Of a stretch of DNA of 64,000 bases, positions 1 through 64,000 are shown one piece after another. Each line of letters opens with the position of its first letter. The stretch's first letter is position 1. Source of the stretch: Rickettsiales bacterium (GTDB lineage: Bacteria > Pseudomonadota > Alphaproteobacteria > Rickettsiales > UBA3002); contig CBDFGU010000009.1 in NCBI GenBank assembly GCA_965247335.1, positions 1,328,504-1,392,503 on the forward strand, in the 5' to 3' direction. Both the position numbers and the translations under genes were made by a program. Below the pieces are notes generated by a model. It ran no database searches, was not told the origin of the DNA, and worked only from the letters and a program-made list of their open reading frames with translations.

Positions 1-1220
1 CGACCGAGCTGTGGATGATCCTGCTCTTCCGTGTGATGCAGGGCATTGGCGGGGGCGGACTGGCACCGGTCGAGCAATCCATTTTCGCCGATAGTTTCAC
101 GCCGCAGAAACGCGCGCTGGCATTCTCGCTCTATGGCTTCACGGTCGTCACCGCGCCAGCGATCGGCCCGGCGCTCGGCGGCTGGCTGACGGATACCTAT
201 TCGTGGCATTGGGTGTTCCTGATCAATCTGCCGATCGGCCTGCTTTCGCTGGCGCTGACGGCGATCTTCGTTGTCGATTCGCCGGCCTTAAAACGCGACC
301 GTGAGCAGCGCCTCGCGAAAGGGCTCAAGATAGATTATGTCGGGTTCGCGCTAGTTGCACTGGGTTTTGGCTGCCTGCAGATCGTGCTCGATCGCTTTAG
401 CCGCGACGATGGGTTTTCCTCGAATTTCATTCTGATGCTTTCCTTGATTTCCGGCATGAGTCTTGTTGCGCTGATGTTCTGGGAATGGTTCACGCCGCAA
501 CCGGTGATGAACCTGCGCTTGCTCAAAAGCCGGGCCTTCGCCATCAGCAATGTCGTGATGTTCCTGTTCGGCTTCATCATCATCTCGACGACACAGCTAT
601 TGCCACAACTGACCCAGGAACTACTGCATTACGATGCGACCAATGCTGGCCTGACGCTCAGCCTGGGCGGCATCGTCACCGTAATCGGCATGCCGATCGC
701 CGGGCTGATCAGCAACCGTGTCATTCCCGCAAAATATCTTATTGCTATGGCGATGTTTGGCGTCGGGGTGGCGATGATTGCCGCCGGCACGCTGGATCTC
801 AATGCCAGTTTCATGGATTTTTCCAAGATGCGCGCGAGCCAGGCCATGTGGATGCCGTTCATTTTCATTCCGCTTTCTTCGGTCCAGTTCACTGGTGTAC
901 CGCCGGATAAAAGCAATGACGCCTCGGCACTCGTCAACCTGATGCGCAATCTCGGCGGCAGTGTCGGCGTTTCCATCGTGACGGCGCAATTACAATGGCA
1001 ATCGCAGCGGCATCAGACCTATCTGGTGAGCCACGTAACGCCCTATAACGGATACGGCTATGGCCATTCGCTAAAGGGTATTGCGGCGCTGGTGCAGCAA
1101 CAGGCAAGCATTCTGGCGTATCTCGATGTATTCGTCATCCTTGGCGTGTGCGCCTTATGTATCGTGCCGCTGGCATTCTTCCTGCCGAAAGTCGACAAAG
1201 GAGCGCCCGCTGGCCATTGA
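1..1220 (+). CDS. DHA2-family MFS efflux permease (EmrB/QacA-like); 5' end lies outside the window
   Basis: Frame is open from base 3 (TELWMILLFRVMQGIGGGGLAP...), so the ATG at 15 is internal. RVxQGxGGG motif and a continuous series of hydrophobic TM segments. Stop TGA at 1218-1220. Followed directly by an outer-membrane-factor gene, as in emrAB-type tripartite pumps. Confidence 0.85.
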   Translation, partial: TELWMILLFRVMQGIGGGGLAPVEQSIFADSFTPQKRALAFSLYGFTVVTAPAIGPALGGWLTDTYSWHWVFLINLPIGLLSLALTAIFVVDSPALKRDREQRLAKGLKIDYVGFALVALGFGCLQIVLDRFSRDDGFSSNFILMLSLISGMSLVALMFWEWFTPQPVMNLRLLKSRAFAISNVVMFLFGFIIISTTQLLPQLTQELLHYDATNAGLTLSLGGIVTVIGMPIAGLISNRVIPAKYLIAMAMFGVGVAMIAAGTLDLNASFMDFSKMRASQAMWMPFIFIPLSSVQFTGVPPDKSNDASALVNLMRNLGGSVGVSIVTAQLQWQSQRHQTYLVSHVTPYNGYGYGHSLKGIAALVQQQASILAYLDVFVILGVCALCIVPLAFFLPKVDKGAPAGH

Positions 1221-2694
1221 TCCGCGCATTGCATCGCTTGCTTGTTTGCTGATAACGGCATGTACGCTGGGGCCGGATTTCGTGCCGCCCAAGAATGACG
1301 CGCCAGCTAACTGGGCGCACGGGGTGCATGATACTGCGCCATTCGCTGATGAATGGTGGAAGAGTTTCAGCGACCCGACGCTGACGAAATTGATAATGCA
1401 GTTGCAGTCGCAGAATTTGGATCTTCAGAACCTGGTGATTCGTCTCGAGCAAAGCCGCGCCGCTCGCAGTTACGTGGCGTCGCGACTGTTGCCGAGCGTC
1501 GATGCGCAGGCTTCCTACACGCGCGAAAAGCAAAGCGATAAAGGTATTGTTTCGCTCTTCAACGCGGGTGGAAGTTCAGGCACCGGCACAACAACCAATG
1601 GTCTGCCTAGCAATAGCACATCGCCCGCCTTCAACCTGTACCAATACGGTTTCGATGCAACATGGGAGCTTGATCTGTTCGGCAAGACGCGGCGCAGCGT
1701 CGAAGCGGCCGATGCCACGATCGAGTCGAGCAAGGATCAAGTGCAGTCACTGCTGGTCAGCCTTGAAGCGGAACTGGCGCGTGACTACCTGCAATTGCGC
1801 AGCCTGCAGTCTCAGGTCACAAGCGCTACGGGCAATGTGAAAGCAGCGCGTGAATTCGCTGCATTGACGCATGAACGCCAACACAACGGTTTCGCGAATG
1901 ACCTTGAAGTGACCAGTGCCGAAGCTGAGCTGGCCAGTGCCGAGGCACAGCTACCGCCACTGAACCAGCAGGCGAGTGCCCTCATCAATGCTATCACGCT
2001 GTTGCTCGCCGAGCAGCCCGGCTCCCTCGATGCGACTTTGACACCAGCAAAGTCTGTGCCTGCACATGCAATGCAGGTTCCCATCGGCATTCCCGCGGAC
2101 CTGGCGCAGCGTCGGCCGGATGTTCGTGCCGCGGAAGCTCAGTTGCATGCGGCAACCGCACAGGTCGGCGTGGCGAAGGCTAATTTCTTTCCGCAGATAA
2201 CACTGATGGGCAATGGTGCGTTGCAGGCACTGCAATTCAGCGATCTCGATCAATGGGCCGCCCGCACGTATGGTTTTGGGCCGCAGACCACCATTCCCAT
2301 TTTTGAAGGTGGCAAACTTACGGCGCAGCTTGAGCTGGCGAATGAACAGCAAAAAGCCGCCGCACTCAGTTATCGCAAAGCACTGCTCGGCGCTTTACAT
2401 GACGTTGATAACGCGCTCACGGCACTGCATGCCGATCAGGCGCGCAATGAAGCGCTGGCGAAAGCCGCAAGTCAGGATCGTGAAGGGCTTTTGCTCGCCC
2501 GCGAGCGATACAACAAAGGCCTGAGCGACTGCCTTGAAGTGCTGACTGCGCAGCGAAGCTTGTTCCAGGCGCAGATGCAATACGAAGCGAGTGCAGGCGA
2601 TGAACAAACAGCCTTTGTGCAGCTTTACAAAGCACTGGGCGGCGGTTGGCAGACGACCGATATCGTAGCGCATAAAGAAAGCAAATCGCCGTAG
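1216..2694 (+). CDS. Efflux outer-membrane factor lipoprotein, NodT family (start codon uncertain)
   Basis: Lipobox LLITAC with Cys codon at 1261-1263, followed by TLGPDFVPP, typical of NodT/OprM lipoproteins. Two coiled repeat halves and C-terminal LYKALGGGW. The only upstream in-frame ATG (1126) gives an implausible 45-aa leader lying inside the emrB-like gene. ATT 1216 or CTG 1210 would give a normal 16-18-aa signal peptide. Confidence 0.8.
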   Translation: MDPRIASLACLLITACTLGPDFVPPKNDAPANWAHGVHDTAPFADEWWKSFSDPTLTKLIMQLQSQNLDLQNLVIRLEQSRAARSYVASRLLPSVDAQASYTREKQSDKGIVSLFNAGGSSGTGTTTNGLPSNSTSPAFNLYQYGFDATWELDLFGKTRRSVEAADATIESSKDQVQSLLVSLEAELARDYLQLRSLQSQVTSATGNVKAAREFAALTHERQHNGFANDLEVTSAEAELASAEAQLPPLNQQASALINAITLLLAEQPGSLDATLTPAKSVPAHAMQVPIGIPADLAQRRPDVRAAEAQLHAATAQVGVAKANFFPQITLMGNGALQALQFSDLDQWAARTYGFGPQTTIPIFEGGKLTAQLELANEQQKAAALSYRKALLGALHDVDNALTALHADQARNEALAKAASQDREGLLLARERYNKGLSDCLEVLTAQRSLFQAQMQYEASAGDEQTAFVQLYKALGGGWQTTDIVAHKESKSP

Positions 2695-2756
2695 ACATTT
2701 TCATCACGTGTGAGTGAAAACATATCGAGTGTGATTCACCCGTAATCGATAAAACT

Positions 2757-5700
2757 TTATGAATGCTTGAATCGCAGATCAAGCGTGTGCGGAAACTCCG
2801 CATTCTGTTCCATGGCGGGCAATGTCAGTTTGCCGGAAGTATGACCCATCGCTTCGAAACGGGATAATTTCCTGCCTTCCGCCTCGTTTTCATTGACGGG
2901 GAAAGTATCGTAACTGCGTCCACCGGGGTGGATGACATGGTAGGTGCAGCCGCCGAGGGAACGGTTCTGCAGCGTATCGACCAAGTCGAATACCAGCGGC
3001 GCATCAATCGGCAGTTTCGGGTGCAAGCTGGACGATTGTGCCCATGCTTTGAAGCGGACACCAGCCACGTGTTGATCTGCTACACCCGTCGCATGTAATG
3101 GGACGATATGCCCATTACAGGTTACGACATGGCGTTCGTCCATTGGGCCTGCCACCGTTACCTGAAGGCGTTCCACTGTCGCGTCCACCGAGCGGCTAAC
3201 GCCACCGCCTGCAGGTTCTTCACCCATCACCGGCCATGGTTCCAACGCCTGGTGCAACGTTAGTGTGACATCTCCCAATTGCACCTTGCCGGACTGGGAG
3301 AAGCGGAAAGCAAAGAATGGAGTGAACCATTCCGGCGCAAAGGCATAGCCACCTGTTTTCAGCACATGCAATACTTCTGCAAAATCCTGCTCAAGATAGT
3401 AGGGTAGCATGAATTTATCATGCAGCTGGGTGCCCCAGCGTTTCAGTGGATTAGTGTAGGGCGTTTTCCAGAAATGCGCAATGCAGGCGCGGATCAGCAA
3501 ACTTTGCAACAAATTCATTTGCGGATGCGGTGTCATCTCGAAACCACGCATTTCGAGCAGGCCCAGCCGCCCGCGTTCACTATCAGGGCTATAGAGTTTA
3601 TCGATGCAGAATTCCGCACGGTGGGTGTTGCCGGTAAGGTCGACTAACAGGTTGCGTAGGAGGCGATCGACCAGCCACGGTGGTACATCGCCGCTCTCGG
3701 GGATCTGCTGGAACGCGATTTCCAGTTCATACATCGCGTCGTGCCGCGCTTCATCGATGCGCGGTGACTGGCTGGTCGGGCCGATATACATTCCAGCGAA
3801 CAGGTACGAAAGCGATGGGTGGTTCTGCCAGAAACTCACCAGCGAGCGTAACAGATCCGGCCGGCGCAGGAACGGGCTATCCGCGGGAATTGCCGCGCCC
3901 ATTACGATATGGTTGCCGCCACCCGTGCCGACGCGCCTGCCATCCAGCATGAATTTTTCAGCCGATAATCGCGCCAGTCGCGCCTGGGCATAGACTGTAT
4001 CCGTAATGGTTTTAAGTTCTTTCCACGTCGCGGCGGGCTGGATGTTGACCTCGATCACGCCCGGATCGGGCGTTACGGAGAAATTCGCGATCCGCGCGTC
4101 AACCACGGGTGTGTAGCCTTCAAGTACGACCGGAATTTTCAAAGCGCTCGCGACCGATTCGATAGCCGTGATCAACTCCAAGAAATGCTCTGCCCACGCT
4201 ACCGGCGGCAGGAACAGATGCAGTACGCCGCCGCGCACTTCAGCGCAGAGTGCGGAGCGGATGAGACCGTTACTGTCCTTGGCAAATACTTTATCATCCG
4301 CTTTGCTAGGCGCTGAAAATGCTTTTGTTAGCGTTGCATGACTTGGCAGTTTTTCTGGAACATCAAAAGCGCTGCGCTCCGGCACTATCTCTTTTTTTGC
4401 TTCCTTGGGCGAGGGCAGGCTGGCCAGTGGCAGGCGCAAGCCGATGGGTGAATCACCTGTCAGTAGCACGAGATACGGGCTTTTGAATTTCCATGCATTG
4501 CTGATCCAGCGCTGGCGTGTCGGCGAATAATGCAAGGGTAGCACATAGCCCACCGGTGCATTGAGATCCTTTTCCATCAGGGCCTGCAACCGTTCGCGCT
4601 CGGTTTTCTCGTAGACATCCGCCTTCATCATTTCATCGCTTAGGGGCAGCTTGTGTTCTTTCCACAAATAATATGGAGTATCCTCGCGAGCGGGCTGCAC
4701 ATAGGAACCGGGAATGCCCAAGGTTGTCGCTAGCGTAGTAATAAACTTCTCTGCGGTTGCCAGCGTGTGTTTGAGCGAGCCGTCGGGATCTGCCAATAAG
4801 GCGATATCGCGCCAGATTATTTCACCGTCCGTGCGCCAGAAACACGGCATTGCCCAGCGTGGCAGGATCTCGCCGGGATACCATTTGCCTTGCGTGAACA
4901 TCGGCAATCCGCCGGGGGCGAATTGATCGCGTAACCGTGCGGACAGATTTTTCCCGAGCGCTTTTTTCTCGCCGCCCAGTGCAGAGTAATGCCATGCGTC
5001 ATGCTCGCGGTCATCAAGGGATACGAATGTCGGCTCGCCGCCCATGGTGAGCCGTACATCCTGCGTTGCAAGGCTTTTATCTACCTTGGTGCCCAATGCG
5101 TCGATCGCTTTCCATTGCGCATCCGTATAAGGTTTGGTCACGCGGGGTGCTTCGACGATGCGGGTGATGGTCATCTGGTGGTCGAGGGTCGCGGTCACCC
5201 CTTCTTCCAGCGTGCCGGTAACGGGAGCAGCACTCGACGGATTCGGCGTGCAGCAGAGCGGAATATGGCCTTCGCCCGTGAACAAACCCGAAGTAGGGTC
5301 CAGCCCGATCCAGCCGGCGCCGGGCAAATAAATTTCTGTCCAGGCGTGCAGGTCGGTGAAATCGACATCCGTGCCGGAAGGCCCGTCCAGTGATTTTACA
5401 TCCGCCGCGAGCTGGATGAGGTAACCAGAAGCAAAGCGCGTCGCCAAACCCAGATGCCGGATTGCCTGACACAGGAACCATGCCATGTCGCGACAGGAAG
5501 CGCTGCCGCGTTCCAGCGTTTCCTCACAGGTCTGTACCCCGGGTTCGAGGCGCACGACATAGGTGAGGCTCTGGTTTAGTTGCTGATTGATGGAAACGAG
5601 GAAATCGATGATGCCTTGTTCCTTGCGATCGATTTTTTTGAGCCATGCAGCGAGGCCTGAACCTTTTTCCTTAATCTCGAGATACGGTGCCAGTTCATCC

Positions 5701-6032
5701 TTGAGCTCCTGCGTGTAAGCGAAGGGAAAACTCTTGGCGTAATCCTCTAGAAAGAAGTCGAACGGGTTATACGCGCGAATCTCCGTCAATAGGTCCACCT
5801 CGATCCGGAAATCTTTCACCTTGTTCGGAAACACGACCTTGGCCAGAAAATTCCCGAATGGATCCTGCTGCCAGTTGATGAAGTGCTCTTTCGGCTCGAT
5901 CTTGAGGGCGTACGATTGAATGATGCCGCGCGTGTGTGGGGCCGGGCGCAAGCGGATGGTCTGCATCCCGAGCGCGGTCGGCCGGTCGTACCGGTAATGG
6001 GTCAGGTGGTGTAATGCGGCGGTGATACTCAT
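2757..6032 (-). CDS. Large transglutaminase-family protein (N-terminal Bact_transglu_N plus transglutaminase core, DUF2126-type C-terminal region)
   Basis: 1091-aa ORF. N-terminus MSITAALHHLTHYRYDRP...RLRPAPH. Cys-His-Asp core motifs GSASCRDMAWF, DLHAWTEIYLPGAGWIGLDPTSG. The long C-terminal region matches the pattern of DUF2126-type proteins. Confidence 0.85.
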   Translation of the reverse strand: MSITAALHHLTHYRYDRPTALGMQTIRLRPAPHTRGIIQSYALKIEPKEHFINWQQDPFGNFLAKVVFPNKVKDFRIEVDLLTEIRAYNPFDFFLEDYAKSFPFAYTQELKDELAPYLEIKEKGSGLAAWLKKIDRKEQGIIDFLVSINQQLNQSLTYVVRLEPGVQTCEETLERGSASCRDMAWFLCQAIRHLGLATRFASGYLIQLAADVKSLDGPSGTDVDFTDLHAWTEIYLPGAGWIGLDPTSGLFTGEGHIPLCCTPNPSSAAPVTGTLEEGVTATLDHQMTITRIVEAPRVTKPYTDAQWKAIDALGTKVDKSLATQDVRLTMGGEPTFVSLDDREHDAWHYSALGGEKKALGKNLSARLRDQFAPGGLPMFTQGKWYPGEILPRWAMPCFWRTDGEIIWRDIALLADPDGSLKHTLATAEKFITTLATTLGIPGSYVQPAREDTPYYLWKEHKLPLSDEMMKADVYEKTERERLQALMEKDLNAPVGYVLPLHYSPTRQRWISNAWKFKSPYLVLLTGDSPIGLRLPLASLPSPKEAKKEIVPERSAFDVPEKLPSHATLTKAFSAPSKADDKVFAKDSNGLIRSALCAEVRGGVLHLFLPPVAWAEHFLELITAIESVASALKIPVVLEGYTPVVDARIANFSVTPDPGVIEVNIQPAATWKELKTITDTVYAQARLARLSAEKFMLDGRRVGTGGGNHIVMGAAIPADSPFLRRPDLLRSLVSFWQNHPSLSYLFAGMYIGPTSQSPRIDEARHDAMYELEIAFQQIPESGDVPPWLVDRLLRNLLVDLTGNTHRAEFCIDKLYSPDSERGRLGLLEMRGFEMTPHPQMNLLQSLLIRACIAHFWKTPYTNPLKRWGTQLHDKFMLPYYLEQDFAEVLHVLKTGGYAFAPEWFTPFFAFRFSQSGKVQLGDVTLTLHQALEPWPVMGEEPAGGGVSRSVDATVERLQVTVAGPMDERHVVTCNGHIVPLHATGVADQHVAGVRFKAWAQSSSLHPKLPIDAPLVFDLVDTLQNRSLGGCTYHVIHPGGRSYDTFPVNENEAEGRKLSRFEAMGHTSGKLTLPAMEQNAEFPHTLDLRFKHS

Positions 6033-6115
6033 GGTTTTTTATATCCGACTATGAAATACTTGCATAGGCACAGTAAACTACTAGGCTTCGTAAGACATCA
6101 ATATAATCTTTTGCC

Positions 6116-7996
6116 GTGTCGGAGTACTATTTGTTCACGATTCCCCCGCTGACGAGCGATATTCTGGTGTTGAGCCTTGATGGCGAAAGCTCGCCTTCGA
6201 TCAACATCAATTTGTCGCAGAACTACCTTGGTAGCCATTCCCAGGGCTGGGGTTTCGGCTGGTATCCGGGTGACGAACAATCCGCGATGGTTACCAAGGA
6301 TCCTGCCGCACGCAATACACAAGTGCTGATGGATGCGCTGACCGATTGGGCGCATTTCCGTTCGACCGTGTTCTTCTGCAAGGTGCGGGGCGCTAGCAAA
6401 GGCTACAGCCTCAAAGAAACACAGCCTTTTTCCCGCAGTTTCGCCGGCCGTGACTGGTTGTTCATGCATAATGGCGATGTCGACAAGGTCGAACTTGAAA
6501 AGCTGCATGGTAAAAAGAACCGTGTCTTTGAGCCCATCGGTAACACGGATTCGGAACTCGCGTTCTGTAATTTCCTCTCGCTGTTACAGGAGGGTGATAC
6601 ACGCAAACTTTCCGATGTCGCACCCGAGATGTTGCATGCGTGGTGGAAGCGCCTCGATATGCTCGGCAGTGCCGATATGACGCTTTCGGATGGCGATAGC
6701 GTGGTCTGCTTCCATGGCACCCAATCGCCGAAGGCCATGTACTATATGCGAATCCAGCCACCAGATAATCAGGAATTGTACATTGCCGATGCCGCGCAGA
6801 TCAGCCTCAGCAACCCACGCGATACCTACCGTACTGCGCTGATGGTGACGTCCATGCCCTTCGCTTCGGGTAACTGGTTCGAAATGCTGCCGGGGCAAAT
6901 GATCATTGCGCGTCGCGGCACGATCGTCTGGGACAGTGCGCATGGGCATGCAAAACAGGTTACACTGGCAATTCCGCATGCCGTGCAACCGCAGGCACAG
7001 CAACCTGTAGTGCTGCAACCCAACTTCATGGCGCAGGCGCAGGCCGAGCAGTCGCAGGAGCATGTGCTCAACGCACGGGCGATGTCGCAGACACCGGAAG
7101 GTGCACCGCTGGCGTATCGCGTATTCGAAGTGAAACATACAACGCATTATGAATACAGCGAACCGGTGGAGCACAGTACGCATGTGTTCCGCCTGCAGCC
7201 GACGGACGATCCAATCCAAGAAGTCGTTTCGTCGAAACTGGCGATTTCGTCCGTTTCCGAGGAGATTTTGTTCGAGGATGTATTCGGCAACCAGGCGATT
7301 CACTGTATCATTGATAAGTCCTATACCCAGCTGACGGTGGAGGCTACCAGCCGGGTCAAGATTTTCGCCGCGCCACCGGATGATCATAGTCTGTCACGCC
7401 GCCGTACCTCGATTCCACTCGCCTGGATGCCATGGCAACGCCAGATGATGATGCCGTATCTGCTACCGGCGGAGTTGCCCGAATCGCAACTCACGGAACT
7501 GACCGAGTATGCGATGAGTTTCGTCAAGCGAAACGATTACAATCTGCTCAAGACGCTCGAGGACATGAATGTCAGCATTTATCGCGATTATAAATACGTG
7601 TCGGGCAGTACTTCCATTAATACGACCCCCTTTGAGGTCTACACGTCACGTAACGGCGTGTGTCAGGATTTTGCCAACCTTCTGATCTGCCTTACCCGAC
7701 TTCTAAGTATTCCGGCGCGTTACCGCATGGGTTACATCTACACTGGCGCCAGCTATTCTAATAAAATCCAGTCAGATGCTTCGCATGCATGGGCGGAAGT
7801 CTATTTGCCGTATGTCGGCTGGCGCGGTTTTGATCCGACCAATGGCTGCATGGTGACGCAGGATCATATCCGTGTCGCATGCGGCCGTAATTATGGCGAT
7901 GCGACACCGACCTCTGGGACTATTTATAAAGGCGGCGGTACAGAAACATTGACAGTTGATGTGAAAATGACGGAAATCGTGGATGCATTGACATAA
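6116..7996 (+). CDS. Fusion protein: class-II (Ntn) glutamine-amidotransferase-like domain (YafJ-like) plus Bact_transglu_N plus transglutaminase core
   Basis: GTG start, with an in-frame TAA 12 nt upstream. N-terminal ~290 aa carry YafJ-type motifs ([31 protein letters not shown]). A Q/A-rich linker follows, then [11 protein letters not shown]...FRLQP and a Cys-His-Asp core ([32 protein letters not shown]). Confidence 0.8.
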
Positions 7997-8012
7997 AAAG
8001 AGGTTTCCTGCC

Positions 8013-9479
8013 ATGCATTTTAAAGGCTACGACTGCGATGGGTTCTATGACGAACTGATCATGCCGGATGGTTCGCCACGGCCCGAGGCCTTGCCGCTCA
8101 TCGAACATGTTAATGCGCTTTCACTCAAGGGTCTACACCGGCGGCAGAAAGCATCCGAACATGCACTTTACCAGCAAGGCATCACGTTCAACGTCTACGG
8201 TGACAAGAAGGGTACCGAAAAAATCTTCCCGTTCGATATCCTGCCCCGCATCATTCCTGCCCATGAATGGGAGCTGCTGGAACGCGGCATGAAACAACGC
8301 ATCAAGGCGCTCAACCTGTTCATCAACGATATTTACAATGAGCAAAAAATTCTGAAGGACAAGATCATCCCGCGTGCCCTCGTGCTTTCATCCGAATGTT
8401 ACCTCAAGCAGTGCAAAGGCCTCACTCCACCTCAGGGCATCTGGATCCATGTTACCGGCACCGACCTCGTACGTGATAGCAGCGGCCAATTCTATGTGCT
8501 CGAGGATAATCTGCGCTGCCCGTCCGGTATTTCGTATGTACTGCAGAATCGCTCTATCCAGAAGCGCATCATGCCGAGGGCGTTCCAAGCCATGCTCACG
8601 CGTCCGGTTTCCGACTATGGCGACCATCTGTATGAAACGCTGCGCCATATCGCACCCAAAGGTGTCGATAATCCGAATGTCATTGTGCTGACACCTGGTA
8701 TTTATAACGCTGCCTATTATGAGCACAGCTTCCTTGCCCAGCAGATGGGTGTGCCGTTGGCACAGGGGTCCGACCTGACCATTATCGATGACCATGTCAT
8801 GCTGCGAACAACCCGCGGCTTCGAGAAGGTCGATGTGATCTACCGCCGCATCGACGATGCGTTCCTCGATCCCAAAGTTTTCAACAAGGATTCATTGCTT
8901 GGCGTACCCGGCATCATGGAATGCTATCGCAAAGGGAATGTCGCATTGGCCAATGCACCGGGTACCGGCATTGCCGATGACAAGGCGATCTATGCATATG
9001 TGCCGAAGATCATCAAATATTACCTCGGTGAGGATCCGCTCATCGAAAATGTGCCGACCTATATCTGCAATGATGAAAAGGATCGGAGCTACGTACTTGC
9101 CAACCTCAAATCGCTCGTTGTGAAAGCGGTCAATCTTTCCGGGGGTTATGGTATGCTGATCGGTCCGAAATCCACCGCCAAGGAGCGTGAGGAGTTCGCC
9201 CAACGCATCAAGGCCAATCCGCGCGATTACATCGCGCAGCCAACGCTCGCCCTGTCGCGCACGCCGACCATCATCGACGATACCATCGAAGGTCGCCATA
9301 TCGATTTCCGCCCCTATATCCTTTACGGTAAATCCATCTTCGTGCTACCCGGCGGCCTTACGCGCGTCGCACTAAAAAAAGGTTCGCTTGTCGTTAATTC
9401 TTCGCAAGGCGGCGGTAGCAAGGATACCTGGGTACTGGGCACGGATGAGCGCAGCATGGAGGAAATTCTCAATGCTTAG
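8013..9479 (+). CDS. Circularly permuted ATP-grasp protein, type 2 (DUF404/DUF407 family)
   Basis: 488-aa ORF starting 16 nt after the preceding gene. Sequence pattern typical of this family (YDELxxPDGxPRP..., [47 protein letters not shown]). Stop overlaps the start of the alpha-E gene. Confidence 0.85.
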
Positions 9480-10422
9480 CCGCGTTGCCAGTTCGATCTA
9501 TTGGATGAGCCGCTACCTGGAGCGCGCCGATAATGTTGCACGCTTCATCGATGTCAACGCGACATTGATCCTCGACATGGGTTGGGAAAAAGACGAAGCG
9601 CAATGGGCGCCCATGGTCCAGGCCTCCGGCGACGAAACGGATTTCGATAAACGCTATAAACATTACACCGAGAAAAACGTCGTTCGCTTCCTCACGTTTG
9701 ACAATAAAAACTACAATTCCATCCTGAATTGCGTGCAGAGCGCCCGCGAGAATGCGCGGACGGTACGCGAGATCATTTCTTCCGAAATGTGGGAGACCAT
9801 CAACGAACTCTACCATCTCGTGGAAAAACATAACCGCAAACGCGAAATTGGTGATCTGCAGCCTTTCTTCAGAGCGGTACATCGTGCAAACCATCATTTC
9901 ATCGGTCTCGTTGAGAATGTCATGTCGCATGGTGAAGGCTGGCACTGGGCGCGCATTGGCCGCCTGCTTGAGCGCGCTGATAAGACTGCACGCATGCTGG
10001 ACGTAAAATATTTCCTCCTGCTGCCAAAGGGCGAACATGTTGATTCTCCGTATGATGCCGTCGAATGGGGTGCGGTACTGAAATCCGTTAGTGGTTTTGA
10101 GATGTATCGCAAACAATTTCATCGCGCCAATTACCACGATGTCGTTCAGTTTCTGGTGCTCGATCCAAACTTCCCGCGGGCCATCCGCCATTGCATCCGC
10201 ACCGCAGCGGATTCGCTGGCGACGATCAGTGCTATGCTGGAAGTCGCCGTGCCCGCTACGGAAGAAATGCAAAAACTAAAGGCTTCGCTTGATGATTGTG
10301 ACACCAGCGGTATCCTGACCACTGGTCTGCATGAGTTCATCGACATCTTCCAGTTCAACCTGAACATTGTCGATCGTTCATTGTACCACTCATTTTTTGC
10401 TGTGGAGCAAACTGGCAGTTAA
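9472..10422 (+). CDS. Alpha-E domain protein (DUF403 family)
   Basis: N-terminus [21 protein letters not shown] is the canonical alpha-E start. ATG 9472 overlaps the ATP-grasp stop (ATGCTTAG). The ORF-track start at 9388 lies inside the upstream gene and is rejected. Confidence 0.85.
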
Positions 10423-10574
10423 TTTCCGGCATTAGCATAACTTCAAGCAAGAATTAAACGCGCTGTAATTACCTTAGCAATTTAACCGTTGCGACCAATA
10501 ACAAGCGTTACCCGTATCGCTATACATCTGTTAGCGCGTGCGAAATTGGCATGTAAATAATCTTCGCGTAAAAG

Positions 10575-11705
10575 CTATATATCAAAGATTGTGCGCAAGG
10601 CGCTGGCTACTCGCTTGATATCTGCCTCTTTCAGACATAAGGCGCTAGGCAAATTGATCGCCTTTTTCGAGAGCAGATACGACACGGGTGCGCGTTTGGC
10701 GGATTGCGGAGTGTGCATATGATCATACGCCGCAAGTGCGCTGAGCGGCTCGAAAAAGGGGCGTGAGGCAATGCCATGCTCGCCAAGCGCGGCAATAAGC
10801 GCAGTCTTTTCCATACGATGTGGTTTGTCCCACACTAGCGTGCTCATCCAGTAGCTATTCTCGACATCTTTATGAGCGGGGTTAAGACTGAAGCCGGTGA
10901 TGCCGGCTAAGTGTTTTTCGTACCAGGCGAAGATCTGGCGCTTCTTTTTCACCAGCATATCGATACGTTCCAGTTGTGCCAGCCCCAGTGCCGCCTGCAA
11001 CGCCGACATTTTGTACTTATGCGCAACTTCAAGATTGCGGAAAAGGATGTCACCCGGGGCGCGGCCATGATCGCGCAGTTGCAGGCAGCGCTGGTAGATT
11101 TTCGGATCGTCCGTCGCCAGCATGCCGCCTTCACCGGTGGTAAGTGTTTTGCTACCGTGGAAACTGAAGCAACTGGTGATGCCGAAGGAGCCCGCAAGCT
11201 TGCCTTTATAGCGCGAGCCGATGGCCTCGGCCGCATCTTCGATGACGGCGATGCTGTAGGCTTTAGCGAGCTTCAGGATAGGTGCCCATTCTGGCATGTG
11301 GCCATAAAGATCGACCACGATGATGGCCTTGGTTTTTTTCGTAATGCGTGCTTCGATGGTCGCGGCAGAGAGGCACCATGTTGCGGCATCGATATCCGCG
11401 AATACAGGCGCTGCGCCGACATAGCTGATGGGGGCAGAACTGGCGATCCAGGTCGCATCAGGAACGATCACTTCATCACCCGCGCCGATACCGAGCGCCA
11501 TGAGGCTGAGATGCAGCGCCGAGGTGCAGGAAGGTAAGGAGATGGCGTATTTGCGACCGGTGAATTTGGCGAACGCCGCCTCGAATCGCGCCGGGTAATC
11601 ATTGGCGTGATCGTACCATCCGTTCTTCGCGGCATCGGTAACGTAAGCCACTTCCTTCGCAGTGATGGACGGCCCGGCTACGGGCAAGCGCTTTACTTCA
11701 GGCAT
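10575..11705 (-). CDS. DegT/DnrJ/EryC1/StrS-family PLP-dependent sugar aminotransferase
   Basis: 376 aa. Motifs SCTSALHLSL, VPDATW, and the PLP-lysine context FSFHGSKTLTTGEGGM. Lys is retained, so this is an aminotransferase rather than an E1-type dehydrase. Last gene of the minus-strand sugar operon. Confidence 0.85.
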   Translation of the reverse strand: MPEVKRLPVAGPSITAKEVAYVTDAAKNGWYDHANDYPARFEAAFAKFTGRKYAISLPSCTSALHLSLMALGIGAGDEVIVPDATWIASSAPISYVGAAPVFADIDAATWCLSAATIEARITKKTKAIIVVDLYGHMPEWAPILKLAKAYSIAVIEDAAEAIGSRYKGKLAGSFGITSCFSFHGSKTLTTGEGGMLATDDPKIYQRCLQLRDHGRAPGDILFRNLEVAHKYKMSALQAALGLAQLERIDMLVKKKRQIFAWYEKHLAGITGFSLNPAHKDVENSYWMSTLVWDKPHRMEKTALIAALGEHGIASRPFFEPLSALAAYDHMHTPQSAKRAPVSYLLSKKAINLPSALCLKEADIKRVASALRTIFDI

Positions 11706-12433
11706 TCGAGATATCCATCACGCGCGACGGTAAAGACGAGCTTGTCGTGGATCGCTTGATCGATACGGAAGCGATCGGTGTTTTTCAGAAATGCATGGAC
11801 GGCCGTTTTCGGGTTATCGCCGGGCCCCCAGGGGCGGTCGGGGAATGCATCATCCGGCATATCATCGATGCTAGTATCCATCACGACAAGGTAACAGCCC
11901 GCGCTAACGAGCGGTGCATAGAGTTGAAGCTCTGCGGCGACATGTTCGTGGGTGTGGTTGGAGTCGAGAATGACCATGACACTACTATCTCGCGGGATCA
12001 GCGCAATAACTTCCTTAAGCGTCGACGCTTCAGTAGACGAGCCTTCTACCAGCGCGATGCGGTGGGCCAACGGATGCGCCTCGATCGCAGCACGGTTGTG
12101 CGCCCGGATATCGATATCGACCCCGATGACCTTGCCGGGTTTGTTCAGCAATTGAAGAATCGAGGCGCTGAGTACGAGTGAACCGCCGCGTGCAACACCA
12201 GTCTCAATAATGACATCAGGCTTGGTGCGCCAGATAGTCTCCTGCATGGCGACGATATCCTGCGGTAGTTGGATGATCGGCAGGCCGAGCCAGTCGAAAT
12301 GGTAGGTATAGCGCGCGATACCCGCTTCCTTCATGAATTCGCGGTTGATTGTATCGAGCGCGGGTCTCTGCTGCCCACCCATCCTTGTGATTTCCGCGGC
12401 ACGCTCGCGCTCGAATTGTTCAATATCGCTCAT
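11693..12433 (-). CDS. CmcI / cephalosporin-hydroxylase-family class I SAM-dependent methyltransferase (sugar O-methyltransferase-like)
   Basis: Pattern YTYHFDWLGLPIIQLPQDIVAMQE...KPDVIIETGVARGGS...DSNHTHEHV is typical of the CmcI family. Start taken at ATG 12433 (MSDIEQF...); an upstream ATG at 12481 is possible. Overlaps both neighbours. Confidence 0.75.
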   Translation of the reverse strand: MSDIEQFERERAAEITRMGGQQRPALDTINREFMKEAGIARYTYHFDWLGLPIIQLPQDIVAMQETIWRTKPDVIIETGVARGGSLVLSASILQLLNKPGKVIGVDIDIRAHNRAAIEAHPLAHRIALVEGSSTEASTLKEVIALIPRDSSVMVILDSNHTHEHVAAELQLYAPLVSAGCYLVVMDTSIDDMPDDAFPDRPWGPGDNPKTAVHAFLKNTDRFRIDQAIHDKLVFTVARDGYLECLK

Positions 12434-13133
12434 GGAAGGCCCTCCAGGGGATAGTCGGTGAGATGAGGTAGTAGTTAGCATGCGCCGTGCCGACGCTTGC
12501 CAGCAAGGTTAAGACAGTCACATAGGGATTGAAAGCGCCAAATTTCTGCGGGTATTCTGGCAGCGCGTAATCGATATACTCGGTGGCGATACCATGACGC
12601 TCGAGCAGTTCATGATCGAGGTAGTTCTTCGCGCCATGGCCGGTGATGTAGATGGTGCCGCCGATCGCGGAAACGACCTGCTGCACTTTCTCGCTCGCTT
12701 GCGCCGTGATGCCCATACCGCTGGAACGCACGAAACGCGGGGTGAAGCCCATCAGGTGCGCTAGTTGCTCGAACAGAGCAATGTTGAGTGCGGCGAGGGA
12801 ATCGTAAGATGCGAGGATGGTAGGCGTGATAGCCGTGAGGACTGCATCTATGTGCGGCAGGCTGGCAAGCGTCTGTTTTAGAGCGGCGAGATGCTTTTCT
12901 TGCCAGCGTTTCGTCATATCGAATTTGGTTTGCAGCATGGTCTCGCCCGAGCGATGGATGGCGGGCACCGTGAGCCAGCTGAAACCTTCGGGCGTTTTTA
13001 TCTGCACACGGTTGAGGAATCCGCCCTTGGTGAATTGCGCATCGTCGTAATGCACGAAGACATCGGCGTGCCGCAACTGGTCGAACAGCCCTTGCCACGG
13101 CAGGTACATTGGCTGTGAGAAGACGACCCGCAC
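12420..13133 (-). CDS. WbqC-family protein (function unknown, polysaccharide loci)
   Basis: N-terminus MRVVFSQPMYLPWQGLFDQL and the length (237 aa) resemble WbqC-like proteins. Located between acetyltransferase and methyltransferase genes. Confidence 0.65.
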   Translation of the reverse strand: MRVVFSQPMYLPWQGLFDQLRHADVFVHYDDAQFTKGGFLNRVQIKTPEGFSWLTVPAIHRSGETMLQTKFDMTKRWQEKHLAALKQTLASLPHIDAVLTAITPTILASYDSLAALNIALFEQLAHLMGFTPRFVRSSGMGITAQASEKVQQVVSAIGGTIYITGHGAKNYLDHELLERHGIATEYIDYALPEYPQKFGAFNPYVTVLTLLASVGTAHANYYLISPTIPWRAFHERY

Positions 13134-13139
13134 GCGCGG

Positions 13140-13817
13140 TTACCAGTTGAAGAATTCGTCGGCACCGCGCGACGATTTGGGGGTCTGCTCAGTAACGAAG
13201 GCATCGCCGGGCGCAGTATCGCGCTTGATGTAGGAATGGGCGCCGACCAGCGTGCGCTCGGCGAGTTCCACCCCATCCATGATGGTGGCGTTGCTACCGA
13301 TAAAGCAGCGCTCGCCCACCACATTGTGCCCGCACAGCACGGCGTGGTTGGCGATGAAGACATGGTCATGGATTACCGAATCATGCCCGATGCTGTTGCC
13401 ACGGCTGAGAATGACGCCGTTACCAATGGCGACGTTGGGCTGCAGGCAGTTGTCGTCGAACACAAACACGTTCTTGCCGATACGAAGATCCTTCCAGCGA
13501 CTGGTATTGGAACAGATGTGGCTGATGAGCGTATAGCCTTTGGTTTCTGCACTAGTAACGAAATCCTGTCGCATGGCATTCATATCGGCGTAACCCATGG
13601 CAACGAACATAGCGAAATCCTGTGGCGGGTAGGCCGTCGTGACATTTTCGAAGGAGACGATAGGCCTGCCGTTGAACTCGCTTACATTGTTGGTGTCGAG
13701 CCAATGCTGACTGGCGGCGTAGACAGCGACTTGATGGTCGCTGTCGTTGGTGAGGTAGAAATCCACCATGCGTCCCATATCCGACGTGCCGAAGATGATC
13801 ACTGGTTTGCTAGTCAT
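13140..13817 (-). CDS. Hexapeptide-repeat (left-handed beta-helix) sugar N-acetyltransferase, NeuD/PglD-like
   Basis: N-terminal Rossmann-like KPVIIFGTSDMGRMV, followed by repeated [LIV]G-x4 hexapeptide turns (IGKNVFV, IGNGVIL, IGHDSVI, IANHAVL, VGERCFIGSNATI). ATG 13817 forms an ATGA overlap with the upstream gene stop. Confidence 0.8.
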   Translation of the reverse strand: MTSKPVIIFGTSDMGRMVDFYLTNDSDHQVAVYAASQHWLDTNNVSEFNGRPIVSFENVTTAYPPQDFAMFVAMGYADMNAMRQDFVTSAETKGYTLISHICSNTSRWKDLRIGKNVFVFDDNCLQPNVAIGNGVILSRGNSIGHDSVIHDHVFIANHAVLCGHNVVGERCFIGSNATIMDGVELAERTLVGAHSYIKRDTAPGDAFVTEQTPKSSRGADEFFNW

Positions 13818-14959
13818 TCGAACCCATAACTGAAGGTGAGGGGAAGGGCTTTCCATGCATCGATCTGTGAAATGATGTGGCGGCCCGTGCGCGGGTTGAG
13901 GGCGACGAGGATATAGCGCACATCGGATGGGAGATCGGCAGGGGCGATGACCGGGAGTTTCATGTGCATGGTGCCTTGCAGGAATTTATTCTGGTCGATG
14001 AAGCAACGCACGTTGATGGATGGATCGAGATGTAATTTAGCGTAGGTGCCGTAGAAGCCTGCGCCATAAATGGCAACATCATCGCTGACGCTGAGCTTTT
14101 TAAGCCGCTGTGTGATGCGGCTCCAGTAAGTGGCGATATCCTTGCTTTCACGCGTGGTCGCGGCGACTTCAGTCGGGGTGGGCAAGACGCTTCCATTCTT
14201 CGCGTTTTTAGTGGCGCTGACGAACCACCAGCCGGGCTGCGTCGTGTTATCGAGCGCAATGTCGATGAAGCCGGTGCTGGCGAGTGACTGGCGTAAAGAG
14301 CATGCGGTGAAATGGTTGATATGGTCGAATACCAGCAGGTCCGCGACGTTAGTGTGGAAATTGGGCACGATGAAAAAGAGAGTGCCGCCATTTTTCAACA
14401 GGCGATGTTGCGCAGCAAAGGCTTCCATTGGCGCTGCCACATGTTCAAGGCAAAAGAAGGAACTGACGACATCCATCGTACCGCTCCACGCAGCGGGAAG
14501 AGTATGAAGCGATTGGTTCTCTGATGGAATAACGCCTTGCCAGAAAGGCTGGTAATTCGCGCTGACATCGAAAGTGAAGGGGGTAATGGCGGCACGCTTG
14601 ATAAGTTTCTTCAACGTCTGCGCTTTGGCGCAGCCGTAATCCAGCAGGCGCATGCCGGGCTTAAGTGGAATGCGTTTTGTGAGCATGTCGGCTTGAAAGT
14701 CGGAACGGAAGATCTTTTCGCCCTTGACGATCTTCAATAACTGATCCTCGTCCTCGCTACTGGTGAGGATATTGTAACGCTTATCATAGAAATCCGCGAC
14801 ATTGGCGAAAGGCGCGGTGAGCGTGTGTCCGCAGGTGAGACAACTGGCAATTTCCGTCTCTTCGCCTTGCGGTATACCGAGCGAATTGATGGCGCGCGCA
14901 TCGAGTTTGTAGATGATGTCGAGATCCGTCGAAGCGCAGATGTTGCAAGCCATGTCCAT
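13814..14959 (-). CDS. Zn-ribbon-containing class I SAM-dependent methyltransferase with extra C-terminal domain (C-methyltransferase-like architecture)
   Basis: CNIC...CLTCGH zinc-ribbon pair at the N-terminus. SAM motif I LLDYGCAKAQ, then GGTLFFIVPN. A C-terminal alpha/beta-like region (VAIYGAGFYG) follows. Start overlaps the PhyH stop (TAATG). Confidence 0.7.
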   Translation of the reverse strand: MDMACNICASTDLDIIYKLDARAINSLGIPQGEETEIASCLTCGHTLTAPFANVADFYDKRYNILTSSEDEDQLLKIVKGEKIFRSDFQADMLTKRIPLKPGMRLLDYGCAKAQTLKKLIKRAAITPFTFDVSANYQPFWQGVIPSENQSLHTLPAAWSGTMDVVSSFFCLEHVAAPMEAFAAQHRLLKNGGTLFFIVPNFHTNVADLLVFDHINHFTACSLRQSLASTGFIDIALDNTTQPGWWFVSATKNAKNGSVLPTPTEVAATTRESKDIATYWSRITQRLKKLSVSDDVAIYGAGFYGTYAKLHLDPSINVRCFIDQNKFLQGTMHMKLPVIAPADLPSDVRYILVALNPRTGRHIISQIDAWKALPLTFSYGFE

Positions 14960-15795
14960 TATTTCTTCACCACTTTATCGGGGAAGAATTTCTCCGGGCG
15001 GTTGCCTTGGCCAAGATTAACCGGCCAACCGAGCGCGCGTGCTTCGTTGTTCTCGAAATTGAAATAGCGCAATTGCATCGTCCAGCGCGCACGGCTGGAA
15101 TGGTTGAAACCGGAGCGGTGGAGCGTCAGGAAATCAAGCACCAGCAAGTCTCCCGCATTGCAGAGCAGGGCTTGCGGTGAATAGCGGTTGATGACTGCAG
15201 CTTCATCGGCAAGGCGCATAGTGTAGGCGGTAGGTTTCTCAGGGTCGGTCTCATAGGCGATGGGCACGAAGCCTTCCTTGTGCGATCCGGGGCAGACTTC
15301 GAGTGGGCCGATATCGGCGGTGATAGTGACGAGCGGCGACCAGAATACCAGACCATCGATACTGCCGAGCTGTGTCGGGTATTCCTGGTGCCATGGCGAC
15401 ATGAATTTTTTCTCGGACGGGTAGTCGATACGTATACCGTCGCCGCCGCGATTGATGCCGATGGAGGCAGTATTGCGCAAAGCCTGCGCCAATTCGACAT
15501 TCTTCATGCCGGAGGTAATGCGCATGAATTCGGGGATCTGTTTCACCGCGTCGTAGACGATGCTGCCGAGCTTACGGTCATGCTTGACCATGGCCATGTA
15601 GGATGTTTGAAAAATGTCACTGTCGAAGTCGTGGCTAGGAAGTGACTCGCCGAGATGGTGCTCGTGGAGGCTGCCGACGATGGCGACAATATGCACTTTC
15701 AGGGGGGCCAGTTCTGCCGCACTGTAGAAACCGGCAAAGCGCGTAAATCCTTGCGTTTCCAATTCCGCTTTGTGTGTGCCGAGTGCCGGTGCCAT
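14959..15795 (-). CDS. Phytanoyl-CoA dioxygenase (PhyH)-family Fe(II)/2-oxoglutarate-dependent oxygenase
   Basis: 278 aa. Motifs GFTRFAGF, SPWHQEYP...D (HxD/E facial-triad region), LTLHRSGFNHSSRARW (distal His plus 2OG Arg). First gene of the minus-strand sugar operon. Confidence 0.75.
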   Translation of the reverse strand: MAPALGTHKAELETQGFTRFAGFYSAAELAPLKVHIVAIVGSLHEHHLGESLPSHDFDSDIFQTSYMAMVKHDRKLGSIVYDAVKQIPEFMRITSGMKNVELAQALRNTASIGINRGGDGIRIDYPSEKKFMSPWHQEYPTQLGSIDGLVFWSPLVTITADIGPLEVCPGSHKEGFVPIAYETDPEKPTAYTMRLADEAAVINRYSPQALLCNAGDLLVLDFLTLHRSGFNHSSRARWTMQLRYFNFENNEARALGWPVNLGQGNRPEKFFPDKVVKK

Positions 15796-15862
15796 GCGAA
15801 TACACTTTACCTTGTTGCGTGAAGGGAACTATATCAAATAACACCATAAGTGAAAGCAGCTT

Positions 15863-16390
15863 ATGCATTTTAGGCCTTTATCGCTGGGCGGCGCCTGGCA
15901 CATCGAGCTGACGCCTGTGCAGGATGCAAGGGGTAGCTTCACGCGCGTGTTTGATGCGGCAAAGTTCGCTGAACGCAAGCTGGTGACGCATTTCCCGCAG
16001 CAATCCGTCTCAACGAACACCAAGCAAGGCACCTTACGCGGTATGCATTACCAGATAGCGCCGCACGGCGAGGTAAAGCTGGTGCGTTGCAGCCATGGCG
16101 CAATCCAGGATGTGCTGGTCGACTTGCGTGAAGGCTCGCCGAGCTATTTGCAGCATGTGAGTGTGGTGTTAAGCGCGAAAACGCCGTCGATGTTATATGT
16201 GCCGGAGGGCATCGCGCATGGGTTCATGACGTTAGAAGATGATACTGTAGTCGAGTACCATATCAGCACGGATTACGTGGCTGAAACCCAGCGCGGTCTG
16301 CGGTGGAATGACCCGAAGCTGCGTATTTATTGGCAAGGCGAGGTGAAAGTGATTTCCGAGCGTGATGCCGGATTCGCAATGCTAGGCTAA
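15863..16390 (+). CDS. RmlC-like cupin, NDP-4-keto-6-deoxyhexose 3,5- (or 3- or 5-) epimerase family
   Basis: Motifs DARGSFTRVF, LRGMHYQ, KLVRCSHGAIQDVLVDLR, GIAHGF, YHISTDY match dTDP-4-dehydrorhamnose 3,5-epimerase-type enzymes. Confidence 0.8.
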   Translation: MHFRPLSLGGAWHIELTPVQDARGSFTRVFDAAKFAERKLVTHFPQQSVSTNTKQGTLRGMHYQIAPHGEVKLVRCSHGAIQDVLVDLREGSPSYLQHVSVVLSAKTPSMLYVPEGIAHGFMTLEDDTVVEYHISTDYVAETQRGLRWNDPKLRIYWQGEVKVISERDAGFAMLG

Positions 16391-17614
16391 GTGAACATTC
16401 GGCACGGCAATGAGGAATTGACCGTCCCACTCACGAATCTCCACCATTTGCTGCATCACTTCTGGCGCAATATTCCATGGCAGGATGAACACGACGTCGG
16501 GCTTATCCAGCAGGAGGAACGCGGGATCATAGATAGGCAGGTGGCTCCCGGGCAACAGGCAGCCTTGCTTTTGTGGGTTGCGATCGACCGTGTAGGAAAT
16601 GATATTGGGCGTGATGCCGCAATAATTGAGCAGGGTGTTGCCCTTCGCTGGCGCACCGTAGGCGACGATTTTTTTGCCCGCGGCACGAAGTTTTTCAAGC
16701 TGGGCGAGAAGTTCGGTTTTTAACTGACACACGCTCGCCCCGAAAGCCTGATAGGGCGCGAGCGTTTTGAGGCCGAAATCCGTTTCCAGCTTCAGCATGG
16801 CAGCAACGCCGGGTGTCGCTTGATGGCCCGCATGCTGCAGGAATACGCGCAGCGAACCGCCATGGGTTGGCAGGGTCTCGACATCGACCATCGCAAGCCC
16901 ATGCCTGGTAAAAAGCGGCTCAAGCGCGGTGAGGGACAGGTAGGAGAAATGCTCGTGATAGATCGTGTCGAACTGCATATGTTGCAGCATTTTTACGAGG
17001 TGCGGAAACTCGAAGGTGATGGTGCCCTCGGGCTTGAGCAGGACTTTGAAGCCGCCAATGAAATCATGGATATCCGGCACATGGGCGAGCACGTTATTGG
17101 CGGCGATGAGGTCCGCTTGGATACCTTCGCTGACGAGGTTCTGTGCGGTTTCGACCCCGAAAAATAACGCGCGGGTGGGGATGCCGGCAGCATTGGCCAG
17201 CGCGGTGATATTCTGCGCCGGTTCGATGCCGAGCACCGGCACACCGGCCTTTTGGAAGGGGATGAGCAGCGTGCCGTCATTGCTGGCGATCTCGACCACG
17301 AGCGAGTCTTTTCCTAAGTGAAAGCGCTCGACCATGGATCTGGCATAGGCATTGCAGTGTGTTTTCCATGTATCAGAAAAGGAGGAGAGATAGGCGTAGT
17401 TGCTGAAGATGTTCTCAGGCGTTTCGACAGGCGGAACCTGTACTAGCCAGCACGAAGTGCACACATAGGCATGCAGTGGGTAGCGCTCTTCGCGCAGTAT
17501 GTCATCGGTGGATTTTAGGTAGCTGTTGGCGAGCGGCTGCTGGCCAAGGTCGACAACGCTTTGCGTCAGCGCTTGGTTGCAGGCGGCGCAGGATAAAGCG
17601 GGTTTGCCAGTCAT
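16382..17614 (-). CDS. NDP-hexose C-methyltransferase (TylC3-like: Zn-binding N-domain, SAM methyltransferase, C-methyltransferase C-terminal domain)
   Basis: CAAC...CTSC zinc motif, YLSSFSDTW, SAM motif VVEIASNDG, NVLAHVPD, and a C-terminal Rossmann-like KIVAYGAPAKGNTLLNY. 3' end overlaps the epimerase gene by 9 nt (convergent). Confidence 0.8.
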   Translation of the reverse strand: MTGKPALSCAACNQALTQSVVDLGQQPLANSYLKSTDDILREERYPLHAYVCTSCWLVQVPPVETPENIFSNYAYLSSFSDTWKTHCNAYARSMVERFHLGKDSLVVEIASNDGTLLIPFQKAGVPVLGIEPAQNITALANAAGIPTRALFFGVETAQNLVSEGIQADLIAANNVLAHVPDIHDFIGGFKVLLKPEGTITFEFPHLVKMLQHMQFDTIYHEHFSYLSLTALEPLFTRHGLAMVDVETLPTHGGSLRVFLQHAGHQATPGVAAMLKLETDFGLKTLAPYQAFGASVCQLKTELLAQLEKLRAAGKKIVAYGAPAKGNTLLNYCGITPNIISYTVDRNPQKQGCLLPGSHLPIYDPAFLLLDKPDVVFILPWNIAPEVMQQMVEIREWDGQFLIAVPNVHLA

Positions 17615-17696
17615 CGTGCCACCAGAAAATGTTTCCTAAACGGGTAATTAGAGCTATACGAAGAGCAACAGTAACAGGCCAGCAAAAAGAGGATCT

Positions 17697-18551
17697 ATGG
17701 TCACGGAAGCGGTCATTTTATGCGGCGGACTCGGTACGCGATTGCGCGAAGAGACGGAATTCCGCCCCAAACCGATGGTCAATATCGGCGGTAAGCCAAT
17801 CCTGTGGCATATCATGCGGCGCTATTCGGCGTTCGGGGTAAAACGCTTCATCCTGTGTCTTGGTTACAAAGGCGATTACATCCGCGATTACTTCCTGAAT
17901 TACCGTTATCACCATGCCGATTTCACCGTGCGCCTCGCCAGTGGTGAGGTGTTTCTCGACCGCCGCACGGAGATGGAGGACTGGGAAGTGGTGTTGGCCG
18001 AAACGGGCGAGAACACGCTCACCGGTTCACGCATCGCCCGCGCCTTGCCGCATGTGCAAGGCAAAAGTTTCTACGCGACCTATGGCGACGGCGTGGCGGA
18101 TGTCGATATTGCTGCATTGCTGAAGCATCATGAAAAGAACGGTAAGGTAGCAACGCTGACCGCAGTACTGCCACCTTCGCGTTTTGGTGAAATCGCAACA
18201 ACGGACGGTGTGGTTGAATTCTTTGCCGAAAAGCCGCAAGTGGCGAGTGGTGCCATCAATGGCGGCTTCATGGTGCTCGAAAAAGCGGCGATGCAATCCT
18301 ATCTGCCAGCGGACCCCATTGCCCATAGTGATTGCTCGCTTGAGGGTGACGTGATGATGAAGCTTGCCGCGGATAAACAACTCGCAGCTTACGAACATCC
18401 CGGCTTCTGGCAGTGCATGGATACGCACCGCGAAATGGAGCTGCTCAACGGAATCTACCAGCAAGGAAATGCGCCATGGCTGATGCAGAACGGGATCTAT
18501 CTTTCTGGCGCGGCAAACGTGTCCTCGTCACCGGCCAAAGCGGGTTCATAG
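17697..18551 (+). CDS. rfbF: Glucose-1-phosphate cytidylyltransferase
   Basis: N-terminus AVILCGGLGTRLREETEFRPKPMVNIGGKPILWHIM and the rest of the sequence match RfbF/DdhA-type enzymes. The ORF continues ~25 aa past the usual ...APW end and overlaps rfbG by 76 nt. Confidence 0.9.
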   Translation: MVTEAVILCGGLGTRLREETEFRPKPMVNIGGKPILWHIMRRYSAFGVKRFILCLGYKGDYIRDYFLNYRYHHADFTVRLASGEVFLDRRTEMEDWEVVLAETGENTLTGSRIARALPHVQGKSFYATYGDGVADVDIAALLKHHEKNGKVATLTAVLPPSRFGEIATTDGVVEFFAEKPQVASGAINGGFMVLEKAAMQSYLPADPIAHSDCSLEGDVMMKLAADKQLAAYEHPGFWQCMDTHREMELLNGIYQQGNAPWLMQNGIYLSGAANVSSSPAKAGS

Positions 18552-19549
18552 GTAGCTGGTTAAGCCTATGGTTGGCGCGCCTTGGAGCCGAAGTGGCAGG
18601 ATATGCGCTCGCACCGCATACGACGCCGTCGCTATATGCGGATGCAGGTATCGCGGAAAAAATCAGCGCTACGACGGCTGACATTTGCGACCGTGATACG
18701 TTGAAGAAAACTATTGCTGTGCACGGGCCGGAGATTGTCATCCATCTCGCAGCGCAGGCCATCGTCGGCCGCGCACATGCGGATGCATTCGAGACATGGC
18801 GCGCCAATGCGCTGGGCACTGTTGCGTTGCTTGAAGCATTGCGCGGCCAACATCTCAAGGCGCTGAGCATTTTTACTACCGACAAAGTCTATGATAACCA
18901 TGGAACGGGTCACCCGCATCGCGAGGATGATCCAATCGGTGGGTTTGGCATCTATGATGCTAGCAAGGGCGCGACGGAACTGGCGGTGCGTGCGTTCATG
19001 CATGGTAATGCGGTTACTCCAGGCACTGCCATCATTCGTGCGGGTAATGTTGTCGGCGGCGGTGACTGGAACGAGGCGCGCCTATTGCCGGATTGTGCAC
19101 GGGCCTTCGCAGAGAAACAACCTGTTAAGCTGCGCCACCCGCAAAGCGTACGCCCGTGGCAGCATGTGCTGGATGTGTGCTATGCGACGCTACGATTGAC
19201 GCAAGCGCTATACGATACGCCGCAGCAATTCCGTGGTGCATGGAACATCGGCCCCGACCCGGAGAACATCCTGAGCGCCAGCGCAGTCGCTGAGCGAATG
19301 GGGGCGCATTGGCAGCAGCATCCGGCGTGGGTGCCGACAGCGGATGCGGCACAGTATCCGGAAGCGAATGTGCTGCTGCTCGATTCAGCCAAGTTGATGC
19401 AGGCTCTGAACTGGAAACCTATACTCGGCATCGAGGAAACATTGCAGTGGACGGCGCAATGGTATCGTGACTTTGATGCGCAGCCGGGTGAGGCGCTCGC
19501 CATTACCGCCGCCCAGATCGATGCATTTGAACAAAAGGCCATTATATGA
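18476..19549 (+). CDS. rfbG: CDP-glucose 4,6-dehydratase
   Basis: FWRGKRVLVTGQSGFIGSWLSLWL NAD-binding start, SDR catalytic YDASK, and a C-terminus typical of RfbG/DdhB. Start taken at ATG 18476 (MADAERDLSFW). Confidence 0.9.
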   Translation: MADAERDLSFWRGKRVLVTGQSGFIGSWLSLWLARLGAEVAGYALAPHTTPSLYADAGIAEKISATTADICDRDTLKKTIAVHGPEIVIHLAAQAIVGRAHADAFETWRANALGTVALLEALRGQHLKALSIFTTDKVYDNHGTGHPHREDDPIGGFGIYDASKGATELAVRAFMHGNAVTPGTAIIRAGNVVGGGDWNEARLLPDCARAFAEKQPVKLRHPQSVRPWQHVLDVCYATLRLTQALYDTPQQFRGAWNIGPDPENILSASAVAERMGAHWQQHPAWVPTADAAQYPEANVLLLDSAKLMQALNWKPILGIEETLQWTAQWYRDFDAQPGEALAITAAQIDAFEQKAII

Positions 19550-20841
19550 CCACCCCGTTACTTAGTATCTGTATTCCGACCTATAATCGCTCGAAACTAC
19601 TGGCCTATTGCATCGACAATCTGCGGGCGCTCGATACGTACGGAATTGCTTATGAGATCGTTGTCGTCGATCATGCCTCGCCGGACGATACACCAGAGGT
19701 GATGGAGGAGATTGCGGCCAAGTATGCTAACATTCGTTATTACCGCCAGACGCAGCAAGTCGGTATCGAACGCCAGCTGGCGAGCGCCCTGCGCATGGCG
19801 CGTGGCACATTCTGTGTTTACGTTGCGGACGATGACAAGATCATCCCTGAAAAGCTGGTCGAGTATGTGCGCTATCTGGAAGCGCATTCTGAGGTCAGTG
19901 CGATCTACGCACCGTGGTGGGCCTATGACGATGCTGAAGAAAAAATCATCCATGGATATTTTGAAGTGCCGGAGCGCACAACTTTCAAAATTGCCGATCC
20001 GTTAGCAATGATCGATTTTATGACGTCGCGGCTGGTCTGGCCGGAAAGCGTGATCTACCGCCGCGAGGCGTTACATAATATCATGGTCTCGCGTAATGAT
20101 GGGCCATATCAGGCTTTCCCGATGGCCTATGCGTTGCTGAAGAAGGGTAATGTGGTGTTCGAGAAGGAGCCGTTCTACCTCGAAGTGGCGAACCCCAAGC
20201 CTCAATTCGCGGTAGGGCGCCGCATGAATGTCGCGATCAATCTTACGTATCTCGATAATATTCGCGGCGCGCTTGAAATGACCATCGAGCGTATCCTGCT
20301 CGATTCAGGTACTCCACAATTACCAAATGAATTGCGCCTGAATGTGCACGAGGCGTTGCTGAATTATGCCCATCATCGGTTGGGGGTTGCCTTTCGTCGT
20401 GCATTGCATGCGAAGCAGTTCATCCAGGCGAGCGAGCTGGCACAGCGCTTGCTGCTGTGGCGTGGCAATACGTTCGAGCCGAACCTGATCGGCATTGCCA
20501 ATGAGATTTACGGGCTGACCGGCCTGCAAGCTGTCGTGCAACTGGCGCAGGGTAGTAGCTGGATGAAACGTCTTTATATTTATGGTTTCAAACAGCCCGC
20601 TGATATTATCGAGGCGTTCAAAAATCCAGAGAACGACCTGAAACTGAAGATTACTGAGGCCAGCCTCAAGACTATAATCGCCGATACGGAGCCGGATTAT
20701 TGTCTTGTCCTCGTGAAAGATACAGCGGATCGTGCGGCATTCGCTGAAAGTAAACTGCCGCCGGGCAATATCATCGTTCTCAAGGAAATGGCAGATTATT
20801 ACCAGATCTTCCCGGCCATACGTGACTTCAATACGTTGTAG
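19546..20841 (+). CDS. Family-2 glycosyltransferase with long C-terminal extension
   Basis: LLSICIPTYNRSKLL...VVVDHASPDDT...ADDD GT2 motifs in the N-terminal ~200 aa. ATGA overlap with the rfbG stop (19546-19549). Confidence 0.75.
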   Translation: MTTPLLSICIPTYNRSKLLAYCIDNLRALDTYGIAYEIVVVDHASPDDTPEVMEEIAAKYANIRYYRQTQQVGIERQLASALRMARGTFCVYVADDDKIIPEKLVEYVRYLEAHSEVSAIYAPWWAYDDAEEKIIHGYFEVPERTTFKIADPLAMIDFMTSRLVWPESVIYRREALHNIMVSRNDGPYQAFPMAYALLKKGNVVFEKEPFYLEVANPKPQFAVGRRMNVAINLTYLDNIRGALEMTIERILLDSGTPQLPNELRLNVHEALLNYAHHRLGVAFRRALHAKQFIQASELAQRLLLWRGNTFEPNLIGIANEIYGLTGLQAVVQLAQGSSWMKRLYIYGFKQPADIIEAFKNPENDLKLKITEASLKTIIADTEPDYCLVLVKDTADRAAFAESKLPPGNIIVLKEMADYYQIFPAIRDFNTL

Positions 20842-20880
20842 CACGCTCTGGGTTTAACCATTTCAGCGCGGACAGCATAT

Positions 20881-22089
20881 TCATCTGGCTTGCAAATAGT
20901 TGATGATGCCACTGGCCGCCGCAACGCCTGTGCTGAAGCACGCCTGCAGCAAATAGCCGCCGGTAGGCGCTTCCCAGTCCAACATTTCGCCCGCAGCGAA
21001 CACGCCGGGTAGAGCTTTCAGCATGTACGTATCATCCATTGCCTGACGTGTAATTCCACCGGCAGTGGAGATGGCACGAGCAATTCCACTGGTGTTGACC
21101 AGTGTCAGCGGTAATTGCTTAATGGCGAATGCAAGGTCGGCAACCATGCCGATATTAGGAATGGTCTCATGCATCAGGGCAATCGCAAGCGGTGAAAAGC
21201 TAGCACTTTTTAAATAAGCGCTGAGCGATTTATTGCCGCGCGCCGGAAGTTTGGCACGCAGTGCTTCAAGCGTCATTTGAGGCCTCAGATCGAGCGTGAT
21301 AGTGGTCTGTCCATCGCATGCAATGGCATCGCGGATGGCGGCGGAAAGCGCATATATGATGCCACCTTCCAACCCTTGCGCGGTGATCATTGCTTCACCT
21401 TGGCGGGTAATGCCTGCATGCGTGATAGTGAGTGGCTTGAGTGGCTGACCCGCGAACCGCTCACGAAAGTACTCCGACCAGGTTACGCGAAAACCGCAAT
21501 TTGCAGGCTGCAGGGGCGCAGCCTTCACACCGTGCGCCTCGAGAATCGTCACCCAGCTGCCATCCGATCCCAGACGTGGCCATGAAGCGCCGCCCAAGGC
21601 AAGCAGGGTTGCACCACTGGTGACATTGATCTGTCCCAGTGGTGTGGCAAAACGCAGCGCATTACCTTTCCAGCCGAGCCAAGTATGACGCGGATGATAC
21701 TGCACGCCGAGCTGCTCCAGCCGCCGCAGCCAAGCGCGTAATAATGTCACTGCTTTCATGCTGCGCGGAAAAACGCGGCCGCTGCTACCGACGAATGTTT
21801 CTTCGCCGAGTTCCTCGCACCAAGCACGCAATGCTGATGGTGGAAACGCCTCGATCGCCGGTGTCAGCCATTCGGCTGCGCGACCATAACGAGTTAAAAA
21901 AGTGTCGAGTCGTTCGTTATGTGTGAGGTTCAGCCCACCGCGACCCGCAATCAGGAATTTGCGTGCCGGGCTGGGCATATGGTCATAGACGTTGACGCGA
22001 TATCCGGCCGCCGCCAGAACCTGTGCAGCCATCAACGCAGCCGGGCCAGCGCCAATAATGGAAATCGTTGAAATATCCTTCATAAACAA
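20881..22089 (-). CDS. HI0933/BaiN-family NAD(P)/FAD-dependent flavoprotein
   Basis: N-terminal dinucleotide fold ISIIGAGPAALMAAQVLA, RKFLIAGRGGLNLTH, and C-terminal GEMLDWEAPTGGYLLQACFSTG, characteristic of this family. Confidence 0.8.
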   Translation of the reverse strand: MFMKDISTISIIGAGPAALMAAQVLAAAGYRVNVYDHMPSPARKFLIAGRGGLNLTHNERLDTFLTRYGRAAEWLTPAIEAFPPSALRAWCEELGEETFVGSSGRVFPRSMKAVTLLRAWLRRLEQLGVQYHPRHTWLGWKGNALRFATPLGQINVTSGATLLALGGASWPRLGSDGSWVTILEAHGVKAAPLQPANCGFRVTWSEYFRERFAGQPLKPLTITHAGITRQGEAMITAQGLEGGIIYALSAAIRDAIACDGQTTITLDLRPQMTLEALRAKLPARGNKSLSAYLKSASFSPLAIALMHETIPNIGMVADLAFAIKQLPLTLVNTSGIARAISTAGGITRQAMDDTYMLKALPGVFAAGEMLDWEAPTGGYLLQACFSTGVAAASGIINYLQAR

Positions 22090-22151
22090 TCTTATACTGG
22101 GCTTGACTCTGCCTGGATTTTAGATGATTTTAAGTGATAATTCATAATGCG

Positions 22152-22180
22152 TTGACTTACAAACAGTTACTAGCTATACA
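22152..22180 (+). promoter_or_regulatory. Candidate sigma70 promoter of cspA (-35 TTGACT, 17-bp spacer, -10 TATACA)
   Basis: TTGACT at 22152-22157 and TATACA at 22175-22180 with exactly 17 bp between them. This would give a ~190-nt leader before the cspA ATG (22379), similar in length to known long cspA leaders. Confidence 0.4.
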
Positions 22181-22378
22181 GACCGCCGAATATTCTTTGT
22201 TCTTTTTACTTATGCGGCTGCATCTTCTCTTACTCGCAGCGTATCGAATGATACATACCGATCGTTAGATCCTGACAGCGTTTGATCTAGAATTACCGGG
22301 TTCCCGGATGGAAAATTCTCATCAGCGTGGTTCATTCCGAACTGCGTTATTAAACGCCTTACTGTCTAGGAGACAACA

Positions 22379-22585
22379 ATGGCTAACGGCACTGTAAAAT
22401 GGTTCAACCCAACCAAAGGCTTCGGCTTCATCCAACCTGATCAAGGTGGTGCGGATGTGTTTGTACACATCAGCGCGCTTGAAAAAGCTGGTATGCGCTC
22501 GCTCGATGAAGGTCAGAAAGTGAGCTACGAGCTCGTGACCGATAAGGGCAAGACCTCGGCTGGCAACCTGAAACTGGCTGCTTAA
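22379..22585 (+). CDS. cspA: Cold-shock protein, CspA family
   Basis: 68 aa. [34 protein letters not shown] contains the RNP1 (KGFGFI) and RNP2 (VFVHI) motifs. GGAG-type RBS (aggagacaacaATG). Confidence 0.95.
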
Positions 22586-22613
22586 TTCTCGCCGATTACG
22601 GCTTAGAATACGA

Positions 22614-22644
22614 AACCGCCCCATCGTAAGGTGGGGCGGTTTTT
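22614..22644 (+). terminator. Rho-independent terminator after cspA
   Basis: Stem AACCGCCCCA / TGGGGCGGTT with loop TCGTAAGG, followed by a T-run (ggttttt). Confidence 0.75.
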
Positions 22645-22770
22645 CTAGCCTCAATTTTAAAGACAATCCTGAACGTGATCCGGCTCCATGCCGCATTATG
22701 AGTCTGCCGTCACGGCAACTTCTTCGGGTGAGTCTTGTTCAAACAGACTCATTCAAAGAAAGACTAAAAC

Positions 22771-24003
22771 ATGGAAAATTTCAAATCCTTCGGCTTGCCT
22801 GAAATCCTGATGCAAGCCCTCGACTACATGAAGTTCGCGACGCCGACCCCGGTGCAGGCGGCAGCGATTCCGCTGGCAATGGAAGGCCGAGATATACTTG
22901 GTTCCGCCCAGACTGGCACGGGTAAAACGGGCGCATTCGGTATTCCGTTAATCGCAAAACTCTTGACCAGCAACCAAGGTTCCGCGCTGGTGATGACGCC
23001 GACACGCGAACTGGCCGTACAAGTGATGGACATGCTCGAGCAACTGCTCGGCAGCGACAGCGGTATCCATACTGCGCTGTTGATCGGTGGTGAACCGATG
23101 GGCAAACAATTCTCGCAGCTGCGCATGCGCCCGCGCCTGATCGTCGGCACGCCGGGCCGCATCAATGACCATCTCGAACGCAAGACGCTCAAGCTCAATG
23201 ATGCAGCATTCCTCGTGCTCGATGAGACGGATCGCATGCTCGATATGGGCTTTGGCATTCAGATCGATGCGGTGGTGAAACATATGCCGGCGCAACGCCA
23301 GACACTCATGTTCTCGGCGACGTTCCCGAGCAACATCGTCAAGATGTCGGAAAAGTATATGTCGAATCCTGAACGTATAGAAGTCGGCAGCAACAATACG
23401 CCGATGGCGAGCATCAAGCAGGAAATCATCCAGGTATCGGATACTGATAAATACGGCCAGTTGCTGGTGCAATTGCAGAATCGCGAAGGCTCGATTATCG
23501 TCTTCTGCCAGACCAAATTCGGTGCCGAGAAAATGGCCAAGAAACTGACCGCGACAGCGAATCAGAAGGCCGATGCGATCCACGGTAACCTTAACCAGCG
23601 CCAGCGTGACCGCGTAATCAGCGATTTCCGTGCGCAAAAAATCCGTATCCTCGTAGCGACCGATATCGCCGCACGTGGTCTCGATATCCCGCATATTGAA
23701 CACGTCATCAATTACGACCTGCCGCAATGCCCGGAAGATTACATCCACCGCATCGGCCGCACCGGCCGTAACGGTAAGGAAGGTGCGGCGGTCAATCTGC
23801 TGACCCCGCGCGATCGCGGTAAATGGAAAGCGATCGAGCGCCTACTGAATCCGGGTGACGTGCCGGAAGCGAACTTCAGCGGCGGTAACGGTGGCAATAA
23901 GAACCGTTCCTATGCTAACGCGCGCGCCAAGAAATTCGGTAACAAGAATTTCCGTGGTGGCACCCGTCCGCAACGTCCGCATCAGGAAAGAAAAGCAGCG
24001 TAA
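22771..24003 (+). CDS. DEAD-box ATP-dependent RNA helicase (RhlE-like) with basic R/G/N/K-rich tail
   Basis: Q-motif PTPVQ, motif I AQTGTGKT, Ia PTRELA, III SAT, VI HRIGRTGRNG. Motif II reads DETD (VLDETDRMLDMGF) instead of DEAD. Confidence 0.9.
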   Translation: MENFKSFGLPEILMQALDYMKFATPTPVQAAAIPLAMEGRDILGSAQTGTGKTGAFGIPLIAKLLTSNQGSALVMTPTRELAVQVMDMLEQLLGSDSGIHTALLIGGEPMGKQFSQLRMRPRLIVGTPGRINDHLERKTLKLNDAAFLVLDETDRMLDMGFGIQIDAVVKHMPAQRQTLMFSATFPSNIVKMSEKYMSNPERIEVGSNNTPMASIKQEIIQVSDTDKYGQLLVQLQNREGSIIVFCQTKFGAEKMAKKLTATANQKADAIHGNLNQRQRDRVISDFRAQKIRILVATDIAARGLDIPHIEHVINYDLPQCPEDYIHRIGRTGRNGKEGAAVNLLTPRDRGKWKAIERLLNPGDVPEANFSGGNGGNKNRSYANARAKKFGNKNFRGGTRPQRPHQERKAA

Positions 24004-24168
24004 ATAGCGCTGCGCTTTTAGCTTGCAAGTGTACGCGTCATCCCACTCGGTATACGCTACTACGTGATGATCTCGCGGCTAGGGGCATTCCTTGATGCTT
24101 TGCGGCGTGCGCTTGCCTTTGCGCCTGCCAAGGAAGTAGGGTAGAGCGTCGTCTAACCATCAGGATGC

Positions 24169-24705
24169 ATGAACGAGGACAGCGACAGTCTTATCGGCAA
24201 GGCAAAGCAAGGCGACCGCGTTGCTTTCGAGCAATTACTGCGAGCGAATTATGGATTGATCCACCGCGTGGCGTATCGTTTCACCGGCAATCGGAGCGAT
24301 GCCGAGGACGTAACGCAGGGGGTATGCATGGCGCTGGTCGATAAGTTGAAACAGTATAATTCACGCAGTAGTTTCAGCACGTGGCTGTACCGCGTCATCG
24401 TCAACCATTGCCATGATTGCCGTAAGAAGCGCGGACGCGATCTCACGCGCGATACGCAGTATGTGGAACTCGAAGCAATGGAGACGGCGGACGCTGCGGA
24501 GGCCAACCGCAAGGCAGCGTGGTTGTACCGCGCTATTGCGGCATTGAAACCGCCGCTGCCAGAGACGGCGTTGCTGGTGCTGGCAGAAGAATGCAGCCAT
24601 GCGGAAGCGGGGAAGATCCTCGGGTGTGCGGAATCGACCGTCTCGTGGCGAATGCACGAGATACGCAAACAACTTACATCCCAGATGGAGGGCGGCCATG
24701 ACTGA
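24169..24705 (+). CDS. ECF-type RNA polymerase sigma factor (sigma-70 family, regions 2 and 4)
   Basis: 178 aa. Region 2 (AEDVTQGVCMAL, FSTWLYRVIVNH) and region 4 HTH (SHAEAGKILGCAESTVSWRMHEIRKQL). Confidence 0.85.
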   Translation: MNEDSDSLIGKAKQGDRVAFEQLLRANYGLIHRVAYRFTGNRSDAEDVTQGVCMALVDKLKQYNSRSSFSTWLYRVIVNHCHDCRKKRGRDLTRDTQYVELEAMETADAAEANRKAAWLYRAIAALKPPLPETALLVLAEECSHAEAGKILGCAESTVSWRMHEIRKQLTSQMEGGHD

Positions 24706-26875
24706 CCCAATCGATGAATTCAAAGAAATATTGAAAAAAACCCAGCCGCCGGCAGTTAATAAAATCGTCGAAAATCAGTCGATTGAAACTGCCATGAAGA
24801 AATTCGATCAAAAAAATGTGCATGTCCGCCAAGGAAGTGGATGGTGGGGTCGTCTTACAGGTACAGCACGCTCGGTGCTGCACCTTAACGACGGAGTATC
24901 TATGAAAACGGCTTATAAAATCGGCGGTGGCCTGTGTGCAGCTACCTTCGCTATCGCTTTGTTGAATTCGAGTGCATTGAATAATGAGTTCCATCAATTC
25001 ACCCAAACGCAAGGTATCAAGGATAGTCAGGATGCAAACTCTAAAGGCAGTCTTTCACCGAATGTGAAGCAGCAAGCAGCAACATTGATGCAATCGCCAG
25101 CGTTGCCAACGGCTACGCCAGCTCCGGTGGCATTAAACATGCTGCCTGCCACAGCAATTGGTGCACCGCCGCCACCATCGGCCGTTGTGTTACCGGACAT
25201 GGCCAGCATTCCGTCAGCGGCGCCCCGCAGCGATGTAGCCAAGGTAAAAATCGCGCCAGGATCTGAAAATGCATTCGCTGAAGCACGCAGTGGTTCGCCT
25301 GCTGGCGCAGGCGCTGATGGCATGGCCAGAGTTCGCGTGCCGGCAGAGGCATCACGTGCATCCATGAAGGGCGTGTCCTCACAGCAGGATATGCCACAGA
25401 ATTATTACCACGACGAAGGCCACGACAAATTCGAGCATGCGCAGGACAATCCGGTGAAACTTGTGACGCAAGAACCGGTTTCTACCTTCTCGATCGATGT
25501 CGACTCGTCATCCTATTCCTTTATCAGGGCAACGTTGAACCAAAATGCGCTGCCACAGAAGGACGCGGTGCGCATTGAGGAGATGGTCAATTATTTCCCT
25601 TATGATTACGCGGCACCGAAAGATCGCACCGAACCATTCAGTACCAGTGTGAATGTGATGCCGACGCCATGGAACAAGGATACGAAGCTGATTCATATCG
25701 GCATCAAAGGTTACGATATCCCGCGCGATGCGAAGCCGCACAGTAATCTCGTCTTCCTGATCGATACGTCAGGCTCGATGGACGAACCGAACAAAATGCC
25801 GCTACTGAAGAATTCGCTGAAGCTGCTGCTCGACAGCCTGAAGCCAGAGGATACGGTGGCCATCGTAACATATGCGGGCAATGCCGGCGTGGCGCTGGAG
25901 CCGACACCGGTGCGTGACAAATCGCGTATCCTGAGCACCATCGAGAACTTCAACGCGGGTGGCTCGACGGCCGGGGCCGAAGGCATCCGCAAGGCATACG
26001 AACTGGCGAAACAGAACTTCGACAAGCATGGCGTCAATCGTGTCATCCTCGCAACGGACGGCGATTTCAACGTGGGCATCACTGACCAGAATGAGTTGAA
26101 GAGCTATATCACGCATGAGCGTGAATCCGGCGTGTTCCTCTCGGTGCTGGGCTTCGGCATGAGTAATTACAACGATGCGATGATGCAGACGTTGGCGCAG
26201 AACGGCAACGGCAATGCGGCCTATATCGATAACCTCAACGAAGCGCGCAAAGTACTGGTCGAGGAGGCAGGCAGTACATTGTTCACAATCGCTAAGGATG
26301 TGAAGATCCAGGTCGAATTCAACCCGGCGAAGGTCTCGGAATACCGCCTGATCGGGTACGAGACACGCATGCTGAACCGTGAGGATTTCAACAATGACAA
26401 GATCGATGCCGGCGAGATCGGCTCGGGTCATACCGTGACGGCGATTTATGAGATAACGCCTGCAGGCAATACCGGTTCGGTCGATCCGCTACGTTATGCC
26501 AGCGAAACGAAGGAACAAACAAAACGCGCAAGCAACGAATATGCCTTCCTTAAAATCCGCTACAAATTGCCGAAAGAGGAGACTAGCAAGCTGATCACCA
26601 CGACGATCGATGCGCATCAGGAAGTCAGCAGTATCGATAAAGCTTCAACGGATGCACGTTTCGCAACGTCGGTCGCAGCGTTTGGCCAGTTGCTGCGTGA
26701 CGAAGGTAAAACGAAGGATTTCAGCTACAACGATATTATTACCATGGCCCAATCGGCGAAGGGCCCGGATAATTTTGGTTATCGGGCAGAGTTCATCAAC
26801 CTCGTGCGGCTGGCCAAGGCAGCTGCATTGCGGTCGATGCCTGCAGAGCAACAATCTCCACGTCTGCCGGACTAA
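24698..26875 (+). CDS. Anti-sigma-like membrane protein with periplasmic von Willebrand factor A domain (YfbK-like)
   Basis: ATG 24698 overlaps the sigma-factor stop by 8 nt. Short cytoplasmic N-terminus, one TM (AYKIGGGLCAATFAIALLNSSAL) and an Ala/Pro-rich linker. vWA MIDAS motif VFLIDTSGSMD, with downstream ATDGDFNVG. Long C-terminal beta-rich region as in YfbK-type proteins. Confidence 0.75.
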   Translation: MTDPIDEFKEILKKTQPPAVNKIVENQSIETAMKKFDQKNVHVRQGSGWWGRLTGTARSVLHLNDGVSMKTAYKIGGGLCAATFAIALLNSSALNNEFHQFTQTQGIKDSQDANSKGSLSPNVKQQAATLMQSPALPTATPAPVALNMLPATAIGAPPPPSAVVLPDMASIPSAAPRSDVAKVKIAPGSENAFAEARSGSPAGAGADGMARVRVPAEASRASMKGVSSQQDMPQNYYHDEGHDKFEHAQDNPVKLVTQEPVSTFSIDVDSSSYSFIRATLNQNALPQKDAVRIEEMVNYFPYDYAAPKDRTEPFSTSVNVMPTPWNKDTKLIHIGIKGYDIPRDAKPHSNLVFLIDTSGSMDEPNKMPLLKNSLKLLLDSLKPEDTVAIVTYAGNAGVALEPTPVRDKSRILSTIENFNAGGSTAGAEGIRKAYELAKQNFDKHGVNRVILATDGDFNVGITDQNELKSYITHERESGVFLSVLGFGMSNYNDAMMQTLAQNGNGNAAYIDNLNEARKVLVEEAGSTLFTIAKDVKIQVEFNPAKVSEYRLIGYETRMLNREDFNNDKIDAGEIGSGHTVTAIYEITPAGNTGSVDPLRYASETKEQTKRASNEYAFLKIRYKLPKEETSKLITTTIDAHQEVSSIDKASTDARFATSVAAFGQLLRDEGKTKDFSYNDIITMAQSAKGPDNFGYRAEFINLVRLAKAAALRSMPAEQQSPRLPD

Positions 26876-26892
26876 GTCAGCTTACAAGTTGG

Positions 26893-26931
26893 CTGGAGCC
26901 TCGGTGTATACCGGGGCTCCAGTTGTTTTTT
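26893..26931 (+). terminator. Rho-independent terminator after the vWA gene
   Basis: Stem CTGGAGCCTCGG / CCGGGGCTCCAG with loop TGTATA, followed by TTGTTTTTT. Confidence 0.75.
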
Positions 26932-27088
26932 CCAGAGATGTGCTGTCGCGATAGTGGGTAAGGACGCGATGTCGCCCGACAACGATGCGGTGGTAACGAG
27001 TTGAGTCCCGACGGCTTTGGCGAGGTTCATGACCTCAGCGCGTGGTTCTGTTCCGAGAAACTCTTTGCCATTGGCGGTCACGACTGGA

Positions 27089-27097
27089 TGGTATAAT
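27089..27097 (+). promoter_or_regulatory. Candidate extended -10 promoter element (TGgTATAAT) upstream of the PIG-L gene
   Basis: Perfect TATAAT at 27092-27097 preceded by TGg, 33 nt upstream of ATG 27130. No good -35 is seen, consistent with an extended -10 type. Confidence 0.35.
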
Positions 27098-27129
27098 GTG
27101 CGCCAGAACCATTTTATGCAACGGATGCC

Positions 27130-28044
27130 ATGCGTCGCTACCTCATAACCGTATTGTTGTTCACCTGCCTGCCTGTATTTGCCGACGCGAAATCTGGCAC
27201 ATCGATCTATGTGTGCGCACATCCGGATGATTGCATCCTGTTCATGAACCCCAACCTTTATGATGATGTGACGCACGATGCCGACAAGGTAGTGACGGTG
27301 TTTCTGACCTCGGGCGATGCGGGGTTACCGTTCAGCCAGGAAGGCACGACTGCGTCATACCCGTATGTGCGTGAGCAGGCTTCGGTGGATGCGATGGAAT
27401 GGATGGTGGATGCAGGCAAAAGCAAGACTACCGCACAATTAGATACCGAGATGACGGAAGTTGCGGGGCACATTATCGAGCGCGTGAGTTACGGCAATAC
27501 GGTGACGTATTTCCTGCGGCTGCCGGATGGAAATTTCGATGGTAATGGCTTTCCACTCTATAACCACGAATCCTTAAGAAAGTTAAAAGCGGGTGAGATC
27601 GACACGATGACGCCGGTGGATGGCGAAGCGGCGTATAGTTGGAAAGATATGGTGAGCGTGCTGTCGGGTATTGTAACGCGCGAGGCAGGGGATGACAAGC
27701 AGTTGACCCTGCATATTCAGGAGCCGGATACGAGCGTGAACACGGATGATCATTCCGACCACACGACCACGGCGCGCGGCATGTTGGAGGCGCTGGTGGG
27801 AGACAGTACCGGGCGCTGCAACACTGTTTATAAGCATATCGATTATTCGATCGCTACAAAGCCGTTGAACCTCGAGGGCACGGCGCTACAGGACAAATCA
27901 GCAAGCTTCGCGGTGCTAACAGCAACGGAGCGCCATTTCCTTGACCATGCAGACTGGAACGAAGGTCACACGGCGTATCTGACGCGCAATTACTTCACGA
28001 CAATGACCTTGCCGCAAGGTTGCGATAAAGCTAAACCTCACTAA
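27130..28044 (+). CDS. Secreted PIG-L/LmbE-family (CE14-like) de-N-acetylase
   Basis: Signal peptide MRRYLITVLLFTCLPVFADA. Zinc/active-site motif VCAHPDDCILF and a downstream DDHSDH. 304 aa. Confidence 0.7.
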   Translation: MRRYLITVLLFTCLPVFADAKSGTSIYVCAHPDDCILFMNPNLYDDVTHDADKVVTVFLTSGDAGLPFSQEGTTASYPYVREQASVDAMEWMVDAGKSKTTAQLDTEMTEVAGHIIERVSYGNTVTYFLRLPDGNFDGNGFPLYNHESLRKLKAGEIDTMTPVDGEAAYSWKDMVSVLSGIVTREAGDDKQLTLHIQEPDTSVNTDDHSDHTTTARGMLEALVGDSTGRCNTVYKHIDYSIATKPLNLEGTALQDKSASFAVLTATERHFLDHADWNEGHTAYLTRNYFTTMTLPQGCDKAKPH

Positions 28045-30160
28045 AGTTTTTCACGTCGACCAACGCAGGTGCCGGTTCCATCACTGGCAATTTTGGCTCC
28101 ATTTCAGCAAACAGGCGAAGCACCGGCGCACTTACATCCTCAATCAGCGCACGGATGCCGATGAAGCGTACCAATGCATAGAAAAGGGCAGCGCAGTTGA
28201 CACCGACAAAGATGGCCTGCGTAAGCTGCTGGTTCTCGATCGCACTGATCAAGCGACTGATGCCATAGCCGATCATGCCAAGTTCTACCAGATAGTAAAT
28301 GGCAGGTGCGCCGGTGCGACCGAGTACTTTCGGCGTGCGGCCGAATGGAATTTTCTTGCCGGTGAAAATCTGTTCCATTTGTTTCAGCACACCGGCGGCA
28401 ATGACCGGCAACAGCATGAGGTTGAAAGCGGTTACTCGCAATGCATCCGAATAACGGTAGCCACAGATGCGCAGATCACGTGAGAAAAGTAACAGGTAAG
28501 GAATATTCGCATAGATAACGAGTGATGAAGCGAGGCGCGGGCTGAATGTATAGAAGCTGAAGACAGTGAGCATGGCAACGGACAACGATGTCATGGCAAG
28601 GTAATTGAAGCGCATGAGAAACTCGCGCATCAAGCGCAGGTTCTTCGGGGCGCGAATGGCATAATGCAGCAATTTCGGCAGGATGATGAGGCCACCATTC
28701 GCCCAGCGACGGCGCTGGATGAGCAATGAACCGAAATCAGCCGGGCTGGCACTAAAGGTCATCCGCTTGGGATAGTTATAGAGCTTCCAGCCTTTGTGCA
28801 CGAGGTCGATACTAGACTCCGTATCCTCGATGAGGGTGCGGTCTTGGATGTAAACGGTGACAATCTTGCCGTCGACATGCTGGATCTCTTTGATCGCTTC
28901 GAGCGCGGTGGTGCGCAGCATGGCGTTGGCGCCGACCCAGAAACTTGAATCCCAGTAGGTGTAGCCCTGGTGGGTGTGGAACTGTACGTCGATCTGGGCG
29001 CTGGCGATACGTTCGATAGCGGAGCGATAGCCCGGGGTGGCCGAGCACGGCGATTGCGCAACGGCGATACGCGTATTCTCGGGCTTTTCCATGAGATGAA
29101 CGAGGCGCGCGATGTAGTCGTATGTCATCAGGCTGTCGGCATCGATGGTGTTGACGTAATCGGCGGCGGTTATGGTGAAGCTCGCGTCATGCGGCTGGCA
29201 CTCGTGCAGTTCGAGGCCATTCGATGTCTCGACTTCTTTCCACGATTTACCAATAAGCGCCATATAACTGTTAAGGTTCATGGCTTTGTTCGCGTCGTGC
29301 GAAAGGTTCAGATAACGTTTGCGTTCGAAGCTGCTGAACCGCACGGTGAAGAGACCAGCCAAGCGGTTATAGTGGCGGGTGATTTCAAGCGCGTTAGGGA
29401 TGGTGCCATAACGCAACATGGTCGCCTGTTCGCGATGCTGGGCGGCAGGTTGCAGGATAATGGTTTCGATGAAAAACCGCACGTCGCCCGCTAGAGTGGT
29501 AAGCGGTTCGCCGTTGGCCAGATGCAGGGCTTCGTTCTCCAGCCAGTCAGCAGCGTTTTTATAGAGACTGGCGAGCGTTTCAATTTCCTCGGCAATATCA
29601 CTGCCATGGGCGTTGCGGCGAATGACATAAGCATCACGCGCGTCATGAAATATCGTGGCCTGCTGATTGAAGCGTGCTTGTAATTCGTGTGGCAATGCGC
29701 GCGCCTGAGCGAGCAGCGTTTGTTCGCTGTGCGTTTTTGGGTGTTGCGGGTTGTCGATCAGAAGCACGACATTCTTGTTCGGATATTCCGAAAGGGCGGC
29801 CGATAGCATGGTTTGCAACATGATCTGGCGTTCTTCCTTAAACGAGGGAATCAGCACAGTAACATCTGGTGTCGCGCCATCATAGATTGTGCTTACCGCG
29901 TCGAACGACGGCATCTGTTCGCGCATCGGGCGTCTGTAGTGACCGATAAGGCAAACATGATAATGTACAATGGAATAGAAGACGATGGTAAGCGCCGCGA
30001 GATAGACAAGACCGCCGATAAATGGGCCGCTATGCGGGAAAAAATAGCTGTCGTATACCTTATGTACGAACGAATTCGCCAGCATGATATAGAGGCCCAG
30101 AGTGATGAGCAGAGAAAGCGTTGCTACACGTTCTTCACGGCGAAAATTGACAGTCGTCAT
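28031..30160 (-). CDS. Membrane-embedded processive family-2 glycosyltransferase (cellulose/chitin/hyaluronan-synthase-like)
   Basis: 709 aa. N- and C-terminal TM bundles. GT2 signatures VVLLIDNPQHP, NTIDADSL, IEDTESS and the processivity motif QRRRWANG (QxxRW). Confidence 0.8.
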   Translation of the reverse strand: MTTVNFRREERVATLSLLITLGLYIMLANSFVHKVYDSYFFPHSGPFIGGLVYLAALTIVFYSIVHYHVCLIGHYRRPMREQMPSFDAVSTIYDGATPDVTVLIPSFKEERQIMLQTMLSAALSEYPNKNVVLLIDNPQHPKTHSEQTLLAQARALPHELQARFNQQATIFHDARDAYVIRRNAHGSDIAEEIETLASLYKNAADWLENEALHLANGEPLTTLAGDVRFFIETIILQPAAQHREQATMLRYGTIPNALEITRHYNRLAGLFTVRFSSFERKRYLNLSHDANKAMNLNSYMALIGKSWKEVETSNGLELHECQPHDASFTITAADYVNTIDADSLMTYDYIARLVHLMEKPENTRIAVAQSPCSATPGYRSAIERIASAQIDVQFHTHQGYTYWDSSFWVGANAMLRTTALEAIKEIQHVDGKIVTVYIQDRTLIEDTESSIDLVHKGWKLYNYPKRMTFSASPADFGSLLIQRRRWANGGLIILPKLLHYAIRAPKNLRLMREFLMRFNYLAMTSLSVAMLTVFSFYTFSPRLASSLVIYANIPYLLLFSRDLRICGYRYSDALRVTAFNLMLLPVIAAGVLKQMEQIFTGKKIPFGRTPKVLGRTGAPAIYYLVELGMIGYGISRLISAIENQQLTQAIFVGVNCAALFYALVRFIGIRALIEDVSAPVLRLFAEMEPKLPVMEPAPALVDVKNFSEV

Positions 30161-30314
30161 TTAAAAGCCATTCATTTAAAAATGTTACTACTTATCTTCA
30201 AAAAAAGAGCGCGCATAATAAGCAAATTTTTTGCCGTTGCAACATTGCTATTATACTGAATTCTTGAGGATTCTATAGAGACTTTAACGCAGATAGCTGA
30301 AGTGAAGCTGATGG

Positions 30315-30330
30315 CGGCAAAATATTTGCA
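30315..30330 (+). promoter_or_regulatory. Weak candidate sigma54 (-24/-12) promoter upstream of dctA
   Basis: cGGCAAaatatTTGCA has GG (30316-30317) and GC (30328-30329) at the canonical 12-nt offset and matches TGGCAC-N5-TTGCA at 9 of the 11 specified positions. It lies ~215 nt upstream of the dctA ATG. No enhancer-binding protein gene is present in the window. Confidence 0.25.
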
Positions 30331-30545
30331 TAATAAAGATTCAAGGTGGATAACTTAAATCTATGCAACTAGTAGTTGGGTATCACCGACTTAATGCGAA
30401 TACGGGGGAGAAAATTGCGGTTAAGGCATTATTAAGAGTCCCCATTACGCGAGTGGAGAAGCTGCTCGTCCGCGAATTATGCCGCCGCCCGGCTACCTGA
30501 CGAATGGGGATTGCCTAAAGAGTAAAAGCTTCCTACTGTCCAATC

Positions 30546-31790
30546 ATGCGTTGGTTTGGTAAACTTTATGTTCAGGTTTTGATCGGCATTACGCTCGGCG
30601 TAGTACTTGCCGTATACGATCCTGATCTCGGCGTGGCAGTGAGGCCGCTGGGTGACGGATTTATCAAAATTATCAAGATGATTATCGCGCCGGTTATCTT
30701 TTGCACCGTTGTTACCGGTATCGCGCATGTGGGCGACATCAAACGCGCAGGCAAGCTCGGGCTTAAAGCTGTTCTTTATTTCGAAGTGATGACAACGCTC
30801 GCGCTGATCATCGGCCTGCTGATAGGTAATCTTACATCACTCGGCTCAGGGATGCATATCAATCCCAAGACATTGGATGTTGCGTCATTAGGCGACCATC
30901 CGCAGGTAGTCCAGAGTACCGCAGATTTTTTGATGAATCTTATTCCGCAAAGCTTTTTCAGCGGTGTGGTAATGGGCGACATATTACAAACGCTGACCGC
31001 CGCAATTTTATTCGCTTGGGCGTTGACGGGCTTAAAACCTCAGCATCGCGATCCATTGCTCAACACAGTAGAATCGGCGGCTCAGCTTTTCTTCCGCCTC
31101 GTTGAAATTATCATGCATCTCGCACCTGTAGGCGCATTTGGCGCTATAGCCTATACTGTCGGTAAATTAGGGTTTTCCAGTCTCGGTGAACTTGCGCAAC
31201 TGGTGGCGACCTATTTTGCGGCATGCCTCGGATTCATCGTGTTGGTGCTGGCACCTATCCTGCGTCTATTGACGGGTCTGAACGCATTCAAACTCATCCG
31301 CTACATCCGCGATGAATTGCTCATCGTGCTTGGTACTTCATCTTCGGAAACCGTGCTGCCGCGATTGTTGACGAAACTCGAGGCGCTCGGTTGTAAACGG
31401 CAAGTCGTGGGTATGGTGCTGCCGACGGGGTATGCGTTCAACCTTGATGGCACCTCCCTCTACTTCACGTTAGCCCTGGTTTTCCTCGCGAATGCGACGG
31501 GGACATCACTCAGCCTTGATGATCAGATCGGCCTGCTGCTAGTGCTGCTTATCACCTCGAAGGGCTCGGCGGGGGTTACCGGTTCGGGATTTATCGTCCT
31601 AGTGGCGACACTGGCTTCGACGAACAGTATTCCTGTCGCCAGCGCAGCGATTATCCTCGGCATCGATCGCTTCCTTTCCACCGGCCGGGCGCTGACGAAC
31701 GTGGTTGGCAACTGCATCGCGACGCTGGTGATCGCCCGCTGGGAAAAGGAACTGAATATTCCTCAGGCACGTAAGTTGCTCGCACAATAA
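30546..31790 (+). CDS. dctA: C4-dicarboxylate / amino acid:cation symporter (DAACS family)
   Basis: 414 aa. GKLYVQVLIGITLGVVLA start, then FIKIIKMIIAPVIFCTVVTGIA, SSSETVLP and the NLDGTSLY motif, typical of DctA/GltP transporters. Confidence 0.9.
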   Translation: MRWFGKLYVQVLIGITLGVVLAVYDPDLGVAVRPLGDGFIKIIKMIIAPVIFCTVVTGIAHVGDIKRAGKLGLKAVLYFEVMTTLALIIGLLIGNLTSLGSGMHINPKTLDVASLGDHPQVVQSTADFLMNLIPQSFFSGVVMGDILQTLTAAILFAWALTGLKPQHRDPLLNTVESAAQLFFRLVEIIMHLAPVGAFGAIAYTVGKLGFSSLGELAQLVATYFAACLGFIVLVLAPILRLLTGLNAFKLIRYIRDELLIVLGTSSSETVLPRLLTKLEALGCKRQVVGMVLPTGYAFNLDGTSLYFTLALVFLANATGTSLSLDDQIGLLLVLLITSKGSAGVTGSGFIVLVATLASTNSIPVASAAIILGIDRFLSTGRALTNVVGNCIATLVIARWEKELNIPQARKLLAQ

Positions 31791-31819
31791 AAAGAGGGCT
31801 CCTTTACGGAACCCTCTTT
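31791..31819. terminator. Candidate bidirectional terminator hairpin between dctA and the convergent OMP gene
   Basis: AAAGAGGGCTCC / GGAACCCTCTTT stem with loop TTTAC. Flanked by an A-run on one side and a short T-containing run on the other. Confidence 0.5.
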
Positions 31820-31842
31820 CAGATTAGGTTTGTATTCGCTCG

Positions 31843-32361
31843 TTAGAACGCGATGTTCATACCGAGCTCAAGATTGCTGGCATGCGGATCATGGTCATCC
31901 GTGCCGAAGTAACGGTAACCCAGGCGATAGGTGGTATGCGGCATCGATGCGGTGGCAAAATTCACGCCGACCATGCCGTTCCACGCAAATTCACTATCAC
32001 CATCGATTTCGGCATCACCTAGGCCAAGACCGACATACGGGGAGATTTTATAACTCGACATCGTCCACATATTGTTGAAATCATAATACGCGTTACCCAT
32101 GTAGCTCCAGTAGTCGTTGGCGTCACCGCCGCCTGAGGCATCATGGTAACCGACTTCGCCTTCAACGCGGACATTGTTGAAACGGTAGCCGAGATCGACG
32201 TTACCGCCGCCGCCGGTATCCGAATCGCCCATCCAGGTAAGGTCGCCGCTAATGCCGGCATACCATGCTTGGCTTGGGGAGGTTACGGCAAAGCTGGGTG
32301 TTGCAACCAGCGCCGCCGCAAGACCGGCACCGGTAGCAATGGATTTAAGAATTCTTTTCAT
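31843..32361 (-). CDS. Small outer-membrane beta-barrel protein (8-stranded OMP_b-brl type)
   Basis: Signal peptide MKRILKSIATGAGLAAALVATPSFA. Alternating aromatic/Gly beta-strand pattern (GYRF, GEVGY, YVGLGLG, MVGVNF, YRLGYRYF). C-terminal Phe (NIAF). Confidence 0.7.
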   Translation of the reverse strand: MKRILKSIATGAGLAAALVATPSFAVTSPSQAWYAGISGDLTWMGDSDTGGGGNVDLGYRFNNVRVEGEVGYHDASGGGDANDYWSYMGNAYYDFNNMWTMSSYKISPYVGLGLGDAEIDGDSEFAWNGMVGVNFATASMPHTTYRLGYRYFGTDDHDPHASNLELGMNIAF

Positions 32362-32441
32362 TGGATTAGCCTTTCGTTAATTAGGTGGGCGGAAACTAGA
32401 AATACGGCTATAAAAAATACATGAGGATGTAAACTCCGTCA

Positions 32442-33878
32442 TCATGCATCCGCTTTAACAGCAGGGTCAGGTGTCATATTTAGTCCGCGACTGACATTAT
32501 CGCCATCCCCCGGTCTAAGTGTTGCAAAAATTGCTGCGGAAAGAATCGTCATAGCGCCCAAAGCAAGGAAGGCATGGTGCAGCGCACTGACGATGGCTGC
32601 TTGGTCGGATTGAGGCAGGTCACCCAGGAACCAGGCGGCGACGATGGATCCAAAAGCAAGTCCGAAGCTGAGTGAAAGCTGCTGGAAGGCGCTGGCGATC
32701 GTGCTGGCCATACTGGAATCCTTCTGCTCCGTATTCGCATAGGCCATGCTATTCATACTGGAGAATTGCAGGGAATTGAAGAAACCCTGGGCAAGACCGA
32801 GCATAACGATGCAGATAAGCGGGGTGCTGGAATCGATGCATGCAAACAGGCTGATCGTCAGGCCAATCATTAACGTATTGAGCATCAGTACCTTACGATA
32901 GCCTAATGTACGCAGGATGCGCACCGAAAAGAATTTCATGAACATGGCGGCAAGCGCGGCGGGCATCATCAACATGCCGGATTTCCATGCGGGCAGGCCA
33001 AGGCCAAGTTGGTAAAGTAGCGGGAGCAGAAACGGCATACCGCCGACACCAAGACGCGTGATAAAACCACCCACGACTGAGACGCGGAAAGTGCGGATCC
33101 TGAATAACTGAAGACGCAGCAATGGGTATTTTACCCGTTTCGCATGGACGACATACCCAGCCAGTAGGGCCAGCGAGAGAATGAGAAGTGCCGTGAAATG
33201 CCACGTTGAAATCTCATGCTCGCCGAAAATTTCGAGGAGCCACGAAAGTAGCCCCATACCGACGCCGAAGAGCAGGAGACCCATTATATCTAGCGGGTGT
33301 GAAGCATCGCCGCGATAATCCGGCATATGCTTGTAGATAAGGAATTGCGCAAGGATACCGACCGGAACATTGACAAAAAAGATTTCGCGCCATGAAAGGA
33401 AATGCACGATAAGGCCACCGATCGTTGGTCCTAGTAGAGGGCCAATAAGCGCAGGTATGATAACGAAATTCATGGCGGTGAGTAATTCGCTTTTGCTAAA
33501 GGTGCGGATGATAGCGAGGCGCCCGACGGGCATCATCATGGCCGCGCCGACCCCTTGGAGCACGCGTGCACAAATCAGCATCGGTACGTTGACGGACAGG
33601 CCGCACAGGATGGAGGCAAGCGTGAATACAGCGACGGCAATCGAAAACACGCGGCGCGTGCCGAAGCGGTCCGCCATCCACCCGCTAATGGGGATGCACA
33701 CGGCAAGACTGAGGATGTAACTAGCAACGACACCTTTAAGGCTCAGTGGCGTAACGCCGAGGCTGACCGCCATCGAGGGGACAGCCGTGTTGACGATTGT
33801 GGAATCGAGTTGTTCCATGAACAGCGCGGTGGCAACGACCCAGGGCAGGTAGCGTTTGAGCGTAATAGTGTCCATCAT
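32442..33878 (-). CDS. DHA2-family MFS transporter (14-TMS drug:H+ antiporter type)
   Basis: 478 aa, ~14 hydrophobic segments. LDSTIVNTAVPSM near the N-terminus and GWMADRFGTRRVF (motif A-like), typical of EmrB/QacA-family transporters. Confidence 0.85.
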   Translation of the reverse strand: MMDTITLKRYLPWVVATALFMEQLDSTIVNTAVPSMAVSLGVTPLSLKGVVASYILSLAVCIPISGWMADRFGTRRVFSIAVAVFTLASILCGLSVNVPMLICARVLQGVGAAMMMPVGRLAIIRTFSKSELLTAMNFVIIPALIGPLLGPTIGGLIVHFLSWREIFFVNVPVGILAQFLIYKHMPDYRGDASHPLDIMGLLLFGVGMGLLSWLLEIFGEHEISTWHFTALLILSLALLAGYVVHAKRVKYPLLRLQLFRIRTFRVSVVGGFITRLGVGGMPFLLPLLYQLGLGLPAWKSGMLMMPAALAAMFMKFFSVRILRTLGYRKVLMLNTLMIGLTISLFACIDSSTPLICIVMLGLAQGFFNSLQFSSMNSMAYANTEQKDSSMASTIASAFQQLSLSFGLAFGSIVAAWFLGDLPQSDQAAIVSALHHAFLALGAMTILSAAIFATLRPGDGDNVSRGLNMTPDPAVKADA

Positions 33879-33926
33879 AGTCTCAGTTGTGGTGGGATGT
33901 GCTTAAGCGGTGATTGTTTTACAAAA

Positions 33927-34025
33927 ATGACGTAAACATAAGGAACCGATGTGGATGTTCATAAAAACCATTTTATTGCAGAATTTGCCGTACATTCGGC
34001 CATAGTAACGTCATGTAAACGTCAT
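33927..34025. promoter_or_regulatory. Repeated ACGTCAT / ATGACGT motif set in the divergent MFS / mdtA intergenic region
   Basis: ATGACGTAAAC at 33927-33937. Tandem AACGTCAT at 34007-34014 and 34018-34025, an 11-bp register. The first copy is inverted relative to the tandem pair. Confidence 0.3.
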
Positions 34026-34083
34026 ACAAGTCGGTTAGGTTTGTCCACTAAGAGGCAAGCCCATTTTAGGTGCGGTGTAAATT

Positions 34084-35358
34084 ATGCAAGGGACCATGAA
34101 TAGGAAACGTTCAAAGCGCTGGATTATCTGGTTGCTGGTGCTGCTTATGGTCGCTGCTGTGGCGTATTATTTCTTTACCAAACCCAAGGACGACAAGGGA
34201 AATAAAAAACCGCAGGCACCCGTCGTGTTGGCGCCGACCGTACGCAAGGATGTTCCAGTCTATCTCAATGGTCTCGGCACCGTACAGGCTTATAACACCG
34301 TTACCGTACACTCACAGGTGGATGGTCAGCTGATGGTGATCAAATTCCGCGAAGGACAGAACGTCAAAGCCGGGGAAGTACTGGCGCAGATCGACCCTCG
34401 CACGTACAAGGCGGCATTGGATCAGGCAGTGGCGACTAAGGCCAAGGATACAGCTAACCTTGCTAATGCTCAGGTGGACGTCAAACGCTACCAGAAACTC
34501 GGTGATAGCGTGCCGCGCCAGACGCTCGATACACAGGTGGCGACGGTGCGACAGTTGACCGCGCAGGTGGCGGCGGATCAGGCAGCGATCGACAGTGCCG
34601 CAACGCAACTGAGCTACACAACGATTGTTGCCCCGATCTCGGGCCGCACCGGATTGCGCCAAGTGGATGTCGGCAATGTGATTCATAGCGGTGATACGAA
34701 TGGTCTCGTCGTCATTACACAAGTACAGCCGGTGGCGGTGCTATTCAGCCTGCCGCAACAGAATCTCGGTGCCATCAATCAACAGACGAATGAAGGAAAA
34801 ACGCTGCAGGTGGATGCGCTGGCCTCGGACAATTCGACGCTCATTGATCATGGCAAATTGCTGCTAGTGGATAACGAAATCGACCAGACGACCGGAACGA
34901 TCAAATTGAAGGCTGCATTCCCGAATGTGCAGAATCAGCTCTGGCCGGGCGGGTTCGCCAATACGCGCCTGCTATTGACGACCCAGCAAAATGTGCTGAC
35001 CGTGCCGAGCGTTGCGGTCCAACAGGGGCCCAAAGGCGCCTATGTTTTCCTGTACCAAGCCGCGGATAGTACGGTTGCGATGAAACCGGTGACCATCAGT
35101 GCGACACAAAGCACGGACTCCGTGGTAACGGATGGTCTGACCGATGGGGATCAGGTCATCGTTGACGGCATGGCGAAGCTGCAGGATAAGAGCAAGGTGA
35201 CGGTCGGCGGTGACAAAAACGCTGCAGCCACGAATAGTGGCAAGAAAGACAATGCGAGTAAGGATGCCGCAGCAACCGATGCTGGCGGTACGCCATCGGA
35301 TGCCGACAAGACCGGTGGCGGCACTGAAAAGAAACACCACCATAAGCGCGAGAACTAG
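34084..35358 (+). CDS. mdtA: RND efflux periplasmic adaptor (membrane fusion protein), MdtA-like
   Basis: N-terminal TM anchor (WIIWLLVLLMVAAVAYYFF). Lipoyl/beta-barrel MFP motifs (GTVQAYNTVTVHSQVDG, AQIDPR, YTTIVAPISGRTG). Low-complexity K/D/A/G-rich tail. Directly upstream of two RND permease genes. Confidence 0.85.
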   Translation: MQGTMNRKRSKRWIIWLLVLLMVAAVAYYFFTKPKDDKGNKKPQAPVVLAPTVRKDVPVYLNGLGTVQAYNTVTVHSQVDGQLMVIKFREGQNVKAGEVLAQIDPRTYKAALDQAVATKAKDTANLANAQVDVKRYQKLGDSVPRQTLDTQVATVRQLTAQVAADQAAIDSAATQLSYTTIVAPISGRTGLRQVDVGNVIHSGDTNGLVVITQVQPVAVLFSLPQQNLGAINQQTNEGKTLQVDALASDNSTLIDHGKLLLVDNEIDQTTGTIKLKAAFPNVQNQLWPGGFANTRLLLTTQQNVLTVPSVAVQQGPKGAYVFLYQAADSTVAMKPVTISATQSTDSVVTDGLTDGDQVIVDGMAKLQDKSKVTVGGDKNAAATNSGKKDNASKDAAATDAGGTPSDADKTGGGTEKKHHHKREN

Positions 35359-35360
35359 GC

Positions 35361-38300
35361 GTGAACGTCTCGTCTCCGTTCATCGCCCGCCCGGTCGCCA
35401 CCACGCTGCTGGCCGTAGCGGTGCTACTGGGGGGTATGTTCGGCTATCACAAGCTGCCGGTCGCCGCGCTACCGCAAGTAGATTTTCCGACACTCCAAGT
35501 GAATACGCAGTTACCGGGGGCCTCGGCCGAAACGACATCTTCGCTCATCACTGCACCGCTCGAGCGCCAGTTCGGGTTGATTGCAGGGCTGACCTCGATG
35601 CTTTCGACAAGTTCGGAAGGAACCAGTTCCATCACCCTGCAATTTGACCTGTCGAAGGACCTCGATGTCGCGGCGGAGGATGTGCAGGCGGCGATCAATG
35701 CGGCAGGCGGTGTGCTGCCGAAGAATTTGCCGTACCCGCCGAGCTATTCGAAGGTGAACCCGGCCGATCCGCCGATCCTTACATTGGCGCTGACTTCGGA
35801 CACGCTGCCAATGACGGAGGTGAACAACATCGCGGATACGCTCCTGGCGCAGAAATTATCGCAGGTGACAGGGGTCGGCCGCGTCATCACCGAGGGCGGC
35901 CAGCGCCCGGCCTTTCGCATCCAGATCGATCCGGGTCGACTGTCGCAATACGGCATTGGCCTCGAGGATGTGCGTGCCAGCCTTGCTGCTGCCAATGTAA
36001 ACCTGCCCAAAGGCAGCTTCAACGGGCCATTACAAGCCTTGGCACTGGATGTGAACGACCAGATCGAGGACATCGCCACCTACCGCAACATCATCCTTGG
36101 CGTGAATAACGGCAATGTGGTGCATGTGCGTGATGTGGGCGATGTAGTGCAAGGCGTCGAGAATGCACGCGTGGCCGGCTGGGTGAATGGCAAGCCGGCC
36201 GTCATCGTCGATATTCAGCGCCAGCCTGGCGCAAACATTGTGCAAACCGTGCAGAATTTGCAGAAAATGCTGCCACAGTTAAAGAGTTCGATTCCTGCTG
36301 GCATCACAGTGAGTATCCTTGCCGACCGTACGCAAACCATTCGCGCCAGCGTGAAGGACGTGCAGTTCACACTGATGCTCACCATCGGCCTCGTTATTTT
36401 CGTCATTTATCTCTTTCTGCGCTCTGCCCGGGCGACGATTATCCCCGGGATAGCGTTGCCACTGTCGTTAATCGCGACCTTCGGGGTCATGTCTGTGTGC
36501 GGTTTCAGTCTGGACAATCTGTCGCTGATGGCGCTGACCATCTCCGCCGGTTTCGTGGTGGATGACGCCATCGTGATGATCGAGAACATCGTGCGCTATA
36601 TCGAGCAGGGTGAAAAACCACTCGATGCGGCGTTCAAGGGGGCGGCGGAGATCGGCTTTACCGTCATCTCGCTCACCGTATCGCTGATCGCTGTGTTCAT
36701 TCCGCTGCTGTTCATGAGTGGTATCGTTGGTAGGTTGTTTCGTGAATTCGCGCTGACCCTTACCATTGCTGTCATCGTTTCGGCGATCATTTCACTGACG
36801 CTGACGCCGATGATGTGCGGACGCATGCTGAAACAGGGTTCGATCGTCGAGAGCGAAGAGGGCTTCTTTCATCGCATCCAGTTGCGCTACGCCTCGAGTC
36901 TGCAGTGGGTGTTGCGTCATCAGCGCATGACCTTGCTGATTGCGCTGGCAAGCCTGATCGCGACCATCGGCCTCTATATCATCATGCCGAAAGGTTTCCT
37001 GCCCGCCGAGGATACGGGGCAGATCGTAGCGACGACGGATGCAGCACAGACGGTGAGCTTTACTGAAATGGTGCGCCTCCAAGGCAACGCTGCAGAATTG
37101 GCGAAAGCCGATCCGGATGTGGAATCGGTGGCGTCATTCCTCGGCGTCGGTACCACAAACGCAACCGGCAATACAGGTCACCTGACGATCGTACTGAAGC
37201 CGATTGCTGACCGCGGCGGCTCGGCGCAAGACGTTGTTGACCGGCTGAATAAAAAGATGCAGGGACTGACCGGTCTCACCGTGAACATGCAAGCTTCCCA
37301 AGATATCCAGATCGGGGCGCGGGTGAGCCGCACCCAATACCAATACACGCTGACAGACCTTGATGAGAACGAACTGCATGACTGGTCGAACCGACTTCTT
37401 GAGAAGTTGAAGGAAGAGAATGCGCTGGCCGACTTGACGAGCGATGCTTCGGCCGGTGGCTTGAAAGCAGATTTGACGATGGATCGCGACCAGGCATCGC
37501 GTCTTGGCATTCAGCCCGATGTGGTGGACAACACCTTGTACGATGCATTCGGCCAGCGGCAGGTCTCGACAGTTTACAGCCAAGTGAACCAGTATCACGT
37601 CATCCTCGAAGTGGCGCCGCAATACCAGATGGATCCTAAAATTCTAGAAACGCTTTACATCAAATCGACCAATGGCGGGATGGTGCCGCTCGGGGCGTTC
37701 AGCACGTTGCGCATTGTGCCCGCACCACTTGCCATCTCACATCAGGGACAGTTCCCGGCAGTAACGCTGAGTTTCAACCTTGCCCATTGTGCATCGCTCG
37801 ACAAGGCAGTGCGGGCCATTGGTCGGGTGGAGAAAAAACTTGGCATGCCGGATACCATCATCGGCAGTTTCAGTGGTGATGCGGCTGAGTTCCAGTCCTC
37901 GCTGGCCAATGAACCGGCGCTTATTCTTACCGCAATCATCGTCATCTACATCGTGCTCGGTGTATTGTACGAAAGTACTATTCATCCAGTGACGATCCTC
38001 TCGACGCTGCCATCCGCCGGCGTCGGCGCATTGCTGGCGTTGCTGATAACGGGTCAGGATCTTTCCATCGTTGCACTGATCGGCATCATACTGCTGATGG
38101 GGATCGTGAAGAAGAATGCGATTATGATGATCGATTTCGCGTTGGTCGCTGAGCGCGACAAGGGAATGAACGCGACCGATGCCATTTATCAAGCATGCCT
38201 ATTGCGTTTCCGCCCGATCATGATGACGACGATGGCCGCGCTGCTCGGGGCTATTCCACTCGCCATCGATTCCGGGATGGGTGCGGAATTACGGCGCCCA

Positions 38301-38450
38301 CTCGGTATATCGATCGTCGGGGGGCTGCTGCTCTCACAATTGCTGACATTGTATACCACACCGGTGATCTATCTCGGGATGGAACGGCTCAAAGTCCGCA
38401 TGAAAGGCGGCAGCAATTCAGGGCGCGACGAGGTGCAGCATGGGGCTTAG
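35361..38450 (+). CDS. mdtB: RND multidrug efflux permease, MdtB-like
   Basis: 1029 aa. GTG start 2 nt after the mdtA stop. FIARPVATTLLAVAVLLGG...LPQVDFPTLQV...PGASAE...APLERQFG closely parallels MdtB. 12-TM/two-large-loop RND organisation. Confidence 0.9.
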   Translation: MNVSSPFIARPVATTLLAVAVLLGGMFGYHKLPVAALPQVDFPTLQVNTQLPGASAETTSSLITAPLERQFGLIAGLTSMLSTSSEGTSSITLQFDLSKDLDVAAEDVQAAINAAGGVLPKNLPYPPSYSKVNPADPPILTLALTSDTLPMTEVNNIADTLLAQKLSQVTGVGRVITEGGQRPAFRIQIDPGRLSQYGIGLEDVRASLAAANVNLPKGSFNGPLQALALDVNDQIEDIATYRNIILGVNNGNVVHVRDVGDVVQGVENARVAGWVNGKPAVIVDIQRQPGANIVQTVQNLQKMLPQLKSSIPAGITVSILADRTQTIRASVKDVQFTLMLTIGLVIFVIYLFLRSARATIIPGIALPLSLIATFGVMSVCGFSLDNLSLMALTISAGFVVDDAIVMIENIVRYIEQGEKPLDAAFKGAAEIGFTVISLTVSLIAVFIPLLFMSGIVGRLFREFALTLTIAVIVSAIISLTLTPMMCGRMLKQGSIVESEEGFFHRIQLRYASSLQWVLRHQRMTLLIALASLIATIGLYIIMPKGFLPAEDTGQIVATTDAAQTVSFTEMVRLQGNAAELAKADPDVESVASFLGVGTTNATGNTGHLTIVLKPIADRGGSAQDVVDRLNKKMQGLTGLTVNMQASQDIQIGARVSRTQYQYTLTDLDENELHDWSNRLLEKLKEENALADLTSDASAGGLKADLTMDRDQASRLGIQPDVVDNTLYDAFGQRQVSTVYSQVNQYHVILEVAPQYQMDPKILETLYIKSTNGGMVPLGAFSTLRIVPAPLAISHQGQFPAVTLSFNLAHCASLDKAVRAIGRVEKKLGMPDTIIGSFSGDAAEFQSSLANEPALILTAIIVIYIVLGVLYESTIHPVTILSTLPSAGVGALLALLITGQDLSIVALIGIILLMGIVKKNAIMMIDFALVAERDKGMNATDAIYQACLLRFRPIMMTTMAALLGAIPLAIDSGMGAELRRPLGISIVGGLLLSQLLTLYTTPVIYLGMERLKVRMKGGSNSGRDEVQHGA

Positions 38451-41400
38451 CGAAATGTTCATTCGCCGGCCTGTTGCTACTTTCCTGTTGGCGGCCGGCC
38501 TCTTCATGGCGGGTGTCGTTGCGTTCCTGACGTTGCCGATTGCACCACTACCGCGCGTGGATTTCCCGACCATCTCCGTTTCGGCCAAACTGCCGGGCGC
38601 CAGCCCCGAGACGATGGCAGCGACCGCTGCCGCACCGCTCGAACGCCGCCTCGGCGAGATCGCGGGCGTGACGGAATTGACTTCGACCAGCAACCAAGGT
38701 TCGACGAACATTACCGCGCAGTTCGACCTTGATCGCGATATCGACGGTGCAGCCCGCGACGTGCAGGCCGCGATCAACGCATCGGGCAGCGACCTGCCGG
38801 TGGATCTGCCAAATCCGCCGACTTACCGTAAGGTCAACCCTGCGGATACACCAATCCTTATCCTTGCTGTGACCTCGACCAAGATAGATCAGACCCATCT
38901 CTACGATGCATGCGATTCCATCCTGTCGCAAAAAATCTCGCAGATTCCGGGAGTGGCGCAGGTTACGGTTTCGGGCGCCGATAAGCCTGCCGTACGTATA
39001 CAAGTGGATGCGAATGCGCTGGCGGCAACGGGCCTTAGTCTTGAGGACGTGCGCAGCCGTATCGCCGCAGCGAACCAGAATAATCCAAAAGGAAGTCTTA
39101 ACGGCGCGCTGCGTTCGATGGCCATCAGCAGCAATAGCCAGATCACCCGGGCAAAAGATTACGCCCCCATTTTACTGCAGACCAGCGGCGCGAGCAATTT
39201 GCGTTTGAAGGATATTGCGACCGTAATGGATGACGTGGAAAACAACCGTCAGGCCGGCTGGTTCAACCTCGACAAGGGCATCATCATCATCATCCAGAAA
39301 CAGCCGGATGCAAACGTGATCGAGGTTGTGGACGGCATTAAGAAGATCTTGCCGCAACTCGAGCGCTGGATGCCGAGCGGTACCAAGATCGATGTGCTGG
39401 CCGACCGTACGACCACTATCCGCGCGAGTGTGAACGATGTGGAACTAACGCTGCTGATCTCGAGCGTGCTGGTGGTACTGGTGGTGCTGTTCTCCTTAGG
39501 ACGTTTCACGCCGACCATCGCGGCGAGCATTACTGTGCCGTTATCGCTCGCAGGCACCTTTGCAGCGATGCATCTTCTCGGCTATTCGCTGAATAACATC
39601 TCGTTGCTGGCGCTGACCATCTCTGTCGGCTTCGTCATCGATGATGCCATCGTAATGATCGAGAATATCACCCACCATGTAGAAGCGGGGGAAAGTCCAC
39701 TCGATGCGGCGATCATGGGCGCGAAGGAGATCACGTTCACGGTGATTTCCATCAGCCTCTCACTGATCGCGGTGTTCATCCCGCTACTGTTCATGGGCGG
39801 CATCATCGGCCGCCTGTTCCGTGAATTCGCGGTGACACTTAGCGTTGCGGTGGCGATTTCCGTGGTGATCTCGCTCACCGTAACGCCGACGGTTTATGCG
39901 GCGCTGATGGTGTGGCGGAAAAAACGCGGCAAGCACCCCCAGCCAATTCCGCGGGCGGGCGAATATTTTTATGACTGGTTGTTACGCCATTACTTGAATG
40001 GGCTGGACTGGGTACTGCGTCACCGAACCTTCATGCTGTTGGTGATGGTCGGCACCATCGCGCTTACTGTCTATATGTATGTTGTGGCGCCGAAAGGTTT
40101 CTTCCCGCAACAGGATACAGGGCTTATTCAAGGCACATCGGAAGGGCGTACTGATATTTCCATCGCAGCCATGGCGACGAAACAATACGAAGTGAATAAA
40201 GTTATTCTGAGTGACCCAGCCGTTGCGGGCCTCGGCAGTGCTGTAGGCAGCAATGGGGGCGGCAACGCGAACCAGGGCCGGTTATTTATTAGTTTGAAGC
40301 CACTCAAGGAGCGCGGCATCGGTGCGGATGCAGTAATCAATCGATTGCGCCCAAAGCTGGCCAAGATTGATGGTGTGACCACGACCCTGCAGGCGTCGCA
40401 GGATATCCGTGTGGGTGGCCGCCAGAGTAAAGCGCAATACCAATTCGTACTTTCGGATGAATCGCTCGAGGAATTACGCGAATGGACGCCAAAACTGATC
40501 GAGGCGCTGAAAGCGGAGCCTGGCATTACCGATCTAACAAGCGATCAGGACAAGGCGACCAGTCAGGTGAATATCGTGGTCGACCGCGACCGACTGGCGC
40601 AACTTGGTATCACCATGAGTGGCTTCGATCAGGTGCTGCAGGATGCATTCGCGCAGCGGCAGGTCTCGACCATGTACGGCATCCGCAACCAATACCATGT
40701 GGTTATGGAACTGCTGCCGAAGGACCAACTCGATGCCACTTCGCTCGACTATATCTATATTAAATCGAACACTGGTGCGCAGGTAAAATTTTCCGAAGTT
40801 GCCCATGTCGTCCTGGGCTTTGCGCCGGTTTCGGTGCAGCATCAGGGCCAATTCCCGGCCTCGACGCTGAGCTTCAACCTGCCGCCGGGTTCGTCGCTGG
40901 GCGATGCATCGGATCGTATCCAGCAGGTAACGCGCACTATCGGTATGCCGCCGAGTGTCCACAGCGCTTTCGCCGGCAGTGCTGCTGCATTCGCCGATTC
41001 GCTGAAGGATGAGCCTTTGCTTATTGCCGCAGCATTCATCGCCATCTACCTCGTACTCGGCATCCTTTACGAGAATGTCTGGCACCCGCTCACTATTATT
41101 TCGACGCTGTTCTCAGCGGGCCTTGGTGCATTGCTGGCACTGCGCGTCTGGGGGCTTGACCTGTCGCTCATCAGCATTATCGGCGTCATCATGCTGATGG
41201 GCATCGTGAAGAAAAATGGTATTATGCTGGTTGATTACGCCATCAATGCCGAGCGGATGGGCCAGACTCAGGAAGAGGCTATCCGGGAAGCCTGCGCCCG
41301 GCGTTTCCGTCCTATCGTGATGACGACAATGGCCGCAGTATTCGGCGCACTGCCGTTGGTGCTCACAGGGGGAAATGGCTCAGAGCTGCGTGAACCACTG

Positions 41401-41535
41401 GGCGTTGCCATCGTCGGTGGCCTGTTGGTCTCGCAACTCCTGACGCTATACACGACACCCGTCGTGTATCTGGCGCTCGACCGCTTTAACCGAGGCCGCC
41501 AGGCCGGGGAAAGGAACCATTATGCGCTTACGTAA
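38440..41535 (+). CDS. mdtC: RND multidrug efflux permease, MdtC-like
   Basis: 1031 aa. FIRRPVATFLLAAGLFMAG...LPRVDFPTISVSAKLPGASPETMA...DRDIDGAARDVQAAINA closely parallels MdtC. Overlaps the mdtB stop by 11 nt. Confidence 0.9.
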   Translation: MGLSEMFIRRPVATFLLAAGLFMAGVVAFLTLPIAPLPRVDFPTISVSAKLPGASPETMAATAAAPLERRLGEIAGVTELTSTSNQGSTNITAQFDLDRDIDGAARDVQAAINASGSDLPVDLPNPPTYRKVNPADTPILILAVTSTKIDQTHLYDACDSILSQKISQIPGVAQVTVSGADKPAVRIQVDANALAATGLSLEDVRSRIAAANQNNPKGSLNGALRSMAISSNSQITRAKDYAPILLQTSGASNLRLKDIATVMDDVENNRQAGWFNLDKGIIIIIQKQPDANVIEVVDGIKKILPQLERWMPSGTKIDVLADRTTTIRASVNDVELTLLISSVLVVLVVLFSLGRFTPTIAASITVPLSLAGTFAAMHLLGYSLNNISLLALTISVGFVIDDAIVMIENITHHVEAGESPLDAAIMGAKEITFTVISISLSLIAVFIPLLFMGGIIGRLFREFAVTLSVAVAISVVISLTVTPTVYAALMVWRKKRGKHPQPIPRAGEYFYDWLLRHYLNGLDWVLRHRTFMLLVMVGTIALTVYMYVVAPKGFFPQQDTGLIQGTSEGRTDISIAAMATKQYEVNKVILSDPAVAGLGSAVGSNGGGNANQGRLFISLKPLKERGIGADAVINRLRPKLAKIDGVTTTLQASQDIRVGGRQSKAQYQFVLSDESLEELREWTPKLIEALKAEPGITDLTSDQDKATSQVNIVVDRDRLAQLGITMSGFDQVLQDAFAQRQVSTMYGIRNQYHVVMELLPKDQLDATSLDYIYIKSNTGAQVKFSEVAHVVLGFAPVSVQHQGQFPASTLSFNLPPGSSLGDASDRIQQVTRTIGMPPSVHSAFAGSAAAFADSLKDEPLLIAAAFIAIYLVLGILYENVWHPLTIISTLFSAGLGALLALRVWGLDLSLISIIGVIMLMGIVKKNGIMLVDYAINAERMGQTQEEAIREACARRFRPIVMTTMAAVFGALPLVLTGGNGSELREPLGVAIVGGLLVSQLLTLYTTPVVYLALDRFNRGRQAGERNHYALT

Positions 41536-42961
41536 CTTAGGCTTTGTTTCCATGCTGGCATTGCTGGCCGGGTGCGACCTGTTTAATCCGTATGAGAAAC
41601 CGGAGACGGCAAAGCCGGAAACGTTCGTTGAGCAGCCGCCGGCCGAACTAGTGAAACCGGGCTGGCCGGATGATAAATGGTGGACGAGTTTCAATTCACC
41701 GGAATTGAACGTGCTGGAAGAACAGGCTCAGAAGAATAACTTCGATATCGGTGCGGCGGAAGCACGCGTGCGCGAGGCGGATGCGCAGGTGCGCATCGCT
41801 GGTTCGGCTTTGTTACCGTCACTGGAGGCGGATGCAGGCGCAACCCGTACGCGTGGGAAAAGTGGTGCCAGTACGGGCACAAGTGCCACGACCGGCAGTC
41901 GCACAAGTACAAGTTACAGCGCGAGCCTGCAGGCAGCGTATGAAATTGATTTCTGGGGCAAGAACCGCTCCGCATTGAAAGCGGCACAGGCCAGCCGCGA
42001 TGCGCAGAAATTCGATGCACAGGTCATTGCCATTTCTATCAATGGTTCCGTCGCAACGGTTTATTTCGACATGCTAGCGACGCGGGAACGCATTGCCGTG
42101 GCGCAGGATAATGTTGCCAACGCAGACAAAACGCTCGACTCGCTCGACAAGCGCTTCAAAGCGGGGGTTATCAGCCGGCTCGATGTGGCGCAACAGCAGA
42201 CGGTAGTGGCGGAACAGACGGCGGCGCTGTCACCCTTGCAGCTGAAGCTATCGCAGGATCGTGATGCACTGGCGATTCTACTTGGCCAGTTACCGGAGAA
42301 ACTTGAGGTGCCAACGAGGGCGAAACTGGGTGATGTCGCGCTGCCGGTTGTACCGTCTGGCGCGCCATCTGAGTTGCTCGAGCGCCGGCCCGATGTGGCG
42401 GAAGCGGAAGCACAACTCATCGCGGCGCATGCGAACATCAATGCGGCTCGCGCCGCGTTTTTTCCGAGTATTGGTTTGACGGGCGCATTGGGTTACCAGA
42501 GCACTGCGCTAGGCTCGCTGTTCAATGCCGGCGGCCAGTTGGTAAGTTTTGGCGCAAACCTGGTGCAGCCGATCTTCGAGGGTGGTCTGCTAACGGGCGA
42601 ACTGGAACTGGCCCATGCGCAGCAGGAAGAACTGGCGCAGAATTACTTCAAGATTGTGGTAAGCGCCTTCAGTGATACCGAAGATGCGCTGGCCGGCCTG
42701 CAGCGCCTGAGCGAGCAGGAGAAAGCGCAAACGCAGGTAATGCGCACTTCGAAGGATGCGTATGAATTATCGCAACGTCAGTTCGCGGGAGGAATCGTTG
42801 ATATTACGACAGTGCTAAATACCCAGCGTGCTCTATTCTCGGCGCAGGATAATTACCTGCAGGCGCGCCAGCAACAACTGGCGGCAATGGTTGCGCTTTA
42901 TCAAGCTCTGGGCGGTGGTGTAACGATGTCAGCAACACTGACGTCAGATAAAATTATGTGA
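41522..42961 (+). CDS. Efflux outer-membrane factor lipoprotein, NodT family
   Basis: Signal/lipobox MRLRNLGFVSMLALLAGC. Two-repeat OMF pattern, RRPDV motif, C-terminal LYQALGGG. Overlaps the mdtC stop by 14 nt. Confidence 0.85.
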   Translation: MRLRNLGFVSMLALLAGCDLFNPYEKPETAKPETFVEQPPAELVKPGWPDDKWWTSFNSPELNVLEEQAQKNNFDIGAAEARVREADAQVRIAGSALLPSLEADAGATRTRGKSGASTGTSATTGSRTSTSYSASLQAAYEIDFWGKNRSALKAAQASRDAQKFDAQVIAISINGSVATVYFDMLATRERIAVAQDNVANADKTLDSLDKRFKAGVISRLDVAQQQTVVAEQTAALSPLQLKLSQDRDALAILLGQLPEKLEVPTRAKLGDVALPVVPSGAPSELLERRPDVAEAEAQLIAAHANINAARAAFFPSIGLTGALGYQSTALGSLFNAGGQLVSFGANLVQPIFEGGLLTGELELAHAQQEELAQNYFKIVVSAFSDTEDALAGLQRLSEQEKAQTQVMRTSKDAYELSQRQFAGGIVDITTVLNTQRALFSAQDNYLQARQQQLAAMVALYQALGGGVTMSATLTSDKIM

Positions 42962-43010
42962 ATTCAGTCTTTGATTAAAAGTTATGCGCTACACCGCAAT
43001 CCTGTAATCT

Positions 43011-43100
43011 TTAAATGATTCCGACAATGTCTTCCCCAGCGCCGGTGATGGTATGACAGGCGCTGAGCATAAGCAGCGTTACGATAATGAAATATTTCAT
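43011..43100 (-). CDS. Entericidin-like 29-aa lipoprotein (not in the ORF track)
   Basis: My own translation of the minus strand gives MKYFIIVTLLMLSACHTITGAGEDIVGII-stop. Lipobox LSAC followed by C-xT-x-x-G-x-GEDI, as in EcnA/EcnB (C-NT-x-R-G-x-GEDI). ATG 43100-43098 overlaps the hydrolase stop (ATGA). GGGAGAAG lies upstream within the hydrolase 3' end, its GGAGA core ending 10 nt before the ATG. Confidence 0.65.
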   Translation of the reverse strand: MKYFIIVTLLMLSACHTITGAGEDIVGII

Positions 43101-43939
43101 GAAGCGATCTTCTCCCGAGCGGATGCGGGTTTGGCCTGCAGTTGCGATGCACCAAAAAACTCTGCAGTAAGCGCAGCGACCTTGTGGCGCTCCTGATCGA
43201 TGTGGATCATATGGTAACTGTCGTCAAGCCACGCAATCTCACACGGGCCGCCATGGAGACTTTGTAGAAGGGTCGCGTTGCGTGGATGGCAGACATCATC
43301 TTCTTTCGCGTGAATCAAACACGTAGGAATATGGATGGAAGGCAAGCGTTTCTTCATTGCCTTGTTGAGGCGGAAATTCTGGTACAATGCGCGAAGCGGA
43401 AAACGTGGCAGGGTACCCGGTATGGCATCCGCGCCCGCACCCATGATAGCGGCGCGCACACGATCGGACTTGATGCCGTAGGGCGGGGCTTCGCCGAACG
43501 CCATATTACGTAAGTATGGCAGGTGCGCGACGAAGGGAATGGCAGAGGACAGCCGGTAATGCCATGGTGTGTTCCAGCCATCGTAATTAAATAGTGGCGA
43601 GAAGATGGTGACACCTTTCACGGCATTGCCCTCTTCACTAGCTGCCATCAGGCCGAGCATGCCGCCGACGCAAATGCCGGCAAGGTACAGCTCGTCGACA
43701 TCCTGGCCGAACTCGCGGATGGCGGTGCGAATACTGGCGACCCAGTCTTCATAAGTGGTTGCGAGCAGGGCCGCTTCATCCGCACAATGGCCGGCAAGCG
43801 TGGGCGCGTAGACGTGAAAGCCATTTCGGTTAAGCCCTTTACCGACAAAGCGCATTTCCGCCGGGCTGCCGGTAAGCCCATGGATGAGAAGCACGCCTTT
43901 ACGACTAGTGCCCTCCATGCGGAAATCGAATTGGCTCAT
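43097..43939 (-). CDS. Alpha/beta-fold hydrolase (Est30/monoacylglycerol-lipase-like) with Cys in the nucleophile elbow
   Basis: GVLLIHGLTGSPAEMR oxyanion region. Nucleophile elbow G-I-C-V-G-G, with the Cys90 codon at 43670-43672 (tgc on the minus strand). Acid region HAKEDDV. His region DDSYHMIHID. Confidence 0.8.
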   Translation of the reverse strand: MSQFDFRMEGTSRKGVLLIHGLTGSPAEMRFVGKGLNRNGFHVYAPTLAGHCADEAALLATTYEDWVASIRTAIREFGQDVDELYLAGICVGGMLGLMAASEEGNAVKGVTIFSPLFNYDGWNTPWHYRLSSAIPFVAHLPYLRNMAFGEAPPYGIKSDRVRAAIMGAGADAIPGTLPRFPLRALYQNFRLNKAMKKRLPSIHIPTCLIHAKEDDVCHPRNATLLQSLHGGPCEIAWLDDSYHMIHIDQERHKVAALTAEFFGASQLQAKPASAREKIAS

Positions 43940-43941
43940 TC

Positions 43942-45357
43942 CTAGCGCTTTTCGGCGCGGGAGAAAAGCTCGTCGAGCATGCGTAGCGCGAGGTCAATCT
44001 CGGCATGCGAAATCGTCAGGGCCGGGGCGAGGGTGATGACATTCTTGTGATAACCGCCCACGTCGAGGATGAGGCCGTACTTTTTACCATCGATCAAGAG
44101 GTCGCCTTTCATGCCTTCGTCGGCGATCCAGTCCATCGCTGCCTTGTCCGGCGTGAAGCTGTCTTCGGCTTTACAAATCTCGATGCGCAAGGCGAGGCCA
44201 AGGCCGTCCACATCGCCGATAATCTTGTGCTTCTTTTTGAGGTCCTGAATGCCTGCAAGGAAAATTTTGCCTTTTTCAGTAACGTGTTTCTCGAAGCTCT
44301 CTTCTTCCATCATCTTAAACGCTTCGAGCGCAACGGCAGTACCCATCGGGTTGCTGGCAAAGGTCGAATGCGTCGACCCCGGCGGGAAGATGGTCGGGTT
44401 AATCATATCCTCGCGCGCCCAGAGGCCGGAAAGCGGGTTCAAGCCGTTGGTGATGGCCTTGGCAAACACCAGTACATCCGGGGTAACGCCGAAATGCTCG
44501 ATGCTCCAGAGCTTGCCGGTGCGGTAGACGCCCATCTGAATCTCATCGACCACCAGTAACACGCCATGGTCGTCGAGTACCTTTTTGATCCCTTTGAAAA
44601 AATTCATCGGCGGGATGACATAGCCGCCAGTGCCCTGAATAGGTTCGACATAGAACGCCGCATACTCGCATTTGCCGGTCTTCGGATCCCAGACCCCGTT
44701 ATATTCGCTGTCGAATAGGCGAGAGAACTTGGCGACACATTGCTCACCGTATTCTTCCTTGCTCATGCCTTTCGGCCCGCGGAAATGATAAGGGAACTCG
44801 ATGAACTGCGCGCGGTCGCCGAAGTGACCATAGCGGCGGCGATAGCGGTACGATGAAGTAATTGCCGAGGCGCCGAGCGTGCGGCCATGGTAGCCACCCT
44901 CGAAGGCGAACATCAGGCTTTTGCCGTTGCAGTAGTTACGCACGATCTTGAGGGAATCCTCGATGGCCTGAGCGCCACCAACGTTGAAATGCACCCGGCC
45001 TTTTACGGCGAATTTCTTTTCCATGTCCATGGCGATCTTGCTGGCAAGTTCGACTTTCTCACGGTGGAGGTACTGCGAGGCGACCTGCGGCAGCGTATCG
45101 AGCTGCTGATGCGCGGCGGCATTTAGGCGTGGATTCTTGTATCCGAAATTGACGGCCGAGTACCACATCTGCAGGTCGAGGAACGGGGTGCCCTCGGGCC
45201 CGAACATGTACGATCCTTCGCAGTTGGTGAAGAAGGGGGGATGGTCGGTGTAATGCACCGTATCGCCATAGGAGCAGTATTGCGCCTCAAGTTTGCGTAA
45301 ATGCGCTTCCGGAAATGTTTCAGCGGGCATTGGGTTGGTCTTGACGGCCTTTAACAT
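43942..45357 (-). CDS. Class-III (ornithine/GABA-type) PLP-dependent aminotransferase
   Basis: 471 aa. GGAQAIEDSLK, FEGGYHGRT, VEPIQGTGG, LVVDEIQMG, and the PLP-Lys context VFAKAITNG. Only 2 nt separate it from the hydrolase gene. Confidence 0.85.
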   Translation of the reverse strand: MLKAVKTNPMPAETFPEAHLRKLEAQYCSYGDTVHYTDHPPFFTNCEGSYMFGPEGTPFLDLQMWYSAVNFGYKNPRLNAAAHQQLDTLPQVASQYLHREKVELASKIAMDMEKKFAVKGRVHFNVGGAQAIEDSLKIVRNYCNGKSLMFAFEGGYHGRTLGASAITSSYRYRRRYGHFGDRAQFIEFPYHFRGPKGMSKEEYGEQCVAKFSRLFDSEYNGVWDPKTGKCEYAAFYVEPIQGTGGYVIPPMNFFKGIKKVLDDHGVLLVVDEIQMGVYRTGKLWSIEHFGVTPDVLVFAKAITNGLNPLSGLWAREDMINPTIFPPGSTHSTFASNPMGTAVALEAFKMMEEESFEKHVTEKGKIFLAGIQDLKKKHKIIGDVDGLGLALRIEICKAEDSFTPDKAAMDWIADEGMKGDLLIDGKKYGLILDVGGYHKNVITLAPALTISHAEIDLALRMLDELFSRAEKR

Positions 45358-45381
45358 AATGTCTCTTGGTTCGTGGTGATT

Positions 45382-46053
45382 TTATGAGAATGCAGGAACA
45401 TGATCGGGCAGATGCTGTGCCGGAGCGGGCAGCAGGCGTTTGAGCGCATTTACCACGTCGGCGAAATTGGTGTAATCAACATACGGAATTGCGTGCTGGG
45501 CGCAATAGGTGGCAAGCGAACTTTTGGCAAAAACGATTTCCGGCTTATTGGCGACGCAGAAATCTGAGCGGCCATCACCGATGTAGATGCGTGGGTTTTC
45601 GGCTTTCGTCACCACGTTGCATTTGCAGACACCGGCTGCCGAAACGCAATCCTTGCGGGCGAATGGCGATTCAAGCGTAAAGCCACGTTCGTCGACATCG
45701 AGCTTGTTGGCGATGATGGGCAAATGCGACAGTCCGACGCGCGCGAGAATGCGGCGAATAAAGTAATCGACCCCGTCACTGACGATGGTGACGTCGATCC
45801 TGTTCAGGCGGCAGAAGGCGATAAACGAGACAAAATGGGTATCGATGGAAATCTCGTCGAGCGTTGCATCGAGCGTCTCGACATCCGCACGGATGAGGCG
45901 GATCTGCTGGCGCATGCATTCGCCGGAGCCGATAAGTCCGTTCTTCCAGTCGCGTTCGATCGCTTCCCATGCCGGATCCGCCAGGCGGCTCAGTACATAG
46001 TCGGTCGCATCCTCGCCGGTGATAGTGCCATCGAAATCACAGTATAGTTGCAT
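45382..46053 (-). CDS. HAD-IB phosphatase, MtnX/PHOSPHO-like subfamily
   Basis: Start taken at MQLYCDFDGTIT (HAD motif I DFDGT). Motif II VSDG. Cys-rich CVSAAGVCKCN. Motif IV GDGRSD. The ORF-track start at 46167 adds an unlikely 38-aa leader. Confidence 0.75.
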   Translation of the reverse strand: MQLYCDFDGTITGEDATDYVLSRLADPAWEAIERDWKNGLIGSGECMRQQIRLIRADVETLDATLDEISIDTHFVSFIAFCRLNRIDVTIVSDGVDYFIRRILARVGLSHLPIIANKLDVDERGFTLESPFARKDCVSAAGVCKCNVVTKAENPRIYIGDGRSDFCVANKPEIVFAKSSLATYCAQHAIPYVDYTNFADVVNALKRLLPAPAQHLPDHVPAFS

Positions 46054-46260
46054 GCGTAAAATCCTCCGCTGGCTAGGATCTACCTGCCATTGGTGACGTG
46101 TATATGAATTCAAAATGACGGGAAAATGAATTATTGCAGTTTCGGGTAATAATAACAAAGACACCAAGCAGACAGTATTTCACTTAAAAAGCAATAATTT
46201 GCGATTTACATTTCCGGCGTAAACCACGAATACTACTCATTACAGTAAGAAAAACGGTAA

Positions 46261-47631
46261 TTACGCGGCCTTGACCAAGCGTAGGATGACGGTCAGACCC
46301 TGGCCGTTTGCGCCATCCTGCAGAGTAATGGTGCCCTTGAAGCGCGCAACGCAATCCGCGACGATGGCCAGACCAAGACCGGTGCCTTCGACATCTGATA
46401 AGGCGGCGCGGTAAAAGCGCTGGAAGACGAGCTTGCGTTCATGCTCGGCAATACCCGGGCCGGTATCGGTGATGGTAAGGATGCACTCGGCCGCGTCGGA
46501 TCGGATGGTAACGTCAATATGTCCGTTTGCCTGCGTGTATTTAATGGCGTTTTCGACGATATTAGTGATGACGAGAGTGAGCAGGATTTCATCGGCGATG
46601 ATTTGGGTGTCCTGTTCGCCCTCAAGGATGAATGTGAGCGACTTTGCACTGGCGAGCGGTGCCATTTCGGCCAAAATCCGTGCGGTGATGGGGTAAAGCG
46701 GGATAGGCGAAAGCGTCACCGGCTGATAGCTGACGCGGGCGGCGATAAGCAAACGGTTGACGAGTTCCGTTGCTTGGTTGTTGCTGGCTTCGAGATCCGC
46801 GAGCAGCGGCGCGCGTTCTGCATCACTGTCGGCATCCTTCAGCATCTGGATAAGCAGGCGGCTACCCGCAAGCGGCGTGCGTAATTGGTGCGCGGCATGA
46901 TCGGCGAATCGGCGTTCGGCGCTGATCGATTGGGCGAGCTTGCCGAAGAGGCGGTTGATGGAATTGCTCAAGGGCGCGAAGTCGCGTGGCAGGGCCGTGG
47001 CGCTGACGGTCGAGAGGTCGTCCGCGCTGCGTTCGTGGAGCTGACGCACCAAAGTTTGCATCACGCGCAGGCCGTTGCGCAGGCCGATCCATAATCCGAG
47101 TGTCAGAAGCGGCACAACAAGCAATAATGGGATAAACAGATCGAACAGGATGTTCCACGAGAGAGCGTTGCGCAAGAGACGCCGCTCGCCGATCTCGATC
47201 GAAACTTTGCCAGAGTCGACTTCCAGAGTGTAAATGCGCCAGTGATGGTTCTTGTAAACAAGGTCGGTAAAGCCCTCAGGCAACTTGGGCGTGTCTTTCG
47301 TGAATGCCGTATCCGAGGCCATGACGATCCGGTTGCCCTGCCAAACACGGAACATGCGCGCACTGCCGTAATCGTCCGCATGGTCGTTCCAGATAGTCAG
47401 CACATTGGCGTTACGGCCCCCGGCTATATGCTTCGCATATCGACCATTCTCCAGCAGTTCATCGGCAATGAGCCCCCAAAGCACTTGCGCGTCGTTGGTC
47501 ATTTCCATGTCATACACGTAATTGATCTCGCGCCGGCAGCTGTAAAACGCAAGGATGCCGATCAGGAGCAAGAGCACCAGCATCGTCGGCAATGTACGCA
47601 AGAAAAGCTGGCTTGTGAGGGTGCGCTTCAT
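46261..47631 (-). CDS. Two-component sensor histidine kinase (two TM segments, periplasmic loop, HAMP, HisKA, HATPase_c)
   Basis: H-box AAHQLRTPLA, N-box ENAIKYT, G-boxes DTGPGI and GTGLGLAIV. ATGA-type overlap with the upstream response-regulator gene. Confidence 0.85.
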   Translation of the reverse strand: MKRTLTSQLFLRTLPTMLVLLLLIGILAFYSCRREINYVYDMEMTNDAQVLWGLIADELLENGRYAKHIAGGRNANVLTIWNDHADDYGSARMFRVWQGNRIVMASDTAFTKDTPKLPEGFTDLVYKNHHWRIYTLEVDSGKVSIEIGERRLLRNALSWNILFDLFIPLLLVVPLLTLGLWIGLRNGLRVMQTLVRQLHERSADDLSTVSATALPRDFAPLSNSINRLFGKLAQSISAERRFADHAAHQLRTPLAGSRLLIQMLKDADSDAERAPLLADLEASNNQATELVNRLLIAARVSYQPVTLSPIPLYPITARILAEMAPLASAKSLTFILEGEQDTQIIADEILLTLVITNIVENAIKYTQANGHIDVTIRSDAAECILTITDTGPGIAEHERKLVFQRFYRAALSDVEGTGLGLAIVADCVARFKGTITLQDGANGQGLTVILRLVKAA

Positions 47632-48287
47632 GAATGGACGATGTAGCCGATGCCGCGTAGCGACTTGATGAAATGCGGCCCGAGCTTCTTGCGCAGGTTG
47701 TAGATCGTGACTTCGATGGTATTACTCTCCGCCATCGATTCCGCATCGTAGAGCGCATATTCGATGTCATTCTTGGTGATGTATTTGTCGGCGCGTTCCA
47801 TCAGTAATTTCAGTAATCGGAATTCGCGCGCGGTGACGATGACCGTGACACCGTTATTCTTCACGGTACTTGCAGCAGGGTCAAGCTCCACAGTGCCGCA
47901 GGTGATGGTGGTAGCGATAGCGCGGTTGCCCGCACGGCGCAGCAAGGCGCGGATACGGGCGATAAGCTCCTCAAGATCGAACGGTTTGACGAGGTAGTCG
48001 TCGGCACCGTTATCGAGTCCTTCGACGCGTTGCGCCGGTGTATCGCGCGCGGTGAGGATCATGACGGGTGTTTCATTTTTCGCCGTCCGTAGACGCTTTA
48101 ACAATTCAAGTCCAGAAAGTTTGGGCAGGTTAATATCGAAGATGAAGAGATTGTATTCCGCGTTCTTGAGCGCAAGGGCAGCGGATTCTCCATCCTGCAG
48201 CCAATCGATACCATAGCCACGCTTTTCAATAGCGCGTTGGAGCGACGCGCCCAAGATCCGATCATCCTCGACAAGTAGAATACGCAT
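47628..48287 (-). CDS. OmpR/PhoB-family response regulator
   Basis: MRILLVEDD, phospho-acceptor FIFDINLPKLSG, KPF, and a C-terminal winged helix (LTAREFRLLKLL...RGIGY). Confidence 0.9.
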   Translation of the reverse strand: MRILLVEDDRILGASLQRAIEKRGYGIDWLQDGESAALALKNAEYNLFIFDINLPKLSGLELLKRLRTAKNETPVMILTARDTPAQRVEGLDNGADDYLVKPFDLEELIARIRALLRRAGNRAIATTITCGTVELDPAASTVKNNGVTVIVTAREFRLLKLLMERADKYITKNDIEYALYDAESMAESNTIEVTIYNLRKKLGPHFIKSLRGIGYIVHS

Positions 48288-48331
48288 GGCGCGAGCCTTA
48301 CAACGGCTACGACCAGATTACCAGCGGCGGG

Positions 48332-48700
48332 TTAACCTAGTAGCTTGGTGTAGGCCGCACGCGTGCGTTCAAGCAGGCTCTTGAGGTCATCCACCTGGGG
48401 GATGAGATAGGTCACGGAGCCCTGTGCGCCGAGTGCCTTGCGCGATTCGGTCTCAAGATACATGGCCACATCGGCGAGTTTTACCGCACCCATCTGCCGG
48501 GCAGAGGATTTCAGGGTATGGGCGGGCGGCACCATCGACTGCGCATCACCCATGCGCAGGCTGTCCTCGATCTTGCTGATATAGCCTTCCGCATCCTCGA
48601 GAAAGAAGGAGACGAGGCGCGGGAATTTGTCGAGCATCATGCTGCGTGCTTCGGCGACGGCGCTTTCGTCGAGCATGTCTTTCATGTCCTCTGTCGTCAT
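48332..48700 (-). CDS. Stand-alone Hpt (histidine phosphotransfer) protein
   Basis: 122 aa. Hpt signature AHTLKSSARQMGA. ATGA overlap with the hybrid-kinase stop (48697-48700). Confidence 0.75.
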   Translation of the reverse strand: MTTEDMKDMLDESAVAEARSMMLDKFPRLVSFFLEDAEGYISKIEDSLRMGDAQSMVPPAHTLKSSARQMGAVKLADVAMYLETESRKALGAQGSVTYLIPQVDDLKSLLERTRAAYTKLLG

Positions 48701-51700
48701 ATTGGTTCTCCTTGGTGGTAGGCGGTTAGCAGGGATTCGTAGGCGTCACGCGTCGCATTCCACATGAAGCGCATTTCCTCGAAGATAGGCCAGAGCTTGG
48801 TTGCATCGCCGTGGCTGTTCGAGGCGCGCGTAGCAACTTTCTCGAGGTCTTCGAACAATTGCGTCATGCGGAAAGCGCCCATGTAACCACAGGATGACCT
48901 GAGCGCATGCGCGGTGAGATAGACCGTGTAGGGATCGCGCTGCTCGCGGATATTGCGCTCGATGACCTCAAGCTGGAATTCGGTGTTGTTGATGAACAAA
49001 GCGATGACGTTGTTGATCTCGTTGCCCATGATGGATCGTGCTTCCTCCACGATATCCTGGTCGATCAGGCGCGTGATACTATGGCGGTTACGACGGGTAT
49101 CGTATTGCAGGCGGCGCTCTTCAGGGATCCATTTCAACAGCATGGTCTTGAGCTGCTCGGATTGCACGGGTTTGCTAAGATAATCATCCATCCCTGCCTT
49201 GAGGCACATGTCGCGGTCGCCAGCCATGGCATTCGCAGTGAGCGCAATGATAGGGCGTACGGGAACCTGGCCTTTGGCTTGGAGGTCACGAATCTGTCGG
49301 GTCGCTTCGAGGCCATCTATTTCCGGCATCTGCACATCCATCAGGATGATATCGTACGGCTGGTCGCGCTTGGCTTCTATCACGACCTCGAGACCGTTCT
49401 TTGCAGTGATGATCTTGCAGCCGAATTTCTCAAGGATCTCGATCGTGAATTCGAGATTGATCCGGTTGTCTTCGGCCATCAGGACGACGGTATCCGCAAG
49501 GGTATCATTCTGCTGTTGCAGCGTTTCGATCCGCTGGTCAGGCAGCCATTTCTGCAGAAGCCGCGCGAGCTGCTCACGGCGCAGGGGCTTGGTGACGTAA
49601 TCAATCATGCCAGCCTGCAGGCAGCGCTCGCGGTCGCCCTTCAGGATATTCGCAGTGAGGGCAATGATGGGCACATTCGAGATCTTTCCATCACGTTTCA
49701 TTTCCGTGATGGCGCGGCTCGCTTCGAACCCATCCATCTCTGGCATCTGGCAATCCATCAGGATGATGTCATACACGTTTTCGCTGGCCTTCAGTACCAC
49801 TTCACGCCCGGTCGCTGCGATGTCGAGGTTGCAGCCAAGGGCGGTCAGGATCTCGCTGGCGAATTCCTGGTTCACGCGGTTATCCTCGGCAAGTAACACA
49901 TTGGTGCCTGGGAACTGCACCTGACCAGTCTTCTTGCGATTGCGCCGGACGAACGAGTCATCGACAATAAGGCCGAATGTATGGCCATTCTTGTACGCTT
50001 CCCACACGGTCGCAACCGTCTCGACCATCGGCTGCACCCGCACCGGTTTGGCGAGCAGGGACGAAAAGCCAGTCTTGGCGAAACGTTCGATAAAGCCACG
50101 ACCGCCGGTGCAGGTAAGCATGATAATGGCCGTATCGTGGATAATAGGATCGGCTTTGACCTTGCGGGCCAGTTCCTCACCGTTGATATCAGGCATCAGG
50201 TAATCGGTGATCATCAGCTGGTAAGGTTGACCCTTTGCTTCGGCCTGATGCAGCATCAGCAATGCTTCAGAAGCGCTTTTGCAGCTATCGACCTGCATGC
50301 CGACCTGGATAAGCTGTTCGGCCAGGATAATGTTGTTGATCGCGATGTCATCGACCAACAAAGTCCGCACACCATTTAGGATGGTTGGCGATGCACCGAA
50401 ATCGAGCGACTGGTCGATCTCTTCGCCACTGGTCGGCAAGGACATGGTGAACCAGAACTTCGAGCCTTTGCCCTGCTCGCTTTCAACGCCGATTTCCCCA
50501 CCCATTAAACCGGCAAGCTGCCGGGTGATGGAAAGACCCAAGCCGGTACCGCCGAATTTGCGGGTGGTCGAGGTGTCGGCCTGGGTGAATTTCTCGAAGA
50601 TTTTTTGCTTGGCATCTTCGGGGATGCCGACTCCGGTATCACTGACCGAGATCATCAGGCAGTGATTTTCGGCCGAACCGTTAACAGGACAGAGATTGTT
50701 TTCGACATTCAGTAAAATATGCCCGCGGTCAGTGAATTTGATGGCGTTACTGAGCAGGTTGCAGATGATCTGGCGGATGCGCATCGGATCACCGATTAGG
50801 TGCCGTGGTGTGCCGGGCGCATAACGCACGATCAGTTCAAGCGCTTTTTCGCGGGCCTGGACGGCAAGCAGTTCCGCGGCGCCCTCGACCACGTGCAGCA
50901 GATTAAAGGGCACGTTCTCCATCTCGATCTTGCCGGCCTCGATTTTGCTGAAATCGAGGATGTCGTTAATGATGTTGAGCAGCGATTCGGCCGAATGCAT
51001 CACGGTCGAGGCATAATGCGTCTGTTTCTTGGTGAGATCAGTCTCCATGAGCAGCTCCGTCATCCCGAGGATGCCGTTCATCGGGGTGCGGATCTCATGG
51101 CTCATCGTGGCGAGGAAGTCGGATTTCATGCGGTTGGCGCGTTCGGCTTCAAGTTGCGATTTGCGCAGTTTCGCTTCAGCAAGTTTTCGATCGGTGATGA
51201 TCGTGTTAAAGCCAGCCATGCGGTAAGGATTGCCATATTCATCCCGGTTTGCCGTGCCGCGCGCCTCGAACCAGACATAGTGCCCATCTTTATGCCGCAT
51301 GCGGAATTCAACGTTGTAAAGCGTGCGCTTGGCAAGATGAGCGTCGACTGCTTCCCATACGCGTGATGCGTCTTCAGGGTGGAGATAGTTGCGGAACGAA
51401 TCGACATGGCCCGGAAATTCTTCTGGTGTATAGCCGAGGGCGAGGATGAAGCTCGGACTATAGAAGCATTCGTCGGTCAGCAGGTTTAGGTCCCAGATCG
51501 AATCATTGCTGCCACTGACGGCGAGCGTCAGACGTTCCTGGCTGAGTTGCAACGCATCGCGCGCGTTGCGTAATGTGTCCTCGGCATCCTTGCGTTCGGT
51601 GATGATGGAAGTGAACCCGGTCATGCGGTAGGGCGTACCTTGTTCGTTCCAGCTGGCGGTACCGCGGCCTTCGCACCAAACGTAATGTCCGTCCTTGTGG

Positions 51701-52476
51701 CGCAGGCGATATTCGATACGGTACGGCATCTGCTTGGTAAAATGCGCTTCATGCGCTGCCCAGACGCTTGCGGTATCTTCCGGATGCATGAGGTGCTTGA
51801 AGGTGTCGATATGGTCGGCAAGCTCGCCAATTTTATAGCCCAGTGCGGTCATGAAACGTGCACCGTAATAAACATCGCCAGTGATGACGTTCCAGTCCCA
51901 CAGCCCGTCGTTACTGCCGCTTGAAGCAAGGTTCAGGCGCTCCTCGCTGATCTTCAGGGCATCGAGTACATGCTTTTGAGTCGTAATGTCCATGGCAACG
52001 GCGAGGACGCCCTGAACATTACCGTTCTGGTCGTAATGCGGGGTCTTATCGGTCGATAGCCAGATCGTCTCACCGCCGGGTTTCGTAAAGGGTTCGATAA
52101 TACCGAGCTTCGGTTTTTTCGTCTGGATGACCTCAAGATCATCGCGGTGATAGCGTTCGGCATTGGCGCCATACAGTATTTCACCCGGCACGCCCACATA
52201 CTTCGTGATATCGCCGCCGAGCATCTCGGCGGCTTTTTTGTTCATGCGTAGGGTAACGTTGTTCGTATTCTTGTACCAGATGGATGTTGGCACGGTATCG
52301 AACAGCAACTGCAGGTCGTCGCGCTGTGCGGTAATTTCACGTTGGAGGTGATGGTTGCTGGCGACGAGGCGGCGGTGGCGGCGGGACTGATAATAAAACA
52401 ACACTGCCGCGGCAATCGCGAGAATAACGATGTCGATGTCGGGCAGGGTTATCATGGCGATACGATCGTACGACAC
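48697..52476 (-). CDS. Hybrid sensor histidine kinase: TM, 3 PAS, HisKA, HATPase_c, 3 receiver domains, C-terminal Hpt
   Basis: 1259 aa. Two nearly parallel PAS repeats (SGSNDGLWDWN...YRLRHKDGHYVW and SGSNDSIWDLN...FRMRHKDGHYVW) plus an earlier PAS. H-box MSHEIRTPMNG. GTGLGLSI. Three receivers (MITDYLMPDING, ILMDCQMPEMDG, ILMDVQMPEIDG). Terminal Hpt AHALRSSCGYMGA. Confidence 0.9.
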   Translation of the reverse strand: MSYDRIAMITLPDIDIVILAIAAAVLFYYQSRRHRRLVASNHHLQREITAQRDDLQLLFDTVPTSIWYKNTNNVTLRMNKKAAEMLGGDITKYVGVPGEILYGANAERYHRDDLEVIQTKKPKLGIIEPFTKPGGETIWLSTDKTPHYDQNGNVQGVLAVAMDITTQKHVLDALKISEERLNLASSGSNDGLWDWNVITGDVYYGARFMTALGYKIGELADHIDTFKHLMHPEDTASVWAAHEAHFTKQMPYRIEYRLRHKDGHYVWCEGRGTASWNEQGTPYRMTGFTSIITERKDAEDTLRNARDALQLSQERLTLAVSGSNDSIWDLNLLTDECFYSPSFILALGYTPEEFPGHVDSFRNYLHPEDASRVWEAVDAHLAKRTLYNVEFRMRHKDGHYVWFEARGTANRDEYGNPYRMAGFNTIITDRKLAEAKLRKSQLEAERANRMKSDFLATMSHEIRTPMNGILGMTELLMETDLTKKQTHYASTVMHSAESLLNIINDILDFSKIEAGKIEMENVPFNLLHVVEGAAELLAVQAREKALELIVRYAPGTPRHLIGDPMRIRQIICNLLSNAIKFTDRGHILLNVENNLCPVNGSAENHCLMISVSDTGVGIPEDAKQKIFEKFTQADTSTTRKFGGTGLGLSITRQLAGLMGGEIGVESEQGKGSKFWFTMSLPTSGEEIDQSLDFGASPTILNGVRTLLVDDIAINNIILAEQLIQVGMQVDSCKSASEALLMLHQAEAKGQPYQLMITDYLMPDINGEELARKVKADPIIHDTAIIMLTCTGGRGFIERFAKTGFSSLLAKPVRVQPMVETVATVWEAYKNGHTFGLIVDDSFVRRNRKKTGQVQFPGTNVLLAEDNRVNQEFASEILTALGCNLDIAATGREVVLKASENVYDIILMDCQMPEMDGFEASRAITEMKRDGKISNVPIIALTANILKGDRERCLQAGMIDYVTKPLRREQLARLLQKWLPDQRIETLQQQNDTLADTVVLMAEDNRINLEFTIEILEKFGCKIITAKNGLEVVIEAKRDQPYDIILMDVQMPEIDGLEATRQIRDLQAKGQVPVRPIIALTANAMAGDRDMCLKAGMDDYLSKPVQSEQLKTMLLKWIPEERRLQYDTRRNRHSITRLIDQDIVEEARSIMGNEINNVIALFINNTEFQLEVIERNIREQRDPYTVYLTAHALRSSCGYMGAFRMTQLFEDLEKVATRASNSHGDATKLWPIFEEMRFMWNATRDAYESLLTAYHQGEPI

Positions 52477-52687
52477 GCGGATTCAGGCGTATGGTAATGG
52501 CGGTGACGTATGATGGTTACCTGCAAATAAGGTTGTAGTGCGCAAACGAAATCTGCAACCCAGAGATAGATTATTATTTACAGTATTGCAATCAAAGGTT
52601 GAGAGAATAAGTTTGATTCGCCGTCATAAGCATCCTCTACCGGTACAAAGAATAAGCTGAATTATATTGATATTGAGGATCTTGAAC

Positions 52688-52723
52688 AAAAAAAAGACCG
52701 GCAAGCGGGGAACTTGCCGGTCT
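52688..52723 (-). terminator. Rho-independent terminator after the 52745-53101 gene
   Basis: On the minus strand, AGACCGGCAAG / CTTGCCGGTCT stem with a 7-nt loop, followed by T8. Confidence 0.8.
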
Positions 52724-52744
52724 TCTAAGTCGATCCGTCGCAGA

Positions 52745-53101
52745 CTACCGCGCGGTGCTGGCGCCCGGCTCAGCTTTTTGATCTTTGATATGTTCGCTAT
52801 TGCGATTGAGCTGACGGTTCATGTGGCGCTGTTCTTTCTTAGTCAGGTGGCCATTATGCTTGGCTTCATCCGCTGATTCCTCCTGCGAGACTTTAGCGTC
52901 ACGGGCCTGGTCGCGCTCTTCCTGTTTTGCGGTGATCGTACCGCTATTGACACCGGCATCGGTGCGGGTTTCCTGATTTTCCAGACGCTGATTCACTTCG
53001 TTAACGCGCGGATGCCCCGCAACGGTAGCCTGCGCGAAAGCGCTGGTGGCGGTGAGGGAGGCGAGGCTTGCAGCGACAAACATTACAGTACGGATTGCCA
53101 T
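52745..53101 (-). CDS. Small secreted charged protein of unknown function
   Basis: Signal peptide MAIRTVMFVAASLASLTATSAFA. The mature part is rich in Q/E/R/K/N with two similar segments (SGTITAKQEERDQARD and NGHLTKKEQRHMNRQLNRN). Has its own terminator. Confidence 0.6.
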   Translation of the reverse strand: MAIRTVMFVAASLASLTATSAFAQATVAGHPRVNEVNQRLENQETRTDAGVNSGTITAKQEERDQARDAKVSQEESADEAKHNGHLTKKEQRHMNRQLNRNSEHIKDQKAEPGASTAR

Positions 53102-53208
53102 GGGTAACTCCTTTGCTGGTTAAGTTGGTGAGACCATCTATGCGCCTTGAAACTGATGTCTACCTGACGCTGGAATAAGAGGACGATTAAGAAATATTTC
53201 GTGTAAAA

Positions 53209-53241
53209 AATAATGAAACGCACCCGTTGCGTTCCATTATT
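53209..53241. promoter_or_regulatory. 14-bp inverted repeat (candidate operator) upstream of the 53304 operon
   Basis: AATAATGAAACGCA (53209-53222) and TGCGTTCCATTATT (53228-53241), 13/14 complementary, 5-bp spacer. Lies ~60 nt upstream of ATG 53304, just before a TATATG -10-like element. Confidence 0.35.
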
Positions 53242-53303
53242 CGTGATGCTATATGTCACTGCATGGCAACCGACCAAAGATTGCTCAAACCTTGGAGAAC
53301 ATC

Positions 53304-53660
53304 ATGAAACATAAACTCGTCACAATGCTTGCGCTGTCGACCATGATGGCGGCCACCCCGCTCACCGATGCCTCGGCGCATGGCTGGGGCGGCCACCGCG
53401 GTCATGGCGGTCGCGACTTCGGTCTCTTCGCATTTGGCGCAGCTGTTGTCGGCGCAACGGCGGTCGTGTTGAGCGCACCGTTCAATGCGATTGCGGAAGC
53501 GGGATCTGCACCGCCTCAACCGTACTATCCACCCCAACAGGCATACCAGCAAGCCCCGCAGCCTTATTATTATGCGCCCGCACCACAAGCATACTATGCA
53601 CCGCCGCCGGTTTACTATGCGCCTCAACCGTATTATGCCCCGCGCTATTATCGGTACTAG
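53304..53660 (+). CDS. Small secreted/membrane protein with Gly/His motif and Pro/Tyr/Gln-rich tail
   Basis: Start taken at MKHKLVTMLALSTMMAATPLTDASA (signal peptide), preceded by GGAGAA. Then HGWGGHRGHGGRD, a hydrophobic helix FGLFAFGAAVVGATAVVLSAPF, and the tail PPQPYYPPQQAYQQAPQPYYYAPAPQAYYAPPPVYYAPQPYYAPRYYRY. Confidence 0.55.
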   Translation: MKHKLVTMLALSTMMAATPLTDASAHGWGGHRGHGGRDFGLFAFGAAVVGATAVVLSAPFNAIAEAGSAPPQPYYPPQQAYQQAPQPYYYAPAPQAYYAPPPVYYAPQPYYAPRYYRY

Positions 53661-53666
53661 ATAGCT

Positions 53667-54338
53667 ATGTCGGCAATAAAATCCGCTACCCGGAAAAAGC
53701 CCGCCCGCAAGGGTGGGCGCCCGAGTGCTAGCCAATCGGAAATGATTGGCGATCATATCCTCAATGTGGCAAGCGGGATCTTCCTCGAACAGGGTTATGG
53801 GGCGACGAGCATCGAAGCCATTGCGCAATCGGCAGGCATCTCGAAGCGCACGTTCTATTCCCGGTTCAAGGATAAGGAAGACGTATTCGCTGCGGTTGTG
53901 CATCAACTGGTGACGAAATTGCGCCCGCCACAGGATGCCAAATTGTTCACTGGCAAAAGCCGCGAAGTGCTATTGTTGCACCTTGCGAAGGTGATTCTTG
54001 ATGCTGCATTGCAGCCGCAGGCGCTAGCGCTCCACCGAATCATGGTCGTCGAGTCGGCGCGTTTTCCAGAGCTGGCAAAGGTGATGGACACTCAAGGTGC
54101 GCGCGGAGAAGCGGTGCATCGGATCGCCCAACTGCTGCAACATACTTCACCGCAGCGGAAGCTCGCGCACAAAGACGCAGAGTTCGCGGCCGAACAATTC
54201 CTCGATGTCGTCATCACGACGCCGCAACGCCGTGCGATTGGACTTGGCACGCCGATGGCGAAGGTAGAAGTCGAGCGCTGGGGCAGGCAGGCAGTCGCCC
54301 TTTTCCTGCATGGCTGCGACGGATTCAACGCTACATAA
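53667..54338 (+). CDS. TetR/AcrR-family transcriptional regulator
   Basis: N-terminal HTH ILNVASGIFLEQGYGATSIEAIAQSAGISKRTFYSRFKDKEDVF and a helical C-terminal ligand domain. Confidence 0.85.
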   Translation: MSAIKSATRKKPARKGGRPSASQSEMIGDHILNVASGIFLEQGYGATSIEAIAQSAGISKRTFYSRFKDKEDVFAAVVHQLVTKLRPPQDAKLFTGKSREVLLLHLAKVILDAALQPQALALHRIMVVESARFPELAKVMDTQGARGEAVHRIAQLLQHTSPQRKLAHKDAEFAAEQFLDVVITTPQRRAIGLGTPMAKVEVERWGRQAVALFLHGCDGFNAT

Positions 54339-54382
54339 GTAAATCACATTGCGCCGATTCTAATTTTCATTAAGGTCGCGCC

Positions 54383-55729
54383 ATGCGCCCAGACACTTAC
54401 GTTGCTGCGACCCGCTTTGGCCTTGGCCCGCGCCCGGATGAGGCAGGCCGTATCGAGTCCTCGCCCAAAGACTGGCTGCGGGCGCAGACAAGCCACCCTG
54501 AGGATCCCTCTACCGATTTTTCAAGCCTTGCTACCGCGCAGCAGAATGCAGCTTCATTCATGGAAGCCCGTCGAGCCGTGAAAGAAAGCGGCAAGGAAAA
54601 AGACTCGGAGATGGTGCATAAACTGGGTAAGGAAATGCACCAGATCTACGTGGCTGAAATGTCGGCGAAAGCGACGCATGCAGTGAATACGACGACACCC
54701 TTCTACGAACGGCTGGTTGATTTCTGGAGCAACCATTTCAGTGTCTCGATTCAGAAGCATGAAACGATCGGAATTGCAGGGGCATTCGAGCGTGAGGTCA
54801 TCCGCTCGCGCGTGACGGGAAATTTCCGTGACCTGCTGCTCGCGGCGGAAAAGCATCCGGCGATGCTTATCTATCTTGATAACTTCCAATCCGTCGGCCC
54901 CAATTCACGGGCGGGCGAGCGCATGAAAAAAGGCCTCAACGAAAATCTTGCGCGGGAGATCATGGAACTGCATACGCTCGGGGTCGATGCAGGCTATACG
55001 CAGACGGATGTGACCAGTTTCGCGAAAGTGCTCACCGGCTGGGGAATCGGCAACGGTCAACAGGGCGAGATGGGGGCGTATACGTTCAACCCCAACCGGC
55101 ACGAGCCGGGCGACCAGATCGTCTTCGGCAAAAATTACCCGGACCGGGGCATGGAACAGGGGCGCGATGTGCTCATCGATTTCGCCAACCATCCGAAGAC
55201 GGCGCATCACATCAGCTTCAAGCTGGCGCGGCATTTCATTGCGGATGAACCGCCGGAAGCGGCGGTGATGGCCTTGACGCAGACCTTCATGCAGACGGGC
55301 GGCGAACTCGCCGCGGTGTATCGCACGCTGATCGCGCGCCCGGAGGCATGGTCGCTGCAGGTGCCTAAAATGAAGAATAGTTACGACCTCGTCATCTCCG
55401 CGGCGCGCCTGTGCGGCGGTGTTGTCGAGCCGCTCTGGTATCTGCAGTCGTTGCGGTTCCTCGGCGATGTGCCGCTGAATGCGAATTCCCCCGCCGGCTA
55501 CCCGGATACAGTGAAGCAGATCGCCGGGCCGGAAGCCGTGCTGCGGCGGATCGAGTGGGCGAAGGGGGCGGCGAATAAACTGCTGCCGCATACGGATATC
55601 ATGGCGTTGGCGGAAATGGCGATCGGGCCGATCATGGGTAATGCGACGCGCACGGCATTGACGCAAACGACCGAGCCTAAAGAACAACTGGCAGTGCTAC
55701 TCGGCTCGCCGGAATTCCAGCGGAGGTGA
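54383..55729 (+). CDS. DUF1800-family protein
   Basis: AATRFGLGPRP near the N-terminus and FWSNHFSVS, LHTLGVDAGYTQTDV, characteristic of DUF1800. Followed 4 nt later by its usual DUF1501 partner. Confidence 0.8.
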   Translation: MRPDTYVAATRFGLGPRPDEAGRIESSPKDWLRAQTSHPEDPSTDFSSLATAQQNAASFMEARRAVKESGKEKDSEMVHKLGKEMHQIYVAEMSAKATHAVNTTTPFYERLVDFWSNHFSVSIQKHETIGIAGAFEREVIRSRVTGNFRDLLLAAEKHPAMLIYLDNFQSVGPNSRAGERMKKGLNENLAREIMELHTLGVDAGYTQTDVTSFAKVLTGWGIGNGQQGEMGAYTFNPNRHEPGDQIVFGKNYPDRGMEQGRDVLIDFANHPKTAHHISFKLARHFIADEPPEAAVMALTQTFMQTGGELAAVYRTLIARPEAWSLQVPKMKNSYDLVISAARLCGGVVEPLWYLQSLRFLGDVPLNANSPAGYPDTVKQIAGPEAVLRRIEWAKGAANKLLPHTDIMALAEMAIGPIMGNATRTALTQTTEPKEQLAVLLGSPEFQRR

Positions 55730-55733
55730 CCCG

Positions 55734-56936
55734 ATGAAAATGACTCGCCGTACCTTCATGAAGTCCGCCGGCGCTGCGGCCGCACTCAGTCTGTTACCGC
55801 GCCTGGCATTTGCGAATCTGCCAACGGAAAATCGCTTCGTGCTTGTCATCCTGCGTGGGGCGCTTGACGGACTGGCGGCCGTGCCACCGTACGGCGACCC
55901 GAGCTATAAATCCGCGCGCGGCGATCTTGCGTTCAATGCGCCGGGGATGGAGGATGGGGTGCTCGATCTCGATGGATTCTACGGCTTCAACCCCGCCTTG
56001 CAGCCATTGCTGGCATTGTACCAGCAGAAACAGTTGATGGTGATCCATGCAGTGGCCTCCCCCTATCGCGAGCGCTCGCATTTCGACGCGCAGAATGTGC
56101 TGGAGAACGGCACCATCAACCCCAGCGGCAGTGTGGGCTGGCTGAACAAGGCGCTGGTCGCGCTCAATGCCCAGCCAACGTCGGCCATTGCCATCAACCA
56201 GCAGGTGCCGCTGGTGCTGCAGGGCAACCTGCAGGTGGAAAGCTGGGCACCCAAGGGTCGGGAGCTGGATGCGAAGAGCGATTACATGACCAAGATGTCG
56301 GCGCTATACCAGCAGGACGCGCTGCTGAAGGACCCGTTCAACGAAGCGATGCAGACGCAGACACTCGCGCAGCAAGCGCTGCCGACGGATGATGCAAATG
56401 CCAGCAACAAGGCGAAGAACCCGGACCAGCTTTATGCAGCGGCGCGCGCGGCGGGCCAGTTCCTCGCCAAGGATGACGGCCCGCGCATCGCGGTGCTGGA
56501 AGCCGGGGGTTGGGATACGCATTTCCGGCAGGGTACGAGCAACGGCATCCTGTTCAATCGCCTTGGCGACCTTGCAAAAGGGCTGGCCGAACTGCCCACG
56601 GCAATGGGTGGTAGCTGGAAGAAAACCGTGGTGGTGGTGGTCACCGAGTTTGGCCGTACGGTGGCGGAGAACGGCACGGGTGGCACTGATCATGGCACGG
56701 GTGGGATGGCGCTGGTGATGGGCGGTGCTATCGATGGCGGCAAGGTGATGGCGCAGTGGCCTGGGCTGGCGCCGGAAAAACTGTACCAGAACCGCGACCT
56801 GCTGCCGACGACGGATCTGCGCAGTGTTTTCAAGACCGTGCTGGCGGGTCACCTGAACGTTCCGGCGACGGCGCTGGAAAATGATATATTTCCGGGCAGC
56901 AGCGGTGCACCGATGCTGAAAGGTATCCTCGTATAA
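55734..56936 (+). CDS. DUF1501-family protein with twin-arginine (Tat) signal
   Basis: Tat motif MKMTRRTFMKSAGAAAALSLLPRLAFA. Sulfatase/phosphatase-like DUF1501 motifs (GGWDTH, TEFGRT, GTDHGTGG). Confidence 0.85.
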   Translation: MKMTRRTFMKSAGAAAALSLLPRLAFANLPTENRFVLVILRGALDGLAAVPPYGDPSYKSARGDLAFNAPGMEDGVLDLDGFYGFNPALQPLLALYQQKQLMVIHAVASPYRERSHFDAQNVLENGTINPSGSVGWLNKALVALNAQPTSAIAINQQVPLVLQGNLQVESWAPKGRELDAKSDYMTKMSALYQQDALLKDPFNEAMQTQTLAQQALPTDDANASNKAKNPDQLYAAARAAGQFLAKDDGPRIAVLEAGGWDTHFRQGTSNGILFNRLGDLAKGLAELPTAMGGSWKKTVVVVVTEFGRTVAENGTGGTDHGTGGMALVMGGAIDGGKVMAQWPGLAPEKLYQNRDLLPTTDLRSVFKTVLAGHLNVPATALENDIFPGSSGAPMLKGILV

Positions 56937-57007
56937 CTTTCGTGACGGCAAAGGCGCTTAAAAGGAATTCGGCTCGCCTTACCCGTAAAAAAGAGCTATA
57001 TATCTCC

Positions 57008-59539
57008 ATGCAGCAGCGCTGGTTAAATCTATTGACTATTATGGTATTGACGGTAGTGGCCACGCTGGCGCTACTCGGCATGGCCGGCTGGTTCACGCAT
57101 TCCCTGCTGCTGGTACAGGTTCAGCCCGGATATCCGATCTTCCAGTTCAATACCGCTTTTTGCTTCCTGCTCGATGTGCTTGGTTTTCATGCGTTGCTAG
57201 AGCAGCGGCGCAGCGCGGCTTTCGTGGCGCTCAGTATCGTTTTCGTGATGGCGCTGTTGACCCTGATCGAGCATCTCAGCGGCGTGGATTTTGGCGTCGA
57301 CACGCTTTTCATGGAACCGTTCACGACCGTCTACTCCAAAGCGCCGGGGCGAATCAATTTCAATACGGATGTTGGATTGCTAATGCTCAGTGGTGGAATG
57401 CTGCTGTGTATTCGCCGTCATGTATCGCAGCGCTGGGCCGTGATTACGGCAATCTGCGCCTGTCTGGCATTCGCCGTGGCTGCCGTACCGCTGCTGGGCT
57501 ATGCGGGTGGATTGCAGGAAGCCTACCGCGCCGGGACGTTCACCCGCATGTCGTTACCCGCCTCGATCTGCCTGATCCTGTTCAGTGCCTTGCTGATGGC
57601 GTATGTGGCGCTGCGCTCGCCACTCGTTTACCGTTGGCTGCCGTTGCCCATGTTCCTTGGTCTTGTAATGGTTTCTTTTGCAGCGGCGACGGCGGTACGC
57701 ATGCATGAAGAGCTGCAAATCACGCAATCCATTCAAGACGCAGCGAATGAGCAGGCAACCTATTACAGCGACCGGTTGAAGAATACCTACGATGCATTGA
57801 ATCGGATCGGCATGCGCTGGGAAGCCGCAGGCGGTACACCGGAGAAGCTCTGGCAAGCGGACGCGGAATCCTACATTCATGATCTGCCGTTCCTGAACGG
57901 TATCTCGTGGGTCGATGAACAGAGCCGCTTGCGCTGGATCGCCCCGCTGAAGGGCCGAGAGTTCTTGATCGGCCGGGTATTGTCAGATGATCCGGTGCGT
58001 GGTGCAGCGTTGAAAGCTGCCCGTGAAACGCAACACGCGCAGGTGACGCCGCCATTAATATTCCTCGATGGTACCGGCATCGGTTTCGTCTATATCCGCC
58101 CGTTGAAATTAACTGGGGAGCATGGCGGGACAATCACCTCCGGCATCCGCCTGCATGATTTTTTTGCCGATCTCCTCAAACCTATTTCGGAAACTGGCTT
58201 CCAATACACGTTGCGTCACGGTTCCGACATTATTTTTACCACGCGTCCATCGACGCCGCAGAACGACGACGACATTCGGCAGGCAAATGCGACTATCGAC
58301 AACGTGAACGACAGTTACCTGCTGACGTTGTATCCGATGCCGGCGTATATTGCGAGCCGGCATACTTCCGTGCCCGCGGTGGTATTTGCCGGGGGCAGCC
58401 TTATGGCAGCATTGGCCGCGCTTGCTGCGCTGCTTTTGCTGCGTGAACGCCAGCAAGCATGGCTGTTGCGCGAAAGCGAACAATCCTTCCGCCTGGCCAT
58501 GGAATATTCGCCGATCGGCATGGCGCTGGTCTCACCCGAGGGTAGGTGGCTGCGAGTGAACCAGGCTCTGTGCGAAATCGTTGGCTATGCGTCCGTTGAG
58601 CTTCTGGCGATTGATTTCCAGACCATCACCCATCCCGACGACCTTGTAAGCGACCTTGACTATGTACAGAAGGTCATCGCCGGCGAAATCAAAAGCTATG
58701 CGATGGAAAAACGCTATTTGCACAAGGATGGACATGTTATCCCGATCCTGCTCAGCGTCTCGCTCATCCGCAATGCCGATGGTTCACCGAAATATTTCAT
58801 CTCGATGATTCAGGACATCAGCGAACGTGAACGTTTCGTCGAGCAGCTGCAGCAGACGAATGCGGAGCTGGAGCAGTTCGCTTACGTTGCCAGCCATGAT
58901 TTGCAGGAACCCTTGCGTATGGTGACAAGCTTCGTCGGCCTGCTGGGCAAGACCTACGGCAACAAGCTCGACCTGCAGGCCCAGGAATACATCACCATCG
59001 CGGTCGACGCATCGAAACGCATGCAGTTGCTGATCAGCGACCTGTTGGAATATGCGCGCCTTGGCAAGGACAGCCAGTTGCGCGTGCGGATCGATTGCAA
59101 CGTCGAAATGCAGCATGTCGTCCATAACCTGAATGCGGCAATCAAAGGCGCTCAGGCTTTGGTGAGTGTGGATGAACTACCGGAAATCATGGGCAACCCG
59201 GTAGAATTCCTGCGGCTCATGCAGAACCTGATGGGGAATGGCATCAAGTTCCGCCGGGAAGGCGTGACACCGGTCATCCGGGTACGCGCAGTACGCGAGG
59301 ACGATTTCTGGGTCTTCACCGTGCGGGATAACGGTATCGGAATGAAGCCCGAATACTATGAGCGCGTGTTCCAGCCCTTCAAACGCCTGCATACGCAGCA
59401 GGAGTACCAAGGCAGCGGGATTGGCCTTGCGGTGTGCCGTAAGATAGTGGAGAATTTCGGCGGCAGGATCAGCGTCGAATCCATCATGGGCGAAGGCTCG
59501 ACCATGCGGTTCACCGTACCGGTCATACCAGAGGAGTAA
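57008..59539 (+). CDS. Membrane sensor histidine kinase (multi-TM N-domain, extracytoplasmic sensor region, PAS, HisKA, HATPase_c)
   Basis: Start taken at MQQRWLNLL; a GTG at 56942 is possible. ~7 hydrophobic segments, then a second TM after a ~230-aa loop. PAS (FRLAMEYSPIGMALV...KRYLHKDGHVIP). H-box ASHDLQEPLRMV. GSGIGLAVC. Confidence 0.85.
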   Translation: MQQRWLNLLTIMVLTVVATLALLGMAGWFTHSLLLVQVQPGYPIFQFNTAFCFLLDVLGFHALLEQRRSAAFVALSIVFVMALLTLIEHLSGVDFGVDTLFMEPFTTVYSKAPGRINFNTDVGLLMLSGGMLLCIRRHVSQRWAVITAICACLAFAVAAVPLLGYAGGLQEAYRAGTFTRMSLPASICLILFSALLMAYVALRSPLVYRWLPLPMFLGLVMVSFAAATAVRMHEELQITQSIQDAANEQATYYSDRLKNTYDALNRIGMRWEAAGGTPEKLWQADAESYIHDLPFLNGISWVDEQSRLRWIAPLKGREFLIGRVLSDDPVRGAALKAARETQHAQVTPPLIFLDGTGIGFVYIRPLKLTGEHGGTITSGIRLHDFFADLLKPISETGFQYTLRHGSDIIFTTRPSTPQNDDDIRQANATIDNVNDSYLLTLYPMPAYIASRHTSVPAVVFAGGSLMAALAALAALLLLRERQQAWLLRESEQSFRLAMEYSPIGMALVSPEGRWLRVNQALCEIVGYASVELLAIDFQTITHPDDLVSDLDYVQKVIAGEIKSYAMEKRYLHKDGHVIPILLSVSLIRNADGSPKYFISMIQDISERERFVEQLQQTNAELEQFAYVASHDLQEPLRMVTSFVGLLGKTYGNKLDLQAQEYITIAVDASKRMQLLISDLLEYARLGKDSQLRVRIDCNVEMQHVVHNLNAAIKGAQALVSVDELPEIMGNPVEFLRLMQNLMGNGIKFRREGVTPVIRVRAVREDDFWVFTVRDNGIGMKPEYYERVFQPFKRLHTQQEYQGSGIGLAVCRKIVENFGGRISVESIMGEGSTMRFTVPVIPEE

Positions 59540-59542
59540 GCA

Positions 59543-60007
59543 ATGGCAGTGATGGCAATGAAGGACAGGAATCGACCCGTGCGTTTTCTGCTCGTGGAGG
59601 ATAATTACGGCGATGTGCTGTTGACCCAGCACGCGTTCGCCAAGGCGACGATGGCCAACGAGATCACAGTCGCGCGCGATGGCGAGATCGCGATGGCGAT
59701 GCTGCGGCGCGAAGGTGAGTATGCCGCCGTGCCGCTGCCGGATCTCGTGCTGCTCGACCTCAATTTACCGAAGATGGACGGCAAAGAAGTGCTGGCAGCC
59801 ATCAAGGGTGACAGCGCATTGCGGCAGTTGCCGGTCATCATCCTGAGCAGTTCGCGCGCTGAGCAGGATGTGGCTAAAAGCTACGACCTCAATGCCAACA
59901 GCTACCTTATCAAGCCGATCGACCTCACGGAATTCTATACGGTGGTGCAGGCGATCGAGAGTTTCTGGATGAATCTTGTCATCCTGTCCGGTGAGGAAAC
60001 GCGATGA
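59543..60007 (+). CDS. Single-domain response regulator (receiver only, Rcp1-like)
   Basis: FLLVEDNYGD, phospho-acceptor LVLLDLNLPKMDG, ILSSS, YLIKP. No output domain. Begins 3 nt after the kinase stop. Confidence 0.85.
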   Translation: MAVMAMKDRNRPVRFLLVEDNYGDVLLTQHAFAKATMANEITVARDGEIAMAMLRREGEYAAVPLPDLVLLDLNLPKMDGKEVLAAIKGDSALRQLPVIILSSSRAEQDVAKSYDLNANSYLIKPIDLTEFYTVVQAIESFWMNLVILSGEETR

Positions 60008-60699
60008 GCGAGAACGACCCGTTCGCCACGATGCGCGAATTCGTCTATCTCGTTTCGCACGATTTGCGCGCACCATTACGGGCCGCTGGCAGCATCAGCA
60101 AGATTGTGCTCGAGACCTATGGCGGCACGCTGGATGCGCAGGGCAACGAATATCTTTCGATCATCGCCAACGAAGCCAAGCGGGCGCAAGAAATGCTGCA
60201 GGGGCTGCTTGAATATTCGCGCCTCGATACGATGGCGAAATCCATCACCACGCGGATCGAGGTGGCGCGGATATTCGAGCATTGCACGGTGATCCTGGCG
60301 GATGAAATCAAGCAGGGCAACGTGACACTGACGGCAGGCACCTTACCGGTCATCCAGGCCGATGCCGAACAGTTCATGCAATTGCTACTCTACCTTTTCG
60401 AGAACGCTTTAAAGTTTCACCGGGCGGAGGTACCGGCTGTGGTGTGCTTTGATAGTAGCGAAGACGAGACGCATTGGCACTTCAGCGTTACCGATAATGG
60501 GATCGGCATCGACATGCTCTACCGCGAAAAGGCATTTACGCTTTTCCGCCAGCTCAATGTACAGGGTACCTATCCCGGCATCGGCGTGGGGCTGACGCTG
60601 GCGCGCAAAATCGTCGAGCGCCATGGCGGAATGATCTGGATCGAAGATAACCCAAAAAATGCTGGAACATCAGTACATTTCACCTTAGCCAAACCCTGA
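60004..60699 (+). CDS. Sensor-less soluble histidine kinase (HisKA plus HATPase_c only)
   Basis: 231 aa. H-box VSHDLRAPLRA starts at residue ~17. N-box ENALKF, DNGIGI, GIGVGLTLA. ATGA overlap with the preceding receiver gene. Confidence 0.85.
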   Translation: MSENDPFATMREFVYLVSHDLRAPLRAAGSISKIVLETYGGTLDAQGNEYLSIIANEAKRAQEMLQGLLEYSRLDTMAKSITTRIEVARIFEHCTVILADEIKQGNVTLTAGTLPVIQADAEQFMQLLLYLFENALKFHRAEVPAVVCFDSSEDETHWHFSVTDNGIGIDMLYREKAFTLFRQLNVQGTYPGIGVGLTLARKIVERHGGMIWIEDNPKNAGTSVHFTLAKP

Positions 60700-60757
60700 G
60701 CATATTAAGGGAATTTTAAAGATTTCCGACCTATACTGGGTGAAAAGGTAAAATGCC

Positions 60758-61156
60758 ATGCAGGCTGTTCTGGAGAAAAACATCAACATCCTCATGATCG
60801 AGGATTGCAAAACCGATGTGCTGCTGTTCCGGCATTTGCTTGGCGATGTGCAGAAACGCTGCACGATCACTGATGTCCCGCGCATGATCGACGCCTTCAA
60901 ACAGATCGACAACATGTTTTACGATGTCATTTTGCTCGACCTTAACCTGCTCGACCTCGACGGGGTGGCGAACATCGCCGCAATCAAGGCCGAATGCCCG
61001 TTCACGCCGGTGGTCATCTACTCCGGCCGCAACGATGCGAAACTGCAGAAAGAAGCGCAAATGGTCGGCGCGGCGGGATACATTGTCAAGGGCGAGACCA
61101 ATGCCGTTGAAGTGCAGGCGACCATCAGCCGTGCGCTTCAGCACGTGGTCGCCTAG
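60758..61156 (+). CDS. Single-domain response regulator (receiver only)
   Basis: ILMIEDCKTD, phospho-acceptor VILLDLNLLDLDG, VVIYSG, YIVKG. 132 aa. Confidence 0.8.
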   Translation: MQAVLEKNINILMIEDCKTDVLLFRHLLGDVQKRCTITDVPRMIDAFKQIDNMFYDVILLDLNLLDLDGVANIAAIKAECPFTPVVIYSGRNDAKLQKEAQMVGAAGYIVKGETNAVEVQATISRALQHVVA

Positions 61157-61533
61157 CGTCGGCGCAATCTATAAACCCATCCGCTGATCGCGCTTGCCAG
61201 CGCACCGCTACCTAGTAATGGTAACCACCAACCTTCCATATGCGGAATGCTGAAGGCATGCATCAACCCATCGATGCTGAGCGCCGTCATCACCAGCAAG
61301 GCGGAAACCGCGCGGTGCAGTTCCTCCATCAACCAGCTGAAACGCTTCACAAGGCGGCGATAGAAGACAAGCAACAACAGTGCGGCAGCGAGCAGCACAT
61401 AACCCTCGTACAATATTTCCGGCCGTGCCAGCTGATAGATGGGTGGCAGAAAGATGAGATGCAGACCCCACCAAATCAGTGCAACAATGAGTAAGGCAAA
61501 AGCCAGGGAGGCGCAAAGGTACGGCGTATTCAT
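61153..61533 (-). CDS. Small integral membrane protein (about 4 TM), unknown function
   Basis: Start taken at MNTPYLCASLAFALLIVALIWW, forming an ATGA overlap with the upstream His-rich gene stop. Four hydrophobic segments. The ORF-track start at 61665 lies inside the upstream gene. Confidence 0.55.
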   Translation of the reverse strand: MNTPYLCASLAFALLIVALIWWGLHLIFLPPIYQLARPEILYEGYVLLAAALLLLVFYRRLVKRFSWLMEELHRAVSALLVMTALSIDGLMHAFSIPHMEGWWLPLLGSGALASAISGWVYRLRRR

Positions 61534-62564
61534 GGTGTCCTCACCGTTGGCGGGCCCTGTTCGACGCGTTCGACCCACGGCGCTGGCGCCGGATTCGCGC
61601 CAAACGCCTGCATCGCGGCGCCGGTTACCGGGGCGATAATGCTGCGGCTGTTCATTGCATCCCATTGCTGCGCGATGCCCGGCGCGAGCGCGCGGCTGCC
61701 GAGCAGCAGCGTGTTGCTGATGATGGCGCCGATGGATTTGTTGCGGATGATACGCGCGTAGCTGCTGTCATGCCCGCTGAGTTTCTGCGTCACGACGCCG
61801 ATGGGGAAGGCATACAGGTTCCACATCACGGCCTGCGGCAAATGCTGCATCTCACGATCATACATGGCGTGCGCTTTCTCGATGACTTCCGGCGCATCAC
61901 TGCCAAAACCATGCCGCTTGCCCCAGTGAGCGGCGGCGGCATTCGCACCGGTGCAGAAAAATGGGGCAGTGATCGGCTCAATGACGCGGCGAAGGCCCTC
62001 CATCAGCGAGGGGAACAGACGCTGCGTGGCAATGGTAAGCGGCACGGCGGCGGCATCGCCAATGATCTCGCCTTTTAGGTAATGCAGCGCTTCGCTGCGA
62101 TACGTCTTCCAGTCGATAGTGTTCCAGTTGAGGTTTTTCCAGCTGAACTTCCGAGGGGCATGGATGTGCGGTTCGCCATGGGTATGGTTATGTGGTTCAG
62201 GCGGAACATCGGCCACGAATTTCGCTTTGCGTGGCGTGGGTTTCTTGCCAGCCCCGGTAGGGAACGGCGATGGGAAAACCGGATGGTTATGGCCTTCATG
62301 CCCGTGATGATCATGACCATGATGATCGTGCCCATGATGGCCGTTATCGTGCGTACCGTGATGGTGCGATGGATCGCTGCAGCCAACCTGCACACCGAAC
62401 AAAGCGGCAATGGAAGGCGCGATGATCATATCGTTCAGCCCGCAGGAAAGTGCGTGGTTGATAGTATAGGCAATATCCTCCGCACGCTGGGCGGAATTTT
62501 TATCCGCTTCGCGTGCGGCAGGCGGTTTTAACATGACATTCACTGGTTCGCGCATCGTTTCCAC
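61530..62564 (-). CDS. Histidine-rich protein of unknown function (candidate Zur-regulated metal-binding protein)
   Basis: 344-aa ORF (GTG 62564 or ATG 62555). His tract SHHHGTHDNGHHGHDHHGHDHHGHEGHNH (about 62283-62369) and a second PEPHNHTHGEPHIH. Zur-box-like palindrome immediately upstream. Confidence 0.65.
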   Translation of the reverse strand: METMREPVNVMLKPPAAREADKNSAQRAEDIAYTINHALSCGLNDMIIAPSIAALFGVQVGCSDPSHHHGTHDNGHHGHDHHGHDHHGHEGHNHPVFPSPFPTGAGKKPTPRKAKFVADVPPEPHNHTHGEPHIHAPRKFSWKNLNWNTIDWKTYRSEALHYLKGEIIGDAAAVPLTIATQRLFPSLMEGLRRVIEPITAPFFCTGANAAAAHWGKRHGFGSDAPEVIEKAHAMYDREMQHLPQAVMWNLYAFPIGVVTQKLSGHDSSYARIIRNKSIGAIISNTLLLGSRALAPGIAQQWDAMNSRSIIAPVTGAAMQAFGANPAPAPWVERVEQGPPTVRTP

Positions 62565-62566
62565 GT

Positions 62567-62583
62567 TTGTTACAGTATAACAA
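62567..62583. promoter_or_regulatory. Zur-box-like palindrome 1 (TTGTTACAGTATAACAA)
   Basis: The core TGTTACAgTATAACA matches the widespread Zur consensus core TGTTATA-N-TATAACA at 13 of the 14 specified positions. Abuts the start of the His-rich gene. Confidence 0.55.
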
Positions 62584-62623
62584 TTTTGTTCTTTACATCG
62601 CGCAGGCTGCGCAGTAAAGCATT

Positions 62624-62640
62624 TAGTTATAGTGTAACAA
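62624..62640. promoter_or_regulatory. Zur-box-like palindrome 2 (TAGTTATAGTGTAACAA)
   Basis: Inverted near-copy of box 1 (reverse complement TTGTTACACTATAACTA). 12 of the 14 specified positions match the Zur core. Lies 24 nt upstream of the zur-like ATG (62664). Confidence 0.5.
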
Positions 62641-62663
62641 ATAACTGCTTCTGCGAGGTCTTT

Positions 62664-63059
62664 ATGGCGCGCCCATCTTCATTATCTGCCCCGGCAAGCG
62701 AGCTGGTGCTGAAGCTGCTGCGTAAGGCCCGCGACCCGCTTACGGCCTACGAATTGCTCGAGAAACTCAAGCGTTCCGGTATCAAAAGCGCGCCGATCAT
62801 CTACCGTGCGCTCGATGTGTTGATAAAGGAAGGCAGCGCGCACAAAATCAAGGAATTGGGCGCCTATGTGGCCTGCGACTGCGCGCACACCCACGATCAT
62901 GCGCTTTCGGTACTCACGGTGTGCGGCGACTGCCATGAAGTAGAAGAGTTGCACAATCATTCGGTTATCCACCAGCTCGAGAATCTGCGCAAGGCTGGTG
63001 TGCGTTTGCAAAAGCATGCGGTAATCGAACTTCCTATCACTTGCAACGCCTGCGCCTGA
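62664..63059 (+). CDS. zur: Fur-family metalloregulator, Zur-like
   Basis: Start taken at MARPSSLS. Winged helix (LTAYELLEKLKRSGIKSAPIIYRALDVLIKEGSAHKI). Metal sites CDCAHTHDH, CGDCHEVEE and C-terminal CNAC. Length and layout match short Zur proteins. Confidence 0.8.
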   Translation: MARPSSLSAPASELVLKLLRKARDPLTAYELLEKLKRSGIKSAPIIYRALDVLIKEGSAHKIKELGAYVACDCAHTHDHALSVLTVCGDCHEVEELHNHSVIHQLENLRKAGVRLQKHAVIELPITCNACA

Positions 63060-63068
63060 GGATTTTTT

Positions 63069-63707
63069 ATGCTGCATATCACGAACCTCGAAGCAGGCTA
63101 CGATGGCAAAAGCGGTCGTGACGCTACCGGAGCTTTCACTCAAATCCGGCGAACATTGCCTGATCCTCGGTCAGTCCGGTTCGGGGAAGACGACCTTGCT
63201 GTATGCCATTGGCGGGCTGCTTAAGCCCTTAAAAGGTTCCATCATCCTCGGCAACACCAATATTGCTGCACTGAATGCTGCATCCCAGGATGCGTTCCGC
63301 GGAAGCATATCGGCATTATTTATCAGGCGCTCCACATGGCCACAGCAGTCTCGGTGCGCGATAATATCCTGCTCGCACAGTACGCAGCAGGGGTGCAGCA
63401 AAATCCTGCTAAGGCGGATGCGCTACTGGCCCAACTCGGACTTTCCGCGCATGCCGACAAGAAGCCGCATACCTTGAGCCACGGCCAGCAGCAGCGTGTG
63501 GCCATCGCCCGCGCGGCAATCAACGGCCCACAGTTGATTCTCGGGGATGAGCCGACCTCGGCACTCGATGATGTCTCTTGCGGCGCGGTCATGGAACTCC
63601 TTTTATCAACGGCGCAGGCCGCAGGCTCCAGTCTGGTCATTGCAACACACGATGCGCGCATCCGGAAGTACTTCACACAAACAATTACGCTGGGGAGCGC
63701 TGCATGA
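63069..63707 (+). pseudogene. MacB/LolD-type ABC transporter ATP-binding gene interrupted by two frameshifts
   Basis: Three in-order pieces. Frame 0: MLHITNLEAGYDGK (63069-63110). Frame 1: AVVTLPELSLKSGEHCLILGQSGSGKTTLL...QDAFRG (to ~63303). Frame 0 again: KHIGIIYQALHMATAVSVRDN...LSHGQQQRVAIARA...LILGDEPTSALD (63303-63707). The shifts sit at ggcAAAAgcg (63108-63111, one extra A) and cgcggAAgcat (~63301-63305, one base missing). Confidence 0.75.
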
Positions 63708-64000
63708 ACACCTTATCCCTGAGCATTGCCTACCTGCGCCACAAGCTGCTGGGCACCTTCCTAAGCTTGCTGACGTTTGCCTCGGGCATTGCGGTCATTG
63801 TGGCGCTGCTGCTGGTCAATGCACAGCTGAACAACGAGTTCACGAAGAACCTGCACGGCATCGATCTCGTGGTCGGCGGCAAGGGCAGCCCGCTGCAGCT
63901 GATCCTTTCAAGCGTGTTCCATCTCGATATACCTACCGGAAATATCCCGCTTGAGGAAGCGCAGAAGCTGGAACAGCATCCGTTGGTGAAAAGTGTGATT
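63704..64000 (+). CDS. FtsX-like ABC transporter permease (MacB/LolCE type); 3' end outside the window
   Basis: My own translation from ATG 63704 (ATGA overlap with the ATPase stop): MNTLSLSIAYLRHKLLGTFLSLLTFASGIAVIVALLLVNAQLNNEFTKNLHGIDLVVGGKGSPLQLILSSVFHLDIPTGNIPLEEAQKLEQHPLVKSVI. That is TM1 followed by a periplasmic MacB-like domain. Open to the window end. Confidence 0.8.
   Translation, partial: MNTLSLSIAYLRHKLLGTFLSLLTFASGIAVIVALLLVNAQLNNEFTKNLHGIDLVVGGKGSPLQLILSSVFHLDIPTGNIPLEEAQKLEQHPLVKSVI

Follow-up and report, generated by a model that had tools for sequence, protein, structure and literature searches.

What defines the class-II glutamine amidotransferases (GATs) is their Cys nucleophile (MEROPS C44; PMC9140057). 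A gene within the 64,000-nucleotide stretch of Rickettsiales bacterium DNA analysed here (hereafter, the window) raises the question of what a domain with this fold does when that Cys is absent and a transglutaminase is attached to it. An earlier note on this DNA had placed a Ser at the nucleophile position, as the second residue of the protein, and had offered two interpretations: a pseudo-enzyme domain used for binding, or an N-terminal nucleophile (Ntn) hydrolase acting through Ser. The family counts given below refer to about 141 fused proteins, 78 species loci, 81 fused loci including L001 (a sister contig that is 99.7% identical) and 47 representatives of the stand-alone, canonical GATase_4 enzymes.

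A two-module gene and its neighbours

The open reading frame that had been described (forward strand, 6116..7996; 626 aa from a GTG, with an in-frame TAA upstream) is present in the sequence, as are the motifs GWGFGWY, ETQPFSR, FMHNGDV and GNTDSELAF assigned to it. The coding sequence itself is most likely 6131..7996 (forward strand; TTG start, 621 aa plus stop), as judged from orthologue N-termini, a Shine-Dalgarno sequence, the gene call on L001 and Pfam. Residue numbers (Ser9, Arg86, His113 and so on) are counted here from TTG 6131; numbering in the 626-aa frame is five higher. By Pfam, a GATase_4-like domain and a Gln-rich linker are followed by Bact_transglu_N and Transglut_core.

The first module (6155..6940, forward strand; residues 9 to ~270) matches GATase_4 over residues 16-280 (E = 1.5e-46) and is modelled by AF2 with pLDDT values of 80-95. 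When this model was used for a Foldseek search, the matches included 1TE5, EgtC and PurF, with E-values from 5e-15 to 1e-6 and the best for 1TE5 (E = 5e-15; target-normalised TM 0.80). No match of the penicillin G acylase type, which uses a Ser nucleophile, was found by sequence or by fold, all matches being class-II GATs. The domain thus has the Ntn αββα sandwich of class-II amidotransferases, as seen in the YafJ, PA1307 (PDB 1TE5) and EgtC enzymes of GATase_4 (Pfam PF13230), and the YafJ-type fold proposed for this region was borne out. It is not an EgtC as such, since it scores 41.4 bits against the NCBIfam equivalog model for ergothioneine amidohydrolase (TIGR03442), for which the cutoff is 218.65.

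The linker (6941..7108, forward strand; residues 271-326) is rich in Gln, Pro and Ala and is predicted to be disordered (pLDDT <50 at residues 282-314). Across 53 orthologues its Gln content is 15%, compared to 4.6% elsewhere in the protein, and it carries a QAEQxQ motif. The second module (7127..7837, forward strand) comprises Bact_transglu_N and Transglut_core (Pfam E = 1e-17 and 2e-17), resembles 3ISR in structure (Foldseek E = 9e-14) and carries the triad Cys511 (7661-7663), His552 (7784-7786) and Asp568 (7832-7834), which is invariant in 53 sequences. Both the domain matches and the Cys-His-Asp triad place it in the transglutaminase-like cysteine protease superfamily, and the covalent fusion reported earlier is real. 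The full-length AF2 model has a pTM of 0.76.

The fusion had also been considered an unusual layout. On the contrary, the same architecture is found in all 80 best-matching species loci and in all 120 close homologues listed, and by this comparison of gene architectures it is a conserved, recurrent variant rather than a one-off. Full-text literature searches, outside which lies the likeliest source (Iyer et al., 2009), returned no description of a fusion between a class-II GAT and a transglutaminase.

Downstream, on the same strand, the next gene of the operon encodes a circularly permuted (cp) ATP-grasp ligase (8013..9479; Pfam CP_ATPgrasp_2, E = 2e-164), and the following Alpha-E gene (9472..10422; Pfam Alpha-E, E = 1.6e-91; also called as a gene on L001) shares its first 8 nt with the end of the ATP-grasp gene. 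Upstream, a divergently transcribed gene (2757..6032, reverse strand) encodes a 1091-aa protein in which Pfam finds a transglutaminase N-region and core and then DUF2126, a putative amidoligase. In 53 of the 81 loci the fusion has both cpATP-grasp and Alpha-E genes no more than 6 kb away, and in 58 of them a DUF2126 gene adjoins it over the same distance. The window therefore contains the co-operonic cpATP-grasp, Alpha-E and transglutaminase genes of a peptide-ligase system that was described by Iyer et al. in 2009 (summaries in PMC6376114 and PMC5666114) and that, with or without the Ntn protein Anbu, is widespread although its substrate and product are not known (PMC6376114). When the open reading frames of 80 loci were clustered, no fifth conserved neighbour such as Anbu emerged, as only antisense shadow frames recurred.

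The start codon and the residue at the nucleophile position

The earlier note had taken translation to begin at GTG 6116, so that Ser2 would become the N-terminal nucleophile upon Met excision and would correspond to Cys2 of YafJ. In its favour, no start codon lies between the in-frame TAA (6104-6106) and this GTG, and the resulting MSEYYLFT...TSDI bears a superficial likeness to MCELLGMS...PTDI. Comparison with other loci points elsewhere. Nearly all orthologues start at the residue homologous to Leu6 of the longer frame, and in the closest loci no alternative start codon exists upstream of the conserved T/GTG start. No start codon occurs at the equivalent of GTG 6116 in L057, L003, L002, L004 or L023, and when the frame is extended upstream in L057, L003, L023 and L002, it runs into a stop codon that is either a few codons away or immediately adjacent to the start. 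A Shine-Dalgarno sequence, GGAG (6121..6124, forward strand), stands 6 nt upstream of TTG 6131, within codons 2-3 of the proposed longer frame; (A)GGAG precedes the T/GTG start by 5-8 nt in 7 of 7 aligned loci (DNA alignment), and the sequence contains no Shine-Dalgarno element before GTG 6116. The gene caller applied to the sister contig also chose the TTG equivalent to 6131. Of the 16 single-nucleotide differences from L001 in the coding sequence, 14 are synonymous, while the one in the five disputed codons is non-synonymous (Y>C), an argument that is weak and only supporting because a single difference is involved. Taken together, the true start is most likely TTG 6131, five codons after GTG 6116. 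Because orthologues, the conserved GGAG and an independent gene call all place the start there, the GTG-S-E-Y-Y extension (6116..6130, forward strand), Ser2 included, is probably untranslated 5' UTR that overlaps the GGAG serving the TTG. A TATAAT conserved at 6102-6107 was not called a promoter because a sigma-70 promoter scan of 5950-6250 gave no match.

Where, then, does the amidotransferase fold begin? Four alignments agree in placing the catalytic Cys opposite Ser9 (codon AGC, 6155..6157, forward strand), which is Ser14 in the 626-aa numbering and lies 12 residues from Ser2. In a joint MAFFT alignment the Cys of the canonical enzymes falls opposite Ser9; in a profile-profile comparison with hhalign (probability 100%), which is collinear over ~260 residues (E = 1e-83 for fused against canonical sequences), T8-S9-D10-I11 pairs with M1-C2-E3-L4; a profile of the fused clade sets 'lselLalS' opposite 'MCELLGMS' of 1TE5; and the Pfam register does likewise. 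Across this stretch, T-S-D-I-L therefore aligns with M-C-E-L-L. The earlier reading was correct in that the domain has no catalytic Cys and a Ser stands in its place; its choice of Ser2, and with it the idea that this Ser becomes residue 1 after Met removal, arose from an over-extended start and a mis-registered alignment. We regard the model with Ser2 as nucleophile as highly improbable. A five-codon over-extension combined with a chance TSDI/PTDI likeness was enough to yield a plausible but wrong claim at the level of a single residue.

The loss of the Cys is not restricted to the window. Whereas all 47 stand-alone canonical representatives begin with Met-Cys, Cys is found at the nucleophile position in 0 of ~141 fused proteins and 0 of the 78 species loci, and the survey gave no sign of an upstream, Cys-containing start. 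The residue is Ser in 56 of the 78, Thr in nine, Gly in seven, Asn in three, and Ala, Arg or Gln in one each. The fused and canonical sets are cleanly apart in a neighbour-joining tree. Long Cys-containing GATase_4 proteins (350-565 aa) contain no hidden transglutaminase domain. Separately, one apparent DUF2126-GATase mega-fusion (P0234) was rejected as a frameshift-like gene call, and long open reading frames in L051 and L071 that might have represented others were rejected as out-of-frame, high-GC frames. This is a whole, widespread bacterial family without the catalytic Cys in its amidotransferase-like domain, and the homologous residue being Ser9, the window's protein lacks the defining feature of MEROPS C44.

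Ser9 is preceded by an eight-residue leader, MFTIPPLT (6131..6154, forward strand). The pattern MF.IPPLT is kept in the window's clade, a different leader, (R)EHQxT, is conserved within the Myxococcota, and in 91 of the ~141 fused proteins the leader is exactly eight residues long. Overall, leaders in the fused proteins measure anywhere between 1 and 27 residues, compared to one residue in all canonical sequences, which suggests that the requirement for an N-terminal nucleophile has been relaxed. Because the leader intervenes and the second residue is Phe, Met excision cannot make Ser9 N-terminal; its exposure would need proteolytic or autocatalytic removal of the leader.

Pocket conservation and the role of the domain

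We next consider the remainder of the active site. The class-II pocket network described for ASNS consists of Arg, Asn-Gly and Glu/Asp (PMC6748925), and the window has the corresponding oxyanion Asn-Gly and substrate-binding Arg and Asp: Arg86 (6386..6388), equivalent to the Arg that binds the substrate carboxylate; His113-Asn114-Gly115 (6467..6475), equivalent to the oxyanion-hole motif by MAFFT alignment and family counts and followed by Asp116; and Thr139-Asp140-Ser141-Glu142 (6545..6556), whose Asp corresponds to the residue that binds the alpha-amino group (all forward strand). In the family at large, His113, Gly115 and Thr139-Asp140-Ser141-Glu142 are near-invariant and Asn114 and Arg86 are variable. 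Among the 81 fused loci, His is present in 79, Asn in 53 and Gly in 81, with Asp140 in 79 and Glu142 in 81; the canonical set has H, N and G in 47, 46 and 47 of 47. Arg86 is universal in the canonical set (47/47) and is found in 47 of the 81 fused loci.

The family distribution of Arg86 is tied to the residue at position 9. Of the species with Ser or Thr there, 45 of 65 have Arg86, compared to 0 of 13 others (Fisher's exact test, p = 2.6e-6, not corrected for phylogeny), a co-variation which suggests that Ser9 belongs to a functional site under selection and is not a neutral relic. It argues against a further alternative, that the GATase-like domain is a purely structural relic serving as a scaffold or oligomerisation module, its pocket unused and its motifs maintaining only the αββα fold. 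This alternative would account for the erosion of the active-site Cys, Arg and Asn in divergent members, and GWG, QPF and the TDSE Glu, being common to canonical and fused proteins alike, could be determinants of the fold; the full-length pTM of 0.76 likewise suggests a defined arrangement between the domains. Nonetheless, Asp140, Ser141 and His113 are surface pocket residues and are near-invariant across phyla, and we consider a structural relic improbable.

If the pocket is under selection, it might still be catalytic. One alternative is an Ntn hydrolase with a Ser or Thr nucleophile, in which MFTIPPLT would be removed, whether autocatalytically, through an N-to-O acyl shift, or by the transglutaminase-type protease attached to the domain, leaving Ser9 as both new N-terminus and nucleophile. 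With the alpha-amine of Ser9 as base, such an enzyme would hydrolyse a γ-glutamyl or Gln-type amide from the ATP-grasp system, the role that Anbu would have in related operons. We think this unlikely overall, but several observations are in its favour. Class-II GATs with short, autocatalytically cleaved propeptides are known (PMC9140057), and the structural matches include one enzyme with such a leader, PurF of B. subtilis; an Ntn-fold partner, Anbu, occurs in related operons (PMC6376114).

Four further features of the family fit a Ser/Thr nucleophile and count against a domain that only recognises its ligand. The residue is Ser or Thr in 65 of the 78 species, which come from several phyla and have fusion proteins only ~42-70% identical to that of the window; this is stronger conservation than a mere need for a small residue would lead one to expect. 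In ~25 species it immediately follows the start codon, as Cys does in active enzymes; an actinomycetotal example reads M-S-E-L-L and has His84, Arg86, Asn114 and Asp140, all canonical. The full canonical set of Ser/Thr, Arg86, His113, Asn114 and Asp140 is present in 31 of 78 species, the window included. Leaders are conserved within lineages, as expected if they were fitted to an autoprocessing site.

Against catalysis stands the variety of residues that the family tolerates. At least about seven lineages keep the full fusion and operon with a non-nucleophile at the site (Gly in Nitrospina and a Legionella, Pro in a clade that begins MPNLL, and Asn, Ala, Arg or Gln elsewhere), so the system needs no nucleophile. 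The Nitrospina protein, with Gly, retains Asn114, Gly115, Asp140, Ser141 and Glu142, which implies that the pocket is maintained without one. The oxyanion Asn is missing in one third of species, among them several Met-Ser lineages that carry N114K, and leader length is unconstrained (1-27 residues). In Ntn enzymes, replacing the Cys by Ser generally destroys activity. In addition, no enzyme with the class-II GAT fold and a Ser or Thr nucleophile is recorded (Table 1, PMC9140057).

The choice between a pseudo-enzyme and a Ser nucleophile, as posed in the earlier note, thus remains a live one, although its specific form with Ser2 fails. We favour the first, at roughly even odds (a probability of about one half): the N-terminal domain would be a non-catalytic pseudo-amidotransferase that recognises Gln or γ-glutamyl groups and serves the fused transglutaminase. 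The two-module protein belongs to the cpATP-grasp/Alpha-E/transglutaminase/DUF2126 peptide-ligase system, and its C-terminal module is predicted to be competent for catalysis as a transglutaminase-like thiol enzyme with a Cys-His-Asp triad. Its N-terminal module descends from a class-II (Ntn) γ-glutamyl/glutamine amidohydrolase of the YafJ/EgtC type that has lost its thiol nucleophile (Cys to Ser9), has been capped in the window's lineage by an eight-residue leader, and has presumably given up amide hydrolysis while surviving for recognition. The retained pocket (Ser9, Arg86, His113-Asn114-Gly115-Asp116 and Thr139-Asp140-Ser141-Glu142) would bind glutamine or a γ-glutamyl-type amide moiety, plausibly a product or substrate of the neighbouring ATP-grasp and DUF2126 ligases. 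Tethered by the flexible Gln-rich linker, the domain might then present this moiety to the transglutaminase active site or gate that site. The fold and architecture, the missing Cys, the place of Ser9 in the alignments, the revised start, the conservation of the pocket and the gene neighbourhood are observed; the ligand, the lack of hydrolysis and the hand-over to the transglutaminase are what we infer from them.

Related systems and implications for the family

The N-terminal domain of beta-lactam synthetase is inactive and provides a precedent for a class-II GAT fold without Cys. Like the fusion, the beta-lactam and carbapenam synthetases (AsnB homologues; Foldseek matches 1JGT, 1M1Z and others) carry a class-II GAT fold without Cys1 in a multidomain protein, but the partner there is an adenylating synthetase and the GAT domain is of the AsnB-like subfamily, whereas here they are a transglutaminase and a YafJ-like domain. 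Unlike the fusion family, moreover, beta-lactam synthetase has no Ser/Thr bias and no leader. The stand-alone YafJ and EgtC enzymes share GWG, (N/E)T(H/Q)PF, HNG, TDSE and SDG with the fusion; they differ in having a catalytic Met-Cys start in place of a leader and Ser, whereas the fused proteins are joined to a transglutaminase and never have Cys. Three residues that are invariant in the canonical enzymes, His84, Asn96 and His98, are Lys, Glu and Gln in the window's clade. PurF of B. subtilis (structural matches 1GPH and 1AO0) has a short leader before the nucleophile position, as the fusion does (PMC9140057), although its leader is cleaved to expose Cys1, whereas the fusion encodes its leader ahead of a Ser.

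On the transglutaminase side, the C-terminal 295 residues correspond in architecture, triad and partners to the stand-alone transglutaminase of cpATP-grasp/Alpha-E(/Anbu) operons (Cytophaga hutchinsonii, 3ISR), to which the fusion adds an N-terminal GAT-like domain of ~270 residues and a Gln-rich linker of ~57. Anbu, the ancestral beta-subunit, is an Ntn-fold protein with Thr1 that is coupled genetically to the same three partners and has so far no demonstrated hydrolase activity (PMC6376114). It differs in being of the proteasome type, encoded by a separate gene, assembled as a dodecameric ring and retaining Thr1, whereas the fused domain is a class-II GAT. Because no Anbu-like neighbour recurs in the 80 fusion loci, the GAT-like domain may, by analogy, fill the corresponding slot.

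The comparison with Anbu also indicates what a catalytic Ser or Thr would entail. The fused clade would be the first class-II-amidotransferase-fold Ntn hydrolase with a Ser/Thr hydroxyl nucleophile, a proposal that we hold to be doubtful. Equally tentative is the route by which the hydroxyl would be exposed, namely Met excision in the M-S/T lineages and autoprocessing of the leader in that of the window. In tandem with the tethered transglutaminase, such an enzyme could conceivably act on γ-glutamyl or isopeptide amides that the cpATP-grasp and DUF2126 ligases have made, cleaving or remodelling them, and the fusion could, on the same slender odds, be a functional analogue of the transglutaminase and Anbu pair. 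Nucleophile plasticity would then reach the one Ntn subfamily that has been regarded as depending strictly on Cys.

Hundreds of fused proteins are annotated automatically as 'class II glutamine amidotransferase', and none has the catalytic Cys; judging from their sequences, they almost certainly lack the chemistry that this name implies. For the peptide-ligase system as a whole, a retained pocket of the Gln/γ-glutamyl type tied covalently to a transglutaminase offers a concrete and testable hint that Gln or γ-glutamyl amide linkages are what the system handles, and the fusion protein would be a convenient bait with which to find the ligand.

Architecture and start of the fusion gene

The open reading frame at 6116-7996 (forward strand) begins, as the earlier note had it, with a GTG at 6116 behind an in-frame TAA (6104-6106), and it contains every one of the quoted motifs GWGFGWY, ETQPFSR, FMHNGDV and GNTDSELAF. 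Numbered from that GTG (626 aa), Pfam matches are GATase_4 (PF13230, E=1.5e-46) at residues 16-280, Bact_transglu_N at 338-414 and Transglut_core at 488-574. An AlphaFold2 model (53 homologues as input; N-domain pLDDT 80-95) was compared to the PDB using Foldseek. The best match of the N-domain was PA1307/1TE5 (E=5e-15, TM 0.80 target-normalised), and others were EgtC (4ZFJ/K/L), SPO2029 (3MDN), PurF and beta-lactam synthetase, itself a precedent for a nucleophile-less class-II glutamine amidotransferase (GAT) domain; the C-domain matched the Cytophaga transglutaminase-like protease 3ISR. Together with a transglutaminase triad that is invariant in 53/53 orthologues (Cys511/His552/Asp568, corrected numbering, five lower), these matches confirm the proposed fusion of a GATase-like domain to a transglutaminase.

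The inter-domain linker (6941-7108, residues 271-326 in corrected numbering) is Gln/Pro/Ala-rich, with 15% Gln vs 4.6% in the remainder of the protein, and is disordered in the AlphaFold2 prediction; across 53 orthologues its mean length is 57 residues, and a QAEQ[AST]Q motif is semi-conserved. This Gln-rich tether, with a Gln-pocket domain on one side and a transglutaminase on the other, could act as a substrate in cis or have an autoinhibitory role.

The M-S-E-Y-Y start read from GTG 6116 did not hold up. Nearly all homologues among the 120 closest database matches have an N-terminus opening M-F, which corresponds to Leu6 of the longer frame (TTG 6131), and a 99.7%-identical metagenome contig (L001) has its gene called from the same TTG, yielding 621 aa. 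The species-level loci closest to the window (L057, L003, L002, L004 and L023) have stop-to-stop ORFs in which the homologue of TTG 6131 is the sole available start codon. A DNA alignment of seven loci revealed an invariant T/GTG start with (A)GGAG 5-8 nt ahead, and a non-coding-like pattern 5' of this Shine-Dalgarno; in the window, GGAG (6121-6124) falls within codons 2-3 of the longer frame and is followed by a 6-nt spacer, and no Shine-Dalgarno precedes GTG 6116. The single SNP relative to L001 in the five disputed codons is non-synonymous and CDS SNPs are synonymous in 14/16, weak evidence in the same direction. Given these orthologue starts, the GGAG position, the L001 call, the upstream pattern and the SNPs, M-S-E-Y-Y, 'Ser2' included, is most probably untranslated, and a literal model in which Ser2 replaces the nucleophile is highly improbable.

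Loss of the catalytic Cys across the fused family

Four independent alignments were concordant on the Cys-equivalent residue. In Pfam, the Met1 of canonical (stand-alone, Met-Cys) proteins is profile position 1 and residue 16 of the 626-aa frame is position 4, so that the Cys at position 2 corresponds to residue 14. When 34 diverse N-domains of fused proteins were aligned together with 47 canonical ones in MAFFT, canonical M-C-E-L (conserved in 47/47, 47/47, 44/47 and 47/47) fell over T8-S9-D10-I11 in corrected numbering, a register repeated by profile-profile hhalign of the separately aligned sets (probability 100%, E=1.4e-83); the fused-clade HMM likewise pairs l-s-e-l-L-a-l-S with M-C-E-L-L-G-M-S of the 1TE5 crystal-structure sequence. 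The Cys is therefore indeed replaced by Ser, but by Ser9 (Ser14 from the GTG; AGC 6155-6157, forward strand) rather than Ser2, and the suggested pairing of TSDI with PTDI is a chance resemblance with the register off by 12 residues. Ser9 lies behind the leader M-F-T-I-P-P-L-T; as methionine excision depends on residue 2 under established MetAP specificity, and residue 2 is Phe, excision is unable to expose it.

Cys loss is a trait of the whole fused family. With one genome scanned per species, at least 80 species proved to encode the fusion in full length; they belong to the Alphaproteobacteria (Kiloniella, Asticcacaulis, Algimonas, Hyphomonas, Sneathiella), Gammaproteobacteria (Legionellales, Coxiellaceae, Francisellaceae, Steroidobacteraceae), Myxococcota, Nitrospinota, Planctomycetota, Actinomycetota, Melainabacteria-type cyanobacteria and Chlamydiota. 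Among loci whose N-terminus could be resolved (78, not counting L001), none has Cys at the nucleophile position; Ser (56) predominates over Thr (9), Gly (7), Asn (3) and Ala, Arg and Gln (1 each). In a 50%-clustered protein library, all Cys-bearing matches are stand-alone or have non-transglutaminase extensions and all transglutaminase-fused matches are without Cys; a single branch divides the two sets in a neighbour-joining tree (no bootstrap). The catalytic residue of canonical proteins is invariably at position 2, and fused proteins have leaders of 1, 2, 4, 5, 8, 13, 20 or 27 residues (8 in the window's clade).

Five Myxococcota loci (L053, L060, L063, L068, L069) have Thr at this position behind a long leader, the nearest upstream in-frame starts being ~8-23 residues away (27 in the called protein P0126). 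A conserved (R)EHQx directly before the Thr marks a second lineage-specific leader, distinct from MF.IPPLT. Apparent DUF2126-GATase mega-fusions were rejected as artefacts: library entry P0234 (811 aa) contains Arg-rich, out-of-frame-looking segments, and loci L051 and L071 hold two genes in different frames, the fusion gene beginning M-S-E-L directly past the DUF2126 stop.

The remaining pocket and the role of the N-domain

The class-II GAT substrate network consists of Arg, Asn-Gly-Glu and Asp plus Cys1 (human ASNS; PMC6748925). Pocket residues in the window are Arg86, His113-Asn114-Gly115-Asp116 and Thr139-Asp140-Ser141-Glu142. Gly115 and Glu142 are kept in 81/81 fused loci, Asp140 and His113 in 79 each, Asn114 in 53 and Arg86 in 47, compared to 46-47/47 for each in canonical proteins. 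Nitrospinota, with Gly at the nucleophile position, still keep Asn114, Gly115 and Asp140, and the 'MPNLL' clade, with Pro, has an operon of ATP-grasp, Alpha-E and fusion genes. Arg86 occurs in 45/65 Ser/Thr species vs 0/13 others (Fisher p=2.6e-6; ~7 independent lineages, not phylogeny-corrected), indicating that Ser/Thr is part of a selected site; its loss is nevertheless tolerated by the system overall.

We put at about 0.52 the probability that the N-domain is a pseudo-amidotransferase, serving as a putative recognition or regulatory module. Thiol chemistry and strict N-terminal nucleophile placement would have been lost, and the retained Gln/γ-glutamyl-type pocket would act in recognition or regulation for the tethered, catalytically intact transglutaminase. 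Observed are the fold and register of the domain, its missing Cys, the conservation of the pocket and the synteny; what it binds, that it does not hydrolyse and how it hands over to the transglutaminase are inferred. The strong Ser/Thr bias would also suit the main alternative, a genuine Ser/Thr Ntn hydrolase once the leader is removed, as would the ~25 species that encode Ser/Thr immediately behind the initiator (Actinomycetota, for instance, read M-S-E-L-L and have a pocket that is canonical in all other respects), the lineage-by-lineage conservation of leaders and the autocatalytic propeptides known in class-II GATs (PMC9140057). However, the site is occupied by Gly, Pro, Asn, Ala, Arg or Gln in some lineages keeping the operon, the oxyanion Asn is eroded, leader length is without constraint and this Ntn subfamily has no known Ser/Thr enzyme (PMC9140057), and we consider such a hydrolase possible but unlikely; the chance is correspondingly modest that the fused family would be the first of class-II GAT fold to use a hydroxyl nucleophile. 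A purely structural role of the N-domain is more doubtful still.

Gene neighbourhood and significance

Only 16 nt separate the fusion gene from a downstream cpATP-grasp gene (8013-9479, forward), next to which comes an Alpha-E gene (9472-10422, forward); a transglutaminase-DUF2126 amidoligase gene (2757-6032, reverse) is divergent to the fusion gene. In 53/81 loci the fusion has both cpATP-grasp and Alpha-E no more than 6 kb away, and in 58/81 it has DUF2126 at that range; clustering all other flanking ORFs yielded no further recurrent neighbour, Anbu-like gene included. The ATP-grasp/Alpha-E/transglutaminase(/Anbu) operon has been described as a system predicted to ligate or tag peptides, with no known substrate, and hydrolase activity could not be demonstrated for the Ntn protein Anbu (PMC6376114; PMC5666114). 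The mechanical Alpha-E ORF runs from TTG 9388 to 10422 (344 aa), and ATG 9472 (316 aa) fits the L001 gene call and the Pfam match start; its 8-nt overlap with the ATP-grasp stop region suggests translational coupling. The DUF2126 protein has its own N-terminal Bact_transglu_N and Transglut_core domains (apparent Cys/His/Asp motifs SASCRD, DLHAWTE and GLDPTSG), and the locus thus comprises two transglutaminase-type modules and two putative amidoligases.

Between the divergent genes (6033-6130), most of the aligned orthologous loci share a conserved CTACTA[GT]GCT block with TATAAT (6102-6107) ~14 nt behind it. A sigma-70 scan called no complete promoter around this TATAAT. The two genes may share a divergent control region in which the block serves as an operator or as a non-canonical -35 element. 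Downstream (~10575-21500) lies an O-antigen-like sugar-modification cluster that appears unrelated to the fusion, encoding a DegT/EryC1 aminotransferase, CmcI-type methyltransferase, WbqC, hexapeptide acyltransferase, several SAM methyltransferases, PhyH, a dTDP-sugar isomerase and a nucleotidyltransferase.

The fusion architecture is already present in sequence databases under the automatic names 'class II glutamine amidotransferase' and 'transglutaminase-like putative cysteine protease/predicted glutamine amidotransferase'; a full-text literature search of partial coverage, which an earlier mention may have escaped, found no published description of the fusion or its Cys loss. Recognising the absence of Cys corrects a systematic mis-annotation of fused proteins, and the fusion offers a testable clue to the substrate of the orphan ATP-grasp/Alpha-E/transglutaminase system.

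Follow-up and report, generated by a model that had tools for sequence, protein, structure and literature searches.

A short intergenic region between a zur gene and a divergently transcribed gene for a His-rich protein carries two palindromes, and comparative evidence supports reading both as operators to which Zur would bind. By sequence searches the His-rich protein belongs to a previously undescribed, unannotated family, which we refer to here, together with its member at this locus, as FAM. What is new is the protein family; the regulation, by two Zur operators with zur under its own control, follows a known pattern. The explanation that we consider probable overall pairs a Zur-controlled bidirectional region with a FAM protein that handles metal directly. 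Coordinates refer to the window, the whole 64-kb stretch of DNA that was analyzed.

Both palindromes described in the earlier note are present. Zur box 1 (TTGTTACAGTATAACAA, 62567-62583) has the core TGTTACAGTATAACA at 62568-62582, and Zur box 2 (TAGTTATAGTGTAACAA, 62624-62640), with the core AGTTATAGTGTAACA at 62625-62639, is separated from the zur ATG (62664) by 23 nt. Each is a 7-1-7 palindrome; compared as inverted copies the two are 94% complementary, and as direct copies, 57 bp apart, they match at 83%. Their closeness to the Zur core TGTTATA-N-TATAACA was correctly recognized from the letters alone: relative to TGTTAYANTRTAACA, the Zur-box core consensus (PMC2706843, PMC4219657), which is gamma-proteobacterial and is applied here to an alphaproteobacterial host, box 1 has no mismatch and box 2 has one. 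When one mismatch is allowed, TGTTAYANTRTAACA matches only two sites in the window, both in this spacer, with 0.02 expected, and two or more matches occurred in none of 100 shuffles of the window.

A search for further copies of the box, as had been proposed, found them upstream of FAM, zur, znu and COG0523 genes in related loci. The 357 kb of related loci contain 30 matches with at most one mismatch, against 0.16 expected, and nearly all of these adjoin one of those four kinds of gene. A box next to the FAM start is also found in L018, L032, L022/L023, L026, L034, L036 and others, and the zur-proximal box lies at an equal distance in L032, L018, L022/L023, L026, L034 and L036. The whole order is kept across L032, L018, L022, L023, L026, L034 and L036: zur ATG, ~20 nt, box, CTTTACA, ~30 nt, box, 10-25 nt, ATG, with a box-to-box distance of 52-59 bp in the loci sharing the layout. 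We read the palindromes as Zur operators because their core and spacing resemble gamma-proteobacterial Zur boxes, because they recur at the same position in relatives, and because the same box precedes COG0523 and znu genes.

The likely start of the FAM gene (61530-62555, minus strand) is the ATG at 62555: translated from there, the product is identical to the public protein P0001, and homologues start at the aligned position; the alternative GTG at 62564 is less likely. The His-rich reading frame noticed earlier is therefore real, with a likely length of 341 aa and not 344 aa. Since the ATG at 62555 is the likely start, the spacer measures 108 bp instead of 99 bp, and box 1, previously said to abut the His-rich gene, ends 11 nt upstream of its start. 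Box 1 probably covers the FAM transcription start or 5' leader, and through box 2 the zur-ABC operon is likely to be autoregulated.

Between the two boxes lies an inverted repeat, CTTTAC-N17-GTAAAG (62591-62619, arms CTTTACATCGC / GCGCAGTAAAG), that had been taken for an imperfect hairpin. The sequence exists, and its arms of 11 nt are 82% complementary, but the hairpin is not conserved: L034 and L036 share only the outer arms and their spacing (CTTTAC-N17/18-GTAAAG), the GC-rich inner arms showing no conservation. The zur-proximal CTTTACA is kept in L032, L018, L022, L023, L026 and L009. By inspection, a conserved TTTACA-N17-TAnnnn lies between the boxes, which looks promoter-like. We propose that the repeat holds the -35-like hexamers (TTTACA on the plus strand, TTTACT on the minus strand) of two overlapping divergent promoters, an assignment that we infer from this pattern, since a strict sigma-70 scan of the spacer found no promoter.

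The gene following box 2 (62664-63059, plus strand) encodes a 131-aa Fur-family zinc uptake regulator. Its product matches Pfam PF01475 (FUR) with an E-value of 8.5e-7 and 29.6 bits, above the 23.1-bit cut-off, and the structural Cys4 zinc site is present in the translation as two CxxC pairs, C87-G-D-C90 and C127-N-A-C130. The top NCBIfam model is Zur (PRK11639, 7.9e-17), followed by PerR (6e-5) and Fur (2e-3), and homologues in JGI are named 'Fur family zinc uptake transcriptional regulator'. That the regulator is instead a Fur, Mur or other paralogue, with palindromes that respond to another metal, seems to us very improbable. The Zur score of 61.5 bits is under the curated equivalog cut-off of 167, specificity within the Fur family cannot be fixed from sequence alone, and Fur-like boxes do occur at other FAM paralogues. 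However, the only Fur-family matches detected in the PDB are two Zur proteins, from Xanthomonas (7DH7, 9e-17) and E. coli (4MTD, 9e-12); the box, TGTTAYA-N-TRTAACA, has the core and spacing of Zur sites (PMC2706843), unlike the TGAGAAT-N-ATTCTCA found upstream of other members of the FAM family; and orthologous regulators lead znuC-znuB-znuA operons in L010, L012 and L015, with the same box preceding COG0523 genes. The identification of the regulator as Zur, made earlier from the sequence, is thus supported, and zinc-dependent repression is predicted.

In the window, zur heads its own operon with a ZrgC/B-like ABC system. The ABC ATPase gene, of the ZrgC / PA4064 kind (63069-63707, plus strand), is interrupted by two single-base indels, both in A-runs, which spread it over three frames; its orthologue in L032 is intact at 227 aa, and orthologues contain the ABC_tran domain. 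The start of a MacB/FtsX-type permease gene follows (63704-64000, plus strand), its ATG overlapping the ATPase stop, and runs off the end of the window. The permease portion in the window matches MacB_PCD weakly, while full-length orthologues have MacB_PCD and FtsX domains and are followed by DUF3299 genes; complete ATPase/permease/DUF3299 sets are found in the orthologous loci L034, L036 and L032, and a DUF3299 gene here would lie beyond the window end. The MacB-type transporter proposed downstream of zur is thereby borne out, and gene content supports its assignment to the ZrgBCE / PA4064-PA4066-type MacB-like ABC systems.

Our next question was what FAM is. It could not be placed in a family from the sequence alone, and neither Pfam, NCBIfam nor PDB sequence searches returned a match. 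Remote-homology searching led to no known family either, and gathered a new one: 108 homologues, and 247 clusters at 50% identity. The family is sharply bounded; its ~250 clusters come without exception from uncultured Alphaproteobacteria or Rickettsiales-labelled MAGs, and the protein in the window scores 356 bits against the family profile with all invariant columns present. The family motifs, AYT[IL]NH..x.C...D, GExxGD..AVPxT..Q and ExxH[LF]PQAxxW, lie on three long helices, as do the invariant sets D27/T31/H34/C38/D42, E163/D167/T174/Q178 and E235/H238/W245. The first 45 residues make up a polar helix that is conserved, D27, Y30, T31, N33, H34 and C38 being invariant. Both His tracts quoted in the earlier note are found in the minus-strand frame, and the protein has a disordered loop (residues 59-148) with 20 His in 90 residues. 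The expectation that the tract would be conserved did not hold, as it is an accessory of variable length, and ~28% of the family have two or fewer His in the loop. Box-linked members are richer in His, with a mean His-loop maximum per 30 aa of 12.9 versus 8.3 in the others (one-sided p=0.005).

The genomic context of FAM points to zinc. Among 30 related loci with sufficient upstream sequence, zur adjoins FAM in 17 and a box lies upstream of FAM in 19. Relatives at 50% identity retain the divergent layout and an overlapping small gene. In L010, FAM is located between znuB and znuA (a zur-znuCB-FAM-znuA operon), in L015 it is upstream of zur-znuCBA, and in L032 a long-form FAM is downstream of a Zur-boxed COG0523 gene in the same operon. 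Because the family adjoins zur or follows a box in most loci examined, we place it in the zinc-limitation response, a supported assignment in which zinc responsiveness is deduced from comparative genomics. The suggestion of a new zinc-limitation component is strengthened by these counts and by the znu and COG0523 contexts, and FAM is a good candidate for a new component of zinc starvation.

Structure prediction, one of the follow-ups suggested earlier, gave a confident all-alpha AlphaFold2 model of FAM (pLDDT 78.8, pTM 0.71) with six long helices of 25-38 residues and the disordered His loop. No solved structure matches the model, the top Foldseek hit in the PDB having an E-value of 2.1 and a TM of ~0.1. 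On the predicted helices 1, 2 and 4, the invariant Asp, His, Cys and Glu residues fall within ~80-degree arcs. From helix periodicity and the summary of the AlphaFold2 model, we infer that the invariant polar residues are arranged as a ladder: in each of three long helices they occupy a single face.

Where FAM resides in the cell bears directly on what it may do. No N-terminal hydrophobic signal, and hence no signal peptide, was detected, and the translocon scale gave no transmembrane helix, with the lowest approximate insertion energy of any segment at +6.6 kcal/mol and all Kyte-Doolittle 19-residue means below 1.6. As FAM has neither a signal peptide nor a transmembrane-grade segment, a soluble cytoplasmic protein is quite possible. 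It could then be a zinc buffer or metallochaperone whose His loop holds scarce zinc and delivers it to clients with no transport involved, a role analogous to those of His-rich COG0523, HypB and SlyD-type proteins. Helices of the predicted length fit a soluble bundle, a COG0523 gene and FAM co-occur in L032 and L030, and most long forms have a ~270-aa N-terminal extension that lacks a transmembrane segment. We nevertheless find this role somewhat doubtful. Charged residues are sparse at the variable helix positions (0.10-0.19), which sets these apart from the usual surface of a soluble protein; in 12 long-form homologues a true transmembrane segment stands just before the FAM domain and would tether it; and a polar ladder of ~22 Å would exceed the needs of a single binding site. 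FAM is also translationally coupled to a membrane protein with invariant His, Asp and Glu.

This partner is a 126-aa protein encoded at 61153-61533 on the minus strand, and the coupling noticed earlier is exact, its ATG overlapping the FAM TGA as ATGA (61530-61533). It had been described as having ~4 transmembrane helices. It is a membrane protein with two strongly and two marginally hydrophobic segments, taken here as 3-4 hydrophobic helices. AlphaFold2 gives it a pLDDT of 80.9, and neither a PDB fold match nor a Pfam match was found. Its invariant residues are D88, H92, H98, E100 and G101-W102-W103, with the motif IPHxEGWW, and its homologues form only 8 clusters among 5.8 billion proteins. 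It adjoins FAM also in L019, L022, L023, L034 and L036; since its pairing with FAM is confined to one clade (6 of ~36 loci), it cannot be essential to the function of the FAM family.

Could FAM be an enzyme, or another protein merely expressed under metal limitation, with an incidental His loop? The residues E163, D167, E235-x-x-H238 and H34 recall the ligands of helical dimetal enzymes, so that a metal-sparing isozyme or a metallophore enzyme with a dimetal Asp/Glu/His site can be imagined. Metallophore genes come under a Zur box or a Fur-like box, and so do the members of this family; in 4 loci, copies without Zur boxes are directly upstream of hisB-hisH-hisA-hisF-hisE. We consider such an enzyme unlikely, given that neither the fold search (Foldseek E-value 2.1, TM ~0.1) nor the Pfam, NCBIfam and PDB sequence searches found a solved enzyme or a known family, and that the surroundings of the Zur-linked copies show no recurrent biosynthetic genes. 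Zur-linked copies gain His instead of losing ligands, the opposite of known zinc-sparing pairs, and a paralogue in the same genome, P0051, keeps the FAM ligands but has no His loop, which argues against a zinc-free replacement enzyme.

Our preferred explanation, Zur control combined with direct metal handling by FAM, would operate as follows. The 108-bp spacer would serve as the bidirectional control region. With sufficient zinc, Zn-loaded Zur would occupy both 7-1-7 operators, box 2 shutting the promoter of the zur operon (zur, the ZrgC-like ATPase and the MacB/FtsX-type permease, with DUF3299 in relatives) and box 1 shutting the promoter or leader of the divergent operon of FAM and the small membrane protein. 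Scarce zinc would derepress both. The disordered, variable-length His loop of FAM would then capture Zn2+ and pass it to the ladder made up of D27/T31/H34/C38/D42, E163/D167/T174/Q178 and E235/H238/W245, most likely at the cytoplasmic membrane and, where present, with the His/Asp/Glu-bearing partner, and zinc would be moved into the cell or handed to recipients. Metal binding by FAM, its location, the direction of transfer and the promoter positions are all predictions of this scheme.

More tentatively, FAM may take up or translocate transition metals, either by itself or together with the small membrane protein, and would then define a new structural class of such proteins. FAM copies without Zur boxes carry Fur-box-like palindromes (TGAGAAT-N-ATTCTCA), and the paralogues might be metal-specialized, with a Fur-family repressor to match each metal: Zur for zinc at the His-rich copies and, at the His-poor copies, a regulator acting through a Fur/Mur-type box for iron or manganese. 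We see this as a speculative possibility. The split between Zur-box and Fur-like-box copies does suggest a general function in metal starvation, and an importer, if FAM is one, would be a new family beside ZnuABC, ZIP, NRAMP and Zrg, so far in uncultured Alphaproteobacteria alone.

Zur regulons have been the main route to new zinc-acquisition machinery; ZinT, COG0523, ZrgA, PA4063 and ZepA are examples. The family added by this locus has neither an annotated domain nor a solved structural relative, yet it is linked with unusual consistency to zur, znuABC and COG0523, and its hosts are poorly known, not yet growable freshwater and host-associated Alphaproteobacteria. For functional tests, the two-operator control region offers a clean, portable reporter system.

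How does the locus compare with known zinc systems? The gamma-proteobacterial Zur-box consensus is GAAATGTTATA-N-TATAACATTTC, found at the divergent znuA-znuCB promoters (PMC2706843, PMC4219657). The boxes here share with those of E. coli and other gamma-proteobacteria the 7-1-7 core TGTTAYA-N-TRTAACA, AT-rich surroundings, a position between divergent zinc genes that may overlap promoter regions here as it does there, and a repressor of the same Zur clade. In contrast to E. coli znuA-znuCB, there are two separate boxes, 57 bp apart and one per direction, and the transporter operon begins with zur. The host here is an alphaproteobacterium, and in the published alphaproteobacterial Zur motifs, GTAATGTAATAACATTAC and GATATGTTATAACATATC, TGTTA and TAACA are not set apart by the 5-nt spacer (PMC2706843).

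The likeness to the PA4063-PA4066 operon of P. aeruginosa, raised in the earlier note, extends to the kind of transporter and stops short of homology between FAM and PA4063. Both proteins are Zur-regulated (predicted for FAM), have disordered His-rich loops, lack characterized homologues and accompany a MacB-like ABC transporter and a DUF3299-type protein (PMC8561739). PA4063, however, is located in the periplasm and folds as an alpha/beta-sandwich of a noncanonical ferredoxin-like type (PMC8561739), whereas the fold predicted for FAM is all-alpha. FAM also lacks a signal peptide and any sequence similarity to PA4063, and it can accompany ZnuABC or stand by itself next to zur. In the Zur-regulated Vibrio permease/ATPase/DUF3299 system, the accessories ZrgA (DUF2796) and ZrgD (DUF2607) are likewise one His-rich protein and one small protein of unknown function (PMC9817125), but their genes lie inside the transporter operon, while those of FAM and its partner diverge from it. 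The sole match of FAM to NCBIfam ZrgA (E=0.086) is confined to the His tract, and with no signal peptide, an all-helical model and no fold match, FAM is ruled out as a PA4063/ZrgA homologue.

COG0523 proteins (ZigA/YeiR/YciC) are zinc metallochaperone GTPases that are Zur-regulated and often His-rich. Unlike them, FAM lacks a P-loop, a CxCC motif and CobW domains by Pfam search. With ZIP and CDF transporters FAM shares a variable, disordered, His-rich loop between helices that bear conserved His, Asp and Glu, but its six long helices are weakly hydrophobic, compared with 8 or 6 clear transmembrane helices in those families. Membership in either was rejected, as FAM has no Pfam Zip or Cation_efflux match, no 6-8 hydrophobic helices and no PDB transporter match. 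The cyanobacterial exoprotein ZepA is unrelated in sequence and differs from FAM in being secreted (signal peptide, PEP-CTERM) and in having two domains and a His triad; it nonetheless provides the precedent of a narrow zinc-handling family recognized through its Zur sites and its zinc gene neighborhood (PMC10957091).

The spacer between zur (62664..63059, forward strand, 131 aa) and the divergent gene for the His-rich protein, hereafter FAM (61530..62555, minus strand, 341 aa; public protein P0001), contains two palindromes resembling Zur boxes, box 1 (TTGTTACAGTATAACAA, 62567-62583) on the FAM side and box 2 (TAGTTATAGTGTAACAA, 62624-62640) 23 nt before the zur ATG at 62664. The two boxes are 94% complementary when inverted; in direct orientation they share 83% identity at a spacing of 57 bp. 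With at most one mismatch allowed, the core TGTTAYANTRTAACA occurs in the 64-kb window at just these two boxes, while shuffled windows gave a mean of 0.02 matches and never reached two. A third candidate at 35043 has three mismatches, which is chance level, and was rejected. The earlier note's description of the boxes and spacer was borne out by this check, with the exception of the FAM start: the gene had been listed mechanically from a GTG at 62564, but the ATG at 62555 is favored by P0001 and by the aligned starts of homologues. Counted from this ATG, the spacer is 108 bp long and box 1 lies 11 nt before the start codon.

Between the boxes lies an inverted repeat (62591-62619, CTTTACATCGC / GCGCAGTAAAG) that had been described as hairpin-like. 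The repeat is present, but the hairpin is not conserved. Its GC-rich inner arms are not preserved in L034 and L036, two of the loci fetched from other genomes that encode FAM relatives (L handles), while the outer arms, CTTTAC-N17/18-GTAAAG, are common to the window and both loci. Because the inner arms vary and the outer arms stay, a structural hairpin is disfavored, and an RNA or terminator reading was rejected on the lack of any Rfam match in the window and the unconserved inner arms. The outer arms would instead fit two overlapping divergent promoters, rightward TTTACA-N17-TAAAGC and leftward TTTACT-N17-TAAAGA, each of which would fire into a box covering its own start site. As a strict sigma-70 consensus scan of the spacer returned no promoter, this arrangement is one that we infer.

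For comparison, 33 loci with FAM relatives were taken from a one-genome-per-species collection, and five more were obtained via exact-protein look-ups. The box pattern, at no more than one mismatch, occurs 30 times in 357 kb of these related loci against 0.16 expected, nearly always directly upstream of a FAM gene, zur, znu genes or a COG0523 gene. Where zur is divergent, the layout runs from the zur ATG through ~20 nt, a box, CTTTACA, ~30 nt, a second box and 10–25 nt to the ATG, with a box-to-box spacing of 52–59 bp; L014, L020 and L021 have only one box. The boxes are predicted to be conserved operators.

The 131-aa regulator matches Pfam FUR above threshold and has the structural zinc site's two CxxC pairs. 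Among NCBIfam models, the Zur equivalog scores best (7.9e-17, below the curated cut-off), with PerR and Fur far behind, and the only Fur-family matches among all PDB sequences are the Zur proteins of Xanthomonas (7DH7, 9e-17) and E. coli (4MTD, 9e-12). Close homologues, which carry the JGI name of zinc uptake regulators, all belong to uncultured Alphaproteobacteria or MAGs labelled Rickettsiales, and remoter orthologues (39–44% identity) head operons with Pfam ABC-3 (ZnuB) and ZnuA products. Judged from these matches, the regulator is a predicted Zur. The gamma-proteobacterial Zur box has the core and spacing GAAATGTTATA-N-TATAACATTTC (PMC2706843, PMC4219657). The boxes in the window share both features, and do not resemble the published even palindromes of the Agrobacterium and Rhodobacter groups (PMC2706843).

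FAM is also linked to zinc genes elsewhere. Among the 30 loci with enough upstream sequence, zur adjoins FAM in 17, and a Zur box lies within ~100 nt of the FAM operon start in 19. The FAM gene sits between znuB and znuA in L010 and ahead of zur-znuCBA in L015. L032 has a Zur with 80% identity to the one in the window; there, positions 3004-6327 contain two boxes, a COG0523 (CobW-type) GTPase gene, His-rich ORFs that are seemingly frameshifted, and a long-form FAM; the two boxes are predicted to control the GTPase gene. FAM copies linked to boxes have loops richer in His than unlinked copies do, with 12.9 vs. 8.3 His in the richest 30 residues (p=0.005 by a one-sided Mann-Whitney test, uncorrected for phylogeny). 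P0051, a FAM paralogue in the same genome, lacks the loop and keeps all putative ligands, in contrast to zinc-sparing paralogues, in which ligands are lost. The earlier note had suggested a possible zinc-limitation component at this locus, and its regulatory reading is well supported by the conserved boxes, the Zur match and the linkage to zur, znu and COG0523 genes. The regulation is of a familiar type, in which predicted Zur operators would control both zur itself and a divergent operon for zinc starvation. Gene context strongly suggests a role for FAM in zinc handling.

FAM copies without Zur boxes have Fur-box-like 7-1-7 palindromes, TGMGART-N-AYTCKCA, 40–80 nt upstream (for example, TGAGAATCATTCGCA and TGCGAGTAATTCGCA). 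These are found at 5101 in L007, 5686 in L008, 5889 and 5913 in L011, 4481 in L027, 5092 and 5114 in L002, 4934 and 4959 in L037, and 4031 in L038. The first count of such boxes was circular, because the pattern was derived after seeing those sites. Two loci added once the pattern had been fixed, L037 and L038, both have perfect matches at the expected place (TGAGAATAATTCGCA and the perfect palindrome TGAGAATGATTCTCA in L037; TGCGAGTTATTCTCA in L038). Uptake and trafficking proteins are typically under differing Fur-family metalloregulators, depending on the metal. With Zur boxes on some copies and Fur-like boxes on others, the FAM family appears to be generally under regulators of this kind, its members answering to different metals. 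In four genomes, non-Zur FAM copies are directly upstream of hisB, hisH, a GNAT acetyltransferase gene, hisA, hisF and hisE (L006 1239-4958, L007 6977-9147, L027 6867-9924 and L038 6046-10060), an adjacency that is either functional or merely inherited gene order.

Pfam and NCBIfam scans assigned no family to FAM, its long forms, its fusion forms or the small partner encoded next to it, the sole matches being sub-threshold DUF6587 (E=0.019) and ZrgA on the His tract; the earlier note had likewise been unable to place FAM. A word-indexed search found 108 homologues, and when 1.84 billion cluster representatives were searched exhaustively with a profile, only 247 matched at E≤1e-3. Of these, 221 reach E≤1e-10, so this is a small family with sharp bounds and no distant fringe. 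Members with names are all hypothetical proteins of alphaproteobacterial MAGs. Family members are ~300 aa long, with some reaching ~570 aa through N-terminal extensions that carry no annotation. By these searches, FAM belongs to no described family.

The FAM alignment has 18 invariant columns, grouped in three motifs: AEDIAYTINHALSC...D (D27, Y30, T31, N33, H34, C38, D42), GExxGD..AVPLT..Q (E163, D167, T174, Q178) and Y.xExxHLPQA..W (E235, H238, W245). A likeness to ZIP and UPF0016 motifs (GDFA, ExGD) was rejected, as the spacing is wrong and there is no HMM support. Between motifs 1 and 2 lies the His-rich segment, an insertion that varies widely across members: it is 8 to 157 residues long with 0 to 29 His. 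In 56% of members it has five or more His, and in 28% two or fewer. The loop of the window FAM, at 100 residues and 20 His, is among the longest. We also considered a lipoprotein, with the G-C before the His loop as lipobox and helix 1 as signal peptide; this was dropped because residues 20–45 are the most conserved in the family, their pLDDT is above 90, and the Cys is absent in some members.

AlphaFold2, using the 108-sequence alignment, gave a model with a confidently predicted core (164 residues at pLDDT above 90; pTM 0.71), six long helices (21–53, 149–180, 182–214, 222–259, 266–290 and 292–317) and a disordered His loop. Foldseek against the PDB assigned no fold to FAM (best E=2.1, TM about 0.1) and gave a best E of 8.4 for the small partner, with TM about 0.1–0.3 over both models; matches to BAR domains and PspA were discarded as long-helix noise. 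The family profile against PDB sequences returned merely His-tags and noise. The remote-homology searches and structure prediction proposed in the earlier note thus yield a confident core with no PDB relative by either profile or fold, and FAM is without a solved structural relative. If each residue is given 100 degrees of turn, the invariant positions lie within ~80-degree arcs on helices 1, 2 and 4, and in short-loop members helices 1 and 2 make a direct hairpin. For that arrangement, helix periodicity suggests a polar ladder ~22 Å long, which would begin where the His loop emerges, with D42, E163 and E235 at one level, followed by C38, D167 and H238, then H34/Q241, T31/T174/W245 and D27/Q178.

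Evidence for membrane association of FAM is mixed. Kyte-Doolittle values peak at 1.51, approximate insertion energies are +6.6 kcal/mol at best, and no FAM segment exceeds standard hydrophobicity thresholds; a classical multi-pass transporter is unsupported on the Kyte-Doolittle and translocon scales. Family-averaged hydropathy has four moderate peaks, and in helices 1, 2, 4 and 5 the variable positions have few charges (0.10–0.19) and are neutral to hydrophobic, values that fall between those of typical soluble and typical membrane proteins. These charge-poor positions are compatible with membrane association, and in 12 long forms the domain is preceded, at 25–45 residues, by a clear transmembrane segment.

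The small partner (61153..61533, minus strand, 126 aa), whose start overlaps the FAM stop as ATGA at 61530-61533, is clearly a membrane protein. Its alignment has invariant D88, H92, H98, E100 and a GWW motif. It is extremely rare, with only eight clusters in 5.8 billion proteins, and occurs with FAM only in the window's clade, L019, L022 and L023; in L022 and L023 its gene is upstream of FAM within one Zur-boxed operon. A histidine kinase/response-regulator cluster (56942-61156), encoding an 865-aa PAS/HisKA kinase, 154-aa and 132-aa receiver proteins and a 231-aa kinase core, ends convergently 0–3 nt from the small partner gene, and no link of this cluster to the zinc locus was seen. For FAM itself we favor a mechanism in which the His loop would capture zinc, which would then pass along the conserved polar ladder, probably at the membrane.

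Downstream of zur are an ABC ATPase gene (63069..63707) and a permease start (63704..64000) with a weak MacB_PCD match, both on the forward strand. Compared with the intact L032 orthologue, the ATPase gene has two single-base indels in A-runs, one close to 63111 (GGCAAAAGCG) and one close to 63302 (GGAAGCAT), which split it over three frames. The cause is either assembly error or pseudogenization. If the frameshifts are real, the Zur-controlled transporter would be inactive in this genome. Elsewhere in the window, long ORFs on the same strand overlap by ~90–140 nt (15-1220/1081-2694, 8013-9479/9388-10422 and 17697-18551/18413-19549). These pairs could likewise be genes split by frameshifts, which would be a sign of assembly indel errors.

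Where the orthologous operon is intact, its products are ABC_tran, MacB_PCD + FtsX and one or two DUF3299 proteins. The MacB/FtsX-type permease encoded in the zur operon of L023 (3124-4428, minus strand) bears its own long His/Asp/Glu-rich insertion, EAHHHHDEHKEEAHEEHGHHDEHDHEKHADHDEDEHEAHEKHG. In L034 (2697-3632) and L036 (2696-3640), the nearest relatives, the zur operon encodes a second DUF3299-type protein that is fused to or adjoins a redoxin/AhpC-TSA domain, an addition unusual for a system of the Zrg/PA4064-66 type. In composition, the intact orthologous operons match PA4064-PA4066 (PMC8561739) and, within the Vibrio Zrg system, the Zur-regulated ZrgBCE part (PMC9817125), a likeness of the MacB-type transporter to PA4063-PA4066 that the earlier note had already suggested.
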